Below, one piece after another: positions 1-64,000 of a stretch of DNA of 64,000 nucleotides. The stretch is from Candidatus Multivoradales bacterium. Lineage in GTDB: Bacteria; Acidobacteriota; Thermoanaerobaculia; Multivoradales; Multivoraceae. Below the pieces are notes generated by a model. That model was not told the origin of the DNA, did not search any database, and worked only from the letters and a program-made list of their open reading frames with translations. The DNA lies in contig CBDCWI010000002.1 of assembly GCA_965223325.1 (NCBI GenBank), positions 1,984,001-2,048,000 on the forward strand, given 5' to 3'. A program made the translations under genes and the position numbers. Position 1 is the first letter of the stretch. Each line of letters opens with the position of its first letter.

Positions 1-2472
1 AACGGGGTGGTCGGTGGGTCGTACCTCGAACGGGGCGCCGAACAGTACGTGGTGCGCGGCGATGGCTGGATGCGCTCAGCCCAGGACGTTCGGGACACCG
101 TGGTCTCTTACAAGAGTGGCGTTCCCGTCCTCCTCGGCCAGGTCGCCACTGTCGAGAGTGGACATGAGATCCGCCAGGGTGCCATCAGCCAGAACGGTGC
201 CGGGGAACAAGTCGCCGGCATCGTCCTCATGCTGCGAGGAGCATCGGGGCGCGATGTGGTTGCGGGAATTCGCGAGCGCCTGAACACCGTGCGTGCGAGC
301 CTGCCTGATGACGTGCGGATTGTGCCCTTCTACGACCGCAGCGAACTGGTCGCGACGGCTCTCAGCACGGTCAGCAGAGCCCTGCTCCAGGGCGCCGTCC
401 TGGTCACCCTGGTGCTGCTGTTCTTCATGGGCCACCTGCGCTCAGCCCTGGTGGTCTCTCTGCAGCTACCGCTCGCTGCTCTCGCCACCTTCCTCGCCAT
501 GCGCACCGTAGGGTTGTCCGCCAACCTGATGACTCTCTCGGGGATCGCGATTGCCGTCGGCATGCTTTGCGACGGTGCCATCGTGCTGGTGGAGAACGCC
601 GTACGAATGCTGGCGGAGCACGAGAGTGGCGAACCGCACCTTCGCCGTCGCCTGGTCACAAGCGCCACTGCCGAAGTCGCGCGGCCGATTCTTTACGGTG
701 TCGCCGTGATCATCGTCGTCTTCCTGCCGATCGCCACCCTGCAGGGCATCGAGGGCAAAATGTTCGCCCCGCTGGCCTACACGATCTGCCTGGCCCTGGT
801 GGCAGCTCTCGTTCTCACCTTCACCGTCATGCCTGTCCTCGCGTCCTTACTGCTCAGGCCTGGAGGGTCGTACTTCGGAACCTCGATTCCGCACCCTGCG
901 GACCTGGCGAGAAGAACCTATCTGCCGGTGCTTGCAGGAACCCTCGGCCATCCCCGGCTCGTCGTTGGTGTTGCCGTGGTGCTGGCCCTGGTGGCTGCCG
1001 TTCTGGTTCCGACTCTGGGCACCGAGTTTCTGCCCTCCATGGACGAGGGCTCCATCGTCGTCCAGCCGTTTCAGCTGCCGTCGGTCTCGCTCACCGAATC
1101 GCTGCGCAACGTGCGACGCATCGAGCAGACGATCATGGAGCTGCCCGAGGTGCACCGCGTCGTCAGTCGTACGGGGCGGTCCGACATCTCTTCGGACCCG
1201 ATGGGAGTAGGTGAGAGCGATCTCTACGTCTTGCTCGAGGATCGTGACCAATGGGAAACCGCCGCCACAAAGGCTGGGTTGGTTGCGGCCCTCAGAGAAC
1301 GCCTCGAGAGCATTCCTGGAGTCGAGTTCGGCTACACCCAGCCCATCCAGATGCGGGTCGACGAACTGATCTCTGGCGTCAAATCCCAGGTTGCAGTCAA
1401 GATCTTCGGCGACGATCTCGACCGACTGGCGACTCTGGCGGAGGAAGCCACGGTGCTGCTTCAGAGAATCGAAGGTGCCGTCGACGTCAAGACCGAGCCC
1501 ATCGAAGGGCTGGGTTACCTCGAGGTGAAGATCGATCGCCAGAGCCTCGGGCGTTTCGGAATCCGAGTCGAGCAGGTCCAGCAGATCATCGAAACGGCGA
1601 TTGCGGGCCGAGTGGTAACGCAAGTTCCCGAGAACGATCGACGGGTCGGCGTTGTCGTGCGGCTGCCCAAGGACTTTGTTGCGCAGGTGGACAACCTCCT
1701 CGCTCTTCCACTCTCCACGCCGGCCGGCGAACGCGTCGAGCTCGGCGAGGTGGCCACCATCGAGCTCGCCGAAGGCCCGGCTCAGGTTTCACGCGAGGAT
1801 GGCAAGCGTCGCGTGGTCGTCGAGCTCAACCTCGAGGGCCGGGACATTGGTGGCTTCGTGCGCGAGGCCACCACAGTTCTCGGAGAGGGACTCGAGCTTC
1901 CGACTGGCTGGTACATCACCTGGGGTGGTCAGTTCCAGCAGCAGCAGCGCGCGATGGCGCGCCTTCGTGTGATGGTTCCAGTCGCCCTGCTTCTGATCTT
2001 CCTCCTGCTCTACCTGAACTTCCGCAGAACCACCCCCGTTCTCTTGATCTTGGCCAACATTCCCCTGGCCCTCGTGGGTGGCGTCTTCGGTCTCAAGCTC
2101 TCGGGTCTCTACCTCTCGGTGTCGGCCTCGGTGGGGTTCATCTCGTTGTTTGGCATCGCTATTCTCAACGGCCTGGTCATGATCGAGTTCATCGAGAAGC
2201 TCGAAAGAGAAGGGCACGCTCGCCGGAGCGCCATCGTGGAAGGCGCCGAGATGCGCCTGAGACCGGTTCTGATGACCGCTGCCACGACCGCGTTGGGACT
2301 CCTCCCGCTGGTTTGGGCGACCGGCGTCGGCTCCGAGGTCCAGCGCCCCCTGGCGGTGGTGGTCGTCAGCGGAGTGGTCACCTCGACGCTCCTGACCCTC
2401 TTCGTACTCCCGGTCCTCTATCAGCAGTTCGGCGGCGACAACTTGCCTCATCCAAGGAATCGAGCTCCCTAG
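1..2472 (+). CDS. czcA: CusA/CzcA-family heavy-metal RND efflux permease (5'-truncated by window edge)
   Basis: HME-RND motifs: SANLMTLSGIAIAVGMLCDGAIVLVEN, EGKMFAPLA, GTEFLPSMDEGSI, RLRPVLMTA, GSEVQRPLAVVV. Frame is open from base 1. Confidence 0.92.
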   Translation, partial: NGVVGGSYLERGAEQYVVRGDGWMRSAQDVRDTVVSYKSGVPVLLGQVATVESGHEIRQGAISQNGAGEQVAGIVLMLRGASGRDVVAGIRERLNTVRASLPDDVRIVPFYDRSELVATALSTVSRALLQGAVLVTLVLLFFMGHLRSALVVSLQLPLAALATFLAMRTVGLSANLMTLSGIAIAVGMLCDGAIVLVENAVRMLAEHESGEPHLRRRLVTSATAEVARPILYGVAVIIVVFLPIATLQGIEGKMFAPLAYTICLALVAALVLTFTVMPVLASLLLRPGGSYFGTSIPHPADLARRTYLPVLAGTLGHPRLVVGVAVVLALVAAVLVPTLGTEFLPSMDEGSIVVQPFQLPSVSLTESLRNVRRIEQTIMELPEVHRVVSRTGRSDISSDPMGVGESDLYVLLEDRDQWETAATKAGLVAALRERLESIPGVEFGYTQPIQMRVDELISGVKSQVAVKIFGDDLDRLATLAEEATVLLQRIEGAVDVKTEPIEGLGYLEVKIDRQSLGRFGIRVEQVQQIIETAIAGRVVTQVPENDRRVGVVVRLPKDFVAQVDNLLALPLSTPAGERVELGEVATIELAEGPAQVSREDGKRRVVVELNLEGRDIGGFVREATTVLGEGLELPTGWYITWGGQFQQQQRAMARLRVMVPVALLLIFLLLYLNFRRTTPVLLILANIPLALVGGVFGLKLSGLYLSVSASVGFISLFGIAILNGLVMIEFIEKLEREGHARRSAIVEGAEMRLRPVLMTAATTALGLLPLVWATGVGSEVQRPLAVVVVSGVVTSTLLTLFVLPVLYQQFGGDNLPHPRNRAP

Positions 2473-2863
2473 GAGAAGCGCGCTTACCGGGAAGTTCGGC
2501 CAAGGAGTTCAGCGGACACGAGCATTTTTAGCGAAACGACCGCCACTCAGAGAGGCGCGCGCAACTCAGCTGGGAAGTCGCCCGTGCTCCCACCCTTCAA
2601 GTAGGCCCACGGGATCGGCTCTTCGATCTCGCGTGGGAGCGCTCCGCAGCCGAATGAAGCGCCTCGTGTTGCTCCCTTCGGACCGAAGGTCCACTCAGGG
2701 TATGGTGTCTCTGAGACCTCTTCGTATCCTGAGACAATGTCCTGCAGATCATCGCCGACTGGCTTGCAGGGTTGAAACCTACGCTGATTCCGCAGCCTGA
2801 GGACAGACGCTGACTTCGGAGCGATCTCCCCGTCTCATCACGACAAACTCCCTAGGATGCTGC

Positions 2864-4666
2864 GTGAATCTCGAGCAAGGACTGGTCTTGGTGGTTCTCG
2901 TCGGTCTGCTGGCAATGTTCCTGTGGGGGCGTTGGCGCTACGACGTAGTCGCCGTCGCCGGCCTTCTGCTGTTGGGAGCCGTCGGAGTAATTCCACCGGA
3001 GGAGCTCTTCAGCGGTTTTAGCAGCCCAGCCGTGATCACCGTCGGAGCCGTTCTCGTAGTGAGTGCGGCGCTCGGTCGTTCGGGCGTCGTCGACTTCTTG
3101 GCCAGATCGGCCCTCCAGCTAGCGGGCGCTTCGACGACGGGGCAGGTCTTCGCATTGGTATTGCTGGGGCTCGTCTGCTCGTCGTTCATGAACAACGTGG
3201 GCGCCCTTGCACTCCTGCTCCCAGTTGCCCTCCGCATCTCGGAGACTACAGGCATCTCGCGCAGCAAACTGCTCATGCCTCTGGCCTTTGCTTCGCTGCT
3301 TGGCGGGATGACTACTCTTATCGGTACACCACCCAACATCATCGTCTCCGGCTTTCGCCAGGCCTCGCTGGGCGAACCTTATCGGCTCTTTGACTACACC
3401 CCGGTAGGTCTCGCGATTGTCGGCCTCGGCCTCCTCTACCTACCCACCGTAGGCTGGCGCCTGATTCCCGAGCGGCGTTCCGAGAACATGAGCGAACGGT
3501 TCGAGCTCGGCCACTACGTGACCGAGTTTCTGTTGGCGGAAGGGAGCGCGCTCGAGGATCGGAAGGTGGCCGCATTGGCCGAGCTCGGACTCCCGGAGAT
3601 CGTCGTTCTATCCGTGGTTCGGGGCGGGCATCGCACGGCCATGCCATCACCAGAGATGAAGCTCGAAGTTGGGGATCGGCTGCTCATCGAGGTCGATCCT
3701 CGCCATGTGGACGAGTTCGTGGAGCAAACCCGGCTCGAGCTCTACCCCGCTGAAAACGACTCGACCGACAAAGAAGACGGAAACTCGGGCTCCCGCCACA
3801 AGATCGAGGCCGAGGACGTAGCCCTCGTTGAGGCCCTGGTGCTCCCAGCATCGCGACTCGTGGGCACCTCGGCGCGAGCCAGCAACCTCCGCAATCTTCA
3901 TCGGGTCAGCTTGATCGGTGTCGCGCGACGGGGTGCCTTCGTGCGTGGTTCAGTCGGTGACCTCGTGCTGCGGCCGCTCGACCTGATCTTGCTGCAGTGC
4001 GCCCGTAAGCGTCTTTCACCGACCCTCTCGGAGCTCGGCCTGCTTTCGTTAGCGCAGCACGAAAGCCTGCGTTCCTCGAAACGCCAACTCCTGCTGACGA
4101 CCGTGATTTTTGCGGCAGCGATTGTTGTGGTCGCCATGGGTTGGTGGTCTGCGGCCATGGCCTTTGCCACTGCGGCGATCGTCATTGTGCTCTCTGGACT
4201 CCTACCTACGCAGGAGATCTACAAGTCCATCGACGCATCGGTGATCGTACTCTTGGCGGCTCTCATTCCGGTTGGTCGTGCGTTTGAGTCGACAGGAGCC
4301 GCCGCTACCCTTGCTGACTTCATGATCGGACTCGTCGGCGGGCTTGCCCCCGTGTGGGTGCTGGGCACATTGATGCTGGTGACCATGATGCTTTCGGACA
4401 TCATGAACAATGCCGCAACCGCTGTCGTCATGGCACCGATTGCACTCGAGATCTCGAAGACCCTAGGCCTGGCGGCCGACCCATTTCTCATGGCCGTGGC
4501 CATCGGCGCGTCTTCCGCCTTCTTGACTCCGGTCGGCCATCAGTCGAACCTGTTGGTGGTGAACCCGGGGGGCTATCGTTTCTCGGACTTCTGGCGCCCA
4601 GGTCTGCTGTTGGAGCTGATGATCGTCGCAGTCACGTGTCCGTTGCTTCTCCGGATCTGGGGCTAG
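2864..4666 (+). CDS. SLC13/CitMHS-like anion permease with TrkA-C (RCK_C) domains
   Basis: SSFMNNVG, GGMTTLIGTPPN, SDIMNNAA, FLTPVGHQSN and PGGYRFSDF motifs, with a soluble central RCK_C region. Confidence 0.88.
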   Translation: MNLEQGLVLVVLVGLLAMFLWGRWRYDVVAVAGLLLLGAVGVIPPEELFSGFSSPAVITVGAVLVVSAALGRSGVVDFLARSALQLAGASTTGQVFALVLLGLVCSSFMNNVGALALLLPVALRISETTGISRSKLLMPLAFASLLGGMTTLIGTPPNIIVSGFRQASLGEPYRLFDYTPVGLAIVGLGLLYLPTVGWRLIPERRSENMSERFELGHYVTEFLLAEGSALEDRKVAALAELGLPEIVVLSVVRGGHRTAMPSPEMKLEVGDRLLIEVDPRHVDEFVEQTRLELYPAENDSTDKEDGNSGSRHKIEAEDVALVEALVLPASRLVGTSARASNLRNLHRVSLIGVARRGAFVRGSVGDLVLRPLDLILLQCARKRLSPTLSELGLLSLAQHESLRSSKRQLLLTTVIFAAAIVVVAMGWWSAAMAFATAAIVIVLSGLLPTQEIYKSIDASVIVLLAALIPVGRAFESTGAAATLADFMIGLVGGLAPVWVLGTLMLVTMMLSDIMNNAATAVVMAPIALEISKTLGLAADPFLMAVAIGASSAFLTPVGHQSNLLVVNPGGYRFSDFWRPGLLLELMIVAVTCPLLLRIWG

Positions 4667-4888
4667 CATCGAGACCGCGCGGTTGTTCTCGGCCAGGCAA
4701 CAAGGCAACGAGAAACAGCCCCGAATTGGAAGCGTGATTTGAGGCTATTTACGCAAGTTGAGGTCGTTTCCGCGACCTCGCCTCGGAGTTGGCAAGTGTA
4801 GTGGGCGATTTCAGGCCCTGCGGTGGGCGACTCTGCGCAGCCATCTCTGTGCATCACCGATCCCCTCCCTCGTCAAACATCCTAGCGC

Positions 4889-5746
4889 TCAGTACAACAG
4901 CTCCACCCATCTCCCCCCGGCAAGGAGCTCCGCCTTCCTGCGCTGCCAGGCCTCGGCCGACCCCAGGATCCCACTCAGTACATGGTCGAGCTCATCGCGG
5001 ATGTGCTCTAGACCCGCTACGTACACGTAGGTGCGAGGCTGGCCGAGCATTTCGACCAGCTCCTCGGCGCGCTCTTCGAGGGCAGAGTCCCAGGCAATCG
5101 GCGCACCCCAAGCTGGGCGCGGACTCAGTGCCTTCACCGCCTCGAAGGTGTCGCAGTCGTAGTACTGAGCGAAGTCATCGCGCTCGTCGTTCATGTAGAG
5201 CAGCTCGAGGCCAGTTCTTCCGCCGTAGTACAGCCGCACTTCTCCCTGCCAGTCCGGAATGTTCTGGTAGATGTGCTTGACCAGCGTCCTGAAGGGAGCG
5301 ATGCCGGTACCGGTGCCGACCAGGATCAGGCTGGCGTCCCTTTCTCGTGGCACCTGAAAGGGCATGCCATAGGGACCGGCCAGGATCAAAGTCTCGCCCT
5401 GCCTAAGGTCGCACAGGAAGTTCGACGCGATGCCTTCGAACTCCTCACCGCTGTACTCGTCGACGTAGCGACAGCGCTTGACGCAGATCTTGATGCGCTG
5501 GTGGGTCGCGTCGGCCTCGGGAAGGTCGGCAACGCTGTAGAGACGGAGGTGATCGTACTCGCCGAAGGCGCGGTCGCCGGGGGCCAGGACGCCGACGCTC
5601 TGCCCTACCTCGAAGGCGGTGTCGCGCTTGGCGAACTCGAGCAGAAGCTCGCGTACCTCGTCGTCAGACTGTTCGGAGGTGATGCGCTCGGACGACAGTA
5701 CGGTCGCCTCATAGCGTTCGCTGGTGTCGTAGTCCTGGAGTCTCAT
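4889..5746 (-). CDS. Plant-type-like ferredoxin-NADP(+) reductase
   Basis: RLYS, CVKR, GIASNFLCDL, GPYG, GTGTGIAPFR motifs and C-terminal Tyr. YVAGL stands where YxCGL is usual. Confidence 0.85.
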   Translation of the reverse strand: MRLQDYDTSERYEATVLSSERITSEQSDDEVRELLLEFAKRDTAFEVGQSVGVLAPGDRAFGEYDHLRLYSVADLPEADATHQRIKICVKRCRYVDEYSGEEFEGIASNFLCDLRQGETLILAGPYGMPFQVPRERDASLILVGTGTGIAPFRTLVKHIYQNIPDWQGEVRLYYGGRTGLELLYMNDERDDFAQYYDCDTFEAVKALSPRPAWGAPIAWDSALEERAEELVEMLGQPRTYVYVAGLEHIRDELDHVLSGILGSAEAWQRRKAELLAGGRWVELLY

Positions 5747-5961
5747 GTTCCTACTTCCTCTTTTGGTGGCACGCTCGTTCCACGACCCGAACGCTCACAA
5801 GGCCCGCGGCACCCACAGTTTCCACAGGCGAACAGACGCTCGAGGGCGTCTTCGCTGGACCTTTCGGGAAAGCTGCGCTGCCAGGCACGCTGAATCAGCA
5901 GCCAAGGCAGGATCAGCACTGAAATCGCGGCGCAGGCGAGCAGGAGATCGATCGTGTTCAT
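5743..5961 (-). CDS. Small single-TM protein with CxxCxCxxxC motif
   Basis: 72 aa with an N-terminal hydrophobic helix and CGNCGCRGPC. Stop overlaps the FNR start (ATGA). Lies directly after rnfA. Confidence 0.7.
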   Translation of the reverse strand: MNTIDLLLACAAISVLILPWLLIQRAWQRSFPERSSEDALERLFACGNCGCRGPCERSGRGTSVPPKEEVGT

Positions 5962-5988
5962 CTTTCTTTGACCTCTTTCGATCGGTCC

Positions 5989-6570
5989 TCAGCTGGTGAG
6001 GCCGGCGAAACCCATAAAGGTGAGCGACAGGATGCCGGCGACAATCAGAGTGATGGCCGCACCCTGCACCAGGTCGGGAGTCTGGGCGAGCTCGAGCTTC
6101 TCGCGCACTCCGGCCATCAACACCAACGCGAGGGTGAAGCCGGCGCCCGCGCCCAGGGCGAAAACGAGTGCCCCGAGGAAGCCGTAGCCACGGTTGGTCT
6201 GAAACAACACCACGCCGAGAATGGCGCAGTTGGTGGTGATCAAGGGCAGGAAGATGCCGAGGGCACGGAACAGCGCCGGACTGGTCTTCTTGATGAACAT
6301 CTCCACCAGCTGCACGGTCGAGGCGATGACCACGATGAAGGCGATCAGGCGCAGGAAGGGTACGCCCAGGTAGAGCAGCAGGCTGTTGATGGCGTAACCG
6401 CACACCGAGCTCACCAGCATCACAAAGGTCACCGCCGCCCCCATGCGGGTGGCGGTCTCGAGCTTGGCCGACACGCCGAGGAAGGGGCAAATGCCCAGGA
6501 AGTAGGCCAGCACGAAGTTGTTGATCAGGCACGCGCCGAGGAAGATCGAGAACAGGGAGGACTCGCTCAT
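5989..6570 (-). CDS. rnfA: Rnf complex subunit A
   Basis: NNFVLAYFLGICPFLGVS and GIFLPLITTNCAILG. Start placed at ATG 6570 (MSESSLF), overlapping the rnfE stop. Confidence 0.95.
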   Translation of the reverse strand: MSESSLFSIFLGACLINNFVLAYFLGICPFLGVSAKLETATRMGAAVTFVMLVSSVCGYAINSLLLYLGVPFLRLIAFIVVIASTVQLVEMFIKKTSPALFRALGIFLPLITTNCAILGVVLFQTNRGYGFLGALVFALGAGAGFTLALVLMAGVREKLELAQTPDLVQGAAITLIVAGILSLTFMGFAGLTS

Positions 6571-7208
6571 GCGGATCCCTCCCCGGCGCGCCGCTCGCGG
6601 CGCTGCTTCATAGCTTGGAACAGCAGCAGCCACGCTGCCAGGGTGAAGAAGCCGCCCCCGGGCAGGATCATCACCACCCAGGGCTCGAACGCGTCGTGAA
6701 AGAGACCAACCCCAAACAGCGAGCCGGCCCCCAAGATCTCACGTACAGCTCCCAGGGTGAAGAGGCCAAAGGTGAAACCGGCGCCCATGCCCAGCCCGTC
6801 GAGCAGCGAGCGAAACACGGTGTTCTTCGAGGCGAAGGCTTCGGCGCGTCCGAGGATCAGGCAGTTCACCACGATCAGAGAGATGAAGGCGCCGAGCGCC
6901 TTGTGCAGGTCGAGGCTGATCGCTTGGATCAGATAGTCGACCACTGTGACGAAGGTGGCGATGATCAGGATGTAGGTGGCAATGCGCACCTGGCGCGGAA
7001 TGAAGTGGCGCAACGACGACACCAGCAAGTTCGATAGCACCAGTACGAAGGTGGTGGCAAGGCCCATGGCCAGTGCGTTGATGGCACTGTTCGACACTGC
7101 CAGTACCGGACACATCCCGAGCAGCTGCACGAACACCGGGTTCTCACGCCAGAGCCCCTTGACCATCTCGTCGGCAGCCGGCGGCGGGGCGTCTTCGAGT
7201 ATGGTCAC
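6567..7208 (-). CDS. rnfE: Rnf complex subunit E
   Basis: GLWRENPVFVQLLGMCPVLAV and LIVVNCLILGRAEAFASKN. GTG start at 7208 overlaps the rnfG stop. Confidence 0.95.
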   Translation of the reverse strand: MTILEDAPPPAADEMVKGLWRENPVFVQLLGMCPVLAVSNSAINALAMGLATTFVLVLSNLLVSSLRHFIPRQVRIATYILIIATFVTVVDYLIQAISLDLHKALGAFISLIVVNCLILGRAEAFASKNTVFRSLLDGLGMGAGFTFGLFTLGAVREILGAGSLFGVGLFHDAFEPWVVMILPGGGFFTLAAWLLLFQAMKQRRERRAGEGSA

Positions 7209-7891
7209 TTCGAGTCCTCCTCGAAGGTGCTCGAGCGGCGCTCCACCAGCGGCACCCAGCGCTCGGTGCTGACGCGCAGCAGCTCCCCCACCGCCACCGA
7301 CGAAATGGTGGCGCCTGAGATGCCGTCGACCTGCCAAGGCTCGGTCTTGGCGCCGTCGGCAACCGCCACGATGGCGTGGCGCGGTGCACTACCGTCCTCG
7401 TTCAGGCGGACGTCGAGACGCTCGAAGTTGGCGAGGAACTCTTCGTCGGTCTCGATGCGATCGCCTAGACCCGGAGTCTCCCGGCTCTCCAGCACTTCGA
7501 AGCCGATGATTGCGTCGTGCTCGAGCGAGTAGCCGTAGAGGACACGGATCATGTCCTGGTAGCCCATGCCCGCCGCTTCGATCGCGACTCCGGCCAGCGA
7601 ACCGTCAACGCGATAGCCGGCGTGGACCCGCTCGCCCGCCTCTCCCTCGGCGCCACTTTCCTCGGCGCCAACGAAGTCGTCGCCCTCGAGGCGTAAGGAC
7701 CGGGTGCTGACCGTCTCGGGCAACACTTCGAGAATGGCGCGCTCGAGCGCCTCGGCACGGTTGCGCTCAATGGTCTCGGCGGTCGATTGGTGCACTACCA
7801 CGATGAGCAAGGCACAGGCCAGGCCCACTCCGACCATCGCCCGGTAGAGCGGCCAGAGCGGGGTCTGCGGTAACGTCTGAGGAGCGGTCAC
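7205..7891 (-). CDS. rnfG: Rnf complex subunit G (FMN-binding)
   Basis: N-terminal TM, GMGYQD, ETPGLG and the DGISGATISS flavinylation motif. GTG start at 7891. Confidence 0.93.
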   Translation of the reverse strand: MTAPQTLPQTPLWPLYRAMVGVGLACALLIVVVHQSTAETIERNRAEALERAILEVLPETVSTRSLRLEGDDFVGAEESGAEGEAGERVHAGYRVDGSLAGVAIEAAGMGYQDMIRVLYGYSLEHDAIIGFEVLESRETPGLGDRIETDEEFLANFERLDVRLNEDGSAPRHAIVAVADGAKTEPWQVDGISGATISSVAVGELLRVSTERWVPLVERRSSTFEEDSK

Positions 7892-8952
7892 GTCACCACC
7901 TCCTTCGCCGCCGGCTTCGCGCGCCGGGCGCCGTACACCCGCGGCCGGATCCACTGGTCGATCAGCGGCGACGCCGCATTGGCGAACAGGATGGCGTACA
8001 TCACACCTTCGGGCATGCCGCCCCAGATCCGGATCACCACCACCAGCACGCCGATCAGGCCGCCGTAGAGCCAGAGTCCAACCTTGGTCATCGGAGTAGC
8101 CACCATGTCGGTGGCCATGAACACGGCACCCAGCATCAGACCGCCTGCCAGGAGCATGAAGGCGGCGTCGGGGTGGACTGGGTCGAGGGCATGCAGGATG
8201 GTGCTTAGCACTGCGACGGTACCCAGAATCGCCACTGGGATCTGCCAACTCATCATCCGGCGTATCGCCAAATAGAGGCCGCCGAGCAGAATCAGCACGG
8301 CACAGGTCTCGCCGGTGGAACCCGAGACCATCCCCAGGGCGAGGTCGCCCGTGGCTGTGAGTTGCTGTTCGAACTTCATGGCGGAGAGCGGCGTCGGCCC
8401 ACTCACTGCGTCGTAAGTCGGTCTGCTGAAGGGCAGCGCCAGGGTGGACGACGGCAAACGCGTGAAGCGCTCGACCAGGAAGGATGGCTGCCAGCTGGTC
8501 ATCGCGGCTGGAAACGCCGCCTGGGCGAAGGCTCGACCTACCAGCGCCGGATTGAAGGCGTTGTAGCCTAGGCCGCCGAACAGCAGCTTGCCCACCACCA
8601 TGCCGAACACAGCGCCCGTAGCGTTCATCCACAGCGGCAAACCGGGTGGAAGGGTCAAGCCGTAGAGCAGGCCGGTGATCACCGCCGACCAATCGCTGAC
8701 GCTCGACGCCTTCCCTGAGAGCCGACAAGCCGCAGCTTCGGTGGCGACGCAGCTGCCAACCGCCACCGCCAAGGTTGCGAGCGCCGCCAAGCCAAAGGCG
8801 TAGACACCGAAGGCCGCCACGGGCAGCAGCGCCCAGACAACGTTGCGCATGATCACGTCGACACTGCGTCCGCTCATGATGTGCGGCGACGACTGGATCT
8901 CAAGCGTCTTGCGGAGACCGGAGGCGGAGCCCGCCTGGGAGGGGATGGTCAC
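7888..8952 (-). CDS. rnfD: Rnf complex subunit D
   Basis: SSPHI, KLLFGGLGYNAFNPALVGRAF, DAVSGPTPL and FMATDMVATP. GTG start at 8952. Confidence 0.95.
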   Translation of the reverse strand: MTIPSQAGSASGLRKTLEIQSSPHIMSGRSVDVIMRNVVWALLPVAAFGVYAFGLAALATLAVAVGSCVATEAAACRLSGKASSVSDWSAVITGLLYGLTLPPGLPLWMNATGAVFGMVVGKLLFGGLGYNAFNPALVGRAFAQAAFPAAMTSWQPSFLVERFTRLPSSTLALPFSRPTYDAVSGPTPLSAMKFEQQLTATGDLALGMVSGSTGETCAVLILLGGLYLAIRRMMSWQIPVAILGTVAVLSTILHALDPVHPDAAFMLLAGGLMLGAVFMATDMVATPMTKVGLWLYGGLIGVLVVVIRIWGGMPEGVMYAILFANAASPLIDQWIRPRVYGARRAKPAAKEVVT

Positions 8953-10316
8953 GCCGCCCCCTTCTGGAGCGCCTCTTGTCTGGCTGCCGCCTTGCGCACG
9001 GCGGCCTTGGCCATCCGGAAGTGCTGCACCAGCGGGATGTGCGAAGGGCAAACGAAGGAACAGCAGCCGCACTCGAAACAGTCCATGAGGTGGAACTCTT
9101 CCGCCATGCGCGCGTACTCCCCCTTCTTGGCCAGCAGGCCGAGCTGCGACGGGTTGAGGAACAGTGGGCAGGCCGCCAGGCAGTCGGCGCAGTGGATGCA
9201 GGGGTACTCCTTGCGGCGCGCCAACGGTGCGGTCTCGCGCTCGGTGAAAGCAACGACTCCCGACGTACCCTTGGTGATCGGAACGTCGAGACTGGAGGCT
9301 GCGCCGCCCATCATCGGACCGCCGAGAAAGACCTGGCTCGTGTTTTCGGCGAGATCGACCTGCTCGAGCAGGAAGCGCAGCGGGGTGCCGATCGGAATGC
9401 GGTAGTTGCCCTTCTTGCCGACCGCCGGGCCCGAGATCGTGATCACCCGCTCCTGAATCCCCCGGCCGTGCGGGAGCAGGCGCCCGATCTCGGCAGTGGT
9501 GGCGACGTTGGTGCACAGAGCGCCAGTGTCGAGCGGCAAGCCGCCAGAAGGCACTTCACGACCGAGCAATGCCGAGATCAGCATCTTCTCGGCACCCTGC
9601 GGATACTTGACGGGCAGGGTCACCACCTCCGCCGGCAAATCGGCGGGCAGGTTCTCCTCGAGCAGCGCGGCGGCATCGACCTTGTTGTCTTCGATGGCGA
9701 CGATCGCGCGCTCGGCCCCACTCACCGTCAGCAGATAGCGAATGCCCTCGTAGATGTCTTCCGACTGCTCGAGCATCACCCGGTGGTCGGTGGTGAGGTA
9801 AGGCTCGCATTCGACCCCGTTGACGATCATGGTGTCGACGCGTTTGTCCTCGGGAACCGCCAGCTTGACGTGGGTCGGAAAGGCGGCACCTCCCAAGCCC
9901 ACGATGCCGGCAGTCTGGATCGCCTCGAGGATCTGCCGGCGCGGCGCGTCGAGCGGACAGGGTGTTCCCTCAGCCACCTCCTGAGTGGAGCTGGGATAGG
10001 GCCGAAGGTAGATCCCGGTCACCATGCGCCCGCTGGCGCTCGGCACCAGACCAATCCGCTCCACCCTCCCCGAGACCGGAGCATGCATCGCCACTGACAC
10101 CCAGCCTTCGGGACGCGCGATCAGCTGGCCGCGCACCACCTCTTCGTCCTCCCTCACCACCGGTACCGCAGGGGCGCCGATGTGCTGGGACAGCGGCACC
10201 ACCAGAGCTGGAGCGAAGGGAAACCGCCGAATTGGCAGCGAAGCGGTGGTGTCCTTCGACTCCGGCGGATGGATGCCGTGCGGAAACGTGTTGCGTTGGC
10301 GCAGAAAAGAGAACAT
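8949..10316 (-). CDS. rnfC: Rnf complex subunit C
   Basis: GIHPP, QHIGAP, GIVGLGGAAFPTHVK, NGVECEPYLT, KYPQGAEK, GGPMMG and two CxxCxxCxxxCP motifs. ATG at 10316. Confidence 0.96.
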   Translation of the reverse strand: MFSFLRQRNTFPHGIHPPESKDTTASLPIRRFPFAPALVVPLSQHIGAPAVPVVREDEEVVRGQLIARPEGWVSVAMHAPVSGRVERIGLVPSASGRMVTGIYLRPYPSSTQEVAEGTPCPLDAPRRQILEAIQTAGIVGLGGAAFPTHVKLAVPEDKRVDTMIVNGVECEPYLTTDHRVMLEQSEDIYEGIRYLLTVSGAERAIVAIEDNKVDAAALLEENLPADLPAEVVTLPVKYPQGAEKMLISALLGREVPSGGLPLDTGALCTNVATTAEIGRLLPHGRGIQERVITISGPAVGKKGNYRIPIGTPLRFLLEQVDLAENTSQVFLGGPMMGGAASSLDVPITKGTSGVVAFTERETAPLARRKEYPCIHCADCLAACPLFLNPSQLGLLAKKGEYARMAEEFHLMDCFECGCCSFVCPSHIPLVQHFRMAKAAVRKAAARQEALQKGAA

Positions 10317-10323
10317 TGAAACC

Positions 10324-13300
10324 TCAGTTGTACTTCTGCCCGCGCTCGATCCAGCGCTCGATGTCCTTGGCCGAGCGGTCTTTCGGCACGCCGGGATGGA
10401 TAATGCCGGCGGTGCAGCGCTCGGCAGCCTTGACGAGGTCCTGGTAGGGACCGGCCTCTGCATCGGCGATGTAGGCCTTGCGCTTGTCGTTGTAGACGAA
10501 AATCTTCGAGTTGATGTGGATGCACTCGTCGCAGGTGGTGCACAGGTCGGTGTCGATCCATGGCGCCACGGCAGGTGGGGCGCCATCCTCGCCGGCTGGC
10601 GGTTCGGCGCCTGCGTTCCCCCCGTTGGCGGCAATCTCTCCTCCCGAGCTCGAGGCCACCACCGGCAGCTCCACCGGCTCGGCCGACAAGAGGTCGGCTA
10701 CCTGATCTCCCTCGCCGACGGCAATTCGCACCAGGTTGCGCGTGATGGTCGAGATGACCTCGCCGCGCACCTTCGCTTCGACCTCAGGTAGCGAGATCTC
10801 TTCCCGATCCAACCCAGCCAGGGCGCGCAACATGGTCCAGAACTGCCGGCGGTCTTCGCACGACCGCACCATGGTGTGGTCGACCAGCAAACGGCTGAGT
10901 CGCTCTTCGCGATCCACCGTCCAGATGAACGGGTAGCGATCCTCGCGCTCCCTCTCATCGAGCTCGAGGAACTCGTCGAGAGGCACCATTTGATCGTTCC
11001 ATGTGTCGGGCGGCGCCTTGCGGAAGTGCTTTCGGAAGCGAACCTCGGTAATCGCGAAGTCGGCGAAGGTCATAGGCAGCTCCATCTCCTTCTCGATGCC
11101 GGACTCGCGGTAGGCCAGTCTGTAGGTCGGCCAGTCCTGGTCGATCGCTGGGTTGCCTTCGAGGTCGAAGCACTCGCGTGGCGTGATGCCGCGGTCGGGG
11201 TCGTAGCGGAAGAGGGGATAGGCACGCGACTCGACCGCCAGCTTTGCCTGGTGGGTGCTCATGTCGTCGCCGATGCCGTGCTCCGGCTGGCAGGCGGTGT
11301 ACAAGTTGAACAGCGCCGGTCGGCGCGCCTTGAGGCCGTGGATGAAGCCCTCGATCATGTGCGACGGGTTGGCCGCGGTGGCCTGCATGACGTAGGTCGT
11401 GCGGTGCGCCATGCCGATCAGGCCAATCTCCTTTCGCTGCTCCTCCTTGCCCCGGCTGACGCGCCCGAACTGCGCCATGTCAGAGACCTGGCCGAGGAAG
11501 CCCGAGGTGCAGGCCTGGCCGCCGGTGTTCGAGTAGACCTGCGTGTCCACCACCACGATCTTGATTGGCTTGCCCGACATCATGGCGCGCGACAAGTTCT
11601 GGAACCCGATGTCGTACATGGCACCGTCGCCGCCAACCGCCACCACCGGCGGGCACAATTCCCACTCCTCGTCGGTGAAGTCCTGCCAAGTGAGGTAGGC
11701 CATCTGCTCGTCGTGCTCGGCCGGCTTGTAGCGCCCCGCAATCTCGAGCTCGGCCAGGCGGATGGCCTTGAAGCCTTCGGCCATCTTGGCCATGTGACCT
11801 TCGAAAATGCCGAGTGCCATCGACGCCGAGTCCTGGAACAGGTGGTTGGTCCAGGGGAAGGGGTAGGGGTTGAAGGGATAGGTGCTGCCCCACACCGAAG
11901 TGCAACCGGTGGCATTGACCATGCCCATCGACGTGCGGCCCTTGCCGCTGGCACCCCGCTCGTAGCGCCAGAGCAGGTTCTTGAGCTTCGCCACCAGGCC
12001 GGTCGTGCGCCGCAGCCACTCCTGGTCGATCGGCTGCGCGCCTTCACGACCTGCGGCGTGTTCGGCGAGGTCGGCCAGCGTCAGGTCCTCGTCCTGGTGC
12101 GCGGCGGTAAAGCCGGCGATGTCGCTCGCGTCGGAGACGTCGAGCCCGCCCACGAGCTGGAGACGCACGTGCTGCTCGAGGCGCTCGATCAGGTCGTGCA
12201 GGTAGGCGGTGTGCTTCTTCACCCGCGGCTGCATCAGCGCCTCGACGGTGGCAGTGAAGAGGTGGATCACCGTCTTCTCGCCGCAGCCAAGGCAGGCACC
12301 GTCGCCACTGGTCAGGGAGAGGTAGTTGTTCTTGTCGAGCAGGATGGTCTCGAGCGCACCAATCGCCTCGTCGATGTCGTCGACGCGGATGTACTTCTGA
12401 GGTGTCGTCGGCAGATCGAGCCAGAAGTCCCAGTGCTGGCGCAAGGTCTCGATGCTGTCGTCGGTCTGGGTGACCCGGTGCAGTGCGTCGTCGTCGCACA
12501 CCTCGACGCACTCCATGCAGCCCTTGCAGGTGTAAGGGTTCACCGTTATCGAGAGCAGGCCGCCGTCGCCAGCCTGGCGCTGCTCGGGCACCGTGAAGTA
12601 GGGCCGAGAGAGAGCGAACTGGAAGTCTCCTAGTTCTTCCCGGAACCAGTCGAGTTCCCGTTCGAGAACTGTACGCTCGACCCCATTCCCGGAAGACCCA
12701 TTCCCGGTCATCTCATCGAGAGCCGCGGTAATCGCACCGTCCATCATCGCCGACACCGAGTCGGTCTCTTCAGCCTGCTGGAACAGACCGCGAAGATGGC
12801 GTTCGACGATGCGTGACGCCTTCGGCAGGTGTTCGACCTCGTGCCCCTGGTTGCGCACCCGCTTCACCACAGTGTCGATCACTTCGCCGACTTCGTTGAC
12901 GAGGCCGGGAATCGCGGTGTCGGGACAAACGGTGTAGCAGTCGCCACAGGCGGTGCAGTTCTCCGGAATCCACTGCGGATGCTCGAAGCGGATGCCGGTC
13001 ATGTCGCGGAACAGCGCCGATACCGCCGGGATCACTCCGAGGCCAATGAACGGGTCGGTCAGGTTGTCACTCCCCTGGCCGCGGACGTAGAAGCTGCCGG
13101 TCTGTTCCCAGAAGCGATGCACATCGGTGATTGGCGCCTGCCCTTGCGGCACCGACTCGAGCATCACCGGTAGCTGCGGGCCGCTGCCGTTTCCGTTCAC
13201 CGGTGCCGCTACCTCCTCGATCGAGTCGTAGGGCACCGGCTTCAGCTCTTCGAACCCACGCTTGACTACGCGCACGTTGTCTGCCACTACCCGCGCGCCC

Positions 13301-15369
13301 TTACTGCCAAACTTCTTCTGCAGCTGCGCCTCGATCGCCTGCAACAGGTGGCCCTCGTCGAGGCCCTCGTGCTCCATGACGTCGGAGGCCCGGAAGAAGG
13401 CACCTTGGAAGGCGTTGCCCTGCATGCGTAGCTGCAGGTCGGGGTCGGTTGCCTCGTCGCGTGCGATCTGAAAGGCATCGAGGTAATAGAGGCGGATCTC
13501 CTTGTCTTCGACGACTTTGCGGAAGCCGGTCGGAATCGAGTGCCAGACCGCCTCCGGCGAGCCGAGATCGCTCTGGATCACGAACACACCACCTCGTCTG
13601 AGGCCGGCGATGGCATTGCTATGGTGGAAGACGTTGGGGTCGGGAGAGAGCACCACGTCGACGTGGAAGTACTCGCAGTTGACCCGGATCGGCTCGGGCG
13701 CCGCCGAAAGGTAGTAGGTGGTCGGCTGCCCCTTCTTCTCGGAGCCGTACTTGGGATTGGCCTTGATGTGGTAGCCGAGCAGGTCGAAGAGCGTCATCGC
13801 CAGGTTCTTGCCGGTAGTGATCGCACCCCAGCCTCCGACAGAGTGGATGCGTACCGTGGTGCTGCCTTCGGGCATCAGGTTGGGGTTCTCACTGCCCTTG
13901 ATCGCCAGCTCACGCACGTGCCGATAGCTCTCTTCGATGGTCTGCTGGTAGATCTCCTGCTTGGGGGTCTTGGCCTGCTCGTGCAGGAAGTCGATCGACA
14001 GGTAGAAGTGTTTGCGGTGCGCGCCGTCGGGCAGCATGTTCTCGATCGCAGCGAGCAGACCCTCGGGCTGTAGGTCGCGACTGCCAAGACCGAAAGAGCC
14101 CGAGTAGAGCGCCGGCGCATCGCCAGGCCCCTGGTAGCTGGCGAGCTCAGGGTAGGGCAGCTCCTTCGCCTCCTGGCTGCGGCGTCCGAGTCGGCGCTTG
14201 CCGACGGGACCGGCGAAGCCGTTCTCGAGTGCCTTCGAGACAGTAGAGCGGACCTCCCGCATCAGCGGTAGATCGGCTGCCAGCGGCTGGTCGAGGCGCT
14301 CGAGAACCGCCACTCCTTTGCGCCCCTCGAGCGCGCGACTGAGCAGGTCGCTCGGGAACGGGCGGAACATCGCGAGCTCGACCACCCCCACCCGGAGCTT
14401 GCGCTCGCTCCTCAGGTAGTCGACCACCGCCTCGGCCGAAGGCAAGACGCTGCCCTGCCCGAGGATCAAGTACTCGGCATCGTCCACCCGGTAGGTCATG
14501 ACGCGCTCGTAACGACGACCAGTCAGGCGGTAGAACTCGTCCATCGCCTGGTCAGTGAGCTCGGCGATGTGGTCGAAGAAGAAGGGGCGCTGCGCCGCGA
14601 CGCTCTGCATGTAGGCGTCCTGGTTCTGCACGACGCCCGACATCACCGGGTTGTCGACGTCCCACAGCTCAGGGATCCGGCGCCGCTGGTCACCGTAGAG
14701 GATGCGCTGAGCCGGAGTCGGGGTGGCGATGATGTCGTCTGGTCGACCGAGGTACTCCTCGATCAGCTCGCGCTCCGGAACCATCATCGATTCGATCAGG
14801 TGGGTAGTCAGGAAACCGTCCTGGGCAACGATGCCCGGGTTGAGAGCGAGCTCGGCGACACGATGGGCGATCAGGTTGAAGTCGGCGGCCTGCTGGGCGT
14901 TCTTGGCAAACAGCTGGAAGAAGCCCGTGTCGTCGACGGCGTGGTAGTCGTCGTGGCCGGCGTGCACGTTGAGGGTGGCTTTGGTCATCGCGCGCGCGCC
15001 AACGTTGAGGACGTAGGTGAGGCGCTTGCCCACCGCCGCGTAAAGCGACTCGTGCATGTAGGCAATGCCCTGGCCCGAGGAGAAGTTGGCCGCCCGCAGA
15101 CCGGTCATCGACAGCCCCGCGGTCACCGCCGCCGCGGCGTGCTCGCCTTCCGGCTCGATGAAGATGAGCGGCCGTCCGGAAATGTTGAGGTGCCCGCTCG
15201 CTGCCGCCTCCGACCAGTACTCCCCCATCTGGGTGGAAGGAGTGATCGGATACGCCCCCGCAGCGTCGCTCGACTCGCGCTCGCAAAGGATCACAGCGGT
15301 GTTGCCATCCACCGCGGAGCGTTCGCCCGGGTACTTGAAGTTCGAGTTGTTGTTCTTCTTCTTCGACAT
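10324..15369 (-). CDS. nifJ: Single-chain pyruvate:ferredoxin/flavodoxin oxidoreductase with an extra C-terminal ferredoxin-like domain
   Basis: YPITPSTQMGE, CTACGDCYTVCP, CKGCMECVEVC, GACLGCGE, TPP motif GGDGAMYDIG...YSNTGGQ, and C-terminal CTTCDEC...CTAG. Start placed at ATG 15369 (MSKKKNN). Confidence 0.93.
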   Translation of the reverse strand: MSKKKNNNSNFKYPGERSAVDGNTAVILCERESSDAAGAYPITPSTQMGEYWSEAAASGHLNISGRPLIFIEPEGEHAAAAVTAGLSMTGLRAANFSSGQGIAYMHESLYAAVGKRLTYVLNVGARAMTKATLNVHAGHDDYHAVDDTGFFQLFAKNAQQAADFNLIAHRVAELALNPGIVAQDGFLTTHLIESMMVPERELIEEYLGRPDDIIATPTPAQRILYGDQRRRIPELWDVDNPVMSGVVQNQDAYMQSVAAQRPFFFDHIAELTDQAMDEFYRLTGRRYERVMTYRVDDAEYLILGQGSVLPSAEAVVDYLRSERKLRVGVVELAMFRPFPSDLLSRALEGRKGVAVLERLDQPLAADLPLMREVRSTVSKALENGFAGPVGKRRLGRRSQEAKELPYPELASYQGPGDAPALYSGSFGLGSRDLQPEGLLAAIENMLPDGAHRKHFYLSIDFLHEQAKTPKQEIYQQTIEESYRHVRELAIKGSENPNLMPEGSTTVRIHSVGGWGAITTGKNLAMTLFDLLGYHIKANPKYGSEKKGQPTTYYLSAAPEPIRVNCEYFHVDVVLSPDPNVFHHSNAIAGLRRGGVFVIQSDLGSPEAVWHSIPTGFRKVVEDKEIRLYYLDAFQIARDEATDPDLQLRMQGNAFQGAFFRASDVMEHEGLDEGHLLQAIEAQLQKKFGSKGARVVADNVRVVKRGFEELKPVPYDSIEEVAAPVNGNGSGPQLPVMLESVPQGQAPITDVHRFWEQTGSFYVRGQGSDNLTDPFIGLGVIPAVSALFRDMTGIRFEHPQWIPENCTACGDCYTVCPDTAIPGLVNEVGEVIDTVVKRVRNQGHEVEHLPKASRIVERHLRGLFQQAEETDSVSAMMDGAITAALDEMTGNGSSGNGVERTVLERELDWFREELGDFQFALSRPYFTVPEQRQAGDGGLLSITVNPYTCKGCMECVEVCDDDALHRVTQTDDSIETLRQHWDFWLDLPTTPQKYIRVDDIDEAIGALETILLDKNNYLSLTSGDGACLGCGEKTVIHLFTATVEALMQPRVKKHTAYLHDLIERLEQHVRLQLVGGLDVSDASDIAGFTAAHQDEDLTLADLAEHAAGREGAQPIDQEWLRRTTGLVAKLKNLLWRYERGASGKGRTSMGMVNATGCTSVWGSTYPFNPYPFPWTNHLFQDSASMALGIFEGHMAKMAEGFKAIRLAELEIAGRYKPAEHDEQMAYLTWQDFTDEEWELCPPVVAVGGDGAMYDIGFQNLSRAMMSGKPIKIVVVDTQVYSNTGGQACTSGFLGQVSDMAQFGRVSRGKEEQRKEIGLIGMAHRTTYVMQATAANPSHMIEGFIHGLKARRPALFNLYTACQPEHGIGDDMSTHQAKLAVESRAYPLFRYDPDRGITPRECFDLEGNPAIDQDWPTYRLAYRESGIEKEMELPMTFADFAITEVRFRKHFRKAPPDTWNDQMVPLDEFLELDEREREDRYPFIWTVDREERLSRLLVDHTMVRSCEDRRQFWTMLRALAGLDREEISLPEVEAKVRGEVISTITRNLVRIAVGEGDQVADLLSAEPVELPVVASSSGGEIAANGGNAGAEPPAGEDGAPPAVAPWIDTDLCTTCDECIHINSKIFVYNDKRKAYIADAEAGPYQDLVKAAERCTAGIIHPGVPKDRSAKDIERWIERGQKYN

Positions 15370-15413
15370 CCTCACCCCAAAACGCTGTTCGAACTCAGCG
15401 ACCGATACTGCAC

Positions 15414-16277
15414 TCAGGTCGGCGCGACGGGCGCAGTACCCTGACGGACGACCTTGTGAGCCGCCGCACCCTTGATGACGGTTCCGTCCGGCTCCAGCCA
15501 GACGATGGCGCCAGTCGGACAGCGCGCGATTGGATCGCGAGTCGCGTGATCGCGGCGGTAGTCGACGACCGGTAGGTTGTTGCTCATTGTGATCAGCCCG
15601 GGAGCGTCCATGGCGCAGCGGGCGCAGGCCGTGCAGCCCACCTCGCAGTCCTCGAGGAGATCGTCGCCCGCCTCGAGCGAGCGGCACGCCACCCAGAGCC
15701 GGTGGCTCACCGCGTGCAGCGAGAATAGGTTCTTGGGGCAGGCCTCCACACAGTCGCCGCACGCTGTGCAGAGATCCTCGTTGACCACAGGGAGCCGATG
15801 GCGATTCATCTCGATGGCGCCGAAGTCGCATGACACCTCGCAGTCACCGATGCCGAGGCAGCCCCAGAAGCACCCCTTCCCACCGCCGGCAACCAACGTC
15901 GCCGCCGAGCAGCTCTCGACTCCACGGTAGACGGCGTGCATGCGGGCAACGTTGGCGCCGCCGGCGCAAGCCAGGCGAGCAACGCACTTCTCTTCGTTGC
16001 CCACGTCGACCCCGAGGTAGCGCGCGATGCGCTGGCGAGCCGACTCCGAGCTCACGGTGCACTTGCCGGGCAGCACGTCGCCGCGCACCAACGCCTCAGC
16101 GAACGGCGCACAACCGGGATAACCGCAGCCTCCGCAGTTGGTCTGGGGCAGCAGGTCTTCCACCTCCCGAATGCGCGGGTCCTCCGCCACCGCCAGCCGA
16201 CGATCGGCCAGCACCAGGAGCGAAGCCAAGAGGAGCGTCAGCCCGCCCAGGGTCGCAACGGCGGTGGTCAGGAGCAT
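15414..16277 (-). CDS. rnfB: Rnf complex subunit B
   Basis: N-terminal TM, LLPQTNCGGCGYPGC, CLGIGDCEVSCDF, CTACGDCVEACP and a further ferredoxin motif. ATG at 16277. Confidence 0.94.
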   Translation of the reverse strand: MLLTTAVATLGGLTLLLASLLVLADRRLAVAEDPRIREVEDLLPQTNCGGCGYPGCAPFAEALVRGDVLPGKCTVSSESARQRIARYLGVDVGNEEKCVARLACAGGANVARMHAVYRGVESCSAATLVAGGGKGCFWGCLGIGDCEVSCDFGAIEMNRHRLPVVNEDLCTACGDCVEACPKNLFSLHAVSHRLWVACRSLEAGDDLLEDCEVGCTACARCAMDAPGLITMSNNLPVVDYRRDHATRDPIARCPTGAIVWLEPDGTVIKGAAAHKVVRQGTAPVAPT

Positions 16278-16417
16278 GAAGAACGTCCTCCAGAAACGAG
16301 ATTGCCGCGGAACCACGAAAGCAGAGTGGCCCGTCGAGTTGGGGCGGGCCACCGAAGCAACGACTCGAGAATAGCCGTTCTCGGAGAAACTGTAGGTGCG
16401 TGGTCACAGCACCAAAC

Positions 16418-16433
16418 CTAGGGAAAACCCTAG
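16418..16433. promoter_or_regulatory. Palindromic operator-like site in the divergent rnfB/hemerythrin promoter region
   Basis: CTAGGG-AAAA-CCCTAG, perfect 6-bp arms, in the intergenic region between the two divergent operons. Confidence 0.5.
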
Positions 16434-16515
16434 ATAGCCAGCCATTTCAAATTCTTTCAGCATTGGAGGATCGGCTCGGGCAGGAGCCGTAACCTGTCGA
16501 TTCGCAGGAGGAACC

Positions 16516-16932
16516 ATGACGGACTCGAAGAAGCTCCATCGCGAGATCCAAGAAGAGCACGACGCGATCCAGACATTGGTTCGACAGTTGTCCAAGGAAG
16601 TCGAGACGCCGGCCATCGAGAGTGAGTTGCGGGAGTTGGCCGGCCTGCTCGACACACACTTCGGCCGCGAGGAAGCCCCGAAGGGTCTTCACGACTCGAT
16701 CGGCGACCGTGCTCTCAACCTCTTGCCGCACGTCGAGAAGCTATCTACCCAGCATCGGGAGATCGCCGGGAACCTGCAGAGCCTGCTCGACCAGTGTGCG
16801 CGGCACACGCGCATGGCTGAAGAGATCCGACAGGGCGCGCGTGGTCTGGTCGAGCAGTTGAAGAAGCACGAGGCCGATGAGAACGATCTGCTCGGTCACG
16901 CCTTCTACGACACCCTCGGAGTCGGCGACTGA
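16516..16932 (+). CDS. Hemerythrin/HHE domain protein
   Basis: H...HFGREE...H...HEADE metal-ligand pattern, with an AGGAGG RBS upstream. Confidence 0.8.
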   Translation: MTDSKKLHREIQEEHDAIQTLVRQLSKEVETPAIESELRELAGLLDTHFGREEAPKGLHDSIGDRALNLLPHVEKLSTQHREIAGNLQSLLDQCARHTRMAEEIRQGARGLVEQLKKHEADENDLLGHAFYDTLGVGD

Positions 16933-17003
16933 GAGCCTTGCTCTCCTCTTTCGCTTCTGAAGCTCCCCTTCTCTGAGATCTCGTTGCCTGGTGCCGACCC
17001 GCT

Positions 17004-18902
17004 ATGACCGAGGCACCTGCACCGAAAGCGCCCAATCTGTCCGATCGGCAGCCGGTCGGTGAGCGAGTTGCCATCGATGAGCACATCGTCGAGATCGTCA
17101 GCGACTCCGGGGAGGGCGCACAGAAGGCAGGCCAGACCATGGGCACGGTCAGCGCCCGCATGGGCAACGGCGTCTGGACAGTCGAGATCATCCCAGCCGA
17201 GATCAAGCCGCCGGCACGCTCACGCGCGGGGGCCAGCGGCATCCGAGTCCGAATCGGCAGCCGCGAGATCAACAACGTCGGCGACCGCGCCGACCTGGTG
17301 GTCGCCTTCAACGAGCAGGTGCTCTACGGCCGCGTCGAAGCGGGAGCCTACGGCCCGAAGACGATCGTCCTGCTTGAGAGCTCCTGGGCTGAGCATCCGG
17401 ACGAGGCCATCCGGGAGCAGTACCGCCAGGCGCTCAAGGACTTCAGCCAGGTCGGGCTCAACATCATCGAACTGCCGATCGAAGCGACGTGCCGTACGGT
17501 CTTTAAGAAGCCTCCGGTCGGCAGGCTCCTGGGCAAGAACATGTTCGTGGTCGGCATGCTCGCCCACATCTACGACCGTGACCGTGACGAGATCAAGAAC
17601 GAGATCGAGCTTTTGTTCAAGAAGCGCGGCCAGGAGGTCGTCGACCTCAACCACGAGCTGGTCGACGCCGGTTGGCAGTTTGCGCGCGACAGCGTCAACC
17701 TGCGCTTCGAGATCGGACCGCTAGCCGACAGTGGTGAGCGTGTGGTCATGAACGGCAACCAGGCGGTTGGCCTCGGGGTGCTCGCCGCCGGAATTGAAGT
17801 CGTGGCGATGTACCCGATCACCCCAGCGACCTCGGTGTCGCACTACCTCGCTGCCGCCCTGCCCCGTACCGGAGGCATCGTGCATCAGGCGGAAGACGAG
17901 ATCGCAGCGATCGGCTTCGCGATCGGCGCCAGCTATGCCGGCAAGACAGCCTGTACCATCACCTCAGGGCCCGGTCTGGCCCTCAAGACCGAGTTCCTTG
18001 GTCTGGCGGTGATGGCCGAGATTCCGTTGGTCGTCGTGCTGGTGCAACGCGGCGGACCGTCCACGGGTCTGCCAACCAAAGTCGAGCAGGGAGACCTACT
18101 CGCGGTCCTCTACGGCACGCCAGGAGATGCTCCCAAGGTGGTGCTGGCGCCGTCGACCATCGAAGAGTGCTTCCACTTCGTGGTTCTGGCTCGCAAGCTG
18201 GCCGAAGACCTCCGAGCGCCGATCTTCCTGCTCACCGACGCAAACCTCGCCACCGGGGTGCAACCGTTTCCACGCCCTCAGTTCGATCCGGACTGGCTGG
18301 CGCCACCGCTCGATCAGAGTCCCTGGCCGGACGACAAACCGGCCTACGACTGGGATTCGGCCACCGGCCTGTCGCGTCGGCCGATCCCCGGCCAGCGTGG
18401 CGGCGAGTACGTCGTCACGGGCCTGGCGCACACCAACCAGGCCAAGGTGGTCTACGACTCGCACTCCAACCAGCAAGCCTGCGAGCATCGTAGCCGCAAG
18501 CTCGCTACCCTGGCTTCGACCCTCAAGCCGCCCGAGGTCTACGGCGACGACGAGGGCGACCTTCTCCTCGTGGGCTGGGGCTCGACGCGCGGTTCGATCG
18601 AAGAGGCGGTCGGCCGCCTGCGAGAGCGCGGACACCGCGTCTCGGCCATCCACCTGCGCTTCCTGTCGCCGCTCGAACCCGGGCTCGACGAGATCTTCCA
18701 GCGCTTCGGTCGCGTCATGACGATCGAGCTCAACTACTCCGACCCCACCGACCTCGAGCCGAGGACTTCTCGGCGCATGAGTCAGCTCGCCACGCTGCTG
18801 CGCGCGACATCCCTCCACGATATCGAGTGCTGGTCCCGGGTTTCCGGCCAACCCCTGCCTCCGGGCGACCTAGTGAGAGAAGTGGAACGATGTTTGACGT
18901 GA
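17004..18902 (+). CDS. korA: 2-oxoacid:ferredoxin oxidoreductase alpha subunit (gamma-alpha fusion)
   Basis: SDSGEG, MNGNQA, YPITPAT, QAEDEIAA, TSGPG, QRGGPSTGLPTK and GWGST motifs. Confidence 0.93.
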   Translation: MTEAPAPKAPNLSDRQPVGERVAIDEHIVEIVSDSGEGAQKAGQTMGTVSARMGNGVWTVEIIPAEIKPPARSRAGASGIRVRIGSREINNVGDRADLVVAFNEQVLYGRVEAGAYGPKTIVLLESSWAEHPDEAIREQYRQALKDFSQVGLNIIELPIEATCRTVFKKPPVGRLLGKNMFVVGMLAHIYDRDRDEIKNEIELLFKKRGQEVVDLNHELVDAGWQFARDSVNLRFEIGPLADSGERVVMNGNQAVGLGVLAAGIEVVAMYPITPATSVSHYLAAALPRTGGIVHQAEDEIAAIGFAIGASYAGKTACTITSGPGLALKTEFLGLAVMAEIPLVVVLVQRGGPSTGLPTKVEQGDLLAVLYGTPGDAPKVVLAPSTIEECFHFVVLARKLAEDLRAPIFLLTDANLATGVQPFPRPQFDPDWLAPPLDQSPWPDDKPAYDWDSATGLSRRPIPGQRGGEYVVTGLAHTNQAKVVYDSHSNQQACEHRSRKLATLASTLKPPEVYGDDEGDLLLVGWGSTRGSIEEAVGRLRERGHRVSAIHLRFLSPLEPGLDEIFQRFGRVMTIELNYSDPTDLEPRTSRRMSQLATLLRATSLHDIECWSRVSGQPLPPGDLVREVERCLT

Positions 18903-19840
18903 AAGACGACTGGGCCCTCGAGCTTCCTGAGCGCTACTTCACTTTAGAGAACTACGAAGGCGGCATCGCACGCTGGTGTCCCGGCTGCGGCGACCACGGC
19001 ATCCTGGCAGCGGTCAAGAGAATCTGCGCCGAAGAGCAGATCCCATCTGAGCGTGTGGTGGCCATTTCCGGCATCGGGTGCGCCAGTCGCTTTCCGCACT
19101 ACATGCACGCCTACGGGTTTCACGGCCTGCACGGCCGAGCGTTGCCTGTGGCCTGCGGCGTCAAAGCCAGGCGCCCGGACCTGAAAGTATGGGTCGCCAC
19201 TGGAGACGGCGACTGCTGCTCGATCGGCGCCGGCCACTGGCTGCACGCCATCCGCTTCAACATGGACATGACCGTCATGCTGTTCGACAACAACATCTAC
19301 GGCTTGACCAAGAAGCAAACGTCACCCACCACCCCGGTGGGAACCGTCACCAACACCAGCCCGGAGGGTGCCTGGCTGCCGCCACTCAACGTGCTCGAGA
19401 ACGTGCTCGGTTTCACCAATGTCTCCTTCGTAGCGCGTACCGTCGACTGGAACGCCAACCACCTCCACGACACCCTGCGGCGTGCCTACGACCACGAGGG
19501 ATTGAGCTTCGTCCACATCCTGCAACGCTGCCCGACCTACACCGAGCACATCTTCGATGACTGGCGCAACAACCCGGATCGCGTCCTGCTGCTCGAGCAC
19601 GAGGACGGCGTGCCGATCGCCGAGAGCGTGGGCAAGATCTTCAGCCAGCGCCAAGCACACGATCCGCAAGATCTACAGGCGGCACGCCAACTGGCGGTGG
19701 CAGACGATCTGGCCCTCGGCCTCTTCTACTGCAATCCAGAGGCACCTCGCTACGAGAGCTTCACCAACCATGGGCTCGAGATGAGCCGCGAGCAGCGGTG
19801 GTCTGCGATCGCCGAAGAGCTCGATCGCTTCACGATCTGA
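18890..19840 (+). CDS. korB: 2-oxoacid:ferredoxin oxidoreductase beta subunit
   Basis: WCPGCGD, SGIGC, HGRALP, GDGD...NNIYGLTKKQTSPT and QRCPTY motifs. ATG at 18890 overlaps the end of korA. Confidence 0.93.
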   Translation: MFDVKDDWALELPERYFTLENYEGGIARWCPGCGDHGILAAVKRICAEEQIPSERVVAISGIGCASRFPHYMHAYGFHGLHGRALPVACGVKARRPDLKVWVATGDGDCCSIGAGHWLHAIRFNMDMTVMLFDNNIYGLTKKQTSPTTPVGTVTNTSPEGAWLPPLNVLENVLGFTNVSFVARTVDWNANHLHDTLRRAYDHEGLSFVHILQRCPTYTEHIFDDWRNNPDRVLLLEHEDGVPIAESVGKIFSQRQAHDPQDLQAARQLAVADDLALGLFYCNPEAPRYESFTNHGLEMSREQRWSAIAEELDRFTI

Positions 19841-19857
19841 GAGGACCTGGGCAACCG

Positions 19858-21525
19858 ATGTCCGATCGCGAATCCGAGTCGCTCGAGCAACACCTGCGGC
19901 AGCTTCAGGGCTTTCATTTCGGCGTCGAGGGTTCGGGCACTGCGGCGGCCGCCGAGGCGCTTGCTCTGGTTCCCGCCTGGCTGCCGGAGGTAGAACGTCG
20001 GCTCGCCGGTGGATCGAGCCTACGCTGCCTGATCCAGCGCGCCGAGGTTGCCTACTCGAGTGCATGGAAGGATTGGCAGCAGCGGGCCTCCCCCATCGCG
20101 ACGGCACTCGAGTCGTTGGTGGGATCAATCGGCGAGGGCGGTGCCTCCTCGCCTGCTGCACTCGGGGCCATGGGCTCGCGCTTCGTCAACCCGGATGCCC
20201 TCGCCACCAGACTGAGCTCCCAGCGCCGGGAGAGTGTCTCGGCCGAACGCCAGAGCCGACTCGAGAAGAGCCTCGCCGTGCTCCGGCGCGGACTCGAAGG
20301 CCGCATGACCCGTCGCCCGCTGATCCTGTGCGATCCCGACCTCTCAGCCTTGAGCGCCGACCTTCCGGAAGGCATCGACATCACGGTCGAAGAGCGGCCC
20401 TGCCGCTCCATCGTCGAGCCATTCGAGGAACGCGCCAATGAAGTGGCCGAGCTCATCGCGGCGCTACGGGTCGCCCGACTCGAGCTCGAGCAGTCTTACG
20501 ATCCCGCGGTGCACGATTCAGACCTCGTCCACTTCGACTGGCGCAGCCTGCACGACGCCGAGCGGCCCCTCCTGCCCAGCCTGCTCTGTGTCGTGTCGTA
20601 CCCGAACGCCATCGGCGACGAGCTGAGCGCACTGTTTCAGCTCTTGACATCGGCGCTGCCGATCCAGATCCTGGTTCCGGTCGCACCGCTGGCCAGTGCC
20701 TTGGACGGTGAAATCGACCTCGCCCACCTGGCTTTGAGCCACCGACGCAGCTTCGTCCACCAGGGATCCTTGGCCGCAGCCGACTTGCTCGAACGCGGAT
20801 TCGATCGCGCCCTTGCGACACCAGGCGCCGCCCTTCACCTGATTGCCGGTGACGAGCTTGGCGAGGATGGGCAGCCGGAGAGCCCCGGCGCCGCGGTCGA
20901 CGCTCGCTGCCATCCCCTCTTCGTGTTCGATCCCGGGCCGTCGCGGGCCAGCGCCGTGCTCGAGCTCGACGGCAACCAGCTTCCCGATCAAGACTGGGTC
21001 ACCAGCGACGAACTGTCCTTCACCATAGCTCACTTGGCATTGCTGTCGCCCCGCGGCCTCAGGGAGCTGGCGCCAGTCGCCGAAGACCTACTCCCCGAGC
21101 CCGCAACGGCCGGAAACGGGCCTGCGTCCGTTCCATCCAGAATGCAGGCGAAGCCATCCGCTCGGTCCTCCGAAACGCTTCTGCCCCTGGGGGAATGGCT
21201 CTCACTCACCCCCGAGCAGACCCGGCGCAAGCTCCCCTTCATCCATGCCGCCAACCAGGAGGGAGACATCGTCCACTTGGTCGCGAGCCGTCGACTCGCC
21301 CTGGCCTGCATCGAGCGCCTCGACCACTGGCGGACACTCCGGCGCCTCGCGGATCGCACCCCAGCCACCGCACCTCGGGCGCTGCCGAGCGAACAGCTAC
21401 CGATGCTGCCAGACGCCCAGTCGGACGAGCCGGCGCTCCACCCTGATGTCGAACGGTTGCGGATGGCCGAGCAGGTGGTTGGCCGTCTGATGTCGCGGCT
21501 TCTCAACGACGGGCCTTCAGCATGA
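19858..21525 (+). CDS. Degenerate paralogue of the PFOR C-terminal (beta) region lacking the TPP motif
   Basis: Collinear blocks match the PFOR in this window: ALRVARLELEQSYDPAVHD vs AIRLAELEIAGRYKPAEHD, and LELDGNQLPDQDW vs FDLEGNPAIDQDW. GAGG RBS before ATG 19858. Confidence 0.8.
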   Translation: MSDRESESLEQHLRQLQGFHFGVEGSGTAAAAEALALVPAWLPEVERRLAGGSSLRCLIQRAEVAYSSAWKDWQQRASPIATALESLVGSIGEGGASSPAALGAMGSRFVNPDALATRLSSQRRESVSAERQSRLEKSLAVLRRGLEGRMTRRPLILCDPDLSALSADLPEGIDITVEERPCRSIVEPFEERANEVAELIAALRVARLELEQSYDPAVHDSDLVHFDWRSLHDAERPLLPSLLCVVSYPNAIGDELSALFQLLTSALPIQILVPVAPLASALDGEIDLAHLALSHRRSFVHQGSLAAADLLERGFDRALATPGAALHLIAGDELGEDGQPESPGAAVDARCHPLFVFDPGPSRASAVLELDGNQLPDQDWVTSDELSFTIAHLALLSPRGLRELAPVAEDLLPEPATAGNGPASVPSRMQAKPSARSSETLLPLGEWLSLTPEQTRRKLPFIHAANQEGDIVHLVASRRLALACIERLDHWRTLRRLADRTPATAPRALPSEQLPMLPDAQSDEPALHPDVERLRMAEQVVGRLMSRLLNDGPSA

Positions 21526-21814
21526 GCAAGTCGTGTCCAGACCTGGGCCCGTTGTGTTCGACTCGCGTCCCAGCTTGAGTTCGTCGAACCAGACCTCGAG
21601 CGGCTCGTCGAAGTCGCTTCCACTTTCTCAACGGGAGGTGTCGTTCCTGGCTTCCGTGGCAAGTCGAGTTGAGAATCATTGTGTACAGCCTGGCAACGGT
21701 CGCCACCGCAATTGCCGAGACCGTTTCGCGCTGCCCGAACTACGCTAACGACCCGGTACACGGCGCTACGTGGGGGCTGAGCCTGTCTGAGGCTCGGCCG
21801 CTCGAAGCGTCGAC

Positions 21815-22333
21815 TCAGTCCTGCATCTGTCGCGTCCACGTCGCCTGGTCGAAGTAGTCGCGCCAGGCGGCGATCTTGCCATCTCTGAGATCGAACGCTC
21901 CCATCACCGGCAGGGCAACGTCCTTGTCGCCGAAGACGAAGCGGTCCATGCGCTCGTTGAGGACTGTGGACCCGACCTGGGAACTGTTGAGGATCTCCCA
22001 GTCGACCTTCGCCGCAGCGTTGACGTAGGACTCGATCAGGTTACGAACAGCCTCGGTGCCCTGCACCGGACCGGTGGGCATGTTGTGGTAGATGGCGTCT
22101 TCGGTGAAGAAGCTCATGATGCGGTCGATGTCTTTGGTGTTGAAGGCGGCGATGAAGTCTTCGACGATCTCGATTCCGTTGCTCACGCTGTCCTCGGCTT
22201 TCTTGGCTGGTTCCGGCTCCGTCGCGGACTCGCGTGCAACCAGGGGGCTGCAGAGCAACACGACGGCCAGGAGTGCGCCCGCGCCCCTACGGATCAGGTC
22301 TGGTGCGGTCGCAGTGCGGGGTGAATGGTTCAT
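21815..22333 (-). CDS. Limonene-1,2-epoxide hydrolase/SnoaL-like protein with signal peptide
   Basis: DAIYHNMP, VLNERMDRF and LPVMGAFDLRDGKIAAWRDYFD, plus an N-terminal hydrophobic segment. ATG 22333 overlaps the tetR stop. Confidence 0.85.
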   Translation of the reverse strand: MNHSPRTATAPDLIRRGAGALLAVVLLCSPLVARESATEPEPAKKAEDSVSNGIEIVEDFIAAFNTKDIDRIMSFFTEDAIYHNMPTGPVQGTEAVRNLIESYVNAAAKVDWEILNSSQVGSTVLNERMDRFVFGDKDVALPVMGAFDLRDGKIAAWRDYFDQATWTRQMQD

Positions 22334-22971
22334 GGATCGGCTGCACTTTCTTCTTTGTCTGCTGGCAGTAGCCCGTTGAGCAGGAGCTCGAAGGCACCTT
22401 TCAGTTCGTGATCCGTGGGATGAGCGATGGCACCGAGATTGCGTCGCGAGTCGCGCAGGACCACGAGGCCCAGAAACGACGCCCACATCAGGTCGGCGAC
22501 ACCGCGGCTGTTCGGGATTCCCAGAGTCTCCTCGAGCAGACTCGCCAGGCCCCTGAAATCGTCGCCCGAGCGCTTTTTCAGCTCCTCCAACACGGCCTGC
22601 TCGACCGAGTCCGTCGAGCGCGGATGACCGAGGTAGGTGAACACGTGAAAGTACTCCGGGTGCTCCTTGGTGACCGTGACCCAGAACTCCCACAGGCTGG
22701 CGAGCTTCTGCACTGGCTCGTCTCGTGACTCGCGGATCCGCTCAATCCCTTCGGACATGAAATCGATGCTCTCGAACAGGAGCGACGTGAAGATCTCGTC
22801 TTTACTCTTGAAGTAGAAGAAGAGCGTCGCCTCGGAGAGCTCGCAACGCTCGGCGATCTCACGGGTCGTGGTGCCGTTGAAACCCTTCTCGCGTACGAGG
22901 GCCCGAGCCGCTTCGAGCACCGCGCCCCGTCGTGCCTTTCGCTCCCTCTGTCGTCGCTCCTGGACACCCAT
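22330..22971 (-). CDS. TetR/AcrR family transcriptional regulator
   Basis: HTH sequence GFNGTTTREIAERCELSEATLFFYFKSKDEI. Confidence 0.93.
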   Translation of the reverse strand: MGVQERRQRERKARRGAVLEAARALVREKGFNGTTTREIAERCELSEATLFFYFKSKDEIFTSLLFESIDFMSEGIERIRESRDEPVQKLASLWEFWVTVTKEHPEYFHVFTYLGHPRSTDSVEQAVLEELKKRSGDDFRGLASLLEETLGIPNSRGVADLMWASFLGLVVLRDSRRNLGAIAHPTDHELKGAFELLLNGLLPADKEESAADP

Positions 22972-22980
22972 CGCTCGTGA

Positions 22981-24123
22981 CTAGCCTTCCATGTTGCGCG
23001 CGATCGTTTCGCGCTGGATTTCGCTCGTACCTTCTCCCAGCTCGAGCACCTTGCAATCCCGATAGAAGCGCTGCGCCGCACTCTCTCGCATGTACCCCTG
23101 CGCTCCACACAGGTGGAGTGCACGCTCACACACCCAGGTGCACGCCTCGGTGGCGAAGAGCTTGGCCATCGACGCCTCCTTGTCGTGGACTTCTTCCGCG
23201 TCGACCAGCCCGGCCGCATGCACCGTAAGGTGCCAAGCCGCTTCGAGACGGGTCGCCATCTCGGCCAGCGCGAAGCGGACGAACTGGTGGCCCTTCAAGG
23301 GCACGCCGAACTGTACTCGGTCGCGGGTGTAGGCGCTGGCCTCCTCGAAGGCGGCCGTTCCGAGACCCACGCCGAAGGCAGCGCTGGCGATACGTCCGAG
23401 CGTCAGCACCTTCATCGCCTCGAGGAATCCATAGTCCTCGGGCCCGAGCCGCCGGTCCAGCGGGACTCGGCAACCGTCGAGGACGATCTCGGCCATCTCG
23501 GAGGCGCCCATGCCGAGCTTGTGCATGGGTGGACCGACCGATACACCCGTGTCGGTGCTTTGGACCAGAAAGAGGGACATGCCCTTCAACCCCTTCTCAG
23601 GTGTGGTCGAGGCGACGACGACCATGAAGTCGGCAAACGGTGAATTGGTGATGTACATCTTGCTGCCACTCAGAACGTAGTCGTCGCCCTCGCGGCGCGC
23701 GCGGGTCTTGACGGTCGACACGTCGGCGCCGGCTCCCGACTCGGCGTAGGCCCAGCAACCGATGCTGTGGCCGGCCAGGGCAGCGGGAAGGAAGGCCCGC
23801 TTCTGCTCTTCGCTGCCGAGATGCAGGATTCCGGCGCAGGCCAGAGCAGTGTGCACGTAGCCCCCGAGTGCAACCGCCGCCGAGCCGCGCGCCATTTCGC
23901 GGCAAAAGAGCGCGTAGTCGAGGGCGCCGCCGCCACTGCCACCGAGCTCTTCGGGAAAGCCGATGCCAAGCCAGCCCTGCTCCCCAAAGCGGCGAAAGAG
24001 CTCTTGGGGGTAGCGCTCGTCCTGATCCCAGGTCACAGCATGGGGCAGTACTTCGCGCTCGACGAAGGAGCGCACACTGTCGCGCAGCAGCTTCTGTTCG
24101 CCACTCAATAGCTGGTCGCCCAC
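22981..24123 (-). CDS. Acyl-CoA dehydrogenase
   Basis: GSKMYITN, RVQFG and EGTSEIQR motifs. GTG at 24123 after an AAGGAG RBS. Confidence 0.92.
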   Translation of the reverse strand: MGDQLLSGEQKLLRDSVRSFVEREVLPHAVTWDQDERYPQELFRRFGEQGWLGIGFPEELGGSGGGALDYALFCREMARGSAAVALGGYVHTALACAGILHLGSEEQKRAFLPAALAGHSIGCWAYAESGAGADVSTVKTRARREGDDYVLSGSKMYITNSPFADFMVVVASTTPEKGLKGMSLFLVQSTDTGVSVGPPMHKLGMGASEMAEIVLDGCRVPLDRRLGPEDYGFLEAMKVLTLGRIASAAFGVGLGTAAFEEASAYTRDRVQFGVPLKGHQFVRFALAEMATRLEAAWHLTVHAAGLVDAEEVHDKEASMAKLFATEACTWVCERALHLCGAQGYMRESAAQRFYRDCKVLELGEGTSEIQRETIARNMEG

Positions 24124-24198
24124 CTGGGCTCCTTCCTTTTGTCGATGAGCACGCGAGAGGCTCGCGCCGTCCATCTGCGTTCGCCATTCGCCACGTAG

Positions 24199-24984
24199 CT
24201 ACCTGCCGACATACCGGGGCGCCCGCTTTTCGCGAAAGGCGGCGACGCCTTCCCGGTGGTCCTCGCTCTGGAGACACTGCACCTGAGCAAACACCTCGTA
24301 GTCGAACTCGCCCTCCATGGGCAAATCGAGGGAGCGCCGGATCGCGCGCTTGGTAAACGCCAATGCGCGCGGTGGACCGACGGCCAGCTCTCTCGCCAGC
24401 TCGTCCGTTGCGGCGTCGATCTCATGGTCGGCAACACAGCGGGTGACGAGCCCGATCTGCTCGGCCTCGGGTGCGGGCACGAAGCGACCCGACATCATGA
24501 TCTCGGTGGCGCGGCCGAGGCCGACGAGTCGCGGCAGAAAGTAGCCGCAAGACATGTCACAACCGGCCAGGCCGATCTTGACGAACGGGGCTCGAAGACG
24601 GGCGCTCTCTGCTGCGATCCTGAAGTCGCAGGCCAGCGCCAGGCCGAGGCCACCACCAACGGCGTCACCGTGAAGGCGGGCGATCACCGGCTTGTCGAGG
24701 CTCGAGATCCGGCGGACGGGATCGAGATAGCGATCGACGATGCGCTCCCACTCTGCCGGTTCGCGGGGCGTCATCTCGCCTTGATCGGCCCCGGCGCTGA
24801 ACAGGCGGCCGGAGCCGGCTAGCACGACCGCGCGAACACTGTCGTCCTCGGCGACCTGATCGAAGGCTGCCATCAGCGCCTCGACGGTTGCGATCGAGAT
24901 GGTGTTCAGGCGATCGGGCCGGTTGAGGGTGACTCGCGCGACACCGTCGCTTGCACTCACCAGGATCGCTGACTCGTCGGTCAT
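24199..24984 (-). CDS. Enoyl-CoA hydratase/isomerase (crotonase) family protein
   Basis: TLNRPDRLN, FSAGAD, KPVIARLHGDAVGGG and EGVAAFREKR motifs. Confidence 0.92.
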   Translation of the reverse strand: MTDESAILVSASDGVARVTLNRPDRLNTISIATVEALMAAFDQVAEDDSVRAVVLAGSGRLFSAGADQGEMTPREPAEWERIVDRYLDPVRRISSLDKPVIARLHGDAVGGGLGLALACDFRIAAESARLRAPFVKIGLAGCDMSCGYFLPRLVGLGRATEIMMSGRFVPAPEAEQIGLVTRCVADHEIDAATDELARELAVGPPRALAFTKRAIRRSLDLPMEGEFDYEVFAQVQCLQSEDHREGVAAFREKRAPRYVGR

Positions 24985-25008
24985 TTCTCGACTCCTCGAA
25001 TCTTCCGT

Positions 25009-26154
25009 TCAAGACTTCTCGTTCAGACCCTTGGTGGCAGCCACGATCTCTCTGAGCACTTCGCTCGAGCCCGCTCCGATGGTGAAGGCCAGGCAGTCGC
25101 GATGCAGGCGTGCCATCAAACACTCCTCCATGTACCCGATCCCACCGAAGATCTGAGCGCACTCGCGAGCCGCATCGAGGGCAGACTCGGTGGCGAAGAG
25201 CTTGGCCATCGATACCTCGCCATTGCAGGGCTCGCCCCGCACGTAGAGATCGAGCGCTCGGTAGGTCAGCGCCTCGGATGCTTCGATCGTGGTGGCAACG
25301 TCTGCGAGTCGGTGCCGCCAGACCTGGAAGCCGAGCAGACTATGGCCGAAGGCCGAGCGCTCGTGGCCGTAACGCCGCGCCTCTTCCCACATGACACGCA
25401 TCTGAGCCGTCGCCATCAGCGCCAGGATCAGCCGCTCGGCTTCGAAGCCCTTCATGATCGACACAAAGCCCGTGTTCTCCTCGCCGACCAGATAGCGGGC
25501 CGGGACTCGGCAGTCGTGGAACGCCACCTCGGCGGTGTCGGAGGCGTGGGTACCGAGCTTCGTGAGTCGGCTCGAGGAGAACCCCTCGGTCGTCGTCGGG
25601 ATGACGATCAGAGAGATCCCCTTGTGACCCTCGTCGCCTGTGCGCACGGCCGTGGTCACGAAGTCAGCGATCGTGCCGTTGGTGGTGTAGACCTTGCTGC
25701 CGTTGATGACGTAGTCGTCGCCATCACGCACCGCTCTGGTTCTGAGTGCCGCGACGTCGCTGCCGGCATGTGGCTCGGTAACCCCCAGGGCACCGATCAT
25801 CTCCCCGGCCGCAGCCGGGCGAACGAACTCTTCGATCAGCAGAGGCGAGCCGACATGGTCGATCACCTTGGTGGCGAACTCGGCATGCGCCAACAGACTG
25901 ACTGGCACGCCGATCGAACCACAGCGGACGAGCTCTTCGACGAGGATCGCGGTGTACCAGAAGTCGAGACCCTGCCCGCCGCCCTCCTCGGAGAGTCGAA
26001 TCCCGAGGTAGCCGAGCTCGCCGAACTCGCGGAAAAGCTCGCGCGGCACACAGCCGGCCTGCTCCCACTGGTCGACGTTCGGGACGATGCGCTGGTCAAC
26101 GAACTGACGCACGGCCTGGCGCACGGCCTCGTGCTCTTTCCCGAAACCAGTCAT
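25009..26154 (-). CDS. Acyl-CoA dehydrogenase (long-chain-like)
   Basis: TEPHAGSDVA, NGSKVYTTNG, FEAERL, QIFGGIGYMEE and IGAGSSE motifs. Confidence 0.92.
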   Translation of the reverse strand: MTGFGKEHEAVRQAVRQFVDQRIVPNVDQWEQAGCVPRELFREFGELGYLGIRLSEEGGGQGLDFWYTAILVEELVRCGSIGVPVSLLAHAEFATKVIDHVGSPLLIEEFVRPAAAGEMIGALGVTEPHAGSDVAALRTRAVRDGDDYVINGSKVYTTNGTIADFVTTAVRTGDEGHKGISLIVIPTTTEGFSSSRLTKLGTHASDTAEVAFHDCRVPARYLVGEENTGFVSIMKGFEAERLILALMATAQMRVMWEEARRYGHERSAFGHSLLGFQVWRHRLADVATTIEASEALTYRALDLYVRGEPCNGEVSMAKLFATESALDAARECAQIFGGIGYMEECLMARLHRDCLAFTIGAGSSEVLREIVAATKGLNEKS

Positions 26155-26223
26155 CTCTGACCTCCGCTCTTCTAGGACAGCTCTCGCTCTCGATTCGACC
26201 TTGATGAGTGCTGGAAGCGTATT

Positions 26224-26256
26224 CTGAGTGTCACTCAGTTGTCAAGTTTCACTTGA
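26224..26256. promoter_or_regulatory. Palindromic operators in the divergent promoter of the catabolic cluster (candidate TetR sites)
   Basis: CTGAGTG-T-CACTCAG (26224-26238) and TCAAGT-TTC-ACTTGA (26242-26256). Confidence 0.6.
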
Positions 26257-26361
26257 AATTCGAAGGTCGCTCTGCTACGTTGCTCACACCCCACAACAGA
26301 GACCGCAAGAGCGACAAGGAGGGGCCCCCTGGCCATCAGCACTCCGGCAGCGAAGGCGCCC

Positions 26362-27486
26362 GTGATCGCCGGCGTAGGGCACACCGCGTTCGGGCGATTC
26401 GAAGACCAGAGCCCCTGGGATCTCGAGGCCGAAGCGGCACGGCTGGCCGTTGAGGACGCGGGGCTCGAGCCCCCCGACATCGACGGGCTGTTGACCGATC
26501 CGGGTCCTGCCCAGGGGATCCTCGACGGCATCACTCCGCACTTTCTCCGCATGGGGGCTCTTCTGGGAATCGATCCGACGTTCGCCGGCTCGGAGCTCCT
26601 CGGTGGTGCCGGGAGCGTCGCGATCGTGCAGCGTGCCGCCATGGCGATTGAAGCGGGCCTGTGCAACACGTGCCTGTGCATCTACGGCGACAGCGCCCTA
26701 TCGCGTCCAGGCTCCTACGGGTACGGCCGGGGCGACGAGTCCGCGTTCGGCTTCTTCGGCGCCGTCGGCCTCCATGCCCTGGCCGCAGAGCGTCACCGAC
26801 ATCTCTATGGCACGCGCGAGGATCACCTCGGCGAGGTCGCCGTCGCCGCACGAGCCTCTGCGGCTCGCACCGCCCATGCCCAGCGGAAGAAGAGTCTGGC
26901 GATGAACGACTACCTGGCGAGTCCGTTCGTCGTCGAGCCGCTGCGACGAGACGACTGTTGCCTGATCTCGGACGGCGCCGCTGCAGTGGTGGTCACGAGC
27001 ACCGAGCGCGCAGCCGATCTGGCGCACGCGGGGGTCCGGGTTCTCTCTTACCGCCAGGCGCACAGCCTCTCGACCTACGCCTCGGCCGATCACTTCGACC
27101 ACTCCCCCGCTGCTCGTTGTGGGCCCGCCGCTTTCGAGGCCGCCGGAATCGGGCCGCAAGACGTTGATGTCCTGCTGCTCTACGACTGCTTCACCATCGT
27201 CGTCCTGCTGCAGCTCGAGGACTACGGTTTCTGCCCCCGTGGCGAAGCGGGCCCGTTCGTCGAGGGCGGGCGCATCGCTCCGGGCGGTGAGCTGGCGGTC
27301 AACCCAACCGGTGGGCTGCTGGCCGAGGGCTACGGTGGCGGCATGCTGCACGTGATCGAGGCTGTGCGCCAGCTCCGCGGCGAGGCGGATGAGCGCCAGG
27401 TCGAGGACGCCGAGGTCGCTCTGGTGAGCGGCCATGGTCTCGGCATGAACACTCACACAACGCTCTTGCTCGGAAGTGCAGCGTGA
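26362..27486 (+). CDS. Thiolase-fold protein of SCP-x/Ltp2 (aldolase) type
   Basis: IAGVG, DCCLISDGAAA, LYDCFT, NPTGGLLAEGY and EAVRQLRG motifs. No N-terminal catalytic Cys (GGAGS). The true start may be the in-frame CTG at 26329. Confidence 0.88.
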   Translation: MIAGVGHTAFGRFEDQSPWDLEAEAARLAVEDAGLEPPDIDGLLTDPGPAQGILDGITPHFLRMGALLGIDPTFAGSELLGGAGSVAIVQRAAMAIEAGLCNTCLCIYGDSALSRPGSYGYGRGDESAFGFFGAVGLHALAAERHRHLYGTREDHLGEVAVAARASAARTAHAQRKKSLAMNDYLASPFVVEPLRRDDCCLISDGAAAVVVTSTERAADLAHAGVRVLSYRQAHSLSTYASADHFDHSPAARCGPAAFEAAGIGPQDVDVLLLYDCFTIVVLLQLEDYGFCPRGEAGPFVEGGRIAPGGELAVNPTGGLLAEGYGGGMLHVIEAVRQLRGEADERQVEDAEVALVSGHGLGMNTHTTLLLGSAA

Positions 27487-27920
27487 GCGAGCAACACGAA
27501 CGCCCGCTTCCCACGCCCTCCGCCGCCACCCAGGCCTTCTGGGAGGCGTGCAGCAAAGGTGTGCTCGAGGTCGCCGCTTGCCGTCGCTGCCAACACTCCT
27601 TTCTTCCCGCCGCACCGTGCTGCCCTCGGTGCTGGTCCTCTCGACTCGAGCAGCGCCCGGTCTCGGGCAGAGGAGAAGTCGAGACGTTCGCCATCTACCG
27701 GCGCACCTACCACCCAGCACTTCCGGCGCCCTACGTCGTGGCGCTGATCGAGCTCGAGGAGGGGCCGCGTCTGTTGTCGAACGTCATCGGCTGCGCGCCG
27801 GAGGAGGTCGAGATCGGCATGGCAGTCGAGGTTCGCTTCGAGGAAATCGCGCACTCCGAGGATGGGAAAAAGGTCGCCGTACCCCTCTTCGTGCCCCGAG
27901 ACACTCCAGGACGTCGTTGA
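27483..27920 (+). CDS. DUF35 Zn-ribbon/OB-fold partner protein
   Basis: FWEA, CRRC, CPRC, SGRGEVETF and PYVVALIELEEGPRL motifs. Start overlaps the thiolase stop. Confidence 0.9.
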   Translation: MSEQHERPLPTPSAATQAFWEACSKGVLEVAACRRCQHSFLPAAPCCPRCWSSRLEQRPVSGRGEVETFAIYRRTYHPALPAPYVVALIELEEGPRLLSNVIGCAPEEVEIGMAVEVRFEEIAHSEDGKKVAVPLFVPRDTPGRR

Positions 27921-27937
27921 GCGAAAAGAGGCCAGAC

Positions 27938-28828
27938 ATGTCACAGCGTGATCAAGGACAAAGGAGACACCGTCGCGTCGGCGACTTCGTCCGTTCCGGA
28001 GACTGGAGCGACTACTGGACGACTCGAATCAGCAAGGCCGAGGCCGGTCGAATCTGGGTGCGCGGCTATCCGGTGGAAGAGCTGATCGAGGAGCTGTCCT
28101 ACACCGAGTCGGCGCTTCTCCTCCTTCAGGGTGAGGTGCCAAGCGAACGAGAGGCTGCCCTTTTCGACCTTGCGCTGCGCAGCGGAATGGACCAGCAGTT
28201 CATCAGCGCCGCCGCCGGTGCCGCCCGTTTCACCGCCTCGGCGTTCCCCGATTCGGCGGTGCCGGGTCTGGCCTCTGGCATGTTGGCCACCGGTTCGGTA
28301 ACCGGCTCTCCTCGAGAGCCCGCCGAGATGCTGATCGAAGCGCTCACTCTCCAGTCTGAAAGAGAGCTGGAACAAAAAGACGCCGTCCGTCAGACGATCG
28401 CCATCTGGCTCGACCGGCGCGGCGCCGTTCCGGGCTTCGGCCACCCGGTGCACAAGGAGGCCGAGCCACGCGCCGCCACCGTGCGACGCCTGGCGCTCGA
28501 GCTCGAGGGGTGGCGCGAGCACGGCCTCATGCTCGATGCCATCGAGAAGGAGCTGGCACGAGAGAAGGGACGACCCATTCCAATCAACCTGGCAGGCGCA
28601 ATCGGAGCCGTGTTGGCCGACCTGGGTCTCGATCCCCTAGCGATCGGGGGCCTCGGCGCTCTCAGCTACGGCATGTCGATTCTCGCGCACGTCGTCGAGG
28701 AGATCCGTGAAGGGGTCCCTCTGCGCATCATCCCGGCCGAGCTCGGCGCCAGCTACGTGGGCGTCGGCGAACGACACCTCGACGAACGCCAGCGCCACCG
28801 GCGCTCGAAAGGAGAGGACCAGGGATGA
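27938..28828 (+). CDS. Citryl-CoA lyase-like protein (citrate synthase fold)
   Basis: WTTRIS...WVRGY, VPGFGHPVHK, PRA, and PINLAGAIGA motifs. ATG at 27938. Confidence 0.8.
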   Translation: MSQRDQGQRRHRRVGDFVRSGDWSDYWTTRISKAEAGRIWVRGYPVEELIEELSYTESALLLLQGEVPSEREAALFDLALRSGMDQQFISAAAGAARFTASAFPDSAVPGLASGMLATGSVTGSPREPAEMLIEALTLQSERELEQKDAVRQTIAIWLDRRGAVPGFGHPVHKEAEPRAATVRRLALELEGWREHGLMLDAIEKELAREKGRPIPINLAGAIGAVLADLGLDPLAIGGLGALSYGMSILAHVVEEIREGVPLRIIPAELGASYVGVGERHLDERQRHRRSKGEDQG

Positions 28829-30381
28829 TCCACCCCTATTCTCACTATCCCGCACGCGCCCGGCAGCGCACACCGGACGCCATTGCTCTCGTCGATGGCG
28901 CGCGCACAACGACCTTCGCCGAACTCGACCAACGTGCCACGAAGCTTGCCCACGTGCTCATCGACGCGGGGCTCGAGCCCGGAGACCGCGTCGCTGTCGT
29001 CCAGGAGAACAGCACCGCCTACGTCGAAACGGTGATCGCCATCGCACGAGCCGGCGGGGTGCTGGTGCCAATGCTCGGCGCACTGACCGAGCGCGAGCAC
29101 GGCTTCATGGTGAGCGACTCCGATGCGCGCTTCGTGGTCGCGCTCGGCGAGCGCACCGTACGGCGGGCCGAGGCAGTCGCCCAGGGCAGGAGCGTGCTGG
29201 CCTTCGACGGCAGCCGAGCGGAGCGAGATCTCGGTGCACTCCTCGAGAGCGCATCGACCGCGACCGTGACCGTAGATCGACAACCGAGCTCTCTCGCCCA
29301 GATTCTCTACACCTCGGGCACCACTGGCCACCCCAAGGGAGTCACCCATAGCTACGCCAGCGTCTCGGCGGCGATGGGAGCCTGGGCCACTCTCTTTCAT
29401 CTCACCCCCGAGGACCGTCTCCTCGGCCAACTCGCCCTCAGCCACTTCGGCGGTCGCGCGATGGACAGCTGCTGGGTGGCGGGTTCGAGGCTGGTGATTC
29501 TGCCCGAGGCCGACCCTGAGGTCATGCTCGAAACCATCGCGGCCGAACGCATCACCATGATCCTGGTCGTTCCGACCTTGTTGCGCATGCTGCTCGATCA
29601 CCCCGCAGCGGCCGACGCCGATCTATCGAGCCTGCGGGTCGTCCTCTACGCTGCCTCGCCGGCGGCGCCCTCACTGGTCCGTCGAGCGATCGAGCGCCTG
29701 GGAGACGTGCTCTACACCGGCTACGGGCAAACAGAAGCCTACGGCCTCAACACCACGATGTCGCCCGGCGAGCATCGAGAGGCACTCGAAACACAAAACG
29801 CACGGCTGACGTCGGTGGGCCGCGAGTGCGACACCTTCGCGCAGGTGCGCATTCGAGGACAGGACGGCGCCGAGGTGGCGGCAGGTGAGGTCGGAGAGAT
29901 CTGCCTCAGTGCACCATGGGTGACACCCGGCTTCTGGAATCGACCCGACCTCGACGAACTGCGACTGTCCGGCGGCTGGCTACGCACCGGTGACCTCGGA
30001 CGCGTCGGCGAAGAAGGCTACATCTACCTGGCCGATCGCAAAGAAGACATGATCATCACCGGCGGCTACAACGTCTACCCCGCCGAAGTCGAGGCCGTGC
30101 TCTCGGAGCATCCGGCGATCGCCGAGTGTGCCGCCTTCTCTGTGCCGAGCGCGCAGTGGGGCGAGGCCGTTCGTGCCGCCGTCTCGCTGCGACCGGAACA
30201 GACCGCCACGCCCGAGGAGATCCTCGAGTTCGCCAAGGAGCGGCTCGCCCGCTTCAAAGTTCCCAAGGCCATCGAGGTGATGAGCGAACTGCCCAAGACG
30301 CCGGTGGGCAAGATCCTGCGGCGCGCCCTGCGCGAGCCTCATTGGCAGGGCCACGACCGCGAGGTTCATGGAGCCGAGTGA
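28825..30381 (+). CDS. Acyl-CoA synthetase (AMP-binding)
   Basis: YTSGTTGHPKG, YGQTE, GWLRTGDLG, DRKEDMIITGGYNVYP and LPKTPVGKI motifs. Confidence 0.95.
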   Translation: MIHPYSHYPARARQRTPDAIALVDGARTTTFAELDQRATKLAHVLIDAGLEPGDRVAVVQENSTAYVETVIAIARAGGVLVPMLGALTEREHGFMVSDSDARFVVALGERTVRRAEAVAQGRSVLAFDGSRAERDLGALLESASTATVTVDRQPSSLAQILYTSGTTGHPKGVTHSYASVSAAMGAWATLFHLTPEDRLLGQLALSHFGGRAMDSCWVAGSRLVILPEADPEVMLETIAAERITMILVVPTLLRMLLDHPAAADADLSSLRVVLYAASPAAPSLVRRAIERLGDVLYTGYGQTEAYGLNTTMSPGEHREALETQNARLTSVGRECDTFAQVRIRGQDGAEVAAGEVGEICLSAPWVTPGFWNRPDLDELRLSGGWLRTGDLGRVGEEGYIYLADRKEDMIITGGYNVYPAEVEAVLSEHPAIAECAAFSVPSAQWGEAVRAAVSLRPEQTATPEEILEFAKERLARFKVPKAIEVMSELPKTPVGKILRRALREPHWQGHDREVHGAE

Positions 30382-30407
30382 GAGAGGTTGAACATGAGAA
30401 GCCGACC

Positions 30408-31469
30408 ATGAGAGCCATACGCCTCCACGAAGGCAGTGAGATGCGGGTCGAAGACGTTCCAATGCCCGAGGCCGGTGCGGGAGAAGTACTCGTTCAGGTC
30501 CAGGCGGCGGGCGTGTGCGGTACCGACCTCCATGCCGCCCACGGCCACCTGCCGGTAGCGCAGCTTCCGGTCACCATGGGCCACGAGGGAGCCGGCATCA
30601 TCAGCGCGGTCGGCCCAGGTGTCGATTCGGATCTCGAGGGCGCGCGTGTTCTGCTCCTACCCAGCGAAACCTGCGGCCAGTGCGCGGCCTGTCGGGTTGG
30701 CCATCTCGGTCTGTGCGCGAAGGCAAAGATCTTCGGCATGGCGCGCGACGGCACCTTCGCAGAAGCGATCGCCGCTCCGGCCAGTTGCGCCATCCCCTTG
30801 CCCGCATCTGTCCCCTTCGAGCACGGCGCCATTCTCGCCGACGCCGTGGCCACGGCCTGCCACGCTGTCGCCACCCGCGGCGCGATCACGGGAGGCGAGC
30901 GGGTCGCCGTCATCGGTTGCGGCGGCGTCGGCTACCACGCGATTCTGATTGCTCGGCTGCTCGGTGCCGAGAGGATCGTTGCCGTTGACGCGAGCCTTGG
31001 AGCCCTCGATCGAGCGCTCGCCGCCGGAGCCGACGTCGCCATCGACGCGCGAGACGAGGGTGCCTCCAAAGCGATCTTCCAGGCCGCCGGCAGCGGCGGA
31101 CCCCACGTCGTCATCGAGTACGTCGGCCGTGCGTCGACGGTCGAGCTGGCCCTCGGCTGCGTCGCACGTGGTGGCTCGGTCGTGGTCGGCGGTGTCGGCA
31201 TGGACGCCCCGCGCCTGCCCCCGCTGCTCTCCTTCGTCGGCCGCGAAGTCTCGCTTCTCGCGTCCATGGGCTACACGAGAGCTGAGCTCGACCAGGTCGT
31301 GGCCTGGGCCGCCTCGGGCGAGCTCGACCTGTCGAAATCGATCACCGCGCGGTATCCGCTCGAAGACGCACCGCAGGCGATCGACGACCTGGCCCATCGA
31401 CGCGGCGATCCAGTGCGCCTGGCCCTCTTTCCAAAAGAGCAGTTCGCGGAGCTACCCGGCGACCGCTAG
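30408..31469 (+). CDS. Zn-dependent (MDR) alcohol dehydrogenase
   Basis: GVCGTD, GHE, CxxCxxC...C and GCGGVG motifs. ATG at 30408. Confidence 0.92.
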   Translation: MRAIRLHEGSEMRVEDVPMPEAGAGEVLVQVQAAGVCGTDLHAAHGHLPVAQLPVTMGHEGAGIISAVGPGVDSDLEGARVLLLPSETCGQCAACRVGHLGLCAKAKIFGMARDGTFAEAIAAPASCAIPLPASVPFEHGAILADAVATACHAVATRGAITGGERVAVIGCGGVGYHAILIARLLGAERIVAVDASLGALDRALAAGADVAIDARDEGASKAIFQAAGSGGPHVVIEYVGRASTVELALGCVARGGSVVVGGVGMDAPRLPPLLSFVGREVSLLASMGYTRAELDQVVAWAASGELDLSKSITARYPLEDAPQAIDDLAHRRGDPVRLALFPKEQFAELPGDR

Positions 31470-31540
31470 GCGAGCTCGCGAGTCCACCAGCAGCCAAACA
31501 ACTTCAATCGACAACGAGCTACACCCTCAAGGAGACATCC

Positions 31541-32344
31541 ATGGCCGGTTACGAAGACAAGTACAAGCACCTTCTGCTCGAACGGCGAGAACGCGGCATC
31601 ACCATCCTGACGTTCAACCGCCCCGAGAAGAGGAACGCCGTGTCGCAGGAGGTCCACGACGAAATCGAGGACATGTTCCGTGAGATCGGCGAAGACCAGA
31701 CGATCAGCGCACTGGTCATCACCGGTGCCGGTGATGCCTTCTGTGCCGGCGGCGATGCCACCGGCATGACCAGTGGCTCGATGGTCCCGAAAGGCGCAGC
31801 AACCCCGTTTCGCTCGGTGCGCAAGCTACTCCACAGCCTACTCGAGATCGAGCAGCCCGTCATTGCCGCCGTCAACGGCCCCGCCTTTGGCCTGGGCGCC
31901 AATATCGCGCTCTTCAGCGACATCGTCATCGCCGCGGACGACGCACGCATCGCCGACAACCACGTCCGCATGGGCCTCGTCTGCGGTGATGGTGGCGTCA
32001 TCATCTGGCCGCTTCTCATCGGCTTCAACCGCGCCAAGGAGTACCTCTTCACCGGCGAGCCCATTACCGGAAAACAAGGGGCCGAAATGGGACTGGTCAC
32101 CCGGTCGGTACCGCGCGAGAACGTACTGCCAGTGGCACTCGAATGGGCGGAGCGACTCGCAGCGCTCGCACCGAAGGCACTGCGCTGGACGAAGTACTCG
32201 ATGAACCGAATCCTGCAGCAACAGGTCGGACACGCCCTCGACGTCTCGACGTTCCTCGAGGCGGCGACCATGGACAGCGAAGATCTACGCGAGGCGGCGG
32301 CGGCCTTCTACGAGAAACGGGAACCCAGGTTCACTGGTCAGTAG
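31541..32344 (+). CDS. Enoyl-CoA hydratase/hydrolase (crotonase) family protein
   Basis: FNRPEKRNA, FCAGGD, AVNGPAFGLG and HVRMGLVCGDGG motifs, with an AAGGAG RBS. Confidence 0.92.
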   Translation: MAGYEDKYKHLLLERRERGITILTFNRPEKRNAVSQEVHDEIEDMFREIGEDQTISALVITGAGDAFCAGGDATGMTSGSMVPKGAATPFRSVRKLLHSLLEIEQPVIAAVNGPAFGLGANIALFSDIVIAADDARIADNHVRMGLVCGDGGVIIWPLLIGFNRAKEYLFTGEPITGKQGAEMGLVTRSVPRENVLPVALEWAERLAALAPKALRWTKYSMNRILQQQVGHALDVSTFLEAATMDSEDLREAAAAFYEKREPRFTGQ

Positions 32345-32627
32345 GCTCACAGAACAAACGGAACTGCGAATTGCGCTTAACGGGTCGCGGACACTAGAAA
32401 CAGAGACGCTCCCACCTTGGACGAGGCCCGAAGGCTCCTCGGTACCCCAGGAAACCGGGCGGGCCGCTCGAGGCGGCGAGCGCAGTGCGATGTGAGGGGC
32501 GCTCGTGACGGGACGGCGGTGTGGCCCCGGTCGGTGTGCTCGACTGAGACCGAGAGGGCACGCGGTGCGCCGCGCACCGCGGGATCGGCCACAACGCTCC
32601 GCTCTTCCGCACCCCGAGCAGGCTCGC

Positions 32628-32673
32628 GGGGAGGCCCCCTGGGGGACCGGACGGGACGACCGGGCGACGGTAC
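32628..32673. repeat. ~45-bp GC-rich repeat, copy 1 (copy 2 at 37269-37312)
   Basis: GGCCCCCTGGGGGACCGGACGGGACGACCGGGCGACGGTAC vs GGCCCCTGGGGGGCCTGACGGGACGACCGGGCGACGGTAC. Confidence 0.8.
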
Positions 32674-33590
32674 CCGCAGCTCACCCGTTTCCTCGCTGCG
32701 CGACCAGACCCAATCACCGATCTCGATTTCCCCGATCGGTTTCATCCCGGTCTCCGTCCACACCGGAGTGCCTGCGACGAAGCACTTCTGAGGCGTCGCG
32801 GTACGACCCACTGCCTGTGGAGTTGCTGTCCGTGGCTTCGGCGAGGTTGTGCTCTGTTGAGCACTCCGTCTTGCACGGTTGGAGGCGTTCAAGGCGGCTA
32901 CTGCTTCGTCAGCTCGCTTGGCTGCCTGCTCGCCCACTTCGGCCACGCTCTTCGCAGTGGCTCGGCCTGTGCTCCTGGCCGTACTCCGCCCTGCGCTACC
33001 CGCGTTCAGGCTCTGGGCTACGAAGGACGTGAGCTTCGTCTGCGACGCCGCATCGCCCCTCGCCGCACCGACTACGACCTCCCCGGCGCCTTTCGCCAGC
33101 TGGGTCGCCACCTCTTCTGGGTTCTCCGAGATGACGTCCCACGTGTCGGACAAAGCGCCCATCGTCTCGACGAGGCGCTCCTCCGCCTCCCTGCCCATCG
33201 TCGTGTCGGGAGACAGGCTCGCAACCATTCCGTCGGCCACGAAGCTCGTCGCATCAACACCGAAAGCGAGAACGTCGGCACCGGCACCGAAGACTCCCAG
33301 CGCCACGGCCGCTCCACCCTTCAGACGACGCGTCACGAAGTTGTCACCGAAAGCGTGATCGATTTCCTCGGCGAGGTCGCCGGATGCCTCAGCGGCCTCG
33401 TCCGTCCCTCCCCGCCTGAGGAAACCCGAGAAGCGCTCGAGAATGTCGATCCTCCCATCAGGATCGATCCACACCGTCGGGTTGACCTTGCCGAAGGTGT
33501 ACCAGTGCAGCGAAGGTGGATCGGACAGGTCGCCAAAGACCGGATCTTCGGTGAGGAACCTCCCCACTTGTGGGTCATAGAAGCGGGCTT
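32674..33590 (-). pseudogene. Orphan Rhs tip cassette 4: core end, pre-toxin helices and a truncated Hint domain; toxin and immunity absent
   Basis: ARFYDP...NPTVWIDPDGR, then CFVAGTPVWTETGMKPIGEIEIGDWVWSRSEETGE, broken at ~32674. The frame runs on in non-protein-like sequence to 32377. Confidence 0.85.
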
Positions 33591-33757
33591 CTAATGTCCC
33601 TACCGCGATCTAGCCCTAGACCGCTGATTCCCTGAGAGTTACCTCGATCTCGGCGTTGCTATGCCCCCACCGCGAGGTTTCAGGACCGCGCAGCCGCCAC
33701 ACGCCGTCGGAACGTCCCCCCGACCGTGCGCGGCAACGCCGCGCGATCTGGCGACTT
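33591..33757. repeat. Inter-cassette spacer copy A (156-bp module plus terminal CTGGCGACT; middle deleted)
   Basis: Aligns by eye with 35190-35345, 39409-39562 and 41500-41655. Confidence 0.9.
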
Positions 33758-33843
33758 CAGTCCGCTCTTGCCGGTAACCAGCGACTGGTTGTGCCGTTGG
33801 ACCGACCCAGTCGACACTCGAAAGACTCTGCCATCGCTCGTCG

Positions 33844-34083
33844 CTAGCTAGTTCCATCGTCTCCATGAAGCGCGGCTATCGCCCGTTCTAGGGCCACCGA
33901 GAAGTCCGTAGCTACAAGTTCAAGGTTGGCGGATCCAGCAAAGAGAGTGAGACGGACTTCTCCATCGGTGGCAGCCAAATCAGCAATGATCTCTCCATCG
34001 GCCAGGACCTCGTAGTAGTCAACATCTTCTTGGACGGAATAGACGTGCTGGACCTTGAGGGTTTCGATATGCCGAGTCTTCAT
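33844..34083 (-). CDS. Putative immunity protein of cassette 3
   Basis: 79-aa acidic ORF 17 nt after the toxin stop, with a GAGGT RBS. Confidence 0.7.
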   Translation of the reverse strand: MKTRHIETLKVQHVYSVQEDVDYYEVLADGEIIADLAATDGEVRLTLFAGSANLELVATDFSVALERAIAALHGDDGTS

Positions 34084-34100
34084 TACTTGATCTACCTCAG

Positions 34101-35189
34101 CTATCGCAAGGGGTCTATGAAGCCGATGAACTCGCCATCAGCGGTAAAACGCGCGCCGTGACCACTGGAAACGCGGAACTCAAGCGTGAGACCACTGCGG
34201 GGCAAGACTGGGGTCGTCACTACCCCTTCGTCAAGAATCTTGACAAGCGCACGTTCAGCCATGTCGTTGAGAGCAGCTTGTGACCCAGTCGCAACTTCAC
34301 CGAGGACCGTCTCGGCCACCTCAGGGTGCTTAGTGAGAGCCCGGCCCGCTTGGGTCAAGCTACCACCCTTGAACGGAGTCGAAGCGACCGCAACCAGCTC
34401 CTCAGCCTCGAACTGACGGCCGCCAACAGTCAGCGGGTTTCGAGCACCGCGACCAACTCCCGCTTTCCCTAGATCGACGGCTTCGTCAGCCAAACGGAGC
34501 GCACCGAATCCGAGCGCCGCTTCAGCGAAGAACAACTCGGGAGCTACGACTCCCACACTGAAAACGACAAGCTTCGGTGATCTCGGCTACGTACCCGATC
34601 CCCTCAAACCCCTTGTGGAACTGGCACAGGTTGTTGCAGTTCGCCTCAGGCCCAAGGATCGACGACACAATCCTCACGTCTCGACCTCTGCCGGGAACCC
34701 CCTTCTCGTGAGTCAGGTACAGACGAAGCGAAGTCTGGAAGATGTAGTGCTGGTTCTCCCACGTCTGCCCAGGATCACGTTGGTCTTCGAGCCAAATGAA
34801 GATCTCGGTGAGAAACTCCTCACCATCAGCCACCCGCTTCTCCAGCCGCTGCACCTCATGCCGCAGTCGGTTGACCTCGCCAGTCGGATCAGGTCCCGTG
34901 AGCCCAGGGCCTACCTCACCATCTCGGTCTTTGAACCGTTCTTTCCGCTCTTCGAACCTGGCAAGGCGCTGCTCAGCATCAGCAAGCGCGTCACGGCTCG
35001 TCTGCAGTGACTGGCGGTCTGCAGCGTGCTCCTCCAACGTCACGTCGAATCGCCCGTCGGGATCGACGAACACTGTCGGGTTCACCTTCCCGTAGGTGTA
35101 CCAATGGAGCGAGGGCGGATCGGAGAGGTCTCCGAAGACGGGGTCTTCGGTGAGGAAGCGCCCCACTTGTGGGTCATAGAAGCGGGCTT
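34101..35189 (-). pseudogene. Orphan Rhs tip cassette 3 (frameshifted), putative nuclease toxin
   Basis: Rhs core end in ORF 34522-35166. Toxin-like AGRALTKH...GARFTADGEFIGFIDP is in another frame (34101-34556), with the shift near 34575. Confidence 0.8.
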
Positions 35190-35345
35190 CTGATGTCCCT
35201 ACCGCGATCTCACCCTAAACTACTGATTCCAAACGGGTTATCCAGATCCAGGAGTTGCTATGCCCCTACCGTGCACTTTCAGGATCACCAGGCCGCCGAA
35301 CCCCTCGGGAAAGTCCCCCCGACCGTGCGCGGCAACGACGCGCGA
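35190..35345. repeat. Inter-cassette spacer copy B (156-bp module)
   Basis: CTGATGTCCCTACCG...TAAACTACTGATT...CTATGCCCCTACCG...GACGCGCGA. Confidence 0.92.
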
Positions 35346-35463
35346 TGTTCGGCCATCGGAGGTTTGTGATGTCTCTGAGGTGATCGAATCTTCGTCGCGG
35401 TCGCTCTCGATTGTTTGATCTCGTAGCGTTGGTGAGCGCGCGCGCGCTGACCCGGTTGGCGAT

Positions 35464-36507
35464 TCAGCCGAGCGAGTCGTCGAGCACTTCGAGCGCGCGG
35501 TCGCAACCGTCGCCCTCGAGAGCAGAACGCGCCCGAGCCGCGCCCCGACGAACGTGCCCTGCGGCGCCGGTTGGCAGCGCGCGAGCTACAGAGACCAGAT
35601 CGTCGGGCGCGTATTCGGCCAGCACCGCGACGAGCACCGTCGCCTGCCAGAGATCCTTGGCACTCTTGTCACTACCCGAGTCCCTCAGTTCAGCAACCAG
35701 CATCTTGTGCCAGGCGAATCGTTCCGGCCGCGGAACGCGGACAGGAGCGATGCATTCGCGCGCGATCACCACCGCCTCCTTGGAGTCTTCGAGCAGGTAG
35801 CCGAGGTACGGAATTGCAGTGGCGTGCGCTCTCAGTTCCCGTACCTCACGAGTCTCGATCTCACGGCCTCGCCCCGGAACCAGGAGGTCGACGCGGAGCC
35901 GATCTGGGCCGGGCGGTTTGAATGAGGTGGGCTGGCCACCGCGTGCGAGCGATGGCACCGGATGGAAGGGCACAGTGGAGTCCCTGAGGATGCTGAGAAA
36001 GTCGGCCCCGTCGGGCAGCCCGACCTCGAGTGGCCGGCGCCGCGCGATGTCGACGTCTTCGGTTTGGTAGGGGGCGCTGGCGACACCGAGATCGTTGATG
36101 AGGGCACCAAAGGCGTGTGAGCCCACCAAAAGAGCACCCGCTCGGAAGAGACCCGCATTGACCAGAGCAGCGAGAACCGAGCCCGTTCGGATGTCCGCCC
36201 GCGCGTACCCCTGCTCGGCCAGCAACCGGCCCTCTCGCACGAGCTGCTTCTGGATCTCGATCTGCGAACGGATGGAGTCGGCCTTGCGCTCGGCCTCGGC
36301 GTCTCCAGCGCTACCGAGGTAATCGGCAGCCTTTTTCCCCCGCGCGTCGTAGAACTGCCGATAGAGGTACTCCCGGCCCTTGACGATCCGGCTCCCCACG
36401 GTGCCGGGTGTTCCTGCCAACAGGTTCGTTTGTTCGAACGCCCGGCGCTTGAGATCCGAGTAGGCGGTCTGGAAGACCATGGGATGCGCACTGTAGAAAG
36501 TCGTCAT
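35464..36507 (-). CDS. GSU2403-family nucleotidyltransferase-fold protein
   Basis: N-terminal GREYLYRQ...YLG, then GLFRAGALLVGSHAF, TEDVDIA, VDLLVP and VPRPERFAWHKML. GGAGG RBS. Confidence 0.82.
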   Translation of the reverse strand: MTTFYSAHPMVFQTAYSDLKRRAFEQTNLLAGTPGTVGSRIVKGREYLYRQFYDARGKKAADYLGSAGDAEAERKADSIRSQIEIQKQLVREGRLLAEQGYARADIRTGSVLAALVNAGLFRAGALLVGSHAFGALINDLGVASAPYQTEDVDIARRRPLEVGLPDGADFLSILRDSTVPFHPVPSLARGGQPTSFKPPGPDRLRVDLLVPGRGREIETREVRELRAHATAIPYLGYLLEDSKEAVVIARECIAPVRVPRPERFAWHKMLVAELRDSGSDKSAKDLWQATVLVAVLAEYAPDDLVSVARALPTGAAGHVRRGAARARSALEGDGCDRALEVLDDSLG

Positions 36508-36520
36508 GGCGTCCTCCCGG

Positions 36521-36601
36521 GGTTGTTCTCTACGGATGATTGCTAGAGAACAGCCGGCGGAACAAGGTGTTGTTCTCTAGTCTAGCAAACTAGATAACAA
36601 C
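36521..36601. promoter_or_regulatory. Two tandem inverted-repeat operators upstream of the nucleotidyltransferase gene
   Basis: GGTTGTTCTCTA-N11-TAGAGAACAGCC (36521-36555) and GTTGTTCTCTA-N11-TAGATAACAAC (36569-36601). Confidence 0.75.
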
Positions 36602-36701
36602 CAGCCAGTGACTAGGCCGGTGTTGGCCTACTGGACGGTCGAGTTCCGCGCCGCGCGAGCAGCTAAGAGGAGAAAGACCACGTCACCTGCGGCCTCTCGA
36701 T

Positions 36702-36994
36702 CTAGGTCGTCAGCGGGATTCGGCTCAGGTCGCGGCTCCCGCGGACGACCGCGACGATCTCGAGACGCTCCGACCGGGGTAGACGATCCGGTAGCTGTCG
36801 ACGAGGACCTCGCGCAGGCCGAGACCAGGCTTCTCGGGCACTTCACGCCCCGACTGGGGAAAGTCACTCAATCGCTCGGGAGCAGCGAGCAGACGAGCCA
36901 CGAAGCGGCTCGCCCGGTCGACAGAGTCTTCAGAAATGTAGTCGTGAATCGCTTCGAGGTGCCGCACCGAGCGCAGCGACCAGACGACCTTCAT
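36702..36994 (-). pseudogene. RelE/ParE toxin, frameshifted near the C-terminus
   Basis: MKVVWS...IHDYI...FPQSGREVPE...LREV...YRIVY. The expected tail ERLEIVAVVRGSRDL is in another frame, ending at TAG 36702. Confidence 0.8.
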
Positions 36995-37179
36995 CGAGAC
37001 AGCAGGTGCTGCTCTGCCTCGGCCTGGGTCATCACACGCCCTTCGTCCAGGTCGCGCAGCCCCGCTTCGATCTCCTGGCGCACGTAGATCTCGTAGAGCA
37101 GATCCTTCCAGGTGGCGTCGTCGGGAAGCTGGTCGACCAGCTCTCGGGCTTGTTCCTTGATCGTCGTCATCGTGCTCAT
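36991..37179 (-). CDS. Putative antitoxin of the RelE/ParE pair
   Basis: IKEQARELVDQLPDDATWKDLLYEIYVRQEIEAGLRDLDEGRV. Stop overlaps the toxin start. Confidence 0.85.
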   Translation of the reverse strand: MSTMTTIKEQARELVDQLPDDATWKDLLYEIYVRQEIEAGLRDLDEGRVMTQAEAEQHLLSR

Positions 37180-37268
37180 TCTATCGTCCCTCCCGAAGGC
37201 TCAGCCGCCGGGCTCCCCGTCCTTGAGCTCGTGACCGAACTACACGGTACACGGCGCCTACGCACGCC

Positions 37269-37312
37269 GGGGGGCCCCTGGGGGGCCTGACGGGACGACC
37301 GGGCGACGGTAC
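37269..37312. repeat. ~45-bp GC-rich repeat, copy 2
   Basis: Matches 32628-32673. Confidence 0.8.
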
Positions 37313-37410
37313 GGACCAGGCACGCGAGATGATCTCGGCACAAAGGCCCGGGCCGGGGCGCCGGTTGTGACGGCAAGACCCGTTAGAGGCTCAGGATTCC
37401 GCCCGCTCCA

Positions 37411-37438
37411 GGTTGTACATAACTCCGTTATGTCAAGC
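37411..37438. other. dif-like (XerC/XerD-like) palindrome with a 5-bp centre
   Basis: GGTTGTACATAA-CTCCG-TTATGTCAAGC. It resembles the ...CATAA-N6-TTATGT(T/C)AA dif pattern but the centre is 1 bp short. Confidence 0.4.
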
Positions 37439-37453
37439 CCCGAAGGGGCCGAG

Positions 37454-37825
37454 CCGCGGCGTACGAGGGCCAGAGTCGGGGAACGCCGCGTTCCCGGACA
37501 GGCGGATCTGCAAGCGGCGTGACAGAAGGGAGGTCCGAGGAGGGGCCCAATGGCGCGACGCTTGCCCCGCCAGTCTGGCCCGATCCCGGAGGGCGGACGA
37601 CGCGGCGATGCCTGGAACGGGCGGAATCCGGATCGAAGCCTTCTTCCTTAGTGGCTACCAAAAGCCCCGGGCCGGGACGCGATTCGGGTGGCTGCGACGA
37701 TTCGATGGCTCGGCGAGCCCGGGCGGGTGGGCCGGGGGGACTTCCGTTCCGAGAAAGACTGCAGGACGCAGGGCGACGCGCTCCGGCGTCAGCCGGAGTG
37801 CGGCGTCCCGAAGGCCTGGCGACCT
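37454..37825. repeat. Inter-cassette spacer copy E (right-hand ~370 bp)
   Basis: Highly similar to 41657-42025. Together with copy B it reconstitutes one full spacer. Confidence 0.92.
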
Positions 37826-38102
37826 ACTGGCTGTCGTCCGCACCATCGAGCTCCTTGACAACAGAATCTCGGAGGCTCTCGACAAGGGTCAGCCAATCCC
37901 TCAGCTCCGAGGGTCCGGACGTGTCCACAAGGCCCCGGTGCGAGGTAGCGTGATCGAGTAGCGCCTCCAGGGCACATCGCCTCTTGCCTTGGTTGCCGAG
38001 GACATCTTCAGCTAAGCGCTCAATACTCTCCGCATAAGCACAGTGGCCCCCCGCGCGAAGTTCCTCGACTACACTCTGCAGCACATTCTCAAGGTGGCTC
38101 AA
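37824..38102 (-). CDS. Putative immunity protein of cassette 2
   Basis: 92-aa helical ORF. Its TTG start overlaps the toxin stop, with GGAG upstream. Confidence 0.7.
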   Translation of the reverse strand: MSHLENVLQSVVEELRAGGHCAYAESIERLAEDVLGNQGKRRCALEALLDHATSHRGLVDTSGPSELRDWLTLVESLRDSVVKELDGADDSQ

Positions 38103-39408
38103 TCCAGCTCCTCCAAGCGTACGGCACCGGACCTCGTTCCTCCGGCGGTAACCGTCTGCTCACCTCCACCGGCCTTGAAGGTTGGGCCAAACACGGGGTC
38201 GGTCGGCCGGCCTCCCTGGCCCCTGACTTTGCCTTCAAGCAGGATCTGACTCCGCGTTAGTACCGCTCGTCTCACACGGATCGCGTTGTTCTTGCTGGGG
38301 AGCGCGAACAATACGGTTCGGGCAAGTGCTGGAAGGGAGGACGCGGGCCTTACGAAGAGGCCTGATGCTGGCGAAAGAAGCGCACTGTCGGCAAAGAAGT
38401 TCTCGCCAGCCAACCCTCGGCGAGCGGTGATCTTACCCTTGAAGGAGCGAACCACATCCCTCGCTGCCTCGGGCGAGAAACCTCGCTGTTCAAGAAGTCG
38501 ACGAGCACCCTTGTTGTTGATCTTCGCAGGGGCCTGGCTAAGACCCCGGCCAAGATTCGACGCCTCTCGAGCGCGGCGACTCTGAGCAATGTTCTGAGTC
38601 ACCCGCTGACGAATCTCGCTCCGCGCTCGTGGTAAGGCCCTGACACCCGCCTGCAGCAAGGCCGGAGGAGGCGATGGCGCCGCCTCATTGGCAGCCCGCA
38701 CCGCACTACGAGCTCTGCTCGTCCGATTCAAAGACTTGACCGCATCTGCAGCACTGCCGACGGACCTCCTCGCAGCGCCACTGGCTGTTCCAGCGCCCTT
38801 GCTCAGCAAAACCTCCGCAAGAATCTCGGTCTTGAACGCCTGGACCTTGGCAATGGTCTCTGGGTCGCCCGAGGCAAGTTTTCCGGACGTGCTGGCCACT
38901 GCCTTGACCGCGGCGGAAGCCGCCTCGCTTGGATGCTCGACGACGTAGCTGACTCCAGCCTTCACGCCCTCGATCGTCGACTCAATCGATTCCTCGAGCT
39001 CGAGTGCCGCTTCCTGAGCGATCGGGTTGTCGGAGCCCAGGGCAGTGGCGGCACCAACGTTCGCCGAGAAGTTCAGGAAGCCGACACCCCGATCGACGAG
39101 CCCAAGTGCCCCCGCAGCTGAGCCCTTGATCTTCGCTTCTGCCCTGCCTGCGAGGTTCCCCAGCACGGTATCTTCGCCGAACACCGCGTCACTGATGCTG
39201 GCAGCCCCAGCAATGATCTCGGCCTTCTTGGCTCGGATCCTTTCCTGCAGTGCACGCAGCTCAGCGATGCGCCCATCCGGGTCGACCCAGACGGTCGGAT
39301 TCACCTTGCCGTAGGTGTACCAATGCAGCGACGGCGGATCGGAGAGGTCTCCAAAGACCGGATCCTCCGTCAAAAACCTCCCCACTTCAGGGTCATAGAA
39401 GCGGGCTT
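38099..39408 (-). CDS. Orphan Rhs tip cassette 2, putative ART/TNT-fold (NADase-like) toxin
   Basis: ARFYDP...DPDGR core end, then C-terminal LFALPSKNNA...LEGKVRGQ...GGGEQ. No credible start of its own. Confidence 0.8.
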
Positions 39409-39846
39409 CTGATGTCCCTACTGCGAACTCACCTAAATCACTTAATCCATTGAGCTTGCTCGGGTCCGAGGGTTAATATGCCCCCACCGTGCACTTTCGG
39501 GATCGCGAGGCCGCCAAACCCTCGGGAAAGTCCCCCCGACCGTGCGCGGCCACGACGCGCGATCCGAAGAGGGGCCCACTGGCGCGCCGCTTGCCCGACG
39601 GCCTGGCCCGGCCCCCGTGGGCGGACGACGCGGCGACACCTGGGGCCGGCGGAATCCGGATCGAAGCCTCCTACTTTAGAGGCTACGAAGCCCCGGGCCG
39701 GGGCGCGGCTCGGGTGGCTGGGACGGTTCGCAGGAAGGCCGAGCCCGGGCGGGTCGGCCGGGGGACTCCGGAAAAGACTGCAGGACGCAGGGCGACGCGC
39801 TCCGGCGTTAGCCGGAGCGCGCGGCGTCACGGAGACCTGGCGACCT
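39409..39846. repeat. Inter-cassette spacer copy C (internal deletion immediately after GCGCGA)
   Basis: Aligns to copy D with the segment after 41655 missing up to TCCGA(A/G)GAGGGGCCC. Confidence 0.92.
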
Positions 39847-39902
39847 TCAAGTTTCGGTCAAAGATGGTCGCCGGAGCCAAAACTCCCTGCTGGGATCGGG
39901 TC

Positions 39903-40355
39903 TCATTCGACAACGACGGCTGGTCGCCACCGCCTTCTTTCAAAGTACCTTGTTGACTCCTCAGAAAAATGCGCCTCGGCGTGGCCGTTTGCGTAGAGCA
40001 CTAGCTCGACCTGGCCGTCGTCTACCAAGACCGCTACCCGAGTACCTAGGTCACTCGACAATCGGACAGCCGACCGATCGGCAACTACCTCAAGTATCTC
40101 TCGCTCAAGGGACTCCCGCGGCGCGCTGAGGTAGACAGCAACTGCAAAGGCCCTTGAATCTGCGATGGCCCAAAGCGGGCTGCCATCGGTTTCGCCTCTA
40201 GACCGAAGATAGTCGTCCGCATCCCGAGCTTCGTCACCCACGTATGCCACCTCTACGTGAAACGGCCACTTCTCGGAGAGCACATGAGACAGCTTCGCCT
40301 CAACCTCAGAGCAGTCCGAGCTTTCGACACAAAGCACTACGTAGGGGGATGACAT
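39903..40355 (-). CDS. Putative immunity protein of cassette 1
   Basis: 150-aa ORF starting 2 nt after the toxin stop, with lower GC than the core genes. Confidence 0.7.
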   Translation of the reverse strand: MSSPYVVLCVESSDCSEVEAKLSHVLSEKWPFHVEVAYVGDEARDADDYLRSRGETDGSPLWAIADSRAFAVAVYLSAPRESLEREILEVVADRSAVRLSSDLGTRVAVLVDDGQVELVLYANGHAEAHFSEESTRYFERRRWRPAVVVE

Positions 40356-40357
40356 TC

Positions 40358-41499
40358 TCAGAAGTCTTTCGGATTCGGTAGACTGGCCTCATCGACCACC
40401 CGGATCGAAACCGACGGGTCCTTGGGGTTGAATCTTGAGACAAAGCCCTCAAAGGTGGCTAGCGGGACTCTGGAATCAGCCGCTCTAACAACGATAACAA
40501 GGCCACCCTCACCAACCTGGCCGACCCCCTTGTTGAGATCGCGGGCGAGGTTCTTCAGGCCCTTCGCTCGCTTCACCTCAGTGAACTGGTTCAGCGGCTT
40601 CCCTTTCCGTGAGACATGAAGATCTGGCCTCGGGGTCTGCGCTTCCGGAACGAAGCGAACATCCTTTCCCTCAAGTCGCAACAGCTCCGCGACCTTCAAC
40701 TCTGCTACGGCGCTGGTGTCACCCCTTTTCGCCATCCGAACTCTTCTGGAGCGCTCAGCCAAATCCCCTGTGATGCGACCAGCTGTGCCTCCAGACCTAG
40801 CCTTTCCTCTCGGTGAGGCCAGGTTTACTCTCGGTGCACCGGAACCGGCGGAGCGCGTTCTAGCGGCACGAGATGCTCCACGGAGACTTCCCGCTCCCTT
40901 TCCTCCTGCAGCAAACTCCAGTGCCGTCCTCTTAGCTCGAATCTGAGCGTCCGCGTCTCCCTCGACGGCACGGGTACCTACATCGACGACGTTCTCAATG
41001 ATCTCTTTGACGTCCGGAGTCTCTCGCTCGATCTTCTCAAGCACCTCTCGTTGACGAGGCCTGAGTTCGCGATCGGCAATCGTTGAGGAGCTAGAGAGAA
41101 GGCGCTCGTGATCAATGGCCTGGTCGGCACCATGAAGGCCGAACCCAATCACACCGAGCACTGCAGACCCTGCGGCCGCAGCATCCTCGATGCGATTTCC
41201 AATGAAGCCACCAACGACGGGGATCTTCTCGGAGGCCTGGTCCGATAGGTCTGCCGCCGCAGAGATCAAAGTTTCGTCGGCTAGCGCTACCGCCTCCTGA
41301 GCTGTGTCCAGCTTCTCCTGTGCTCCAACGAGGAGTTCGTCCAGCTGCTCTTGGCTCATCCGACCGTCCGGATCGACCCACACCGTCGGGTTGACCTTGC
41401 CGTAGGTGTACCAGTGCAGCGAAGGTGGATCGGTGAGGTCTCCAAACACCGGATCTTCGGTGAGGAAGCGACCGAGTTGAGGGTCATAGAAGCGGGCTT
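40358..41499 (-). CDS. Orphan Rhs tip cassette 1, PD-(D/E)xK nuclease (CdiA tRNase-like) toxin
   Basis: Core end followed by AELKVAELL...RPDLHV...FTEVKR...GQ. An in-frame GTG at 41512 lies in the spacer without a clear RBS. Confidence 0.82.
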
Positions 41500-42025
41500 C
41501 TGATGTCCCCACCGCGATCTCACGCTAAATCACTGATTCCAAACGGGTTATCCCGATCTCGGAGTTGCTATGCCCCCACCGTGGACTTTCGGGATCGCGA
41601 GGCCGCCACTCCCCTCGGGAAAGTCCCCCCGACCGTGCGCGACAACGACGCGCGACCCGCGGCGTACGAGGGCCAGAGTCGGGGAACGCAGCGTTCCCGG
41701 ACAGGCGGATCTGCAAGCGGCGTGACAGAAGGGAGGTCCGAGGAGGGGCCCAATGGCGCGACGCTTGCCCGCCGGTCTGGACCGATCCCGAAGGGCGGAC
41801 GACGCGGCGATGCCTGGAGGGGGCGGAATCTTCGTCGAAGCTTCTTTCTTAGTGGCTACCAAAAGCCCCGGCTCGGGACGCGGACCCGGAGGAGAGGGTG
41901 ACTCGCAGAAAGGCCAGCCCGGACGGATGGGCCGGGGGGACTTCCGTTCCGAAAAGGACTGCAGGGCGCAGGGCGACGCGCTCCGGCGTCAGCCGGAGCG
42001 CGTCGTCCCGGAGACCTGGCGATCT
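41500..42025. repeat. Inter-cassette spacer copy D (longest, 526 bp)
   Basis: 156-bp module (41500-41655) plus a GC-rich structured part with a 14-bp-stem hairpin at 41974-42005. Confidence 0.93.
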
Positions 42026-42052
42026 CATGCACGATCGCAAGGTTGACTTGAT

Positions 42053-42277
42053 TCAGGTTTCGGTGAGGCCGAGCCCTAGGTCGAAGAGCCCGGCCTCTAC
42101 AGTCTCTAGTGCTCTCTCCCAGTCGGCCCAGGCCGCAGGATCTGCTGTTTCACCGTCCGCCAGGAAACTCATGCCACCGAGAAGAGCGCCCAGATCGCCC
42201 GAACCGGTTCTCTTGTACACGCCCTCTAGGAACACAAACATAGCGGCATACGCTTCCTTACTCGTGAGTCTGTCCAT
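42053..42277 (-). CDS. Putative cognate immunity protein of the full-length Rhs toxin
   Basis: 74 aa, EAYAAMFVFLE...DPAAWADWERA. Starts 2 nt after the Rhs stop. Confidence 0.85.
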   Translation of the reverse strand: MDRLTSKEAYAAMFVFLEGVYKRTGSGDLGALLGGMSFLADGETADPAAWADWERALETVEAGLFDLGLGLTET

Positions 42278-42279
42278 CT

Positions 42280-45200
42280 CTATTGTTTCCCTCGCGACAG
42301 CCCGGTGTCAGAATTGAAAGTCCTTGGCTCGAGGTTTAGGCCTCCGTTCTGAACGATCCCATCACGGGTTTGAACCCAAGCCTGGGTACCGTCATCAAGC
42401 GTGCGTGCTGACCACTCGTTACCGAATCTATCGGTTCCCAGAGTCGCTGCTGGATCATCCGCGACGTCGATCAACAGGTTTCGGTTCTCTGGTGTGTCAG
42501 GCAGATGTCCTGGCCTATCTTCGAAAATGTGCTCGAGCTGGGAGTCACCGTCTGGGAACCGAGTAGCCGACTCTGGGGGAGCAGAAGCTCCCCTTGCCGC
42601 ACGAGCTCTCTTCCCTCGAAACGCGCGAACAAACTTCGACCCACCTCGGACCAATCCACCCGCCGCGGTGCCAACCTCGAGCACGGTCCGCTTCGTTCGA
42701 ATCTGAGCTTCTCGATCTCCCCTGGAGGCCTCATACCCGACCTCGACGGCGCTCTCCAAGATGAGAACAGCGCTGTCTTTCGCCTCTTCGACGAGCTGCT
42801 GGTTCGCTTCGAAACCTCTTGTGCGGTGTGGAAGCGCCTCGGGCTCCGCAATCATCGTTATCGGCGACTGCTGATTGTTGGCGTTGATCTCTAGCGCTAG
42901 ATCTACAGCCTGAACAGCACTCGGCGGGATCCGAAGGAGGTTGAGGCCGGCCGAGGCGACAGCTGCCAAGTCTTCAGTTCTTTCAGCAAGCCAGGAGCCT
43001 CCAGGTAGCTCTTCAAGCTTGTCAGCCGCTTCCGCGGCCTTCTCGATAACAGCATCATCGAGCTCGGTGATCATTTCTTGAGCGCGCTCTGCCTTCTCCA
43101 CCACCTCGTCAGGCAGTCCCTCCGGCGCAGAGGGCATTCCGCGTACCTCCACTCGCCCATCGGGATCGACCCAGACCGTCGGGTTGACCTTGCCGTAGGT
43201 GTACCAATGGAGCGACGGTGGATCGGAGAGGTCTCCAAACACCGGGTCCTCGGTAAGGAAGCGGCCCAGCTCCGGGTCATAGAAGCGGGCTTTGGCGTAG
43301 TACAACCCCGTCTCATCATCCAGCTCATGTCCCGTAAACCCGAACACGTTCGCACTCGACCCCACCTGCGAGCGTAGGTTGCCCCACGCGTCCCAGCGGT
43401 ACCTTGCCTTCAAGGCGCCGTCGGGCTGGATCAGGTTGGAGATTGAGCCCAGGGCGTCGAAGAGGTAGAACTGGCGGCCTTCTGAGGTGTTGTTGAGCGA
43501 CAGGAGGCGGTCGGGGCCGTAGTCGTACTTCGAAAGGGTGAAGCCGTTGTCGTCGGTCTGCTGGAGCACGCTCTGGTCGTCGTAGACGTAGCGCACTGTC
43601 CCTTCGGGGCCGCCGCTCTTGCGGATGCGGAGGCCCTGGTAGTCGTACTGGTAGTAGCCCGAGAGGAGGCCGTTGGTGCGCACTTCGGTGAGCTGGTCGC
43701 GGCTGTCGTAGAAGTGCTCGCGGGTCTCGCTGCCCTGGCTGCGGGTGCGCAGGTTGCCGTTCGGGTCCCAGCTGTAGGTCACCGACTGGGTCGCGTCCAG
43801 AGCGTCGATCATTGATTCGATACGGTGGCGGCTGTCGTAGCTGAGCGTTCGGTCGCGGGTGACGCCGCTGGTGCTTGTGTCGACTTCGGTGAGACGGTTG
43901 CCTACGCCGTCGTAGGTGTAGGTGGTGGTCTTGTCGGGGTACACCACCTGGGTGAGGCGGTCGGCCAGGTCGTAGCTGTAGGTCGTGGTCTCGGCGGCGC
44001 CGCCGTTCTCTTCGACCTGGACCGTGCGGTTGCCGTTCCGGTCGTACTCGTACGAGTAGCTCGAGACCAGGGCGCTGTTCCAGCGGTTGGTGATCGTCTC
44101 GGTGCGACCCGCCAGGTCGTAGGTGGTGTCGGCCGTCGTACCGTTCGGGTAGGTAACGCGCTCGAGGCGGCTGTCGCGGTAGTAGCGATACTCAGTCGTT
44201 CCACCGTCGGTGGTCACGGTGGTCGGGCGGTTCAAGCCGTCGAAGGTGTAGGTCGTAGCGAGGCCGTCGGAGTCTTCGAGGCGGGTGCGGTTGCCGTTGG
44301 GGTCGTAGCGGTACGAGAGGGTCTCGCCCTGAGGGTCGGTTACGGTCTCGAGGCGGTCGAAGGTGTCGTAGGTTCTGGTGGTGACGCGGGTGCCGGTTGC
44401 ACCGGTGTACTGCTCCTCGATCAGGGTCGGGTTGCCCGATGGGTCGTAGGTCATCGAGATCTCTGACAAGAAGTCGGTGCGGTCGGGGTCGTTGACCGGC
44501 TCGGGGTAGGTCACCGAGGTCTCTCGATCGAGAACGTCGTAGGAGCGGGTGATCTCCTGGCCTACGGCATCGCGAAGGCCGGTGATGTTGCCGTTCTCGT
44601 CGTAACGCATCGCCTCAGCCGAGCTATCGGCCATGGTCTTGGTGGCCTGGCGGGAGAGGGCGTCGTAGGAGAAGGTGGTGGCACTGTTCTCGGCGTCGAG
44701 GTGCTCGAGGAGGTTGCCGGCCTCGTCGTACGTGTACGACGTCGTACCAGCCGGGGATGTGACGCTCTGAATGCGGTTGGCTTCGTCGTAGCTGTTGCGC
44801 CAGGTACCCCCTTCGGGGCGCTGCGTGAGGGTGCGGTTGCCGGCCAGGTCGTACTCGTAGAGGGTCGTCTCGCCGGCGCCGGTGGTCTCGCTCGAAAGAC
44901 GCTGCCGCAGGTCGTACGCGCGGCTCGACTCACGACCCACGGGATCGATCTCGAGGATGACGCTACCCATGGCGTCGTAGTGGAACACCGTGGTCGACGT
45001 CTCGGGGCGGTTCTCGACCAGCGCCAGGTCGCGCTCGTCGTAGTTCCAGGACGTCGTAGCGCCGTTGGCGTCGGTCTCGGAGACTTTGTTGCCGTTGGCG
45101 TCGTAACGACGTGAAAGCAGCTGCAGCCCATCGCGCGACTGCGCGATGTCGCGGTTCTCGCGATCGAAGGTAAAGCGCTGCGCAATGCCGCGGCGATCGA

Positions 45201-48200
45201 TGTGTTCGACCTGGTTGCCGATGGCGTCGTACTGGAAGGTCTGCACGTAGGACAGCGGACCTGGGTCTTGCTGACGGACGAGGCGGTTGAGGCCGTCGTA
45301 CTCAAACGATGTCGTCAAGCCGCGCGCATTGGTCCTGGTGAGCACATTGCCGACCCGGTCGTAGGTCTGGCTGGTCTCGTAGCGGGCGGTGCTGCCCTCA
45401 TTGCCGAAGCCGGTGGCGGTGGGCGGCAGGATGCGTCTGGTCTCGCGGTTTAAACGGTCGTATTCGATGTCAACCGTGAAACCGCGCACGTCGGTCACGC
45501 TGAGCTGGTTGCCGACGACGTCGTAGGTGAAGGTCTCAACGCGCGGCTGGGTTGCGGGAACTGTAACGGTAGGTAGACGGCGCTCGACGACGCGATCGAG
45601 CGCGTCGTAGTCGAGCTCGGTGCGGTGGCCACGCGCGTTGGTCTCGGCGGTGCGGTTGCCGCGCGCGTCGTATTCGAAGGACGAGATTGCCCCCATGTCG
45701 TCGCTGGTATTCAGCAGGCGGTTGAGGCCATCCCAGTTGGACGTCTGGGTGTTGCCGTTGGGGAACTCTTCGGTGAGCAGGTTGCCGACCGCATCGAAGG
45801 TGCGCACCGTGGTCGCAACAGCTAGACCCTCGGGATGGGTCGCTGACGTCACCCGGTCGAGATGGACTGTGGTTGTCGTGCGCCGGTTGCGCGCGTCGTA
45901 GCTGTGCTCGACCCGGTTGAGGTTGGGGTCGATCTCGGCGACGACGTTGCCCACCTTGTCGTAGCGGAAGGTGGTGGGCCGGTTCTGCGGCTCCCGATCT
46001 TCGGCATCGGTCTGCGTTTCGACCCGGTCGAGAGCGTCGTAGCTGAAGTTGCGAATCTGGTCGGCGATGTCCCAGCTTCCCGAAGCGCTGTAACGCTGGT
46101 TCAGGCGGCGTTCTTCGATGAGGTTGCTCGAGCCGTCGTAGATCCACTGGGTAGTTTTCGCGGCGCCTGACGAGTAGGGCGGCTCGACGAACTCGATGCG
46201 CCGGTTGAGCTCGTCGTAGCGCGAGCTGCTTACCCGTCCCTCGGGGTCGATCTCCTCGACCAGGTTGCCTTCGCCGTCGTAGCGACGCCGGGTCGTCGCG
46301 TCGCCCGCTGCGGTGCCGAAGACCTGGGTGATTTCATCCTGTCGGTTGAGACCGTCGTAACCGAACAGGGTCTCGCGGGTGGGGAACGAGCCATCGCTCT
46401 GATCAAGCAGGGTCTCGCGGATGACGTTGCCTGCCGGGTCGTAGCCGTAGGTCGTGGTGCGATCGAGGGGCTCATCGCGGCGCACCAGACGATCTGCGTC
46501 GTCATACTGAAAGGTCACCTCAGTGCGCAGCGTGTCGGCGTCGAACCAGCCGGTTTCGAGAGTCTTGTTGCCGGCCTCGTCGTAGGCCAGCTCCATGGTG
46601 CCCCCAACCGCGTTCTCGATACGCACCACCCTGCCCTGCAGATCGAACTGTGTGGTGGTGGTACGGCCGGCCGGGTCGGTCTCGGTCTGGACGTTGTTGG
46701 CGTCGTCGTAGCTCGCCGTAGCCGAGGGGCGGCCTGCCTCACCTGCTGCGCGCGGCAGGTCGGTGCGCAGCAGCCGACCGAGACCGTCGTAGGTGAAGTC
46801 GGTGACCCGGCCTTCCTGGTCGGTGCGCGAGAGCGGCAGGCTGCGTTCGTCCCAGACGGTCTCCGTGGTGCCGCCGGGCGAGGGCTCGATGACCCGCGCG
46901 AGGTTGCCGTAGACGTCGTAGGTGAAGGTGGTTGTGAAACCGCGCGGATTGGTGGTGCGAATCCGGTCGCCGTTAGCGGAGTAGGCGTGGGTGGTGGTCA
47001 GGCTCTCGGAGGACTCGAGCCCGGTGACCTGGATCGACTCTTCGATCAGGTTGCCGCGGTTGTCGTAGCCAAACGACGTGGTGTTGCCGTTGCGGTCGGT
47101 GCGCGTACGCAAGCGGTTCTTGATCTTGCCGCCAGCCGGCAAACTGAACGTCTCAGAAGGCCAGTAGGTGTTGACCTGGGTGAAGGTGCGCTCGGTACCG
47201 TCCCACTCACTGCTGAGGGTCTCTTCGCTCAGCAGGTTGCCTTCGCTGTCGTATGTGAAGGTGGTGGTCACCCCGTTGGCATCGGTGCGACTGGTGAGCA
47301 GGATGTCCTGGTCATCCCAGGTCATCAGGCTTTCGTTGCCGAGCGGGTCGACGGTGCGCTGGGGCGAGCCGTAGCCGTTCAGGAACCAGCGGGTGACTTT
47401 GGGGTCGCCGTCGGTGCGGGCGCTCTCGACCTGGGTCTCGAGCTGACCAGAGGAGCGATCGGCAAGTGCCAACGTGTTGTAGACGAACCGTGTCGTGCCG
47501 CCCGCGGTCGTGATGTCGCCCCCGGGCCCGGTCGTTCCCTGGGGCTCCACCAGGTGGTCCACGGCATAGGTGGGCACCTGAATATCACCCTGCACGCCGA
47601 CCGGCTGCTTGATGTACACGTAGCTGGAGAGGGCGGTGTTGAGCTGGTTCTCCACTTCCACGAGCAGGTGGCGCTTCTCCCACAGCGGGGTATCGCCAAC
47701 CTCGAAGTTGTAGCCGTAGCGCTCACTGCGCAGGCCCCCTTCCCGCACAGCGCTCGTCAGATTGCCGTGGATGTCGTAGCCAAAGGTGACGCTTTGATTC
47801 CCCGGACCAGTGATTGCGGTGATGACCTGGCCACTCCAGAGAGCAAAGTCGCGGCGCACGTTGGTGAAGTCGAGGCTGCGCCCACTGGAATCAACGACGC
47901 TGGTGAGCACCCGGTTCTCACCGGCACCGCTATACAGCAGGTCAGTTCGGTTGCCGTTGGTGTCCTCGATGAAATCGAGTTCGAAGTGGTTGTGCTCGCG
48001 CAGGAAGTAGCGGTAGCGGCTGCCATCCCGCGTAAAGAAGTCGAAGGCACCGTTGTCGGTGTCCTGCACCAGGGTGCCGTGGTAGCCACGCAGCGGTGTC
48101 CAACCACCCTGGCCGTCGCCCTCGAAGCGCATGCCCGACCCTTCGGCGCCGATGACGATCGCGATGCCATGCGGCGTGAGGATGAGGCGCGAATCGTAGG

Positions 48201-51200
48201 GATGAGACCAACCCACCCCGAGCGTTCCCGGCGCGTTGCCATGGTTGCTCGACCAGGTCCGCGAGAAAGAAAGGGCCTTGCCTCTCCCGGGGTACGAGAG
48301 GTCGGAGCGTGACACCACCAGATGGCCGTCGAAGAGATTGACCCCTTTGACCATGGCATGGCCGACTGGTGCACGATCACGCACCTCGTAGGCAACTTCG
48401 ATACTGCCCTCATGGGTTTCAACGAAGCCGTCGTCGGTGGCGACACCTGTGAGTTCGAAGCGGTAGCTTCCCGGCGCGAGGTCTCCCGGGCCGAGGTCAC
48501 GCCGCTGTTGGCCCAAGAGCACTTCGCCGCCGATGACCGTCTGCGGGGCGCCGAGCTCGAAGTCGCCGTCCGGGGTCATCGCATCAATGGGCCGCACTTC
48601 GAGGGTGACTGCGGCCTCGCGCCTTACAACGAACTCGAACGCGTCGGCCTGGCTGAACGCCCGCTCGTTCGGGATGTCGACCTCCTGGGTCACCCGCAGG
48701 TACTGCTTGACGTCGCGGAAGATGCGCTCGGTTACCGGGAGGGGGAAGGGCTCTGAGCGCACTTCGTAGCTGCTGCCACGGTTGAGAACGACCTCGAAGG
48801 CGTAGCTCGCGCCATCTACGATCTCCAGCCCGCGTGGAATGAGAGCCGTGCCCTCGCCCTGGCGTTCGGTGCCCTGCGCCGTGCCGAGGAGTCGGCCGGT
48901 CTCGACACCGTTCGCATCGCTGACTTCGATGAACGCCACCTCGACTGACAGCGCGTGGTAGTCGGCAGGTTCGATGCGATAGGCCACAGTCAGCTGGTCA
49001 CCAAGGCGAGAGTCGGCGGTGATCACGGTCTGCTCGGGCTCCGTTCCCAGAACCTCTGGCTGCACCGCAAAGAGTGCCGGGCGCTCGAAGGTCAACCAGG
49101 GCAAGCCGCCCGCCGGTGAGAACAGCTCTCGCGGAATGACCAGCGGGTTGCCGGCCTCGTCGATGAACTCGGCATTCCAACGAATGTGGTGCGGCTCGAG
49201 CTTGACGGTGTGCTCGACCGGCACTGGCCCCGCGGTCGGACGTACGAAGTAGGTTCCGAACTCGCTCCCTTCACTTTCCGGCACGAAGAGAGGCGCAGAG
49301 AGAGAGCCGCCGTTGGAGAGGGCGCCAGGCTCGGCCAAGAGCTCCGGCAAGTCGACCGCCGTCCCGGTAATCCAACGACCCGTTGTGCGTTCGCGGACAT
49401 CGCCCTGGTCATCAATGTACGGGTCCGGGTTCCACACCTCGAGAACGATCGAGAGGTCGGCGTCGGGGCTTTCTCCTGGTCGCGCTGCGGCAATCATGTT
49501 GCCGAACTCGTCGACCGGGCGCGGCATGCGGAACCTGAAGCTGGTCAGGTTGGAGCACGGGGAGATGGGGTTCCCGTCGGGATCGGTGGCGTTGCCCTGT
49601 GAGAACAGAACGTTGTATTCGAGCGTTTCGGAAAACACCACGCCGTCTCCCGCGACCGGATAGGAGACACGGATCAGCGACGGCCGAACAGCATCGTTCC
49701 CCAGGATGACTCCGGCTTGTGCACCGCGCGGGCCAGACACCGTCTCGAGGACCGGACCGCCGCACTGTCCGTGCCTTGGCAGCGCAATGGCGCAAGCCGC
49801 GGGGTCGAACACCTGAGCATCGCGGAACAGGCCTGCGGGCGGCACGCCAGGGAGCGGCTGAAAGTAGTCCTCCTGGTTGGGGCAGACGTTCTCGAAGTAG
49901 GGCGCCTCTGGCACGTCGAACACGACGGGCGCGTTGGAGACCGGGTTGTCGAACGCGTCATAAAGAAAAACGCGCAAGGTCTCGGCAAACGTTGCTGGTT
50001 CCGCCGTATGCACCTGATCAACCGGACGATCCGGCACCAGTCGTGCCGGCGGGCCTGGCAGCATGTACTCACGGAACGGCTGGTCGATGACGACCTCGTC
50101 GTCCTCGACCTGAGCGACCGCCTCAATGAGAATCTGCCCGGCGAGCGTGGCTTCCTCGTCACTTTCGCGAATCCGGATGAGCTCACCGTTGACGCTGGTG
50201 TCGGTTCCCATGAGAACCTCGACCCACGCAATGCCCGCCTCATCGCTAGTGGTGCTTGCCGACTCGCCTGCACCGTTCTCTGAGCGCACGGTGGCGTCGC
50301 CGGCAACAACAACAAACTCCACCAGAGCGCCCACCACGGCGCGACCGAGGTCGTCGCGGGCAACCACCCCAATGCGCTGCGGCAGCCTTTCACTGACTTC
50401 GGCCATCAGCCCGTCGGTTTCCTCAACTCGCGAAAGGCTGGTTACCGAGAGTGGGTCCGGGTTGGTGTCCTGGCCGGCACCCGCCAGCGCATCCGCCAGG
50501 TCGTCGAGCACCCAGTCCGCGAAGGGCTCGACGGTCTCACCGCCCGCCAGGCCGCCACTCAGGAAGTAGCCGGCTGCCCCGCTGGCCTGATCGATGACCC
50601 GAAACACCGAGCCCCGCCAAGCGCGCAGCTCGACTTCTGTTTGTGGGATCTCGACCACCAGGCCGTCTTGTGCCCAGGCGAGAACCGCCGCTTTGACCTC
50701 CTCCGAGTGCGACAGTGTCGGAAGCAGGGCATCGACATTGCTCGCGTCAAGGGTGGTGATCGCAATGCCCGACTCTCGCGCCAGGCCGAGGCCTCGATCT
50801 GCCGAAATGCTCTCCACCATGAAGTCGTCTTCGAAGCCGAAGTGCTCGCGGCTCGAGCCATGAAGGGCAGAAATGGCGGTAAACGAGCGTGCTACGGCCT
50901 CCGGGTCGCCGCCCTGGGTCGGGTCCGCAAAGGGGTGCACAACGCGCTCAATGGCATCGAGCTCCACCCCTTCGACCCGTAGGGCCTGCGGAAGACCGAC
51001 CGCAAACTCGACATCGATCGCCAGCGAAGTCACCGCCAAAGAGGGCGCGGGCCGCAGAACGGTGACTCCGAGCAGGCCCCCGAGGAGCCGCTCACCCTCG
51101 TCCCATTCGATGCCGAAAGAAAGCGCCCGCTGGGCGAGAAGAACCGCCGCCAAGGTCTCGTCTTCCCCAACGACCAGGTCCTCCGCAGAAGGCTGCCGCT

Positions 51201-53373
51201 CGTACGAACCCGCGCCGAAACCGAAGGCGTAGAGGCCGCCGGCGAGGGCATCGATCGAGCGCCGGTGCGTCGACGCGAGCGGGCCACCCGAGACGGCAGG
51301 TGCCGAACTCGGACCAACCCACTCCACGACGACGCGGGCCTGGCTGGCGAGCGGCAGGGAACCGGTGCCCACCGCCGCTCGCAGACCCGCAATCGAGATC
51401 TGCGGGCGTACATTCAGCAGATAGGCCGGTACCGAATAGAGGCTGCCCCAGAGGTTGAGGGTCTGGTGGTCTTCGAGGGTGGCGGGAATCCACGAGAGGG
51501 TGACTCGCTCTCCGGCGAGCCGTGCGCTGGGTACTTCGAAGCGCAAGAGCTCTTCGCCGGTCTCGGCTCGCACCAGGAAACGAGCGCGGTGCACCAGGCG
51601 CTCTGGGATCGCCGCGGCCTCTTCGAGAACGACTACCTCCTCGAAGGGAAGCGAGCTCGGAAGTAGCCCGAGGTCTTCGCGCACGATCTCGCGGCTGCCC
51701 AGCTCGGCTTCGAGCGCGCCACCGGCTAGCGCTACCTCGAGCCGGCGCACCAGGGTGTCGACGACATCTTCCGGCTGCTGACGGCTGAGATAGGCGGCAA
51801 TCTCCTGGTCGACATCGACGGCGCCTCTCAGAATGCCGGTGGGCGGTGTAACACTCACGCGCTTCGACGCAGGCGCCAGCGGCACCCAGGCGGCGCCCGA
51901 GAGGTCCACCACGGCGCCGCGATAGTTGCCGTACGGCGGCCGCGCACTGACCCAGACCTGTTCGAGCTGCATGGCCGCCACGCGGCCGCCACGAAGCACC
52001 GGCTCTGCCGGAACTCCCGCTTCCCGCAGCGCTCGCGGCACCTGCGCTTCGGTGACCCCGATCGAGAGCGCAAGCTCCTCGATGTCACGCTCGGCGACGC
52101 CCACCACGAAGCGAGCGGGCACCCCGCTGGCGCGCAGCAAGGCGACCAACAGGGCAGACTGGTCGGCATCGTTGCCGGCTCGTTGACGGAGAGTGGCCTC
52201 GGCACCCTTCTGGAGACCGGCGTACCACTCCGTGTGAATCTCGTTGCGCACGAAGTCAAAGATCCGCGCGGCTTCGAAGCCAAGTGCCTCGGCCTGGTCC
52301 CGGACGCTTACCGAGAGCGGCGAGAAGAGGTCAAACGCCAGGTCAGCACCTGCCGGCAGAATGTCCGCGGCGGTGCTGTAGGTCGGGGTGATCGGCGGGC
52401 CGAGGCTGAGGGCGCGGGCACCCGGGTGGTCGCGGTGGTACGGGAGCGAAACACCATGGATGCGCTCGCCGCGGGCTTCTTCGGCGAACGGTGCAGCTTC
52501 TGGAGCCGAGAACAAAACGCGCAAGCGACGAGTCGCCGCCTCGACCGCTTCGCGACTCGCCGGCGTGCGAACTGTCGGCACCTCGGTCTCTCCCGACCTG
52601 GGAGAACCGAAAGGCACCGCTTCGGCAGCACGGAGTTCGAGCGGGCCTGGCTCCTCTCTTGGTTCCTCTCCCGGTTCCTCGCCCGGCTCAGCGACCGACG
52701 CACCGGAACCATCTGGCTGTGCCTGGCGATCCACGGGCTCGCCTGGAAAGGCGGCATCGAGGATGCTGCGCAGCTCGGCCATGCGCTCGCTGTAGAGGCG
52801 TTGTGCCTCACTGAGCCGAGCGAGTACCTGACTGCCTGGCACCTGGACCTCGCCCGTTTCGTCGAGGGCTCCCCCGCTGGAATACCCGGCGCCAGTGAGG
52901 CGCTCCCGAACAGCCTCGAAGTGTTCGATCATGCGAGCGTCAGCGGCCCGCACGGCTCGCAGCAGATTCGTCGTGTGCGCGGTGTCGAGCGTCTCGGCGC
53001 CAGAGGTCCGAACGATCTCGGCGCGCAACGCTCTGATCGCACGGGTGAGCTCGGCCGCTGGCTCACCATCGTCACCCGGAGAGGTAAGCGCCAGACGCTG
53101 GTGCTCTAGCGAAGCGGCCGGCAGGGCCTCGAGTGCGGCGCGGAGCGAGTCGACCTCCTGGCCGCGGGCCAGCCGGTCGACCCACTCGTGGTGCAAACGG
53201 CGACGTTCAGCTTCAACGTCGGCGGTGGGTGAGCTCTCGGCCACCTGTGCGCCAACCGCTGTCGCAATGGCCACACCGAGAAGAAGAACGGAAGACACCA
53301 GACACGTGACGCGCCCGCGACGACGCGGTAGCGCATGAGAAGGAGTCAAAATCATCGGGCACTCACTCTTCAT
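42280..53373 (-). CDS. Giant Rhs polymorphic toxin: signal peptide, inactive transglutaminase-like domain, Ig-like region, DUF6531-like segment, YD repeats, Rhs core, C-terminal toxin
   Basis: Sec-like N-terminus (RRRGR...LLLGVAIATAVGA-Q), GNDADQ...GVPARFV, VNLFDG...LGVGWSH, many YD repeats, FGFTGHE...YYAKARFYDP...DPDGR. Start overlaps the upstream stop (TGATG). Confidence 0.93.
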   Translation of the reverse strand: MKSECPMILTPSHALPRRRGRVTCLVSSVLLLGVAIATAVGAQVAESSPTADVEAERRRLHHEWVDRLARGQEVDSLRAALEALPAASLEHQRLALTSPGDDGEPAAELTRAIRALRAEIVRTSGAETLDTAHTTNLLRAVRAADARMIEHFEAVRERLTGAGYSSGGALDETGEVQVPGSQVLARLSEAQRLYSERMAELRSILDAAFPGEPVDRQAQPDGSGASVAEPGEEPGEEPREEPGPLELRAAEAVPFGSPRSGETEVPTVRTPASREAVEAATRRLRVLFSAPEAAPFAEEARGERIHGVSLPYHRDHPGARALSLGPPITPTYSTAADILPAGADLAFDLFSPLSVSVRDQAEALGFEAARIFDFVRNEIHTEWYAGLQKGAEATLRQRAGNDADQSALLVALLRASGVPARFVVGVAERDIEELALSIGVTEAQVPRALREAGVPAEPVLRGGRVAAMQLEQVWVSARPPYGNYRGAVVDLSGAAWVPLAPASKRVSVTPPTGILRGAVDVDQEIAAYLSRQQPEDVVDTLVRRLEVALAGGALEAELGSREIVREDLGLLPSSLPFEEVVVLEEAAAIPERLVHRARFLVRAETGEELLRFEVPSARLAGERVTLSWIPATLEDHQTLNLWGSLYSVPAYLLNVRPQISIAGLRAAVGTGSLPLASQARVVVEWVGPSSAPAVSGGPLASTHRRSIDALAGGLYAFGFGAGSYERQPSAEDLVVGEDETLAAVLLAQRALSFGIEWDEGERLLGGLLGVTVLRPAPSLAVTSLAIDVEFAVGLPQALRVEGVELDAIERVVHPFADPTQGGDPEAVARSFTAISALHGSSREHFGFEDDFMVESISADRGLGLARESGIAITTLDASNVDALLPTLSHSEEVKAAVLAWAQDGLVVEIPQTEVELRAWRGSVFRVIDQASGAAGYFLSGGLAGGETVEPFADWVLDDLADALAGAGQDTNPDPLSVTSLSRVEETDGLMAEVSERLPQRIGVVARDDLGRAVVGALVEFVVVAGDATVRSENGAGESASTTSDEAGIAWVEVLMGTDTSVNGELIRIRESDEEATLAGQILIEAVAQVEDDEVVIDQPFREYMLPGPPARLVPDRPVDQVHTAEPATFAETLRVFLYDAFDNPVSNAPVVFDVPEAPYFENVCPNQEDYFQPLPGVPPAGLFRDAQVFDPAACAIALPRHGQCGGPVLETVSGPRGAQAGVILGNDAVRPSLIRVSYPVAGDGVVFSETLEYNVLFSQGNATDPDGNPISPCSNLTSFRFRMPRPVDEFGNMIAAARPGESPDADLSIVLEVWNPDPYIDDQGDVRERTTGRWITGTAVDLPELLAEPGALSNGGSLSAPLFVPESEGSEFGTYFVRPTAGPVPVEHTVKLEPHHIRWNAEFIDEAGNPLVIPRELFSPAGGLPWLTFERPALFAVQPEVLGTEPEQTVITADSRLGDQLTVAYRIEPADYHALSVEVAFIEVSDANGVETGRLLGTAQGTERQGEGTALIPRGLEIVDGASYAFEVVLNRGSSYEVRSEPFPLPVTERIFRDVKQYLRVTQEVDIPNERAFSQADAFEFVVRREAAVTLEVRPIDAMTPDGDFELGAPQTVIGGEVLLGQQRRDLGPGDLAPGSYRFELTGVATDDGFVETHEGSIEVAYEVRDRAPVGHAMVKGVNLFDGHLVVSRSDLSYPGRGKALSFSRTWSSNHGNAPGTLGVGWSHPYDSRLILTPHGIAIVIGAEGSGMRFEGDGQGGWTPLRGYHGTLVQDTDNGAFDFFTRDGSRYRYFLREHNHFELDFIEDTNGNRTDLLYSGAGENRVLTSVVDSSGRSLDFTNVRRDFALWSGQVITAITGPGNQSVTFGYDIHGNLTSAVREGGLRSERYGYNFEVGDTPLWEKRHLLVEVENQLNTALSSYVYIKQPVGVQGDIQVPTYAVDHLVEPQGTTGPGGDITTAGGTTRFVYNTLALADRSSGQLETQVESARTDGDPKVTRWFLNGYGSPQRTVDPLGNESLMTWDDQDILLTSRTDANGVTTTFTYDSEGNLLSEETLSSEWDGTERTFTQVNTYWPSETFSLPAGGKIKNRLRTRTDRNGNTTSFGYDNRGNLIEESIQVTGLESSESLTTTHAYSANGDRIRTTNPRGFTTTFTYDVYGNLARVIEPSPGGTTETVWDERSLPLSRTDQEGRVTDFTYDGLGRLLRTDLPRAAGEAGRPSATASYDDANNVQTETDPAGRTTTTQFDLQGRVVRIENAVGGTMELAYDEAGNKTLETGWFDADTLRTEVTFQYDDADRLVRRDEPLDRTTTYGYDPAGNVIRETLLDQSDGSFPTRETLFGYDGLNRQDEITQVFGTAAGDATTRRRYDGEGNLVEEIDPEGRVSSSRYDELNRRIEFVEPPYSSGAAKTTQWIYDGSSNLIEERRLNQRYSASGSWDIADQIRNFSYDALDRVETQTDAEDREPQNRPTTFRYDKVGNVVAEIDPNLNRVEHSYDARNRRTTTTVHLDRVTSATHPEGLAVATTVRTFDAVGNLLTEEFPNGNTQTSNWDGLNRLLNTSDDMGAISSFEYDARGNRTAETNARGHRTELDYDALDRVVERRLPTVTVPATQPRVETFTYDVVGNQLSVTDVRGFTVDIEYDRLNRETRRILPPTATGFGNEGSTARYETSQTYDRVGNVLTRTNARGLTTSFEYDGLNRLVRQQDPGPLSYVQTFQYDAIGNQVEHIDRRGIAQRFTFDRENRDIAQSRDGLQLLSRRYDANGNKVSETDANGATTSWNYDERDLALVENRPETSTTVFHYDAMGSVILEIDPVGRESSRAYDLRQRLSSETTGAGETTLYEYDLAGNRTLTQRPEGGTWRNSYDEANRIQSVTSPAGTTSYTYDEAGNLLEHLDAENSATTFSYDALSRQATKTMADSSAEAMRYDENGNITGLRDAVGQEITRSYDVLDRETSVTYPEPVNDPDRTDFLSEISMTYDPSGNPTLIEEQYTGATGTRVTTRTYDTFDRLETVTDPQGETLSYRYDPNGNRTRLEDSDGLATTYTFDGLNRPTTVTTDGGTTEYRYYRDSRLERVTYPNGTTADTTYDLAGRTETITNRWNSALVSSYSYEYDRNGNRTVQVEENGGAAETTTYSYDLADRLTQVVYPDKTTTYTYDGVGNRLTEVDTSTSGVTRDRTLSYDSRHRIESMIDALDATQSVTYSWDPNGNLRTRSQGSETREHFYDSRDQLTEVRTNGLLSGYYQYDYQGLRIRKSGGPEGTVRYVYDDQSVLQQTDDNGFTLSKYDYGPDRLLSLNNTSEGRQFYLFDALGSISNLIQPDGALKARYRWDAWGNLRSQVGSSANVFGFTGHELDDETGLYYAKARFYDPELGRFLTEDPVFGDLSDPPSLHWYTYGKVNPTVWVDPDGRVEVRGMPSAPEGLPDEVVEKAERAQEMITELDDAVIEKAAEAADKLEELPGGSWLAERTEDLAAVASAGLNLLRIPPSAVQAVDLALEINANNQQSPITMIAEPEALPHRTRGFEANQQLVEEAKDSAVLILESAVEVGYEASRGDREAQIRTKRTVLEVGTAAGGLVRGGSKFVRAFRGKRARAARGASAPPESATRFPDGDSQLEHIFEDRPGHLPDTPENRNLLIDVADDPAATLGTDRFGNEWSARTLDDGTQAWVQTRDGIVQNGGLNLEPRTFNSDTGLSRGKQ

Positions 53374-56300
53374 CACAGACCCCCACCAGTGGAGCCATCA
53401 TCCGGGCCAACAGCTCTTCGCCCGCCGGCGCCGAGACGCCGGACGCCGAAGGCAAGCAGAAGCCCAACCAATAGAAACAAACCGAACGGTCCGAGCACTG
53501 GAATCGCAATGACACTCGGACTCAAGTCGACCACCGTGGCATCGCCCTTCTCGACGGTGGTGGGATCATCGCTGTAAGTCGGCTCGAGATCGCCGGCGGT
53601 CAGAACACCCTGGATCGCCACGAAGCGCGTCCCCGGGAGCGGAGCCTCGGCGAGGCGGGTCGCAAAGCGCAACCAGCGCGCACCGCCGGGCTCGATTCCG
53701 CCGAAGGCATGCAGCGCCTCCAGCTCCGGCCCACTTGCATCGCGGCTGGAGGTGCACCCTTCAGGTGGTGAGCCATCTCCGAACTGCACGCTGCCGGGCA
53801 CCGTCTTCAAGACAGAAGGAACGTCGACCAGGGCCGTCACGCCGCGGGCGGCCGCGTCACCTACGTTCTCCACCCGCAGCGTCCATACGAGGACGTCACC
53901 GTGATCGAAGAGCCGATCCAGCTGGCGGTCCTCTTCGAAGCAACGGTCAAGGAATGCTTTGAGCTTCGGGCGCAGCCACTCGACGGTGATGCTGTCCTCT
54001 AGAACCTCACCGCCAGCCGTCGTGGCCACAGCATCGATCCGGGTGAGACCGCGGAAGAGCTTCACTTTGGGAACCAACCAGCTGCCGTCTGCCTCTGCGA
54101 TGACGGAGGGATAGACCCTCGAGTTGTGAGGATGGGCAACGCGGGTGGCCGTCACCTCAACCGTCGCGCCGGGGTCGGCCTGACCGCTCACGTCCTCGTG
54201 CGGGCCGAGCAGACTCTCGCCGTCTTCTGGATCGAGAATCAAGAAGCCAAACGACGGCCTGATCTTGAGGATGAAGCGAACTTCGACCCGCGCCGTATTG
54301 CCGAGCGTGTCTGTTGCCACAACGACCAGGAAGTGCGCACCGTTGGCATCGACCTCGGTGCCGCTCTCGAAAGGCTGGAAGTCGAGGGTGATTTCGGTGG
54401 TGTCCAGGTGCGGGTCTTCGACCGTAATGATCGGCGTCACCGGGTGCTCGTACTCGACCGTATGTTCCACGCCGGTCACCGTGATCTCGGGCGGCGTACC
54501 GTCAACCTCCACCGAAATCGCCTGCGCTCTGCCCTCTGCACCGTCACCGTCTGTCGCACGCGCCTCGATCTGGTGGAGCCCGTCGGCGAGCCCGTCGACT
54601 TGCCGCTCGTAGAAGGGCGCGACCATGGCAGTGGCCGGTAGCCACGCACCGCCGTCCATGCGAATCTCGACCGTGTCGACGGAGTTGTCATCGGTCGCAG
54701 AAACACGGACGGTGAAGCTCGCTGGTAAGAGCGCGTCCGCGAGCGGTTCGACAATCGCAACGACCGGTGGCTCGTTGGTGCCACCAAGCTGGAGGGCGGA
54801 ATCGGCATTCGCCAGGAGCTCTGTTACGAGGAACAGGTCAGCCTCGACCCGATACTGCCCGGGCGCCGCACCCGACGAATCCCACAGACGCTCGACGACC
54901 ACGCTTTGACCCACGGGGATGTCGGCTGGATTGTCCTGCCAACTGGCAACCACCGTTGCGGTGGCCATCTCAACGATGCGCAGGTCGAGGCGCGCACCGG
55001 AAAGCGGCTCCGAGCCGGCCTGAAGGTCGATCTGGGCACGAACTGCGATCTCGGTGCCAACCTCGGCGTTCGCAGGATCGGCGAGCACCGAGAGCCCGAC
55101 AGACTGCGGTACCAGAATCGTAAAGACCTCCGCGCTCTCAGACACCACGGTACCGGCGCCATCGGTAAGAACGGCGCGCACGGTGTAGACCCCTGGGGCG
55201 ACTCCGGCTGTGTCCCAAGTGAAGGGGAACTCCGCCGAACCATCGGCAGGAACCTGGGCCGTACCATCAACAAGAACCGCGACGAGAGAGCCGGCGCTGT
55301 CGTAGACGCGCACGGCAAGCTGGCCGTCCAGGGCAGTGCTCGCTGCAGACACGGTCGCCGACCCCGAAACCACAACACCCGGTGCACCCTCTTCGGCATC
55401 GAGGGCAAGGGTCACAGAAGGCCCGTCGCCGAGGATCACGAAACGAACCAGCGTGCTTGCCTGGTTGCCGGCAAGATCGCGGGCGGTTGCCTGGAGCAGG
55501 TAGCTGCCCGGCTGGGAGACGTCGGTACCCGAGATGAAGACCAGCCCGTTGAGGAGCACCGAGCTTGCCGCGAGATGGTCTTCTAAGATCTGAACGACTG
55601 GCGTCACGGTCCCGGTCAGCTGCTGGCCGTCGATGACGCCAAGAATGGTGATCAGAGGTGGCGTGAGATCGACCTCGAAGGTCAACGGACCCGCCGTCGC
55701 AACGTTGCCGAAACGATCGGTCGCGCGGGCGGTGGTGGTGTGCGTACCTTCGCTGAGGCCACTGGCATTGAGGACGAACTCCCCACGCTCGATATCGGCC
55801 AGGGTGGCCAGCATGAACGGTCCGCCGTCGATCGCGATCTCGACCCGCTCGATCCCGGAAAGGTCATCGGTCGCGGCCACCACGAGCCGGGCGTCGGCAG
55901 CGAGGAACGCACCATCCGTCGCCGGCGAGCGGAACTCGAGCACCGGCGGTTGACGGTCCACCAGGCTGACCTGAATCGTCGCCAGGCGGACGGTTTCCAC
56001 TCCCCCGCCAGGTGCTGGCAGGTCGGCCGAAAGAACCGCGACATAGGACGCCAACTCCAACCCGTCGGTGGCGAACTCGGCCCGCCCGCTAATGGTTTCC
56101 TGGACGGCGAGATCATAAAGCTCGACCACCGCGCCCAGCTCTTCGCCGCTCTCGGCGCGGCGCAGAACCACCCGCACCGGAATTGCTGCCAGATCGACTC
56201 CACCGACGTTTCTAACCGTGAAGTCGAGCGGCAGAGTGTCGCCTACCGCCACCGCCGAAGAAGGCCCGAAGAGAGAGCCTACGAGCGCGGCGGGCTGCAA

Positions 56301-59300
56301 ACTGACTTCGAAGGTCGTCTCGGCGGTCGCCAGGTCGATCCCTGCTCCGCGGAGCACGTGAACGACGCGCCACACGCCAGGTAGAGCACCATCCGTCGAC
56401 CAGGCAAAGAGCGCTGTGCGCTCCTCACCCGGCAGCAGCGTGCCATGGTCGCGCTCGAACATCGCGACCTCGACGTCGTTCGGATCAAACACCCGTACCG
56501 TTGAGATGGCATCTTCGACAATCGCGCTCGTGGTGAGATGACTCACCGAGGCGGTGATCTCGACTTCGTCGGGCGGCGTGTAGCGCCCGCGGTCCGTCTG
56601 GATGGCCGCCGTCACCTCGGCCTCGGCGCCCAGACCCAGAGTGGCTCGATCAACCAGTACCGGCGGTGCTCCGTTCTCGAGGCTGGCATCGAAGAGCTCG
56701 GCCACGACGACATAGGTCCCCGCAAACACGCCGGCGCTGTCCCACAGGAACTCCTCGATGTGCGATGCCCCGAAGTCGAGGTTGAGGTTCTCGACCCGCG
56801 ACAGGGTGGCAAGAGCAAAGCCGGCTTCGTCTTCGACCCGCACCACCAGGGTTCCCAGGAGCGGATCGCCGGCATTGGAAAGTCGCGCCGAACCCGTCAC
56901 CAGGTCTCCGGCCTGCCAGACGTCACGCTCGAGCTCGACGGTCAGTGCTGGACCTGCAAGCTCGGGCACGTCAACCGAGCGCTCGGACCGGTTGTTGGTT
57001 TCGTCGCTTTCGAAGATCACATTGGCGGCGTCAACGACCGCCCGCACGATGTGAACGCCAGCCAGGGCCTCGAAGTCGGCTGAGAACTCGAGCCGCTCGC
57101 CCGGTGCGAGTGGGGGAACGTCCGCATCAACCAGCGTCGAGGTAACGAGGCCGCCCGCTCCGTCTGGAAGATCGACGGCCAACACAAAGCGCGTTGCCGC
57201 CTGACTGACCGATCCACCGCGGTTCTTGACCGCCGCGCCCACACGCACTGTGTCGCCGCTCGCCGGTTGCACGGGCAGAAGCGAAACTCCACCCTCGAGG
57301 GCCAGGTCAGGTAGCTGACTCGCCTCGAGCACCAGGTTGACCGCCTCCGAAGGAGCGCTCGGGTTGCCAGCGGAATCGACCGCGATGGCACGAACGAGAT
57401 TGCTGCCCGGCTCGAGCGCCACCGGGAACTGGAAGCGCCCAGGAAGATCGAGGAAGAAGTGCGAGGCGCCAGTCGACCCCAGGAGACCCGACGGCCCGAA
57501 CTGAAGGTCGCGGGCGGATGACACATCCACGACGTCCTCTTCCCCGCTCGAGAGATCGCGCACGACAATGCGCGACTGCGGGTCGACAAACGCCAACTCG
57601 CTGCCATCGGGCGAGACGACCGGTAGACGGCCCAGACCAAGATCCTCGACCACACCGGTAGAAGGCGTGATGCGTACCATCTGGTCCTCACTCGGGGCGC
57701 TCGGATGTGGGCGGCTCACCAGCACGCGGCCTGCAGCGTCCCACTTGACGGGCACCTCCGAAACGGTGTCTTCGATTCGCACGACCGGGCCGCTACTACC
57801 GGTTGCGCGCTCCCAGATGAACAGCCCCGGGTCACTCGATCTCCCGGCCCACGCGAACCAGGCGCTGTCACGCGACCACCGCAACCGCTCGCCCACCAGG
57901 GTCGAGCCCTCGGCAAGCACGAACCATTCGCCGGTGGTGAGATCGTAGATGTGGATCCCTGTCACCGTACCGCCGCTCGCAACGGTACGTCGACCGGAGA
58001 GCGCGAGGAGCGTGCCGTCGGGCGACAGGCTGAGGTTACCGCTCCTTGCGGTCGTCAGTGACTCGTCCCTCGCACCATCGAACAGGAAGCGCCTGATCCC
58101 GTCGAGACCAACGTAGAGGAAGCCTTCCTCATCAGGCAGCCAGATCGGGCTGTTGTCGCCTTCCGTTGGGTGTTTCGTTTCAATACCGGTTCGGACATCT
58201 CGCACTACGACCTCTCCCGAACCTTCGAAGACAATCCGCGCGCTCCACGGGGCCAGAACCACCGAGCCGAAGACCGTCACACTCGGGTGCTGGACCGGCG
58301 CGCCGGTTGCCGTCCCCACGGCGACCAGAAGATCATCGCGCTCGAGCCGCACACCGGTTCCGGGCTCCGCACGACCACCAACAGGAACCGGGGTTGAAGA
58401 AGTCTGGTAGGTCTCACCACCACGAACCGGCACGAGGATGGTGGGCACTGCGGGCGGCTCCGCATCGATCGGCGTCGCCGCCACTTCATTCGAAACCGAG
58501 CTTTCGTTTCCTACTGCGTCGATCGAGGTCACCACCCAGAACCACTGCATCCCGGTTTCGAGATCACGATCGGTAAAGGGCGGCGCCGGGGTCGACGCAA
58601 CCCGTTCGTAGGGGCCGCCCGAAACAGCCGAACGGCGTACCACGTAGCCCGCCGGAGGCGGACCAGCAGGAGGCTGCCAGGCAAGGTCGACCGCATCGGC
58701 ACGCACCGCAAGCACCTGCAGGGCAACCGGTGCCAACGGGGAGGGAGCAAGGATCTCGACGACCTCGACGTTCGAAGACGCGCTGGCATTGCCCGCCGCG
58801 TCCAGGGCACGCACCAGGTAGCTGTAGATGCCGTTGGCCAGCAGGCCATCCACCAGCTCGAGTGAAGACAGGTCCTCGTGGCGCGCGATTCTGGCGCCAT
58901 CCCGCTCCACCGCATAGGCCACGACGTCGGGCTCGGGTGATGCGGTCCACGAGAGCTGGACGCTCGATTCCACAACAACTGCCACGAGACTCGGGGGTGA
59001 CGGCGCCACGACATCGCCAACCGAGGCGGCGGCCGGGGCACTCAGCACACTCTCGAATCCAAAGACGTCGACCGCAGTCACCGTGTATGTGTGCAGCCCA
59101 TCGGGCGCCGTGTCGACAACCGGCGGACCGCCAACGAGTGGCGCCTCGAAAGTTCTGAATTCGGCGACCTGCGGCACAACGATCACGCCCTCTTCGCTAC
59201 GACGCGTGAGGATATCCAGGCGCACGCCGTCTGCCTTGTAGAGATGCGGAAGCGTGATGGTCGTCGAGGCACTCTCGTCACCGCGCACCTCGGCGACAAC

Positions 59301-62300
59301 GCGCCAACGGTCAAAGACCAGCACTTCTAGATTCCAGTCGGGCGCATTGTGCACCAGGCCGGACGGTTCTTCGGTGCGCCAGTCAATCCGCATTTCCTGC
59401 ACATGGCGCGGCGCCGTCATCAGCGCTTCGAGTTCGAGGAAGCTCGACGTCGCGCGCGGCGACCAGAAAGTCAGAGGATCGTCGTCGAAGGCAAAGGTCG
59501 CATCCGAGGTTGCGTCCGTCGAAGTGGCGTCGATCTCGGCGAAATCGCGCACCTCGACGTTGGCGAGCACGGGCTCGCCGTTGCGGAACAGCCGGAAACC
59601 CACCACATCGGTTTCGGGGTGGGCATCCCAGTCCAGGGTGACATCGAATCCAGAAACACTGGTGACCAGACCGGTCGGAGGAGCTGGCGGCAGGTCAGCC
59701 AGGAGTGAGAGCTCAGCCGCACTACTGATGTTGCCTTCTGCGTCGGTCGCCGTCGCGATCAGCTGGAGCTGACCTTCCACCAGCGGAATATCCTCGAACA
59801 GGAAGTTGCGCGGCGTACTCACGGTCTCGAGCTCAGCAAACACACCACCCGGTCCCTCGACCCGCAGCTCGATTGTGAAACCTGCTTCTGGAAAGTCATC
59901 GCCCGAACCCAGCACAACCCGTCCGGGTAGCTCCTGCAGGGTCGTCTCGGGATGCGGCGACGCCGGGAAGGCGCTCCAGAAGACAGAGAAGACGCGCGCC
60001 TCGGCAGGATCAGACCACTCACCGATGTTGTCGAAGTCGTCTACCGCAGCGACGCGGTAGATCCAGAGTCCGCGCGACAATGAAGCATCGAGGTAGGTGG
60101 TTTCAACGATCAGATCGGTTGTGACCTCAGTCCAAGATGACTGGTCGGCGCGCCGGCGTTCGAGGCGATAGCCGACCAGGTCGCTGTCGGTCGCTGCGTT
60201 CCAGGCAAGCTGGACGTCGCGAGCGGTTGCCTGGGCAACCAGCCCGCTTGCTCCATCGGGCGGCGTGAGGTCGGCGTACTCAAACGTCGAGACCGGCGGT
60301 GCGGGGTCGACCCGACCACCGGAATCCGTTCCGACGGCGCGGAAGCTGTAGGTGCCAAAGGAGCGGCCCTCAGGATCCCAGGTTGCTTCGAAGGGTGCTT
60401 CCTCGTCGAGCGAGACCAGGACAAAGCCGCCCAGATCGACTTCGAAACGAACCGACGCGAGGTCCGTGTCGTCGCTGGTTGCGGTCAGCACGAGAATGCC
60501 GGTGAAACGCGTCCCCTCCTCGGGGTCGACAATGCGTGCACTCGGAGCGCGACGCTCGATGGTGGCTTCAGAAGGCGCTGAGGGCAAGCTTAAATTGCCA
60601 GCGGTGTCGATCGCGTAGACGATGTACTCAAAGGTTCCATCGGGGCTCTCGGCATCGGTCCACTGCGTGTTCTCGAGAATGAACGGCGCAAGGTCACCAA
60701 CCACGGCGCCTGAGGCGTTGACCAAACGACCGTCGCGGTAGAGCAGGTAGCCCGCAAGATCGGGCTCACTGTTCGAAGCCCAGGTGACGGCGATGTCTCG
60801 ATTCGCTACGGCCTCAGCGACCAATCCGCTGGGCTGGGCGGGCGCGACATTGTCGACCACCACGTCGACGCTCACGCTGGCGAGATTGCCGACCTGGTCG
60901 ACAGCCTCGAGCGTGAAGGTATAGGGCGCTCCTTCGGGTTGGCCAAACGAACTCCACTCGCCAAGCAGATCGAGCACCACCGGCGCCGGCGACTGGCGCA
61001 ACAGGGTGCGTTGTGCCGGCTGACCCGTAGGTTCTACGAACAGTCGATACTCGAAGAAGTCGCTCGGGCTGTGAGCGCTGCCCTCGATCTCGACCAGGCC
61101 ACGGACGCGATCTCCATCCTCCGGTGCAAGCAGGCGAACAGTCGGCGGCTTGCGATCGAGGGTCAAACGGGCCTCGTTGGAAGGCTCACTTTCGAGGCCG
61201 CCGAAATCAACCGCCGTCACCCGATAGCCATAGTCACCGTCGGCCAGCGCCAGATCGAGATAGGTGGGCAACGCCTGGGGAGGCACCAATGAGGCGCTGA
61301 TGCGGGTGCCATCGCGGTAGACGTAGTAGCCCGCGAGATCGCTCTCGGTGTTCGCCTCCCAGGCGAGCCGCGCATCGCGCTCGCCCTCAACCGTCACGAC
61401 CAGGGCGCGGGGCGCTGCCGGTGGTGTGAGATCGACCGTAATGCTGTGAACCGTCTCAGCAGAGTTGCCGGCATGATCAAGGCCGCGAAGGCGCAACGCG
61501 TAGACGCCGTCCGGCGGCAGATTGGCGAAACGATGGAGCAATGCTCCGGTGACCGACTCACCGTCCTGGGCGATCACCGACCAGCGGGTAGCACTCTCCG
61601 GGGTTCCCGGCGCCAACTCGAGCAGCCACACCGACAGATTGTCGTCGGAAGCGGTGCCGACTGTGTCAACCGGTTGGCCGATCTGCGCACCATCGATTGG
61701 CGCGTCGAGGGCAACCGTCGGCGGCGTTGCATCAACGGCAACCAGGATGGTGTCGGCTGCTTCCTGGCCTGCCAGATCAACCGCCACCAAGCGCAGGGTG
61801 TAGAGACCATCGGCAAGACCGGCCAGCGACCAGTTCGCGAGGAGGTCGGAGCTCGGAAGTTCGCTGCTCGACGCTAGGGCAGTAAAGCTCTGGGGCGGCC
61901 CGGCGGGACCGTGAGCACCGTATTCGAGTCGCCAGTTGTCGAGGTTTACCTCGACAACCGAGCCCAGAATCGCGACCGGACCCGAAACCGGTGACAGAAG
62001 CGCCTGTGGGGAGTTGGCTGGCGCCTCGGGATCACGCACTGGGCTGTCGATCGAAACGACCGGCGGCGTCTCGTCGATGGCGAACGCAATGAGCTGTTCG
62101 CTGGCGTTCTCAGCACGATCTGATGCTCTGCCCCGCAGATGGTACTCGCCTTCTGTTAGAGGCATTTCGCCACCCAGCCTGGCGACTTCGGCCTCGTCGA
62201 CCGGTGCCACGCCGGAGGCGACCGGAACCCAACTCGAACCGCCATCTGAGCTCAACTCGAACGACCAGTCACTGAGTAGCGCATCGCCAACGGTCACCAG

Positions 62301-64000
62301 AAGCGGACCCTCTGGGGGAGCAAACCCACGATCGACTGGGCGATGGAACACCAGCGTCGGTGGAGTCGAGTCTGTCTGCACAGTGACCAACTCGGTCTGC
62401 GAGGCTGCGCCGAAGGCGGCGGTGAGCTCGAGCGAATACTCCCCGTCGGCCAGCACTGCATTCGAGTCGTCGCGCCCGTCCCAGGGCACCACGCTCGCAC
62501 CCGCCGGGAAGAGCTCGCCCGCGCGGAGAGTTCGCCGCAGCGAGCCGTTGGCATCGAGCACCCGCAACGTCACTTCGGCCTCCTGGGACAAGGCGAAACG
62601 CACGGCGGTTTGGTCGCGGCGCCCGTCGTCGCCGGGCGAGAACAGGCGCGGCGCTGCATCGAGCTCGGTGATCAGAACGAGCGGGAAATCCACCGTGTGG
62701 GTGGTAGTGACTTCCGCCTGGTTGCCATAGATGTCGCGAGTTCGGAGGCGGAGCGTCATGGCACCGAAGAGATCCGCCAGGTTCCAGGTGCCCAGGTAGT
62801 GAGGTACCTCTTCACTGAGCGCGCGGCGCAGGTCGTCACCGTCGAACTGAGCGATGGGAGCCCAGGATTCCGGTGCCGGGCCGAAGCCGAAAGCCAGCTC
62901 AGCCGATTCGTAGTTCTCACTTCTCGGCTCACCTCGCACTGATCCGGTGACCTCGGTCAGAACTGTCAGGGGATCGCCAGAGAGCGGATAGTCGATTTCG
63001 GGCACAGGCGGTGTGGTGTCGAGCAACAGACCGCAGTGGCGACTGACTCTCAAGTTGCCGCAGGCGTCCTCGAAGCGTGCAACGACCGCGTAGAGGCCAT
63101 CGGCGGCGACCTGGCCATTCGCATCGCCACCGTCCCAACGCATCAACGCCCCACCGACATCCATGGGGAAGCTCTCAGCCAGCAACCTGGTCGCGGGAGT
63201 CGCCGGCCACGACGGATCGGGCCCACTGCACACCTCGGAGCGTGGCCACACACCGACATCGGCATGCACCGGTTCCGTTGTTTCGAGACGAATGAGCGCT
63301 TCGTCGAGGAACAGATCCTGGTTGGGCGAGAAACCGCGGTCGACTGACGTGATGGCACTGCCTTCGACTTCCGAGTCGACAAAGACACGCCGCTCCACGC
63401 ATCGCCGTTGGCCGGCCGCGTTCACCGCCTCCACGGTGAAGTCGAGAGCCCCTGTTCCGGTGAACACATCGTCGGCGAAGGGAAGCGGCTCACCCGGGAA
63501 GTGGTCCATGGCCTGCCCGAAAACACCGGTCGAGAAATCTCGACTGGCGGGGCTTGGCAGGGGCCCGCTACCAAGCGCCGGGCCCCCCCTGGTTGTCCGG
63601 AAGACGAAACCGACTGAGTCGACGATACGCACCTCGGGTACGAAGGCACCGCAGATGCGCTGACTCTCGAGAGGGAAGGTCACCTCGAGCTCCGGCGGCG
63701 TTCGATCGACGAGGACCGAGAACAGCCTCGTGGCTTCGCGGTCCTGGTCGTTGGTGAGTCGGGCCACCCACAGCTGCTGCCCTTCTGGAAGGCCGCTGGT
63801 ATCGAGATCGAACGCGAGAACCTCCCCGCTGGTGGGCTCGTTCAAGCTTGCGACGACCTCGAACCCACCATCGGCAAGTGGTCGCTCCAGGGTAAGGCGC
63901 TTGAGCGGTTCGCCATCGAGACTGGTTGCTCTCACCGAGATCGGCCACTCGCCGAGCGACGATGCGCCGCCCCCACACGAGCCGTAAGCCACATCGCGCT
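53373..64000 (-). CDS. Giant Ig-like/FN3/beta-propeller/CARDB surface protein with IPTL-CTERM tail (5' end probably outside window)
   Basis: >3500-aa ORF with repeated D-x-TPP, GYxVYRDG and AVDxxGNxS motifs, FlgD-like WDGRD, SPDG propeller blades, PDL...ESDETNN CARDB, and C-terminal IPVLGPFGLFLLVGLLLAFGVRR. Confidence 0.9.
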   Translation of the reverse strand, partial: RDVAYGSCGGGASSLGEWPISVRATSLDGEPLKRLTLERPLADGGFEVVASLNEPTSGEVLAFDLDTSGLPEGQQLWVARLTNDQDREATRLFSVLVDRTPPELEVTFPLESQRICGAFVPEVRIVDSVGFVFRTTRGGPALGSGPLPSPASRDFSTGVFGQAMDHFPGEPLPFADDVFTGTGALDFTVEAVNAAGQRRCVERRVFVDSEVEGSAITSVDRGFSPNQDLFLDEALIRLETTEPVHADVGVWPRSEVCSGPDPSWPATPATRLLAESFPMDVGGALMRWDGGDANGQVAADGLYAVVARFEDACGNLRVSRHCGLLLDTTPPVPEIDYPLSGDPLTVLTEVTGSVRGEPRSENYESAELAFGFGPAPESWAPIAQFDGDDLRRALSEEVPHYLGTWNLADLFGAMTLRLRTRDIYGNQAEVTTTHTVDFPLVLITELDAAPRLFSPGDDGRRDQTAVRFALSQEAEVTLRVLDANGSLRRTLRAGELFPAGASVVPWDGRDDSNAVLADGEYSLELTAAFGAASQTELVTVQTDSTPPTLVFHRPVDRGFAPPEGPLLVTVGDALLSDWSFELSSDGGSSWVPVASGVAPVDEAEVARLGGEMPLTEGEYHLRGRASDRAENASEQLIAFAIDETPPVVSIDSPVRDPEAPANSPQALLSPVSGPVAILGSVVEVNLDNWRLEYGAHGPAGPPQSFTALASSSELPSSDLLANWSLAGLADGLYTLRLVAVDLAGQEAADTILVAVDATPPTVALDAPIDGAQIGQPVDTVGTASDDNLSVWLLELAPGTPESATRWSVIAQDGESVTGALLHRFANLPPDGVYALRLRGLDHAGNSAETVHSITVDLTPPAAPRALVVTVEGERDARLAWEANTESDLAGYYVYRDGTRISASLVPPQALPTYLDLALADGDYGYRVTAVDFGGLESEPSNEARLTLDRKPPTVRLLAPEDGDRVRGLVEIEGSAHSPSDFFEYRLFVEPTGQPAQRTLLRQSPAPVVLDLLGEWSSFGQPEGAPYTFTLEAVDQVGNLASVSVDVVVDNVAPAQPSGLVAEAVANRDIAVTWASNSEPDLAGYLLYRDGRLVNASGAVVGDLAPFILENTQWTDAESPDGTFEYIVYAIDTAGNLSLPSAPSEATIERRAPSARIVDPEEGTRFTGILVLTATSDDTDLASVRFEVDLGGFVLVSLDEEAPFEATWDPEGRSFGTYSFRAVGTDSGGRVDPAPPVSTFEYADLTPPDGASGLVAQATARDVQLAWNAATDSDLVGYRLERRRADQSSWTEVTTDLIVETTYLDASLSRGLWIYRVAAVDDFDNIGEWSDPAEARVFSVFWSAFPASPHPETTLQELPGRVVLGSGDDFPEAGFTIELRVEGPGGVFAELETVSTPRNFLFEDIPLVEGQLQLIATATDAEGNISSAAELSLLADLPPAPPTGLVTSVSGFDVTLDWDAHPETDVVGFRLFRNGEPVLANVEVRDFAEIDATSTDATSDATFAFDDDPLTFWSPRATSSFLELEALMTAPRHVQEMRIDWRTEEPSGLVHNAPDWNLEVLVFDRWRVVAEVRGDESASTTITLPHLYKADGVRLDILTRRSEEGVIVVPQVAEFRTFEAPLVGGPPVVDTAPDGLHTYTVTAVDVFGFESVLSAPAAASVGDVVAPSPPSLVAVVVESSVQLSWTASPEPDVVAYAVERDGARIARHEDLSSLELVDGLLANGIYSYLVRALDAAGNASASSNVEVVEILAPSPLAPVALQVLAVRADAVDLAWQPPAGPPPAGYVVRRSAVSGGPYERVASTPAPPFTDRDLETGMQWFWVVTSIDAVGNESSVSNEVAATPIDAEPPAVPTILVPVRGGETYQTSSTPVPVGGRAEPGTGVRLERDDLLVAVGTATGAPVQHPSVTVFGSVVLAPWSARIVFEGSGEVVVRDVRTGIETKHPTEGDNSPIWLPDEEGFLYVGLDGIRRFLFDGARDESLTTARSGNLSLSPDGTLLALSGRRTVASGGTVTGIHIYDLTTGEWFVLAEGSTLVGERLRWSRDSAWFAWAGRSSDPGLFIWERATGSSGPVVRIEDTVSEVPVKWDAAGRVLVSRPHPSAPSEDQMVRITPSTGVVEDLGLGRLPVVSPDGSELAFVDPQSRIVVRDLSSGEEDVVDVSSARDLQFGPSGLLGSTGASHFFLDLPGRFQFPVALEPGSNLVRAIAVDSAGNPSAPSEAVNLVLEASQLPDLALEGGVSLLPVQPASGDTVRVGAAVKNRGGSVSQAATRFVLAVDLPDGAGGLVTSTLVDADVPPLAPGERLEFSADFEALAGVHIVRAVVDAANVIFESDETNNRSERSVDVPELAGPALTVELERDVWQAGDLVTGSARLSNAGDPLLGTLVVRVEDEAGFALATLSRVENLNLDFGASHIEEFLWDSAGVFAGTYVVVAELFDASLENGAPPVLVDRATLGLGAEAEVTAAIQTDRGRYTPPDEVEITASVSHLTTSAIVEDAISTVRVFDPNDVEVAMFERDHGTLLPGEERTALFAWSTDGALPGVWRVVHVLRGAGIDLATAETTFEVSLQPAALVGSLFGPSSAVAVGDTLPLDFTVRNVGGVDLAAIPVRVVLRRAESGEELGAVVELYDLAVQETISGRAEFATDGLELASYVAVLSADLPAPGGGVETVRLATIQVSLVDRQPPVLEFRSPATDGAFLAADARLVVAATDDLSGIERVEIAIDGGPFMLATLADIERGEFVLNASGLSEGTHTTTARATDRFGNVATAGPLTFEVDLTPPLITILGVIDGQQLTGTVTPVVQILEDHLAASSVLLNGLVFISGTDVSQPGSYLLQATARDLAGNQASTLVRFVILGDGPSVTLALDAEEGAPGVVVSGSATVSAASTALDGQLAVRVYDSAGSLVAVLVDGTAQVPADGSAEFPFTWDTAGVAPGVYTVRAVLTDGAGTVVSESAEVFTILVPQSVGLSVLADPANAEVGTEIAVRAQIDLQAGSEPLSGARLDLRIVEMATATVVASWQDNPADIPVGQSVVVERLWDSSGAAPGQYRVEADLFLVTELLANADSALQLGGTNEPPVVAIVEPLADALLPASFTVRVSATDDNSVDTVEIRMDGGAWLPATAMVAPFYERQVDGLADGLHQIEARATDGDGAEGRAQAISVEVDGTPPEITVTGVEHTVEYEHPVTPIITVEDPHLDTTEITLDFQPFESGTEVDANGAHFLVVVATDTLGNTARVEVRFILKIRPSFGFLILDPEDGESLLGPHEDVSGQADPGATVEVTATRVAHPHNSRVYPSVIAEADGSWLVPKVKLFRGLTRIDAVATTAGGEVLEDSITVEWLRPKLKAFLDRCFEEDRQLDRLFDHGDVLVWTLRVENVGDAAARGVTALVDVPSVLKTVPGSVQFGDGSPPEGCTSSRDASGPELEALHAFGGIEPGGARWLRFATRLAEAPLPGTRFVAIQGVLTAGDLEPTYSDDPTTVEKGDATVVDLSPSVIAIPVLGPFGLFLLVGLLLAFGVRRLGAGGRRAVGPDDGSTGGGL

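Follow-up and report, generated by a model that had tools for sequence, protein, structure and literature searches.

A common joint in an array of orphan Rhs toxin tips of a Multivoradales bacterium, probably inherited from an ancestral short toxin gene

Introduction

How do several unrelated toxin tips come to be joined to an Rhs core at exactly the same base? This question is raised by the window analysed here, a stretch of 64,000 nucleotides from a Candidatus Multivoradales genome, in which a full-length Rhs gene has four start-less tips downstream of it, each combined with the Rhs core end and a module of about 156 nt. An earlier note on this DNA had proposed a site-specific library for toxin swapping. 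The precision of the junction, the conservation of a 19-mer placed there and the integrases of relatives speak for this proposal, but neither a recombinase in the window, nor a crossover at the 19-mer, nor contigs with a switched tip were found. In the following we describe the anatomy of the array, its joint and its relatives, and weigh the explanations that could account for them.

Results

Anatomy of the array

The features of the array are collected in Table 1. The main Rhs protein matches RHS_repeat (Pfam, E 8e-125 in 16 stretches), DUF6531 and the transglutaminase-like Transglut_core. Its toxin tip begins near 43152, right after DPDGR, and the tip (aa 202-332) is 54% identical to a toxin tip on an element of a related genome, G071; the 74-aa ORF behind the main tip is 60% identical to the ORF behind that same G071 tip. 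The end of the core is the sole stretch common to the main gene and the orphans, each of which retains 137-148 nt of it (ARFYDP...DPDGR), 85-88% identical to the main gene. The module lies upstream of all four tips, with a pairwise identity of 72-89% (10 pairs, including a copy on another contig, C1). The intercassette block has 3 copies genome-wide, every one of them in the array.

Table 1. Features of the Rhs locus and its orphan cassettes, in window coordinates
Feature	Position	Strand	Description
Main Rhs gene	42280..53376	-	3698 aa; from the ORF listing
Last 148 nt of main core	43145..43292	-	ARFYDP...DPDGR; 19-mer at its start (43274-43292)
74-aa ORF 3' of main tip	42053..42277	-	likely immunity gene; no Pfam match
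Intercassette block copy 1	41653..42025	-	13-bp perfect hairpin; terminator-like stems
Module 1	41500..41655	-	IS-terminus-like hairpin head (~32-46 nt), then ~110 nt of apparent pseudogenised N-domain remnant
Orphan 1	40358..41499	-	core remnant 41352-41499 and tip1; no Pfam match
150-aa ORF 3' of tip1	39903..40355	-	likely immunity gene, judged by position; no Pfam match
Intercassette block copy 2	39563..39846	-	module side ~80 nt shorter than copy 1
Module 2	39409..39562	-	from sequence comparison
Orphan 2	38099..39408	-	core remnant 39261-39408 and tip2
92-aa ORF 3' of tip2	37824..38102	-	likely immunity gene; no Pfam match
Intercassette block copy 3	37331..37825	-	runs on into element-like sequence, no module there
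Insert between tip2 and tip3 cassettes	35464..37179	-	toxin gene and NTP_transf_8 gene
Small ORF and ParE toxin gene	36725-37179	-	Pfam PF05016, E 8.5e-13
NTP_transf_8 gene	35464-36507	-	Pfam PF12281, E 1.9e-38
Module 3	35190..35345	-	from sequence comparison
Orphan 3	34101..35189	-	core remnant 35042-35189 and tip3
79-aa ORF 3' of tip3	33844..34083	-	likely immunity gene; no Pfam match
Module 4	33591..33746	-	from sequence comparison
Orphan 4	32628..33590	-	core remnant 33443-33590 and tip4

Orphan 1 alone has a possible GTG start (41512), in frame 5 codons upstream of the joint; the other three have GTA at this place and in-frame stops 7-22 codons upstream. A near-identical copy of tip2 is found on contig C1 with a different left flank. 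A frameshift near 34522-34556 interrupts tip3, whose toxin domain is encoded in the overlapping frame 34101-34556; residues 67-149 of this frame are 42% identical to a G071 toxin tip. Tip4 breaks off near 32700 within a Hint domain (Hint_2, E 0.0011, below the Pfam cut-off), at a repeat of about 50 nt (32628-32700) that occurs a second time at 37262-37312.

Conservation at the joint

Both the 19-mer identical in five copies and the base-precise junction described earlier were confirmed. The 19-mer is exact at 33572, 35171, 39390, 41481 and 43274, with none expected from 100 shuffles, and a genome search revealed a sixth exact copy at C1:1782124. Homology to the main gene begins at AAGCCCGC in 4 of 4 orphans. 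Within the 300-nt unit the longest run that is invariant in the five orphan copies measures 21 nt and sits at the junction; the next longest are 10 and 8 nt.

Among the 49 codons compared in the six copies, 39 have an invariant, degenerate amino acid, and the third base is invariant in 10 of these 39. The excess of synonymous conservation that the earlier note expected at the 19-mer is seen in the first five codons (A R F Y D), all with an invariant third base. Beyond the 19-mer the block is rich in synonymous differences, as claimed, with a third-position identity of 46-76% and a first- plus second-position identity of 91-99% (15 pairs). The chance of five invariant sites is (5/34)^5, about 7e-5, at the rate of the remaining core remnant, but rises to about 0.03-0.1 if the left edge follows the rate of the adjoining module. 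The Tyr codon in the 19-mer is indeed a rare one, TAT making up just 14 of the 123 Tyr codons of the main gene. The protein sequence dictates 12 of the 19 bases.

Together with the last 12-14 nt of the module, the 19-mer forms a dyad, GGGACAT(N)AGAAGC-CC-GCTTCTATGACCC, at 4 of 4 window junctions, and the last base of the TAT codon pairs inside it. By this dyad criterion, only 17 of the 4266 bins of the window contain such a dyad. In the main gene only the right arm and the spacer are present, and a hairpin is predicted at the four orphan joints and absent from the main gene. Folded as single-stranded DNA, this hairpin has little stability (-5.9 to -6.7 kcal/mol), and 8-30 of 200 shuffles do equally well or better. 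The dyad is not conserved in G075, the sole other genome with the same joint.

Origin of the module

The earlier note had each tip joined to the same non-coding module. The module is shared, but it does not appear to be an anonymous spacer: sequence comparison identifies it as a gene remnant, namely the decayed 3' end of the sequence for the N-terminal domain in a short "Rhs-end" toxin gene with a signal peptide. A profile of the 5 modules matches the 3' end of the N-domain coding region in short toxin genes of relatives, with E 0.0036 at G055:C106, 0.019 at G075:C22 (0.02 for the overlapping locus L111) and 0.078 at G075:C20; the search space was about 1.2 Mb, and the supporting matches are four of the top five by locus. 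In the alignment the relatives have ...RVW(G/A)..L...QWF.(G)EIAVG before they continue into the Rhs core. Compared with them, the window modules have a stop (TGG to TGA) and a 1-nt deletion.

The 5' side of the module is cut by an IS-terminus-like hairpin. This head, GCGCGGC-GTT-GCCGCGC followed by ACGGTCGGGGGG, has about 89% identity over 46 nt with the 42-bp repeat at the ends of a 1394-bp element; the element codes for a Y1_Tnp protein and has 10 copies longer than 1200 nt (BLAST). A degenerate head pattern has 14 matches in the genome, 10 of them copies of this element and 4 Rhs modules, namely three in the window and the C1 copy; the head at tip2 deviates from the pattern. The module starts at the outer end of the terminal-repeat-like sequence, fixed within 1-2 nt in four upstream contexts (block, NTP_transf_8 gene, 79-aa ORF and a 227-aa ORF on C1). 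The shorter block before module 2 resembles an 80-nt deletion between CGG repeats. At a second Rhs locus the core end of an orphan is followed, directly behind DPYGLD, by an inserted copy of the Y1_Tnp element, and the locus also has a solo terminal repeat.

Related genomes and elements

Intact short toxin genes are found in relatives on elements with a CHC2-primase protein and a tyrosine integrase. At G075:C20 the end of the main Rhs core is present a second time. The two copies agree over 141 bp but for one mismatch, and the shared stretch begins at GCCCGCTTCTA, at most 2 nt from the start of homology in the window. Between them lie a tip, a CHC2-primase/Toprim protein and a PF00589 integrase, and the second one belongs to a short ORF that is complete and opens like a signal peptide. 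The junction island of relatives is in-frame coding sequence (IAVG...ARFYDP).

The intercassette blocks point to the same elements (70-81% identity overall, E down to 7e-25). Copy 1 has counterparts within the primase/integrase elements of G075, G064 and G071 (76-81% identity); copy 3 resembles G071 sequence directly behind the integrase genes (70-75% identity over 171-270 nt) and G075 sequence (76% over 170 nt). In G071 we observed 7 tandem units of primase, integrase, block-like sequence and short toxin with a variable tip. Homologous cassettes of G075, G064, G042 and G071 adjoin tyrosine integrase genes. The ARFYDP codons of the relatives' main-type genes vary freely, and the window 17-mer occurs in 1 of 28. 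Variable breakpoints in related loci, which had been named beforehand as evidence against a site-specific system, do occur, at 0, 6-7, about 22, 69, 94, 138-287 and more than 700 codons.

Recombinases and exchange

As previously noted, the window holds no recombinase gene, whether tyrosine, serine or Y1. The genome-wide matches (9 tyrosine, PF00589; 4 serine; 28 Y1, Y1_Tnp) are all outside it; the array has no integrase within about 216 kb, and the genome no element-primase homologue. Every repeat is direct, and therefore the array is not a shufflon, contrary to one of the earlier comparisons.

From core nt ~72 on, the tip2 cassette matches its C1 copy without a difference for about 1 kb, but the two have 21 differing sites in core nt 20-71 and differ by 14% in the module. 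A crossover therefore took place inside the core remnant and outside the 19-mer. Mosaic patterns appear when mismatches are mapped between pairs of the six copies. An IS3-type copy lies on either side of the C1 copy, which explains its relocation. Joins of the main gene to an alternative tip did not turn up in the contigs of 4 public runs, although contigs cannot reveal rare forms.

Discussion

The explanation that we favour, with somewhat better than even confidence, is an inherited gene fusion followed by tip exchange through homologous recombination or gene conversion in the 148-nt homology. The joint would have been inherited rather than newly cut, the left flanks of all orphans tracing to one founder. 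This founder would have been a short signal-peptide toxin gene whose N-terminal domain (...QWF.GEIAVG) was fused to the last 46 Rhs core codons, of a type carried by integrative elements with a CHC2-primase protein and a tyrosine integrase. An IS-type terminus may have shortened the N-domain to about 110 nt, decay would have left the 156-nt module, and the unit of module and 148-nt core end would have spread afterwards. Tips would then be exchanged within the homology, as in the circular-intermediate model. Every displaced tip would thereby keep the same joint, and the fusion point of the ancestral gene is a simpler source of the fixed breakpoint. The island of 19-21 nt would be the sole run of identity long enough for efficient seeding of crossovers and may have been kept for this reason.

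Several observations count against this explanation. Neutral descent does not predict the dyad at the joint, the rare TAT or the surplus of conserved synonymous sites, and the constant left end of the module is not expected from random deletions. Taken singly, the profile matches behind the proposed origin of the module are weak (E 0.004-0.08). Moreover, a homology of 137-148 nt, about 83-88% identical and with runs of at most 10 nt outside the 19-mer, is a poor RecA-type substrate. Nor did the contigs show a switching event.

We regard an integron-like tip library, a refined form of what the earlier note proposed, as the strongest of the alternatives, though an unlikely one. Here a trans-acting tyrosine recombinase would excise and insert cassettes at an island of about 40 nt over the joint, with GGGACAT(N)AGAA (module) as left arm, GCCCGC as spacer and TTCTATGACCC (core) as right arm. 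The main gene, with its right arm and spacer only, would offer a half-site as acceptor, and the enzyme could be the integrase of the relatives' primase/integrase elements or a chromosomal one. The dyad at all four window junctions, so seldom matched among the window bins, is consistent with this, as are the position of the unit's longest invariant run exactly at the joint, the five of five invariant synonymous sites with the TAT base paired in the dyad, the integrases adjoining homologous cassettes in four relatives and the tandem accretion in G071. Yet the window and about 216 kb around the array lack an integrase and the genome lacks an element-primase homologue, G075 has not kept the dyad, the exchange at core nt ~72 happened away from the site, the single-stranded hairpin is weak, the protein already fixes 12 of the 19 bases, and the contigs contain neither switched nor circular forms.

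The module head invites another reading, which we consider improbable: it would be a REP-like or IS-end-like site for the genome's IS200-like Y1 (HUH) transposases, and units of module, core end, tip and immunity gene would be moved or copied as single-stranded DNA, giving a precise left boundary. The similarity of the head to the terminal repeat of a multi-copy element, the 28 Y1_Tnp matches, the sharing of the head pattern between Rhs modules and element copies alone, the module start at the terminus in four different contexts and the element right behind DPYGLD at the second locus all suit it. But IS200/IS605-type enzymes cut near their hairpins, far closer than the 156 nt that separate head and core joint, and a second end per cassette, direct or inverted, is not identifiable. 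A single ancestral IS insertion into the short toxin gene accounts for the head equally well, the differing joint before module 2 looks like a deletion, and the IS3-type copies explain the relocation to C1. Least probable of all, in our view, is that the island is kept for a reason at the level of RNA or expression, unrelated to DNA exchange, for example a hairpin with an insulating or stabilising effect on upstream immunity transcripts, or with control over low-level translation of orphans. The predicted hairpin at orphan joints only, the in-frame coding of the island in relatives and the GTG of tip1 would fit, whereas Rfam gave no matches at E up to 1, the module shows weak covariation (both partners change in 3 of 44 predicted minus-strand pairs and in 6 of 34 plus-strand pairs), promoter-like sites are at chance level (1 found, 0.9 expected), and three orphans have GTA and upstream in-frame stops. 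The same 19-mer in the main gene would also be left unaccounted for.

The array resembles the Rhs displacement arrays described in Enterobacteria and bee-gut bacteria (PMC2935791, PMC3967940, PMC5727410), which have start-less tips behind a full-length rhs gene, each composed of a core piece, an unrelated toxin end and an immunity gene. For Rhs tips, circles formed via homologous recombination have been proposed (Jackson et al. 2009, PMC2935791), recombination between main gene and orphan has been demonstrated in Salmonella (Koskiniemi et al. 2014, PMC3967940), and integrase-like genes associated with Rhs were noted earlier (Steele et al. 2017, PMC5727410). Unlike the arrays that Jackson et al. 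describe, with their varying core fragments (PMC2935791), the remnants here have equal length and the same foreign joint, and the left flank is a short-toxin-gene remnant rather than upstream Rhs core. The homology is also far shorter and more diverged than that reported for Salmonella, 522 bp at 95% (PMC3967940). A further likeness is to the rAID systems of Bacteroidales, co-oriented arrays of short toxin-defence genes with conserved intergenic motifs, which are associated with a tyrosine recombinase and whose mode of assembly is described as still unknown (PMC12247911). As characterised there, however, rAID arrays are defined by a recombinase gene at the array and consist of orphan immunity genes, whereas our array has no such gene and consists of tips able to fuse to an Rhs gene. 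In the Neisseria pilE/pilS system, as cited in PMC2935791, silent partial copies give variable ends to one expressed gene by host recombination over short conserved stretches, much as we propose for the window array; pilE/pilS performs gene conversion of antigenic segments, while our proposal concerns replacement of a toxin and immunity pair.

With integrons (IntI, attI, attC) the array shares ordered promoter-less cassettes, a conserved imperfect palindrome at each boundary and a single acceptor position, here at the expressed gene. It differs from them in that no integrase adjoins it, that cassettes would be added in frame to a coding sequence and not placed behind a promoter, and that the one crossover demonstrated here is located away from the site. 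Some integrative elements, such as tRNA-targeting islands, enter the 3' end of a gene and supply a replacement end. The 11.7-kb element of G075 is similar, with an integrase near one end and the Rhs core end as its 141-bp direct repeats. Its replacement end, unlike theirs, is a new toxin that differs from the displaced end, and therefore insertion of the element alters the gene product. Of such elements the window retains only the ends.

Returning to the inherited fusion, shared descent from a mobile-element toxin gene and ordinary recombination explain the locus better than a dedicated swapping enzyme. The array would accordingly be of the Rhs 'C-terminal displacement' type, probably with one expressed giant gene and four silent alternative tips with their immunity genes, and a switch of the expressed tip would be a crossover of the main core end with the core end of an orphan.

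Organisation of the Rhs array

The source genome measures 6.69 Mb, has 64% G+C and is assembled in two contigs, C1 and C2; the window corresponds to C2:1984001-2048000. At the head of the array stands a full-length Rhs gene, the main gene, with an RHS_repeat match of E 8e-125 over 16 stretches. Its core end reads ...NPTVWVDPDGR and closes with DPxG; the spacing of this motif differs, judged by eye, from the DPXG-(18)-DPXG of Jackson et al. A second giant ORF overlaps the start of the main gene by 4 nt at its end, and is likely the operon partner of the Rhs gene. The coordinates of all features are collected in the table.

Four orphan tips, numbered 1 to 4, lie 3' of the main gene and lack a proper start. 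Only tip 1 has a GTG start, and in-frame stops are found 7-22 codons 5' of the joint at which homology to the main gene begins. Each orphan is composed of a core piece of 137-148 nt (ARFYDP...DPDGR, 85-88% identity to the main gene), an unrelated C-terminal tip and a small ORF after the tip. The small ORF after the main tip is likely an immunity gene, because it shares 60% identity with the ORF behind a homologous toxin in the related genome G071. A stretch of about 156 nt, the module, precedes each of the four core pieces, and in three cassettes a block of 280-370 nt with a 13-bp perfect hairpin and terminator-like stems separates the immunity gene from the next module. The search for orphan promoters gave one promoter-like site against 0.9 expected and hence no support. 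Tip 3 is frameshifted, and tip 4 ends within a Hint domain at a repeat of about 50 nt. The two copies of this repeat bracket a 4.7-kb segment with toxin-antitoxin-type genes, tip 3 and the truncated tip 4. The ParE gene with its small ORF and the NTP_transf_8 gene may be addiction modules left over from an element.

A sixth copy is found on contig C1 and comprises module, core end and most of tip 2 (the first ~1 kb). Together with an upstream 227-aa ORF it sits between two inverted IS3-type copies in a composite-transposon-like arrangement. It also adjoins a further Rhs gene of 1346 aa with a different core end.

Location of the features of the array and of related loci (C1 and C2 are contigs of the source genome, G000; G071 and G083 are related genomes of the same order)
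Feature	Location	Strand	Remarks
Main Rhs ORF, 3698 aa	window, 53376 to 42280	minus	transglutaminase-like domain, DUF6531, RHS repeats
Second giant ORF, at least 3541 aa	window, 53373-63998	minus	extends beyond the window
ParE toxin gene with small upstream ORF, and NTP_transf_8 gene	window, 35464-37179		between tip 2 and tip 3
Reading frame with the toxin domain of tip 3	window, 34101-34556
Direct repeat of ~50 nt, two copies	window, 32628-32700 and 37262-37312		with GGCCCCC...GGGGGCC palindrome
Sixth exact 19-mer	C1:1782124
IS3-bracketed segment with the C1 copy	G000:C1:1772000-1791000 (L001), about 7755-12414
Second Rhs locus	G000:C2:2354593-2365922		outside the window
1394-bp IS-like element, example copy	G000:C2:4473644-4475037		outside the window
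Seven tandem units	G071:C5:918001-978000 (L107-L109)
Four tandem units	G083:C50:184001-220000 (L102-L103)

A conserved joint at the start of the core end

An earlier note on this DNA had claimed that one 19-mer is identical in all copies of the core end, with homology to the main gene starting at one base, and both statements hold. The 19-mer is exact at window positions 33572, 35171, 39390, 41481 and 43274 (none expected from 100 shuffles) and once more on C1, and the start of homology is the same in 5/5 orphan copies. The proposed excess of synonymous conservation was also found. Across the six copies 39 of 49 codons have an invariant degenerate residue, and the third base is invariant in 10 of these 39, among them all of the first five codons. 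In the core remnant 3' of the 19-mer the third positions are 46-76% identical and the first and second positions 91-99%. The remnants are therefore deeply diverged under protein-level selection, whereas the 19-mer is without any divergence. By our own arithmetic five invariant third bases have a chance of ~7e-5 if they evolve as fast as the remainder of the remnant, but of ~0.03-0.1 if the left edge changes as slowly as the module next to it. The modules show 72-89% pairwise identity. In the 300-nt unit of the five orphans no invariant run is longer than the 21 nt at the joint, and the next ones measure 10 and 8 nt. The TAT codon in the 19-mer is indeed a rare one in the main gene (14/123 Tyr codons).

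The 19-mer and the last module bases form a dyad, GGGACAT(N)AGAAGC-CC-GCTTCTATGACCC. By the criterion applied, such a dyad occurs in 17 of 4266 window bins, four of which are the orphan joints (4/4). The hairpin that the joint would form as single-stranded DNA is weak, at -5.9 to -6.7 kcal/mol with 8-30 of 200 shuffles folding equally well, and it is not present in the main gene. Nor is the dyad conserved in the related genome G075. A set of 28 main-type genes from other genomes shows free variation in the ARFYDP codons, and only one of them carries the window's 17-mer. The 19-mer is a feature within this genome.

The module as a gene remnant

The head of the module, its first 32-46 nt, consists of the hairpin GCGCGGC-GTT-GCCGCGC followed by ACGGTCGGGGGG. 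It is ~89% similar to the terminal inverted repeat, 42 bp long, of an element of 1394 bp that encodes a Y1_Tnp protein. The element codes for a protein of ~330 aa with an IS200-like Y1_Tnp domain, and its terminal repeats contain a hairpin with a 7-bp stem. By BLAST it has 10 copies of more than 1200 nt, which cluster towards the ends of the two contigs. For IS200/IS605-type elements, inverted repeats at the termini are unusual. The second Rhs locus of the genome has a main gene of 1920 aa and, behind it, an orphan with a core remnant of ~590 aa; a solo terminal repeat lies between the two. A third core end there (DYMHARYYYP...DPYGLD) begins immediately behind an immunity stop codon, and a copy of the Y1 element truncates it at once after DPYGLD.

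A profile built from the DNA of all five modules, searched against ~1.2 Mb of loci from other genomes, has matches at the 3' end of the region coding for the N-terminal domain of short toxin genes (G055:C106, E 0.0036; G075:C22, 0.019; G075:C20, 0.078; the G075:C22 place is counted again in an overlapping locus). These genes have a signal-peptide-like start and a domain of the form ...RVW(G/A)..L...QWF.(G)EIAVG, and then an Rhs core end and a variable tip. The counterpart in the window reads in frame ...GEIAVGTSE-ARFYDP, but just upstream it has TGA in place of TGG and has lost 1 nt. Each E-value alone is weak, and it is the four matches at the equivalent spot together with the in-frame IAVG that argue for a gene remnant. 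We therefore read the module as a decayed remnant of a short toxin gene whose 5' side was cut by an IS-type terminus. The non-coding module of the earlier note is present at each orphan and derives from toxin coding sequence.

At the protein level blastx of the module against the N-terminal domain gave no convincing match (E of at least 0.05), and the DNA profile was needed; blastx of the block revealed no remnant of an integrase gene. BLAST matches of module plus core in 60 relatives are confined to the core part, and the exact module pattern has no match in metagenome or genome contigs. A looser pattern matched only the own genome among 300 genomes of the order, with a gap 1 nt too short for G075, so that this is no evidence of absence. 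A pattern for the joint matched G075 and four unrelated genes with a chance IAVG...ARFYE match. We also considered a ribozyme or splicing element and dropped it. Rfam gives no match over 31000-44500 at E up to 1, consensus folds of the five modules have both sides changed in only 3/44 pairs (minus strand) and 6/34 (plus), and by our own reading the main gene is without a matching 5' site.

Exchange between copies

From core nt ~72 onward, tip 2 and the C1 copy match without a difference for ~1 kb; in core nt 20-71 they differ at 21 sites, and in the module by 14%. The same tip therefore stands behind two left flanks, with a crossover inside the core remnant, and other pairs of copies have mosaic mismatch maps. 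This combination is the signature of homologous recombination or gene conversion rather than of exchange confined to the 19-mer.

The window contains no tyrosine, serine or Y1 recombinase gene, as had been noted. A genome-wide search, which the note had asked for, gave 9 PF00589 matches, the nearest ~216 kb from the array, and 28 Y1_Tnp matches, all outside the window. All module, core and head copies are direct repeats. Each module has, at its left boundary, a hairpin resembling the ends of the Y1 element; a second Y1-type end per cassette was not found.

Contigs of four public runs (one study, two samples), which break at repeats, contain no join of the main gene to an alternative tip and no circle, and such contigs give no evidence of absence. 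In 3/4 runs contigs join window positions 31859 and 38911 with 13 other letters between, which may be due to misassembly or to a strain variant whose array ends differently. Several short-sided joins are also seen and may come from other strains.

Related genomes and primase/integrase elements

The 46-residue core end is matched in 118/300 genomes of the order, many of which have Rhs genes of 3550-4000 aa. Short frames with the core end in relatives have breakpoints 0, 6-7, ~22, 69, 94, 138-287 and >700 codons upstream of ARFYDP. This spread shows that breakpoints are variable in general. An apparent orphan with 0 upstream codons in G292 is actually a degraded long remnant with no joint at ARFYDP.

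The exception is G075:C20, whose main core end matches a second copy over 141 bp with only one mismatch. This stretch starts at GCCCGCTTCTA, at most 2 nt from the start of homology in the window (AAGCCCGC), and is preceded by ~36 nt that look like the end of the window module. The two copies enclose a tip, a 1014-aa CHC2-primase/Toprim protein and a PF00589 integrase, so the element genes are bracketed by direct repeats of the target (141 bp). The same gene pair is found upstream of short toxin genes in G064:C1 and adjoins a tip in G042:C198. In G071 seven tandem units each comprise a CHC2-primase, one tyrosine integrase, block-like sequence and a short toxin with a variable tip, encoded by signal-peptide ORFs of ~365-380 aa with an Rhs core end. 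This array resembles an accretion of integrative elements differing mainly in their toxin ends. One of its toxin/immunity pairs has 54% and 60% identity to the main tip and immunity protein of the window, and the window block is 70-81% identical to sequence in primase/integrase elements (E down to 7e-25). The primase has homologues in 21/300 genomes of the order and no match in the source genome. Of such elements the window retains only block-like and N-domain remnants.

In G083 four tandem primase/integrase units lie directly 3' of a 3750-aa Rhs gene, the first two with 100% identity over the 1.6 kb compared. We rejected this locus as an instance of the same joint, as its repeat starts ~650 nt after ARFYDP, inside the toxin tip and not in the core end.

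Discussion

The best reading of these observations, which we consider somewhat better than an even bet, is an inherited joint with homologous exchange and an origin in integrative elements. The simplest view is that the fixed joint marks where a single ancestral short toxin gene was fused, a point that the window and G075 have in common. Each excision and re-insertion of a cassette by one crossover within the 148-nt homology would carry it along, as in the circular-intermediate model of Jackson et al. 2009 (PMC2935791). In Salmonella, recombination of main and orphan genes over 522 bp at 95% identity was shown by Koskiniemi et al. 2014 (PMC3967940). The homology in the window is much poorer, with identity runs of at most 10 nt outside the 19-mer. 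RecA-type exchange in E. coli requires roughly 20-30 bp of identity. Given this need and the short runs elsewhere, we propose that the island at the joint would be the only efficient seed for crossovers between main gene and orphans, and that it may have been kept or homogenised in this role.

The alternative is that the array is a non-autonomous tip-swapping mobile system, whose cassettes move at the dyad-symmetric island of 19-21 nt via a recombinase supplied in trans, either the tyrosine integrase of primase/integrase elements or a Y1 transposase. We consider this unlikely. The mobile cassette would then consist of the N-domain remnant with its hairpin head, the core end, the tip and the immunity gene. 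The dyad, supported by the rare TAT codon, would suit a recombinase core site at the joint. Mobilisation by a Y1 transposase would fit the start of the module: whichever of four upstream contexts it follows, it begins at one base, the outer end of the IS-terminus-like hairpin. These features, for which an inherited joint does not account, keep both variants alive, but none that would define either a core site or Y1 mobilisation was found in the window. The recombinase-driven swapping of the earlier note is partly supported: the base-precise joint and the conserved 19-mer speak for it, and the crossover inside the remnant and a window free of recombinases speak against it.

Among known systems, the locus shares all tested features of Rhs orphan-tip (C-terminal displacement) arrays except one, namely that their core fragments vary in length, whereas all five orphan copies here have one fixed start. 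Integrons have conserved boundary sequences in common with the window, which is without an integrase adjacent to the acceptor. Their crossover takes place at a palindromic boundary site, while the window has a dyad at 4/4 joints with a weak hairpin, and one crossover elsewhere. Shufflons combine inverted repeats with a dedicated recombinase; with direct module, core and head copies and no recombinase in the window, the suggested likeness to them fails. The rAID arrays (PMC12247911) share conserved intergenic and boundary sequences but have a defining recombinase which the window lacks. IS200/IS605 or REP/RAYT units have hairpin ends at both boundaries; in the window a hairpin was found at the left boundary only, with Y1_Tnp genes elsewhere in the genome. 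For bee-gut bacteria, Rhs-associated integrase-like genes are noted, with no mechanism given (PMC5727410). Primase/integrase elements with short Rhs-end toxins are undescribed in the literature searched, mostly at the level of titles and abstracts, which does not prove their absence.

Orphan Rhs tips are a familiar finding, and for the arrival of new tips and the construction of arrays this locus and its relatives offer a concrete lead. Integrative elements that encode a primase together with a tyrosine integrase bear short toxins with a signal peptide, which end in the last ~46 Rhs core codons, and toxin/immunity pairs are common to these elements and giant Rhs genes. One relative has such an element between its main gene and a second copy, flanked on both sides by the same core end, and the window gives a view of such insertions after decay. 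If a recombinase did act in trans, the exchange of toxin ends between a giant Rhs gene and the short secreted toxins of such elements would take place at one defined base, amounting to an integron-like library operating inside a coding sequence. The window also offers a simple test case of whether a 19-nt island of identity acts as a near site-specific crossover for host recombination or is a true recombinase site.

What the first reader, a model, noticed from the sequence alone, without database searches (positions are those of the whole stretch)
41481..41655. att-site-like anatomy at every cassette junction: palindromic core, IHF-like box and repeated GGGNCAT motifs
Seen: the junction reads GGGTCATAGAAGC-GG-GCTTCTGATGTCCC, a 29-bp inverted repeat with one bulge and one mismatch around a central GG. 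The left arm is Rhs coding sequence and the outer right arm is spacer (also at 39390, 35171, 33572). The main gene has only the left arm plus GCTT. Further out is a minus-strand AATCAG-N4-TTA (41526-41538, 35216-35228; degenerate in A and C), then a third motif copy, CTATGCCCCCACCG (41568). Module lengths are 156, 156, 156 and 154 bp. Established: WATCAR-N4-TTR is the IHF consensus, and a core plus IHF plus accessory sites is typical of integrase/resolvase sites. Inference: the main gene holds a simple attB-like site and the cassettes hold complex sites.
Basis: partly seen in the sequence, partly recalled or inferred. Interest (0 to 1): 0.85.

Follow-up and report, generated by a model that had tools for sequence, protein, structure and literature searches.

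The report
Transposon-end spacer at Rhs toxin cassettes
Each spare toxin-tip cassette behind a giant Rhs toxin gene in this bacterium is preceded by the same 156-base non-coding piece whose start copies the end of a jumping gene abundant in the genome; it most likely marks one old fusion that ordinary recombination has carried along, not a classical integrase docking site.

Summary
The 29-bp imperfect palindrome, the AATCAG-N4-TTA box, the repeated GGGNCAT motifs and the 154-156-nt module all lie where stated, before all 4 orphan Rhs tips. A fifth copy lies on the other contig.

The integrase/IHF reading is only partly supported.
- The module's first ~40 nt are homologous to the terminal inverted repeat of multicopy Y1/HUH (IS200/RAYT-like) transposase elements in the same genome.
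- The "GGGNCAT" motifs are three direct copies of that repeat's core, CRCGGT(N)GGGG.
- No serine or tyrosine recombinase gene lies in the window.
- The IHF-like box fits the consensus in 3 of 5 copies and is no better conserved than the module average.
- The palindrome has a 2-bp spacer, and it is absent from the only homologue found elsewhere (genome G003).
- A clear crossover lies inside the Rhs core end, not at the palindrome.

The palindrome is still the best-conserved block. It varies only at its bulge, and the synonymous sites of its coding arm are invariant in 6 of 6 copies.

Best reading (0.5): an IS-end-derived junction formed once and spread by homologous recombination. An active HUH-type or regulatory site is not excluded.

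The full module was found only in this genome.

The parts
42280..53376 (-). Main Rhs gene (3698-aa ORF). Its C-terminal tip starts after the core end.
   Evidence: (YD-repeat families D3-D7)
43154..43292 (-). Core end of the main gene (ARFYDPELGRF...VDPDGR). It is the only stretch homologous to the orphans, so it carries only the right (coding) arm of the palindrome.
   Evidence: (D2)
41500..41655 (-). Module copy M1 (156 nt), before orphan tip 1.
   Evidence: (D1)
39409..39564 (-). Module copy M2 (154 nt by nhmmer), before orphan tip 2.
35190..35345 (-). Module copy M3, before orphan tip 3.
33591..33746 (-). Module copy M4, before orphan tip 4.
41612..41655 (-). TIR-like head of M1: a GCGCG...CGCGC hairpin followed by CACGGTCGGGGGGACTTTCCCGA. 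It is homologous to the terminal inverted repeats of the Y1/HUH transposase elements.
   Evidence: An IS-only TIR profile hits M4 at E 6.6e-5, M3 at 0.008 and M1 at 0.13, each from profile position 1.
41570..41583 (-). Second direct copy of the TIR core motif (CACGGTGGGGGCAT).
   Evidence: 0.89 identity
41507..41516 (-). Third direct copy of the TIR core motif (CGCGGTGGGG). It is the last module sequence shared with the G003 homologue.
41526..41538 (-). IHF-consensus-like box AATCAGTGATTTA.
   Evidence: 3 of 5 copies fit; identity 0.78
41481..41510 (.). Junction palindrome GGGACATCAGAAGC-CC-GCTTCTATGACCC (minus-strand reading). Copies also lie at 39390, 35171 and 33572.
   Evidence: RNA hairpin -9.5, DNA -4.9 kcal/mol
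40358..41499 (-). Orphan tip 1: 46-codon core end plus a C-terminal domain. The putative immunity ORF lies at 39903-40355.
38099..39408 (-). Orphan tip 2. Its C-terminal domain is 99.4% identical over 312 aa to the tip of the C1 copy (M5).
34522..35189 (-). Orphan tip 3.
32377..33590 (-). Orphan tip 4.
41653..42025 (-). Repeat X, copy 1 (~370 nt, with terminator-like hairpins), behind the immunity ORF. It ends within 3 nt of the start of the module.
39563..39846 (-). Repeat X, copy 2. It ends at module M2.
37450..37825 (-). Repeat X, copy 3. No module follows it; it runs on into a GCCCCTTCGGGGC hairpin.

Best explanation
The 156-nt module is a composite, mobile-element-derived spacer. It marks a single ancient fusion between the end of a Y1/HUH (IS200/RAYT-like) transposase element and a truncated Rhs core end.

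The module's head is the element's terminal repeat: a hairpin followed by the CACGGTCGGGG core. That core recurs twice more in direct orientation, and the last copy abuts the Rhs fragment. The short filler at the join (ACATCAG) completes an inverted repeat with the first Rhs codons.

Once formed, the [module + 46-codon core end] junction was carried from cassette to cassette by ordinary homologous recombination within the core end. This is the model of Jackson et al. 2009, in which circular or linear intermediates cross over with the main gene. It explains why every displaced tip has the same boundary and why the main gene has only the coding arm.

Shown here: the homology to IS ends, the exact boundaries, the absence of a local recombinase, and a crossover inside the core end.

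Inferred: the one-time fusion, and that the module itself is not cut by a dedicated enzyme. The strong conservation of the palindrome and of the motif blocks is not explained by this reading. It leaves room for a retained protein-binding or hairpin function.
For: 1. Homology to IS ends. A 30-mer from the module head matches 32 places in the genome at up to 5 mismatches: 5 modules and 27 others. The others are at or beside the ends of ~1.39-kb elements with ~40-nt inverted ends. These elements encode proteins that hit Pfam Y1_Tnp at 26.7 and 27.6 bits (cut-off 23). The genome has 29 Y1_Tnp matches. Local alignment scores are 38-52 for M1 and M3, against a null of ~17.7 +/- 2.4. A TIR profile built without the modules finds M4, M3 and M1, each from profile position 1.

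2. Boundaries. Repeat X is near-identical in copies 1 and 3 up to ...GCCGCGG(G/C)TCG. After that, copy 1 continues as the module and copy 3 does not. Homology to the main gene starts at AAGCCCGC.

3. Homologous recombination. The C1 copy M5 carries the tip of cassette 2 (99.4% identity over 312 aa) and is identical to it over core-end bases 70-138 (0 of 69 differences). It differs at 20 of 69 bases in positions 1-69 (Fisher p 4e-7) and in the module.

4. No local recombinase. No serine or tyrosine recombinase and no Y1 gene lies in the window.

5. Silent cassettes. The orphans lack start codons in 4 of 5 copies and have an in-frame stop upstream, as known silent tips do (Poole 2011, PMC3150448, passages read).

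6. Published model. Jackson 2009 (PMC2935791, passages read) proposes homologous recombination with circular intermediates and no integrase.

7. How M5 moved. M5 lies between two inverted copies of a 306-aa ORF, so it did not need to move by itself.
Against: 1. The palindrome is the best-conserved block. All 13 non-bulge left-arm positions are invariant in 5 of 5 copies, while only 92 of 157 module columns are invariant. The coding arm is invariant at 5 of 5 third positions in all 6 copies, against 10 of 39 overall, and it includes an unpreferred TAT codon.

2. The module (mean identity 0.80) is better conserved than the third codon positions next to it (0.62). The genealogies may differ, though, and the non-coding repeat X is 78-88% identical.

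3. Only the first ~40 nt resemble any IS now in the genome. The inner 110 nt match no IS interior (z at most 2.0).

4. In Jackson's model, core fragments vary in length. Here they are uniform.

5. In G003 the module's last 45 nt are joined, in the same reading frame (EIAVG), to a different Rhs tip. This means either two independent joins or an element that recurrently sits before tips.
Confidence: 0.5

Rival explanations
1. The module is an active cis site for a trans-acting Y1/HUH transposase. The terminal-repeat hairpin, the three core motifs and the bulged junction hairpin would be recognised on single-stranded DNA. The enzyme would then excise or insert toxin-immunity cassettes at the Rhs core end. 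This would be an integron-like cassette system driven by an HUH enzyme.
For: - The TIR homology starts at position 1 of the module.
- The module has three direct core motifs, against about 0.002 expected per module.
- The motif blocks (0.87-0.89) and the palindrome (0.95) are the conserved parts. The palindrome varies only at its bulge, as HUH-bound hairpins can (the HUH hairpin features are recalled).
- The genome has 29 Y1 matches.
- TIR-like sites lie near other Rhs loci: 2 of 5 within 1 kb (55 of 20000 random placements reach this) and 4 of 5 within 10 kb (1 of 20000).
- One IS sits directly after ...VDPYGLDE of another Rhs tip.
- In G003 a homologue of the Y1 protein (29% identity, E 3e-31) lies 0.7 kb behind the tip that carries the module's 3' element.
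Against: - No inverted partner end lies anywhere in the window; the only TIR-profile hits there are three of the four modules (M1, M3, M4), all on one strand.
- The junction palindrome is unrelated in sequence to the TIR hairpin.
- It is absent in G003.
- The only demonstrable crossover is inside the core end.
- M5 moved inside an IS-flanked segment.
- Mobile elements and toxin loci both gather in islands, so the association is confounded.
- The module's predicted fold is no more stable than that of shuffled sequence (z -0.20).
Confidence: 0.2
2. The module is a regulatory leader: a promoter, an operator or a 5' hairpin. Transcription from the main operon would stop at the terminators in repeat X. 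The module would restart it, so that orphan immunity genes are expressed while the start-less tips stay untranslated.
For: - Two terminator-like hairpins lie in X, just upstream of the module.
- The module is the only conserved non-coding stretch between them and the orphan.
- Orphan regions are transcribed and orphan immunity genes are expressed in other systems (Poole 2011, passages read).
- The module points towards the orphan in the same way that the IS end points towards its transposase gene.
- The conserved palindrome could be an operator or a stabilising 5' hairpin (RNA -9.5 kcal/mol).
Against: - No sigma-70-like promoter was found in 41300-42300.
- The TGGAATCAG motif does not recur before other genes.
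- Rfam gives nothing, and only 2 of 51 predicted pairs covary.
- Modules M3 and M4 have no X upstream of them.
Confidence: 0.2
3. One reading: a lambda-type or resolvase-type site-specific recombination system. The cassettes would carry complex sites (core palindrome, IHF box and accessory motifs) and the main gene a simple attB-like site.
For: - The palindrome is conserved.
- The 13-2-14 geometry resembles the crossover sites of serine invertases and resolvases (recalled).
- The IHF consensus is rare in this GC-rich genome (70 hits), yet it is present in 3 of 5 modules.
- Three HU/IHF-family genes exist.
Against: - There is no recombinase gene in the window.
- The main gene has only a half site.
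- The 2-bp spacer does not fit tyrosine integrases (recalled).
- The IHF box is not preferentially conserved (0.78) and is degenerate in 2 of 5 copies.
- The 'accessory' motifs are IS terminal-repeat cores.
- G003 lacks the palindrome.
- A crossover lies inside the core end.
Confidence: 0.05

Closest known systems
Rhs dissociated-tip (orphan) arrays formed by C-terminal displacement (Jackson et al. 2009, PMC2935791; Poole et al. 2011, PMC3150448; Koskiniemi et al. 2014, PMC3967940, search listing only)
   Same: A main rhs gene is followed by core-end + alternative C-terminal domain + small-ORF cassettes. The tips lack start codons. Homologous recombination occurs in the shared core sequence.
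   Different: All tips keep exactly the same 46-codon core fragment. Each is preceded by the same conserved 156-nt non-coding module with an IS-derived head and a junction palindrome. In the published model the core fragments vary in length.
Ends of IS200/IS605 elements and the REP/REPIN sequences that flank RAYT genes (Nunvar 2010, PMC2817692, and Bertels & Rainey 2011, PMC3116915: listings and abstract starts only; Bertels 2017, PMC5581495: passages read)
   Same: A GC-rich hairpin and an adjacent conserved motif are shared with the sequences that flank Y1/HUH transposase genes of the same genome.
   Different: There are only 5 copies, all before tips of one Rhs family. They are not dispersed and not doublets. 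Only ~40 of the 156 nt are shared. The transposase elements here are multicopy with inverted ends (29 Y1_Tnp matches in the genome, not all of one element type), unlike single-copy RAYTs.
Integron attC sites and the recombinase-associated AID immunity-gene arrays of gut Bacteroidales (Ross et al., bioRxiv 10.1101/471110, listing and abstract start only; the details are recalled)
   Same: A repeated non-coding element sits at every cassette boundary of a toxin/immunity array.
   Different: No integrase lies nearby. The module has no attC-like long imperfect hairpin (z -0.20). The crossover evidence points to homologous exchange.
Lambda attP-type sites (core + IHF + arm sites) and serine-recombinase crossover sites (recalled)
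   Same: The module has a short inverted-repeat core, an AT-richer box that fits WATCAR-N4-TTR, and repeated flanking motifs.
   Different: There is no recombinase gene, and the partner in the main gene is only a half site. The IHF box is not conserved. The repeated motifs are transposon-end cores.

Membership tests
Rhs orphan-tip array (C-terminal displacement) | A full-length rhs gene is followed by fragments that carry the core end, a different C-terminal domain and a small downstream ORF. | tested here: met
   There is the main gene plus 4 orphans in the window and 1 on contig C1. The tips fall into five distinct types; main/orphan 1 share 35% identity and orphan 2/orphan 4 share 27%.
Rhs orphan-tip array (C-terminal displacement) | The tips lack translation initiation signals. 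| tested here: met
   4 of 5 have no ATG/GTG/TTG between the in-frame stop and the core end. M1 has a GTG.
Rhs orphan-tip array (C-terminal displacement) | The core fragments vary in length, set by where the crossover fell (Jackson 2009). | tested here: not met
   All 5 fragments start at the same base (AAGCCCGC...).
Rhs orphan-tip array (C-terminal displacement) | Homologous exchange occurs within the shared core sequence. | tested here: met
   M5 against cassette 2: 20 of 69 differences in one half of the core end and 0 of 69 in the other, with the same tip downstream.
IS200/IS605 or REP/RAYT-type element end | A Y1/HUH transposase is encoded in the genome. | tested here: met
   PF01797 gives 29 matches. 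Two families score 26.7 and 27.6 bits (cut-off 23). The NCBIfam RAYT model scores only 31.8 (cut-off 80). No significant PDB sequence match was found.
IS200/IS605 or REP/RAYT-type element end | The sequence is shared with the ends that flank those transposase genes, including a hairpin. | tested here: met
   This holds for the first ~40 nt only. The hairpin pairs are kept in 5 of 5 copies (columns 8-12 / 20-24).
IS200/IS605 or REP/RAYT-type element end | There are many dispersed copies, or a partner end that bounds a mobile unit. | tested here: not met
   There are 5 full copies, all before Rhs tips. No inverted partner lies in the window.
IS200/IS605 or REP/RAYT-type element end | The transposase cleaves or binds the site. 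| not testable with these tools
   This needs biochemistry.
Lambda-type att site (tyrosine integrase + IHF) | An integrase gene lies at or near the site. | tested here: not met
   The 9 PF00589 matches all lie outside the window.
Lambda-type att site (tyrosine integrase + IHF) | The core has inverted binding sites around a 6-8-bp overlap that is shared by both partner sites. | tested here: not met
   The spacer is 2 bp, and the main gene has one arm only. The 6-8-bp rule is recalled.
Lambda-type att site (tyrosine integrase + IHF) | A conserved IHF site is present. | tested here: not met
   The consensus is met in 3 of 5 copies, and the identity (0.78) is at the module mean.
Serine resolvase/invertase crossover site | An imperfect ~12-bp inverted repeat surrounds a 2-bp crossover in both partner sites, and a recombinase gene is present. 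| tested here: not met
   The geometry is met in the orphans only. The 4 PF00239 matches all lie outside the window.
Integron attC | A long imperfect palindrome folds as single-stranded DNA, and an IntI gene is nearby. | tested here: not met
   The DNA fold is -32.7 kcal/mol, against -32.1 +/- 3.1 for shuffles. No integrase is nearby.

The most novel reading that the evidence does not exclude
The module is the working end of a non-autonomous HUH-transposon-like cassette. A Y1 transposase encoded elsewhere in the genome would recognise the terminal-repeat hairpin, the three CRCGGT(N)GGGG motifs and the bulged junction hairpin on single-stranded DNA. It would then move whole Rhs toxin-immunity tips into and out of the core end of the main gene. 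This would be an integron-like weapon-swapping system run by an HUH enzyme instead of an integrase.
Probability: 0.15. Interest if true: 0.8.

Novelty: new variant of a known kind. Interest (0 to 1): 0.45.

Why it matters
How new toxin tips enter rhs genes and push old ones downstream is still explained only by a hypothetical model of homologous recombination through circular intermediates.

This locus has unusually clean anatomy:
- identical boundaries at every cassette;
- a spacer derived from a transposon end;
- a conserved junction hairpin;
- a datable chimera (M5).

That makes the question testable. Outward PCR or long reads can show whether the joints fall at the palindrome or anywhere in the core end. 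Purified Y1 transposases can be tried on defined oligonucleotides.

If the module is only a fossil, it is still a useful marker. It shows that one junction, once made, is propagated through a whole cassette array. It also shows that Y1/HUH elements gather at Rhs loci in this acidobacterial lineage.

Tried and rejected
**Structured RNA.** Rfam gave no match at E up to 1 over 32000-43500. The fold z-score is -0.20, and only 2 of 51 predicted pairs covary.

**Decayed Rhs coding sequence.** The module does not align with the core upstream of the main gene's core end, and it has stops in the orphan frame.

**Truncated interior of a present-day Y1 element.** The inner 110 nt of the module match no IS interior.

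**Promoter.** No sigma-70-like site was found. TGGAATCAG and its variants occur 32-35 times in unrelated contexts.

**The module elsewhere.**
- Not found in 60 relatives; 2 genomes had only short matches to the head.
- Not found in 299 other genomes of the order, where only 2 candidates per genome were scored.
- Not found in 80 Rhs loci of genome contigs (weak nhmmer hits at E 0.08 and 0.45; the first is antisense YD repeats).
- A metagenome pattern scan gave 2 chance hits without module similarity.
- No match in plasmids or phages.
- No match in the scan's own index.
- The 3' 45 nt were found once in 56 other family genomes, in G003. A 29-nt match in G073, 110 nt before an unrelated gene, may be chance.

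**Comparable orphan arrays in relatives.** None lie within 10 kb of the main genes in L031-L036. G001 has no close orthologue, and the second copy in G012 is a frameshifted main gene.

**Sequencing runs.** No RNA holder is listed. The laid contigs of 4 runs break at the repeats and give no informative joint across a module.

**A right-hand inverted end for the array.** None was found.

**A GGGG(A) target preference of the IS.** By eye, most flanks end in GA and only a few in GGGGA, so this was dropped.

**PDB sequence search with the Y1 protein.** Nothing was significant; the best transposase match has E 0.9.

**The G003 neighbour ORF.** It has no Pfam hit, but it is homologous to the Y1 protein by BLASTP.

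**Supplementary files of papers.** They were not consulted.
Full report
**What is there**

On the minus strand, the window holds a 3698-aa Rhs gene (53376..42280). It is followed by four start-less tip cassettes. Each cassette begins with the same 46 codons, ARFYDP...VDPDGR, which match the main gene at 43292..43154 with 85-88% identity.

Directly upstream of each cassette lies a conserved non-coding module of 154-156 nt: 41655..41500, 39564..39409, 35345..35190 and 33746..33591. A fifth full copy with its own tip lies at G000:C1:1782147-1782299.

**Chance**

Palindromes of this quality occur 2.8 +/- 1.7 times per 64 kb in 30 dinucleotide shuffles, against 11 centres in the real window. One centred on the homology breakpoint is therefore unlikely.

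There is a caveat. AAGC/GCTT already exists in the main gene (Lys-Ala-Arg-Phe codons). GGG/CCC comes from the module's terminal GGGG and from the Asp-Pro codons. Only the filler ACATCAG is new.

The five copies share one origin, so they count as one event.

**What the module is made of**

Its first ~40 nt (TCGCGCGTCGTTGCCGCGCACGGTCGGGGGGACTTTCCCGA) recur across the genome.
- A 30-mer matches 32 places at up to 5 mismatches: the 5 modules and 27 others. A second variant matches 11 places.
- The other places are at or beside the inverted ends of ~1.39-kb elements.
- The ORFs of these elements hit Pfam Y1_Tnp at 26.7 and 27.6 bits (cut-off 23).
- The NCBIfam RAYT model scores 31.8, below its cut-off of 80. 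No PDB sequence match is significant.
- PF01797 matches 29 places in the genome, none of them in the window.

The homology is not a chance match.
- Local alignment scores are 38-52 for M1 and M3, against a null of about 17.7 +/- 2.4. M5 scores lower, at 23-30.
- A TIR profile built from 24 IS ends, without the modules, finds M4 (E 6.6e-5), M3 (0.008) and M1 (0.13), each starting at profile position 1. It does not report M2 or M5 at E below 1.

The core of the repeat, CRCGGT(N)GGGG, recurs twice more in direct orientation inside the module.
- There are 10 hits in the 5 modules, against 200 in the whole genome on both strands.
- The third copy ends the module.
- The inner 110 nt match no interior of a present-day Y1 element.

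**Boundaries**

A ~370-nt repeat, X, carries terminator-like hairpins. It follows the small ORFs after the main tip, tip 1 and tip 2. Copies 1 and 3 are near-identical up to ...GCCGCGG(G/C)TCG. There copy 1 turns into the module, while copy 3 runs on into a GCCCCTTCGGGGC hairpin.

After copy 3 come a 62-aa ORF, a ParE-family toxin gene (49.1 bits) and an NTP_transf_8 gene.

The module therefore begins, within 3 nt, exactly where the IS terminal repeat begins. It points inward towards the Rhs tip.

**Conservation**

| Segment | Mean pairwise identity |
|---|---|
| TIR-like head | 0.87 |
| Motif 2 | 0.89 |
| Motif 3 | 0.87 |
| Palindrome left arm | 0.95 |
| IHF-like box | 0.78 |
| Central variable hairpin region | 0.53 |

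- Over the whole module, 92 of 157 columns are invariant.
- In the 29-nt palindrome, only the bulge varies: C, T or TC.
- The coding arm is invariant at all five third codon positions in 6 of 6 copies. In the whole core end, 10 of 39 degenerate codons with an invariant residue are invariant at the third position.
- The module as a whole (0.80) is better conserved than the neighbouring third positions (0.62).
- I treat that last comparison with care. The tips and core ends may have older, foreign genealogies, and the non-coding repeat X is also 78-88% identical.

**Recombination**

The tip of M5 is 99.4% identical over 312 aa to the tip of cassette 2. Bases 70-138 of its core end are identical to cassette 2 (0 of 69 differences). 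Bases 1-69 differ at 20 of 69 (Fisher p 4e-7), and the module differs at 29 of 165.

A crossover therefore fell in the middle of the core end, not at the palindrome.

Four-gamete incompatibilities are equally frequent in three classes: 75 of 136 pairs within the module, 84 of 136 within the core end, and 168 of 289 across the junction. Saturated sites may contribute to these counts.

M5 itself lies between two inverted copies of a 306-aa ORF. I take this ORF to be an IS transposase, but I did not test it.

**Recombinases and IHF**

No PF00239 or PF00589 match lies in the window. Three HU/IHF-family genes exist elsewhere in the genome.

The IHF consensus is rare here: 70 hits against 70 expected. 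It fits 3 of 5 modules and is not preferentially conserved.

**Elsewhere**

The full module was found only in this genome.

The last 45 nt occur once in G003, a genome of the same family but another genus (model R1, E 5e-11; 1 of 56 other family genomes).
- There the element ends at ...ATCGCGGTGGGG.
- It is followed, in the same reading frame (EIAVG), by a different tip fragment, SFLYANGDPVGMVDPTGM.
- No palindrome is present.
- A homologue of the Y1 protein (29% identity, E 3e-31) lies 0.7 kb downstream.
- The contig ends 77 nt upstream, so the head cannot be seen.

Within G000, TIR-like sites lie near other Rhs loci: 2 of 5 within 1 kb (55 of 20000 random placements) and 4 of 5 within 10 kb (1 of 20000). 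One IS starts right after ...VDPYGLDE of another Rhs tip. Island effects confound this association.

The closest Rhs relatives are acidobacterial MAGs (56% identity).

**Reading**

The integrase/IHF att-site model fails most of its own tests. The standard model is homologous recombination through circular or linear intermediates (Jackson 2009, passages read). It explains the array once a single [IS end - core end] junction exists, and the M5 chimera shows such exchange happening.

I therefore rate a one-time fusion propagated by homologous recombination as most likely (0.5).

That reading leaves three things unexplained:
- why the palindrome and the motif blocks are the conserved parts;
- why the core fragments are uniform;
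- why a related element precedes a different tip in another genus.

These keep two alternatives open: an active HUH-type cis site (0.2) and a regulatory leader (0.2). Neither can be settled without experiments. No RNA run was listed, and the laid contigs break at the repeats.

Noticed in passing
G000:C2:4443085-4491092 and G000:C1:2122221-2144090 (outside the window): There are two hot spots packed with ~1.39-kb Y1/HUH transposase elements with ~40-nt inverted ends. The genome has 29 PF01797 matches, far more than the single copy typical of RAYTs. Some ends are nested in tandem, for example at C1:2135785/2135815.
   Followed up: partly
G000:C2:2355956-2355985: A Y1 element starts immediately after the ...NNPVRFVDPYGLDE motif of a tip fragment of another Rhs family. 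It sits exactly where a toxin domain would begin, and the reading frame runs 30 codons into the IS end before a stop.
   Followed up: partly
G000:C1:1779754-1784413: The fifth module + tip copy (M5) lies between two inverted copies of a 306-aa ORF, like a composite transposon. It is a chimera of an unknown module/core-end with the tip of cassette 2. The ORF family was not tested.
   Followed up: partly
window 35464-37179 (-): A 62-aa ORF, a ParE-family toxin gene (36725-36994; Pfam 49.1 bits) and an NTP_transf_8 gene (35464-36507; 133 bits) lie between cassettes 2 and 3, right after the third copy of repeat X.
   Followed up: partly
window 41962-42018 (also at ~39806 and in the third X copy): A 13-bp perfect hairpin, GACGCGCTCCGGC-TGAC-GCCGGAGCGCGTC, lies at the start of repeat X. 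It is followed by GGAAGTCCCCCCG, an inverted look-alike of the IS-end motif CGGGGGGACTT(T)CC. The order of hairpin and motif does not match a true IS end.
   Followed up: partly
window 41541-41562 and the same columns of the other modules: The least conserved part of the module exists in two haplotypes: M1/M3/M4 around GATC, and M2/M5 as CTCGG.CCGAG. Both are locally palindromic. This could reflect a structural constraint or a swapped segment.
   Followed up: no
L114 (G073:C136) 1518-1546: A 29-nt match to the module's TTTGGAATCAGTGA-TTA region lies 110 nt upstream of an unrelated small basic ORF, in another family of the order. It may be chance.
   Followed up: no
window 32622-32673 and 37262-37312: A 52-nt match at 88% identity links the region after the third X copy to the 3' part of orphan tip 4. 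It is unexplained.
   Followed up: no
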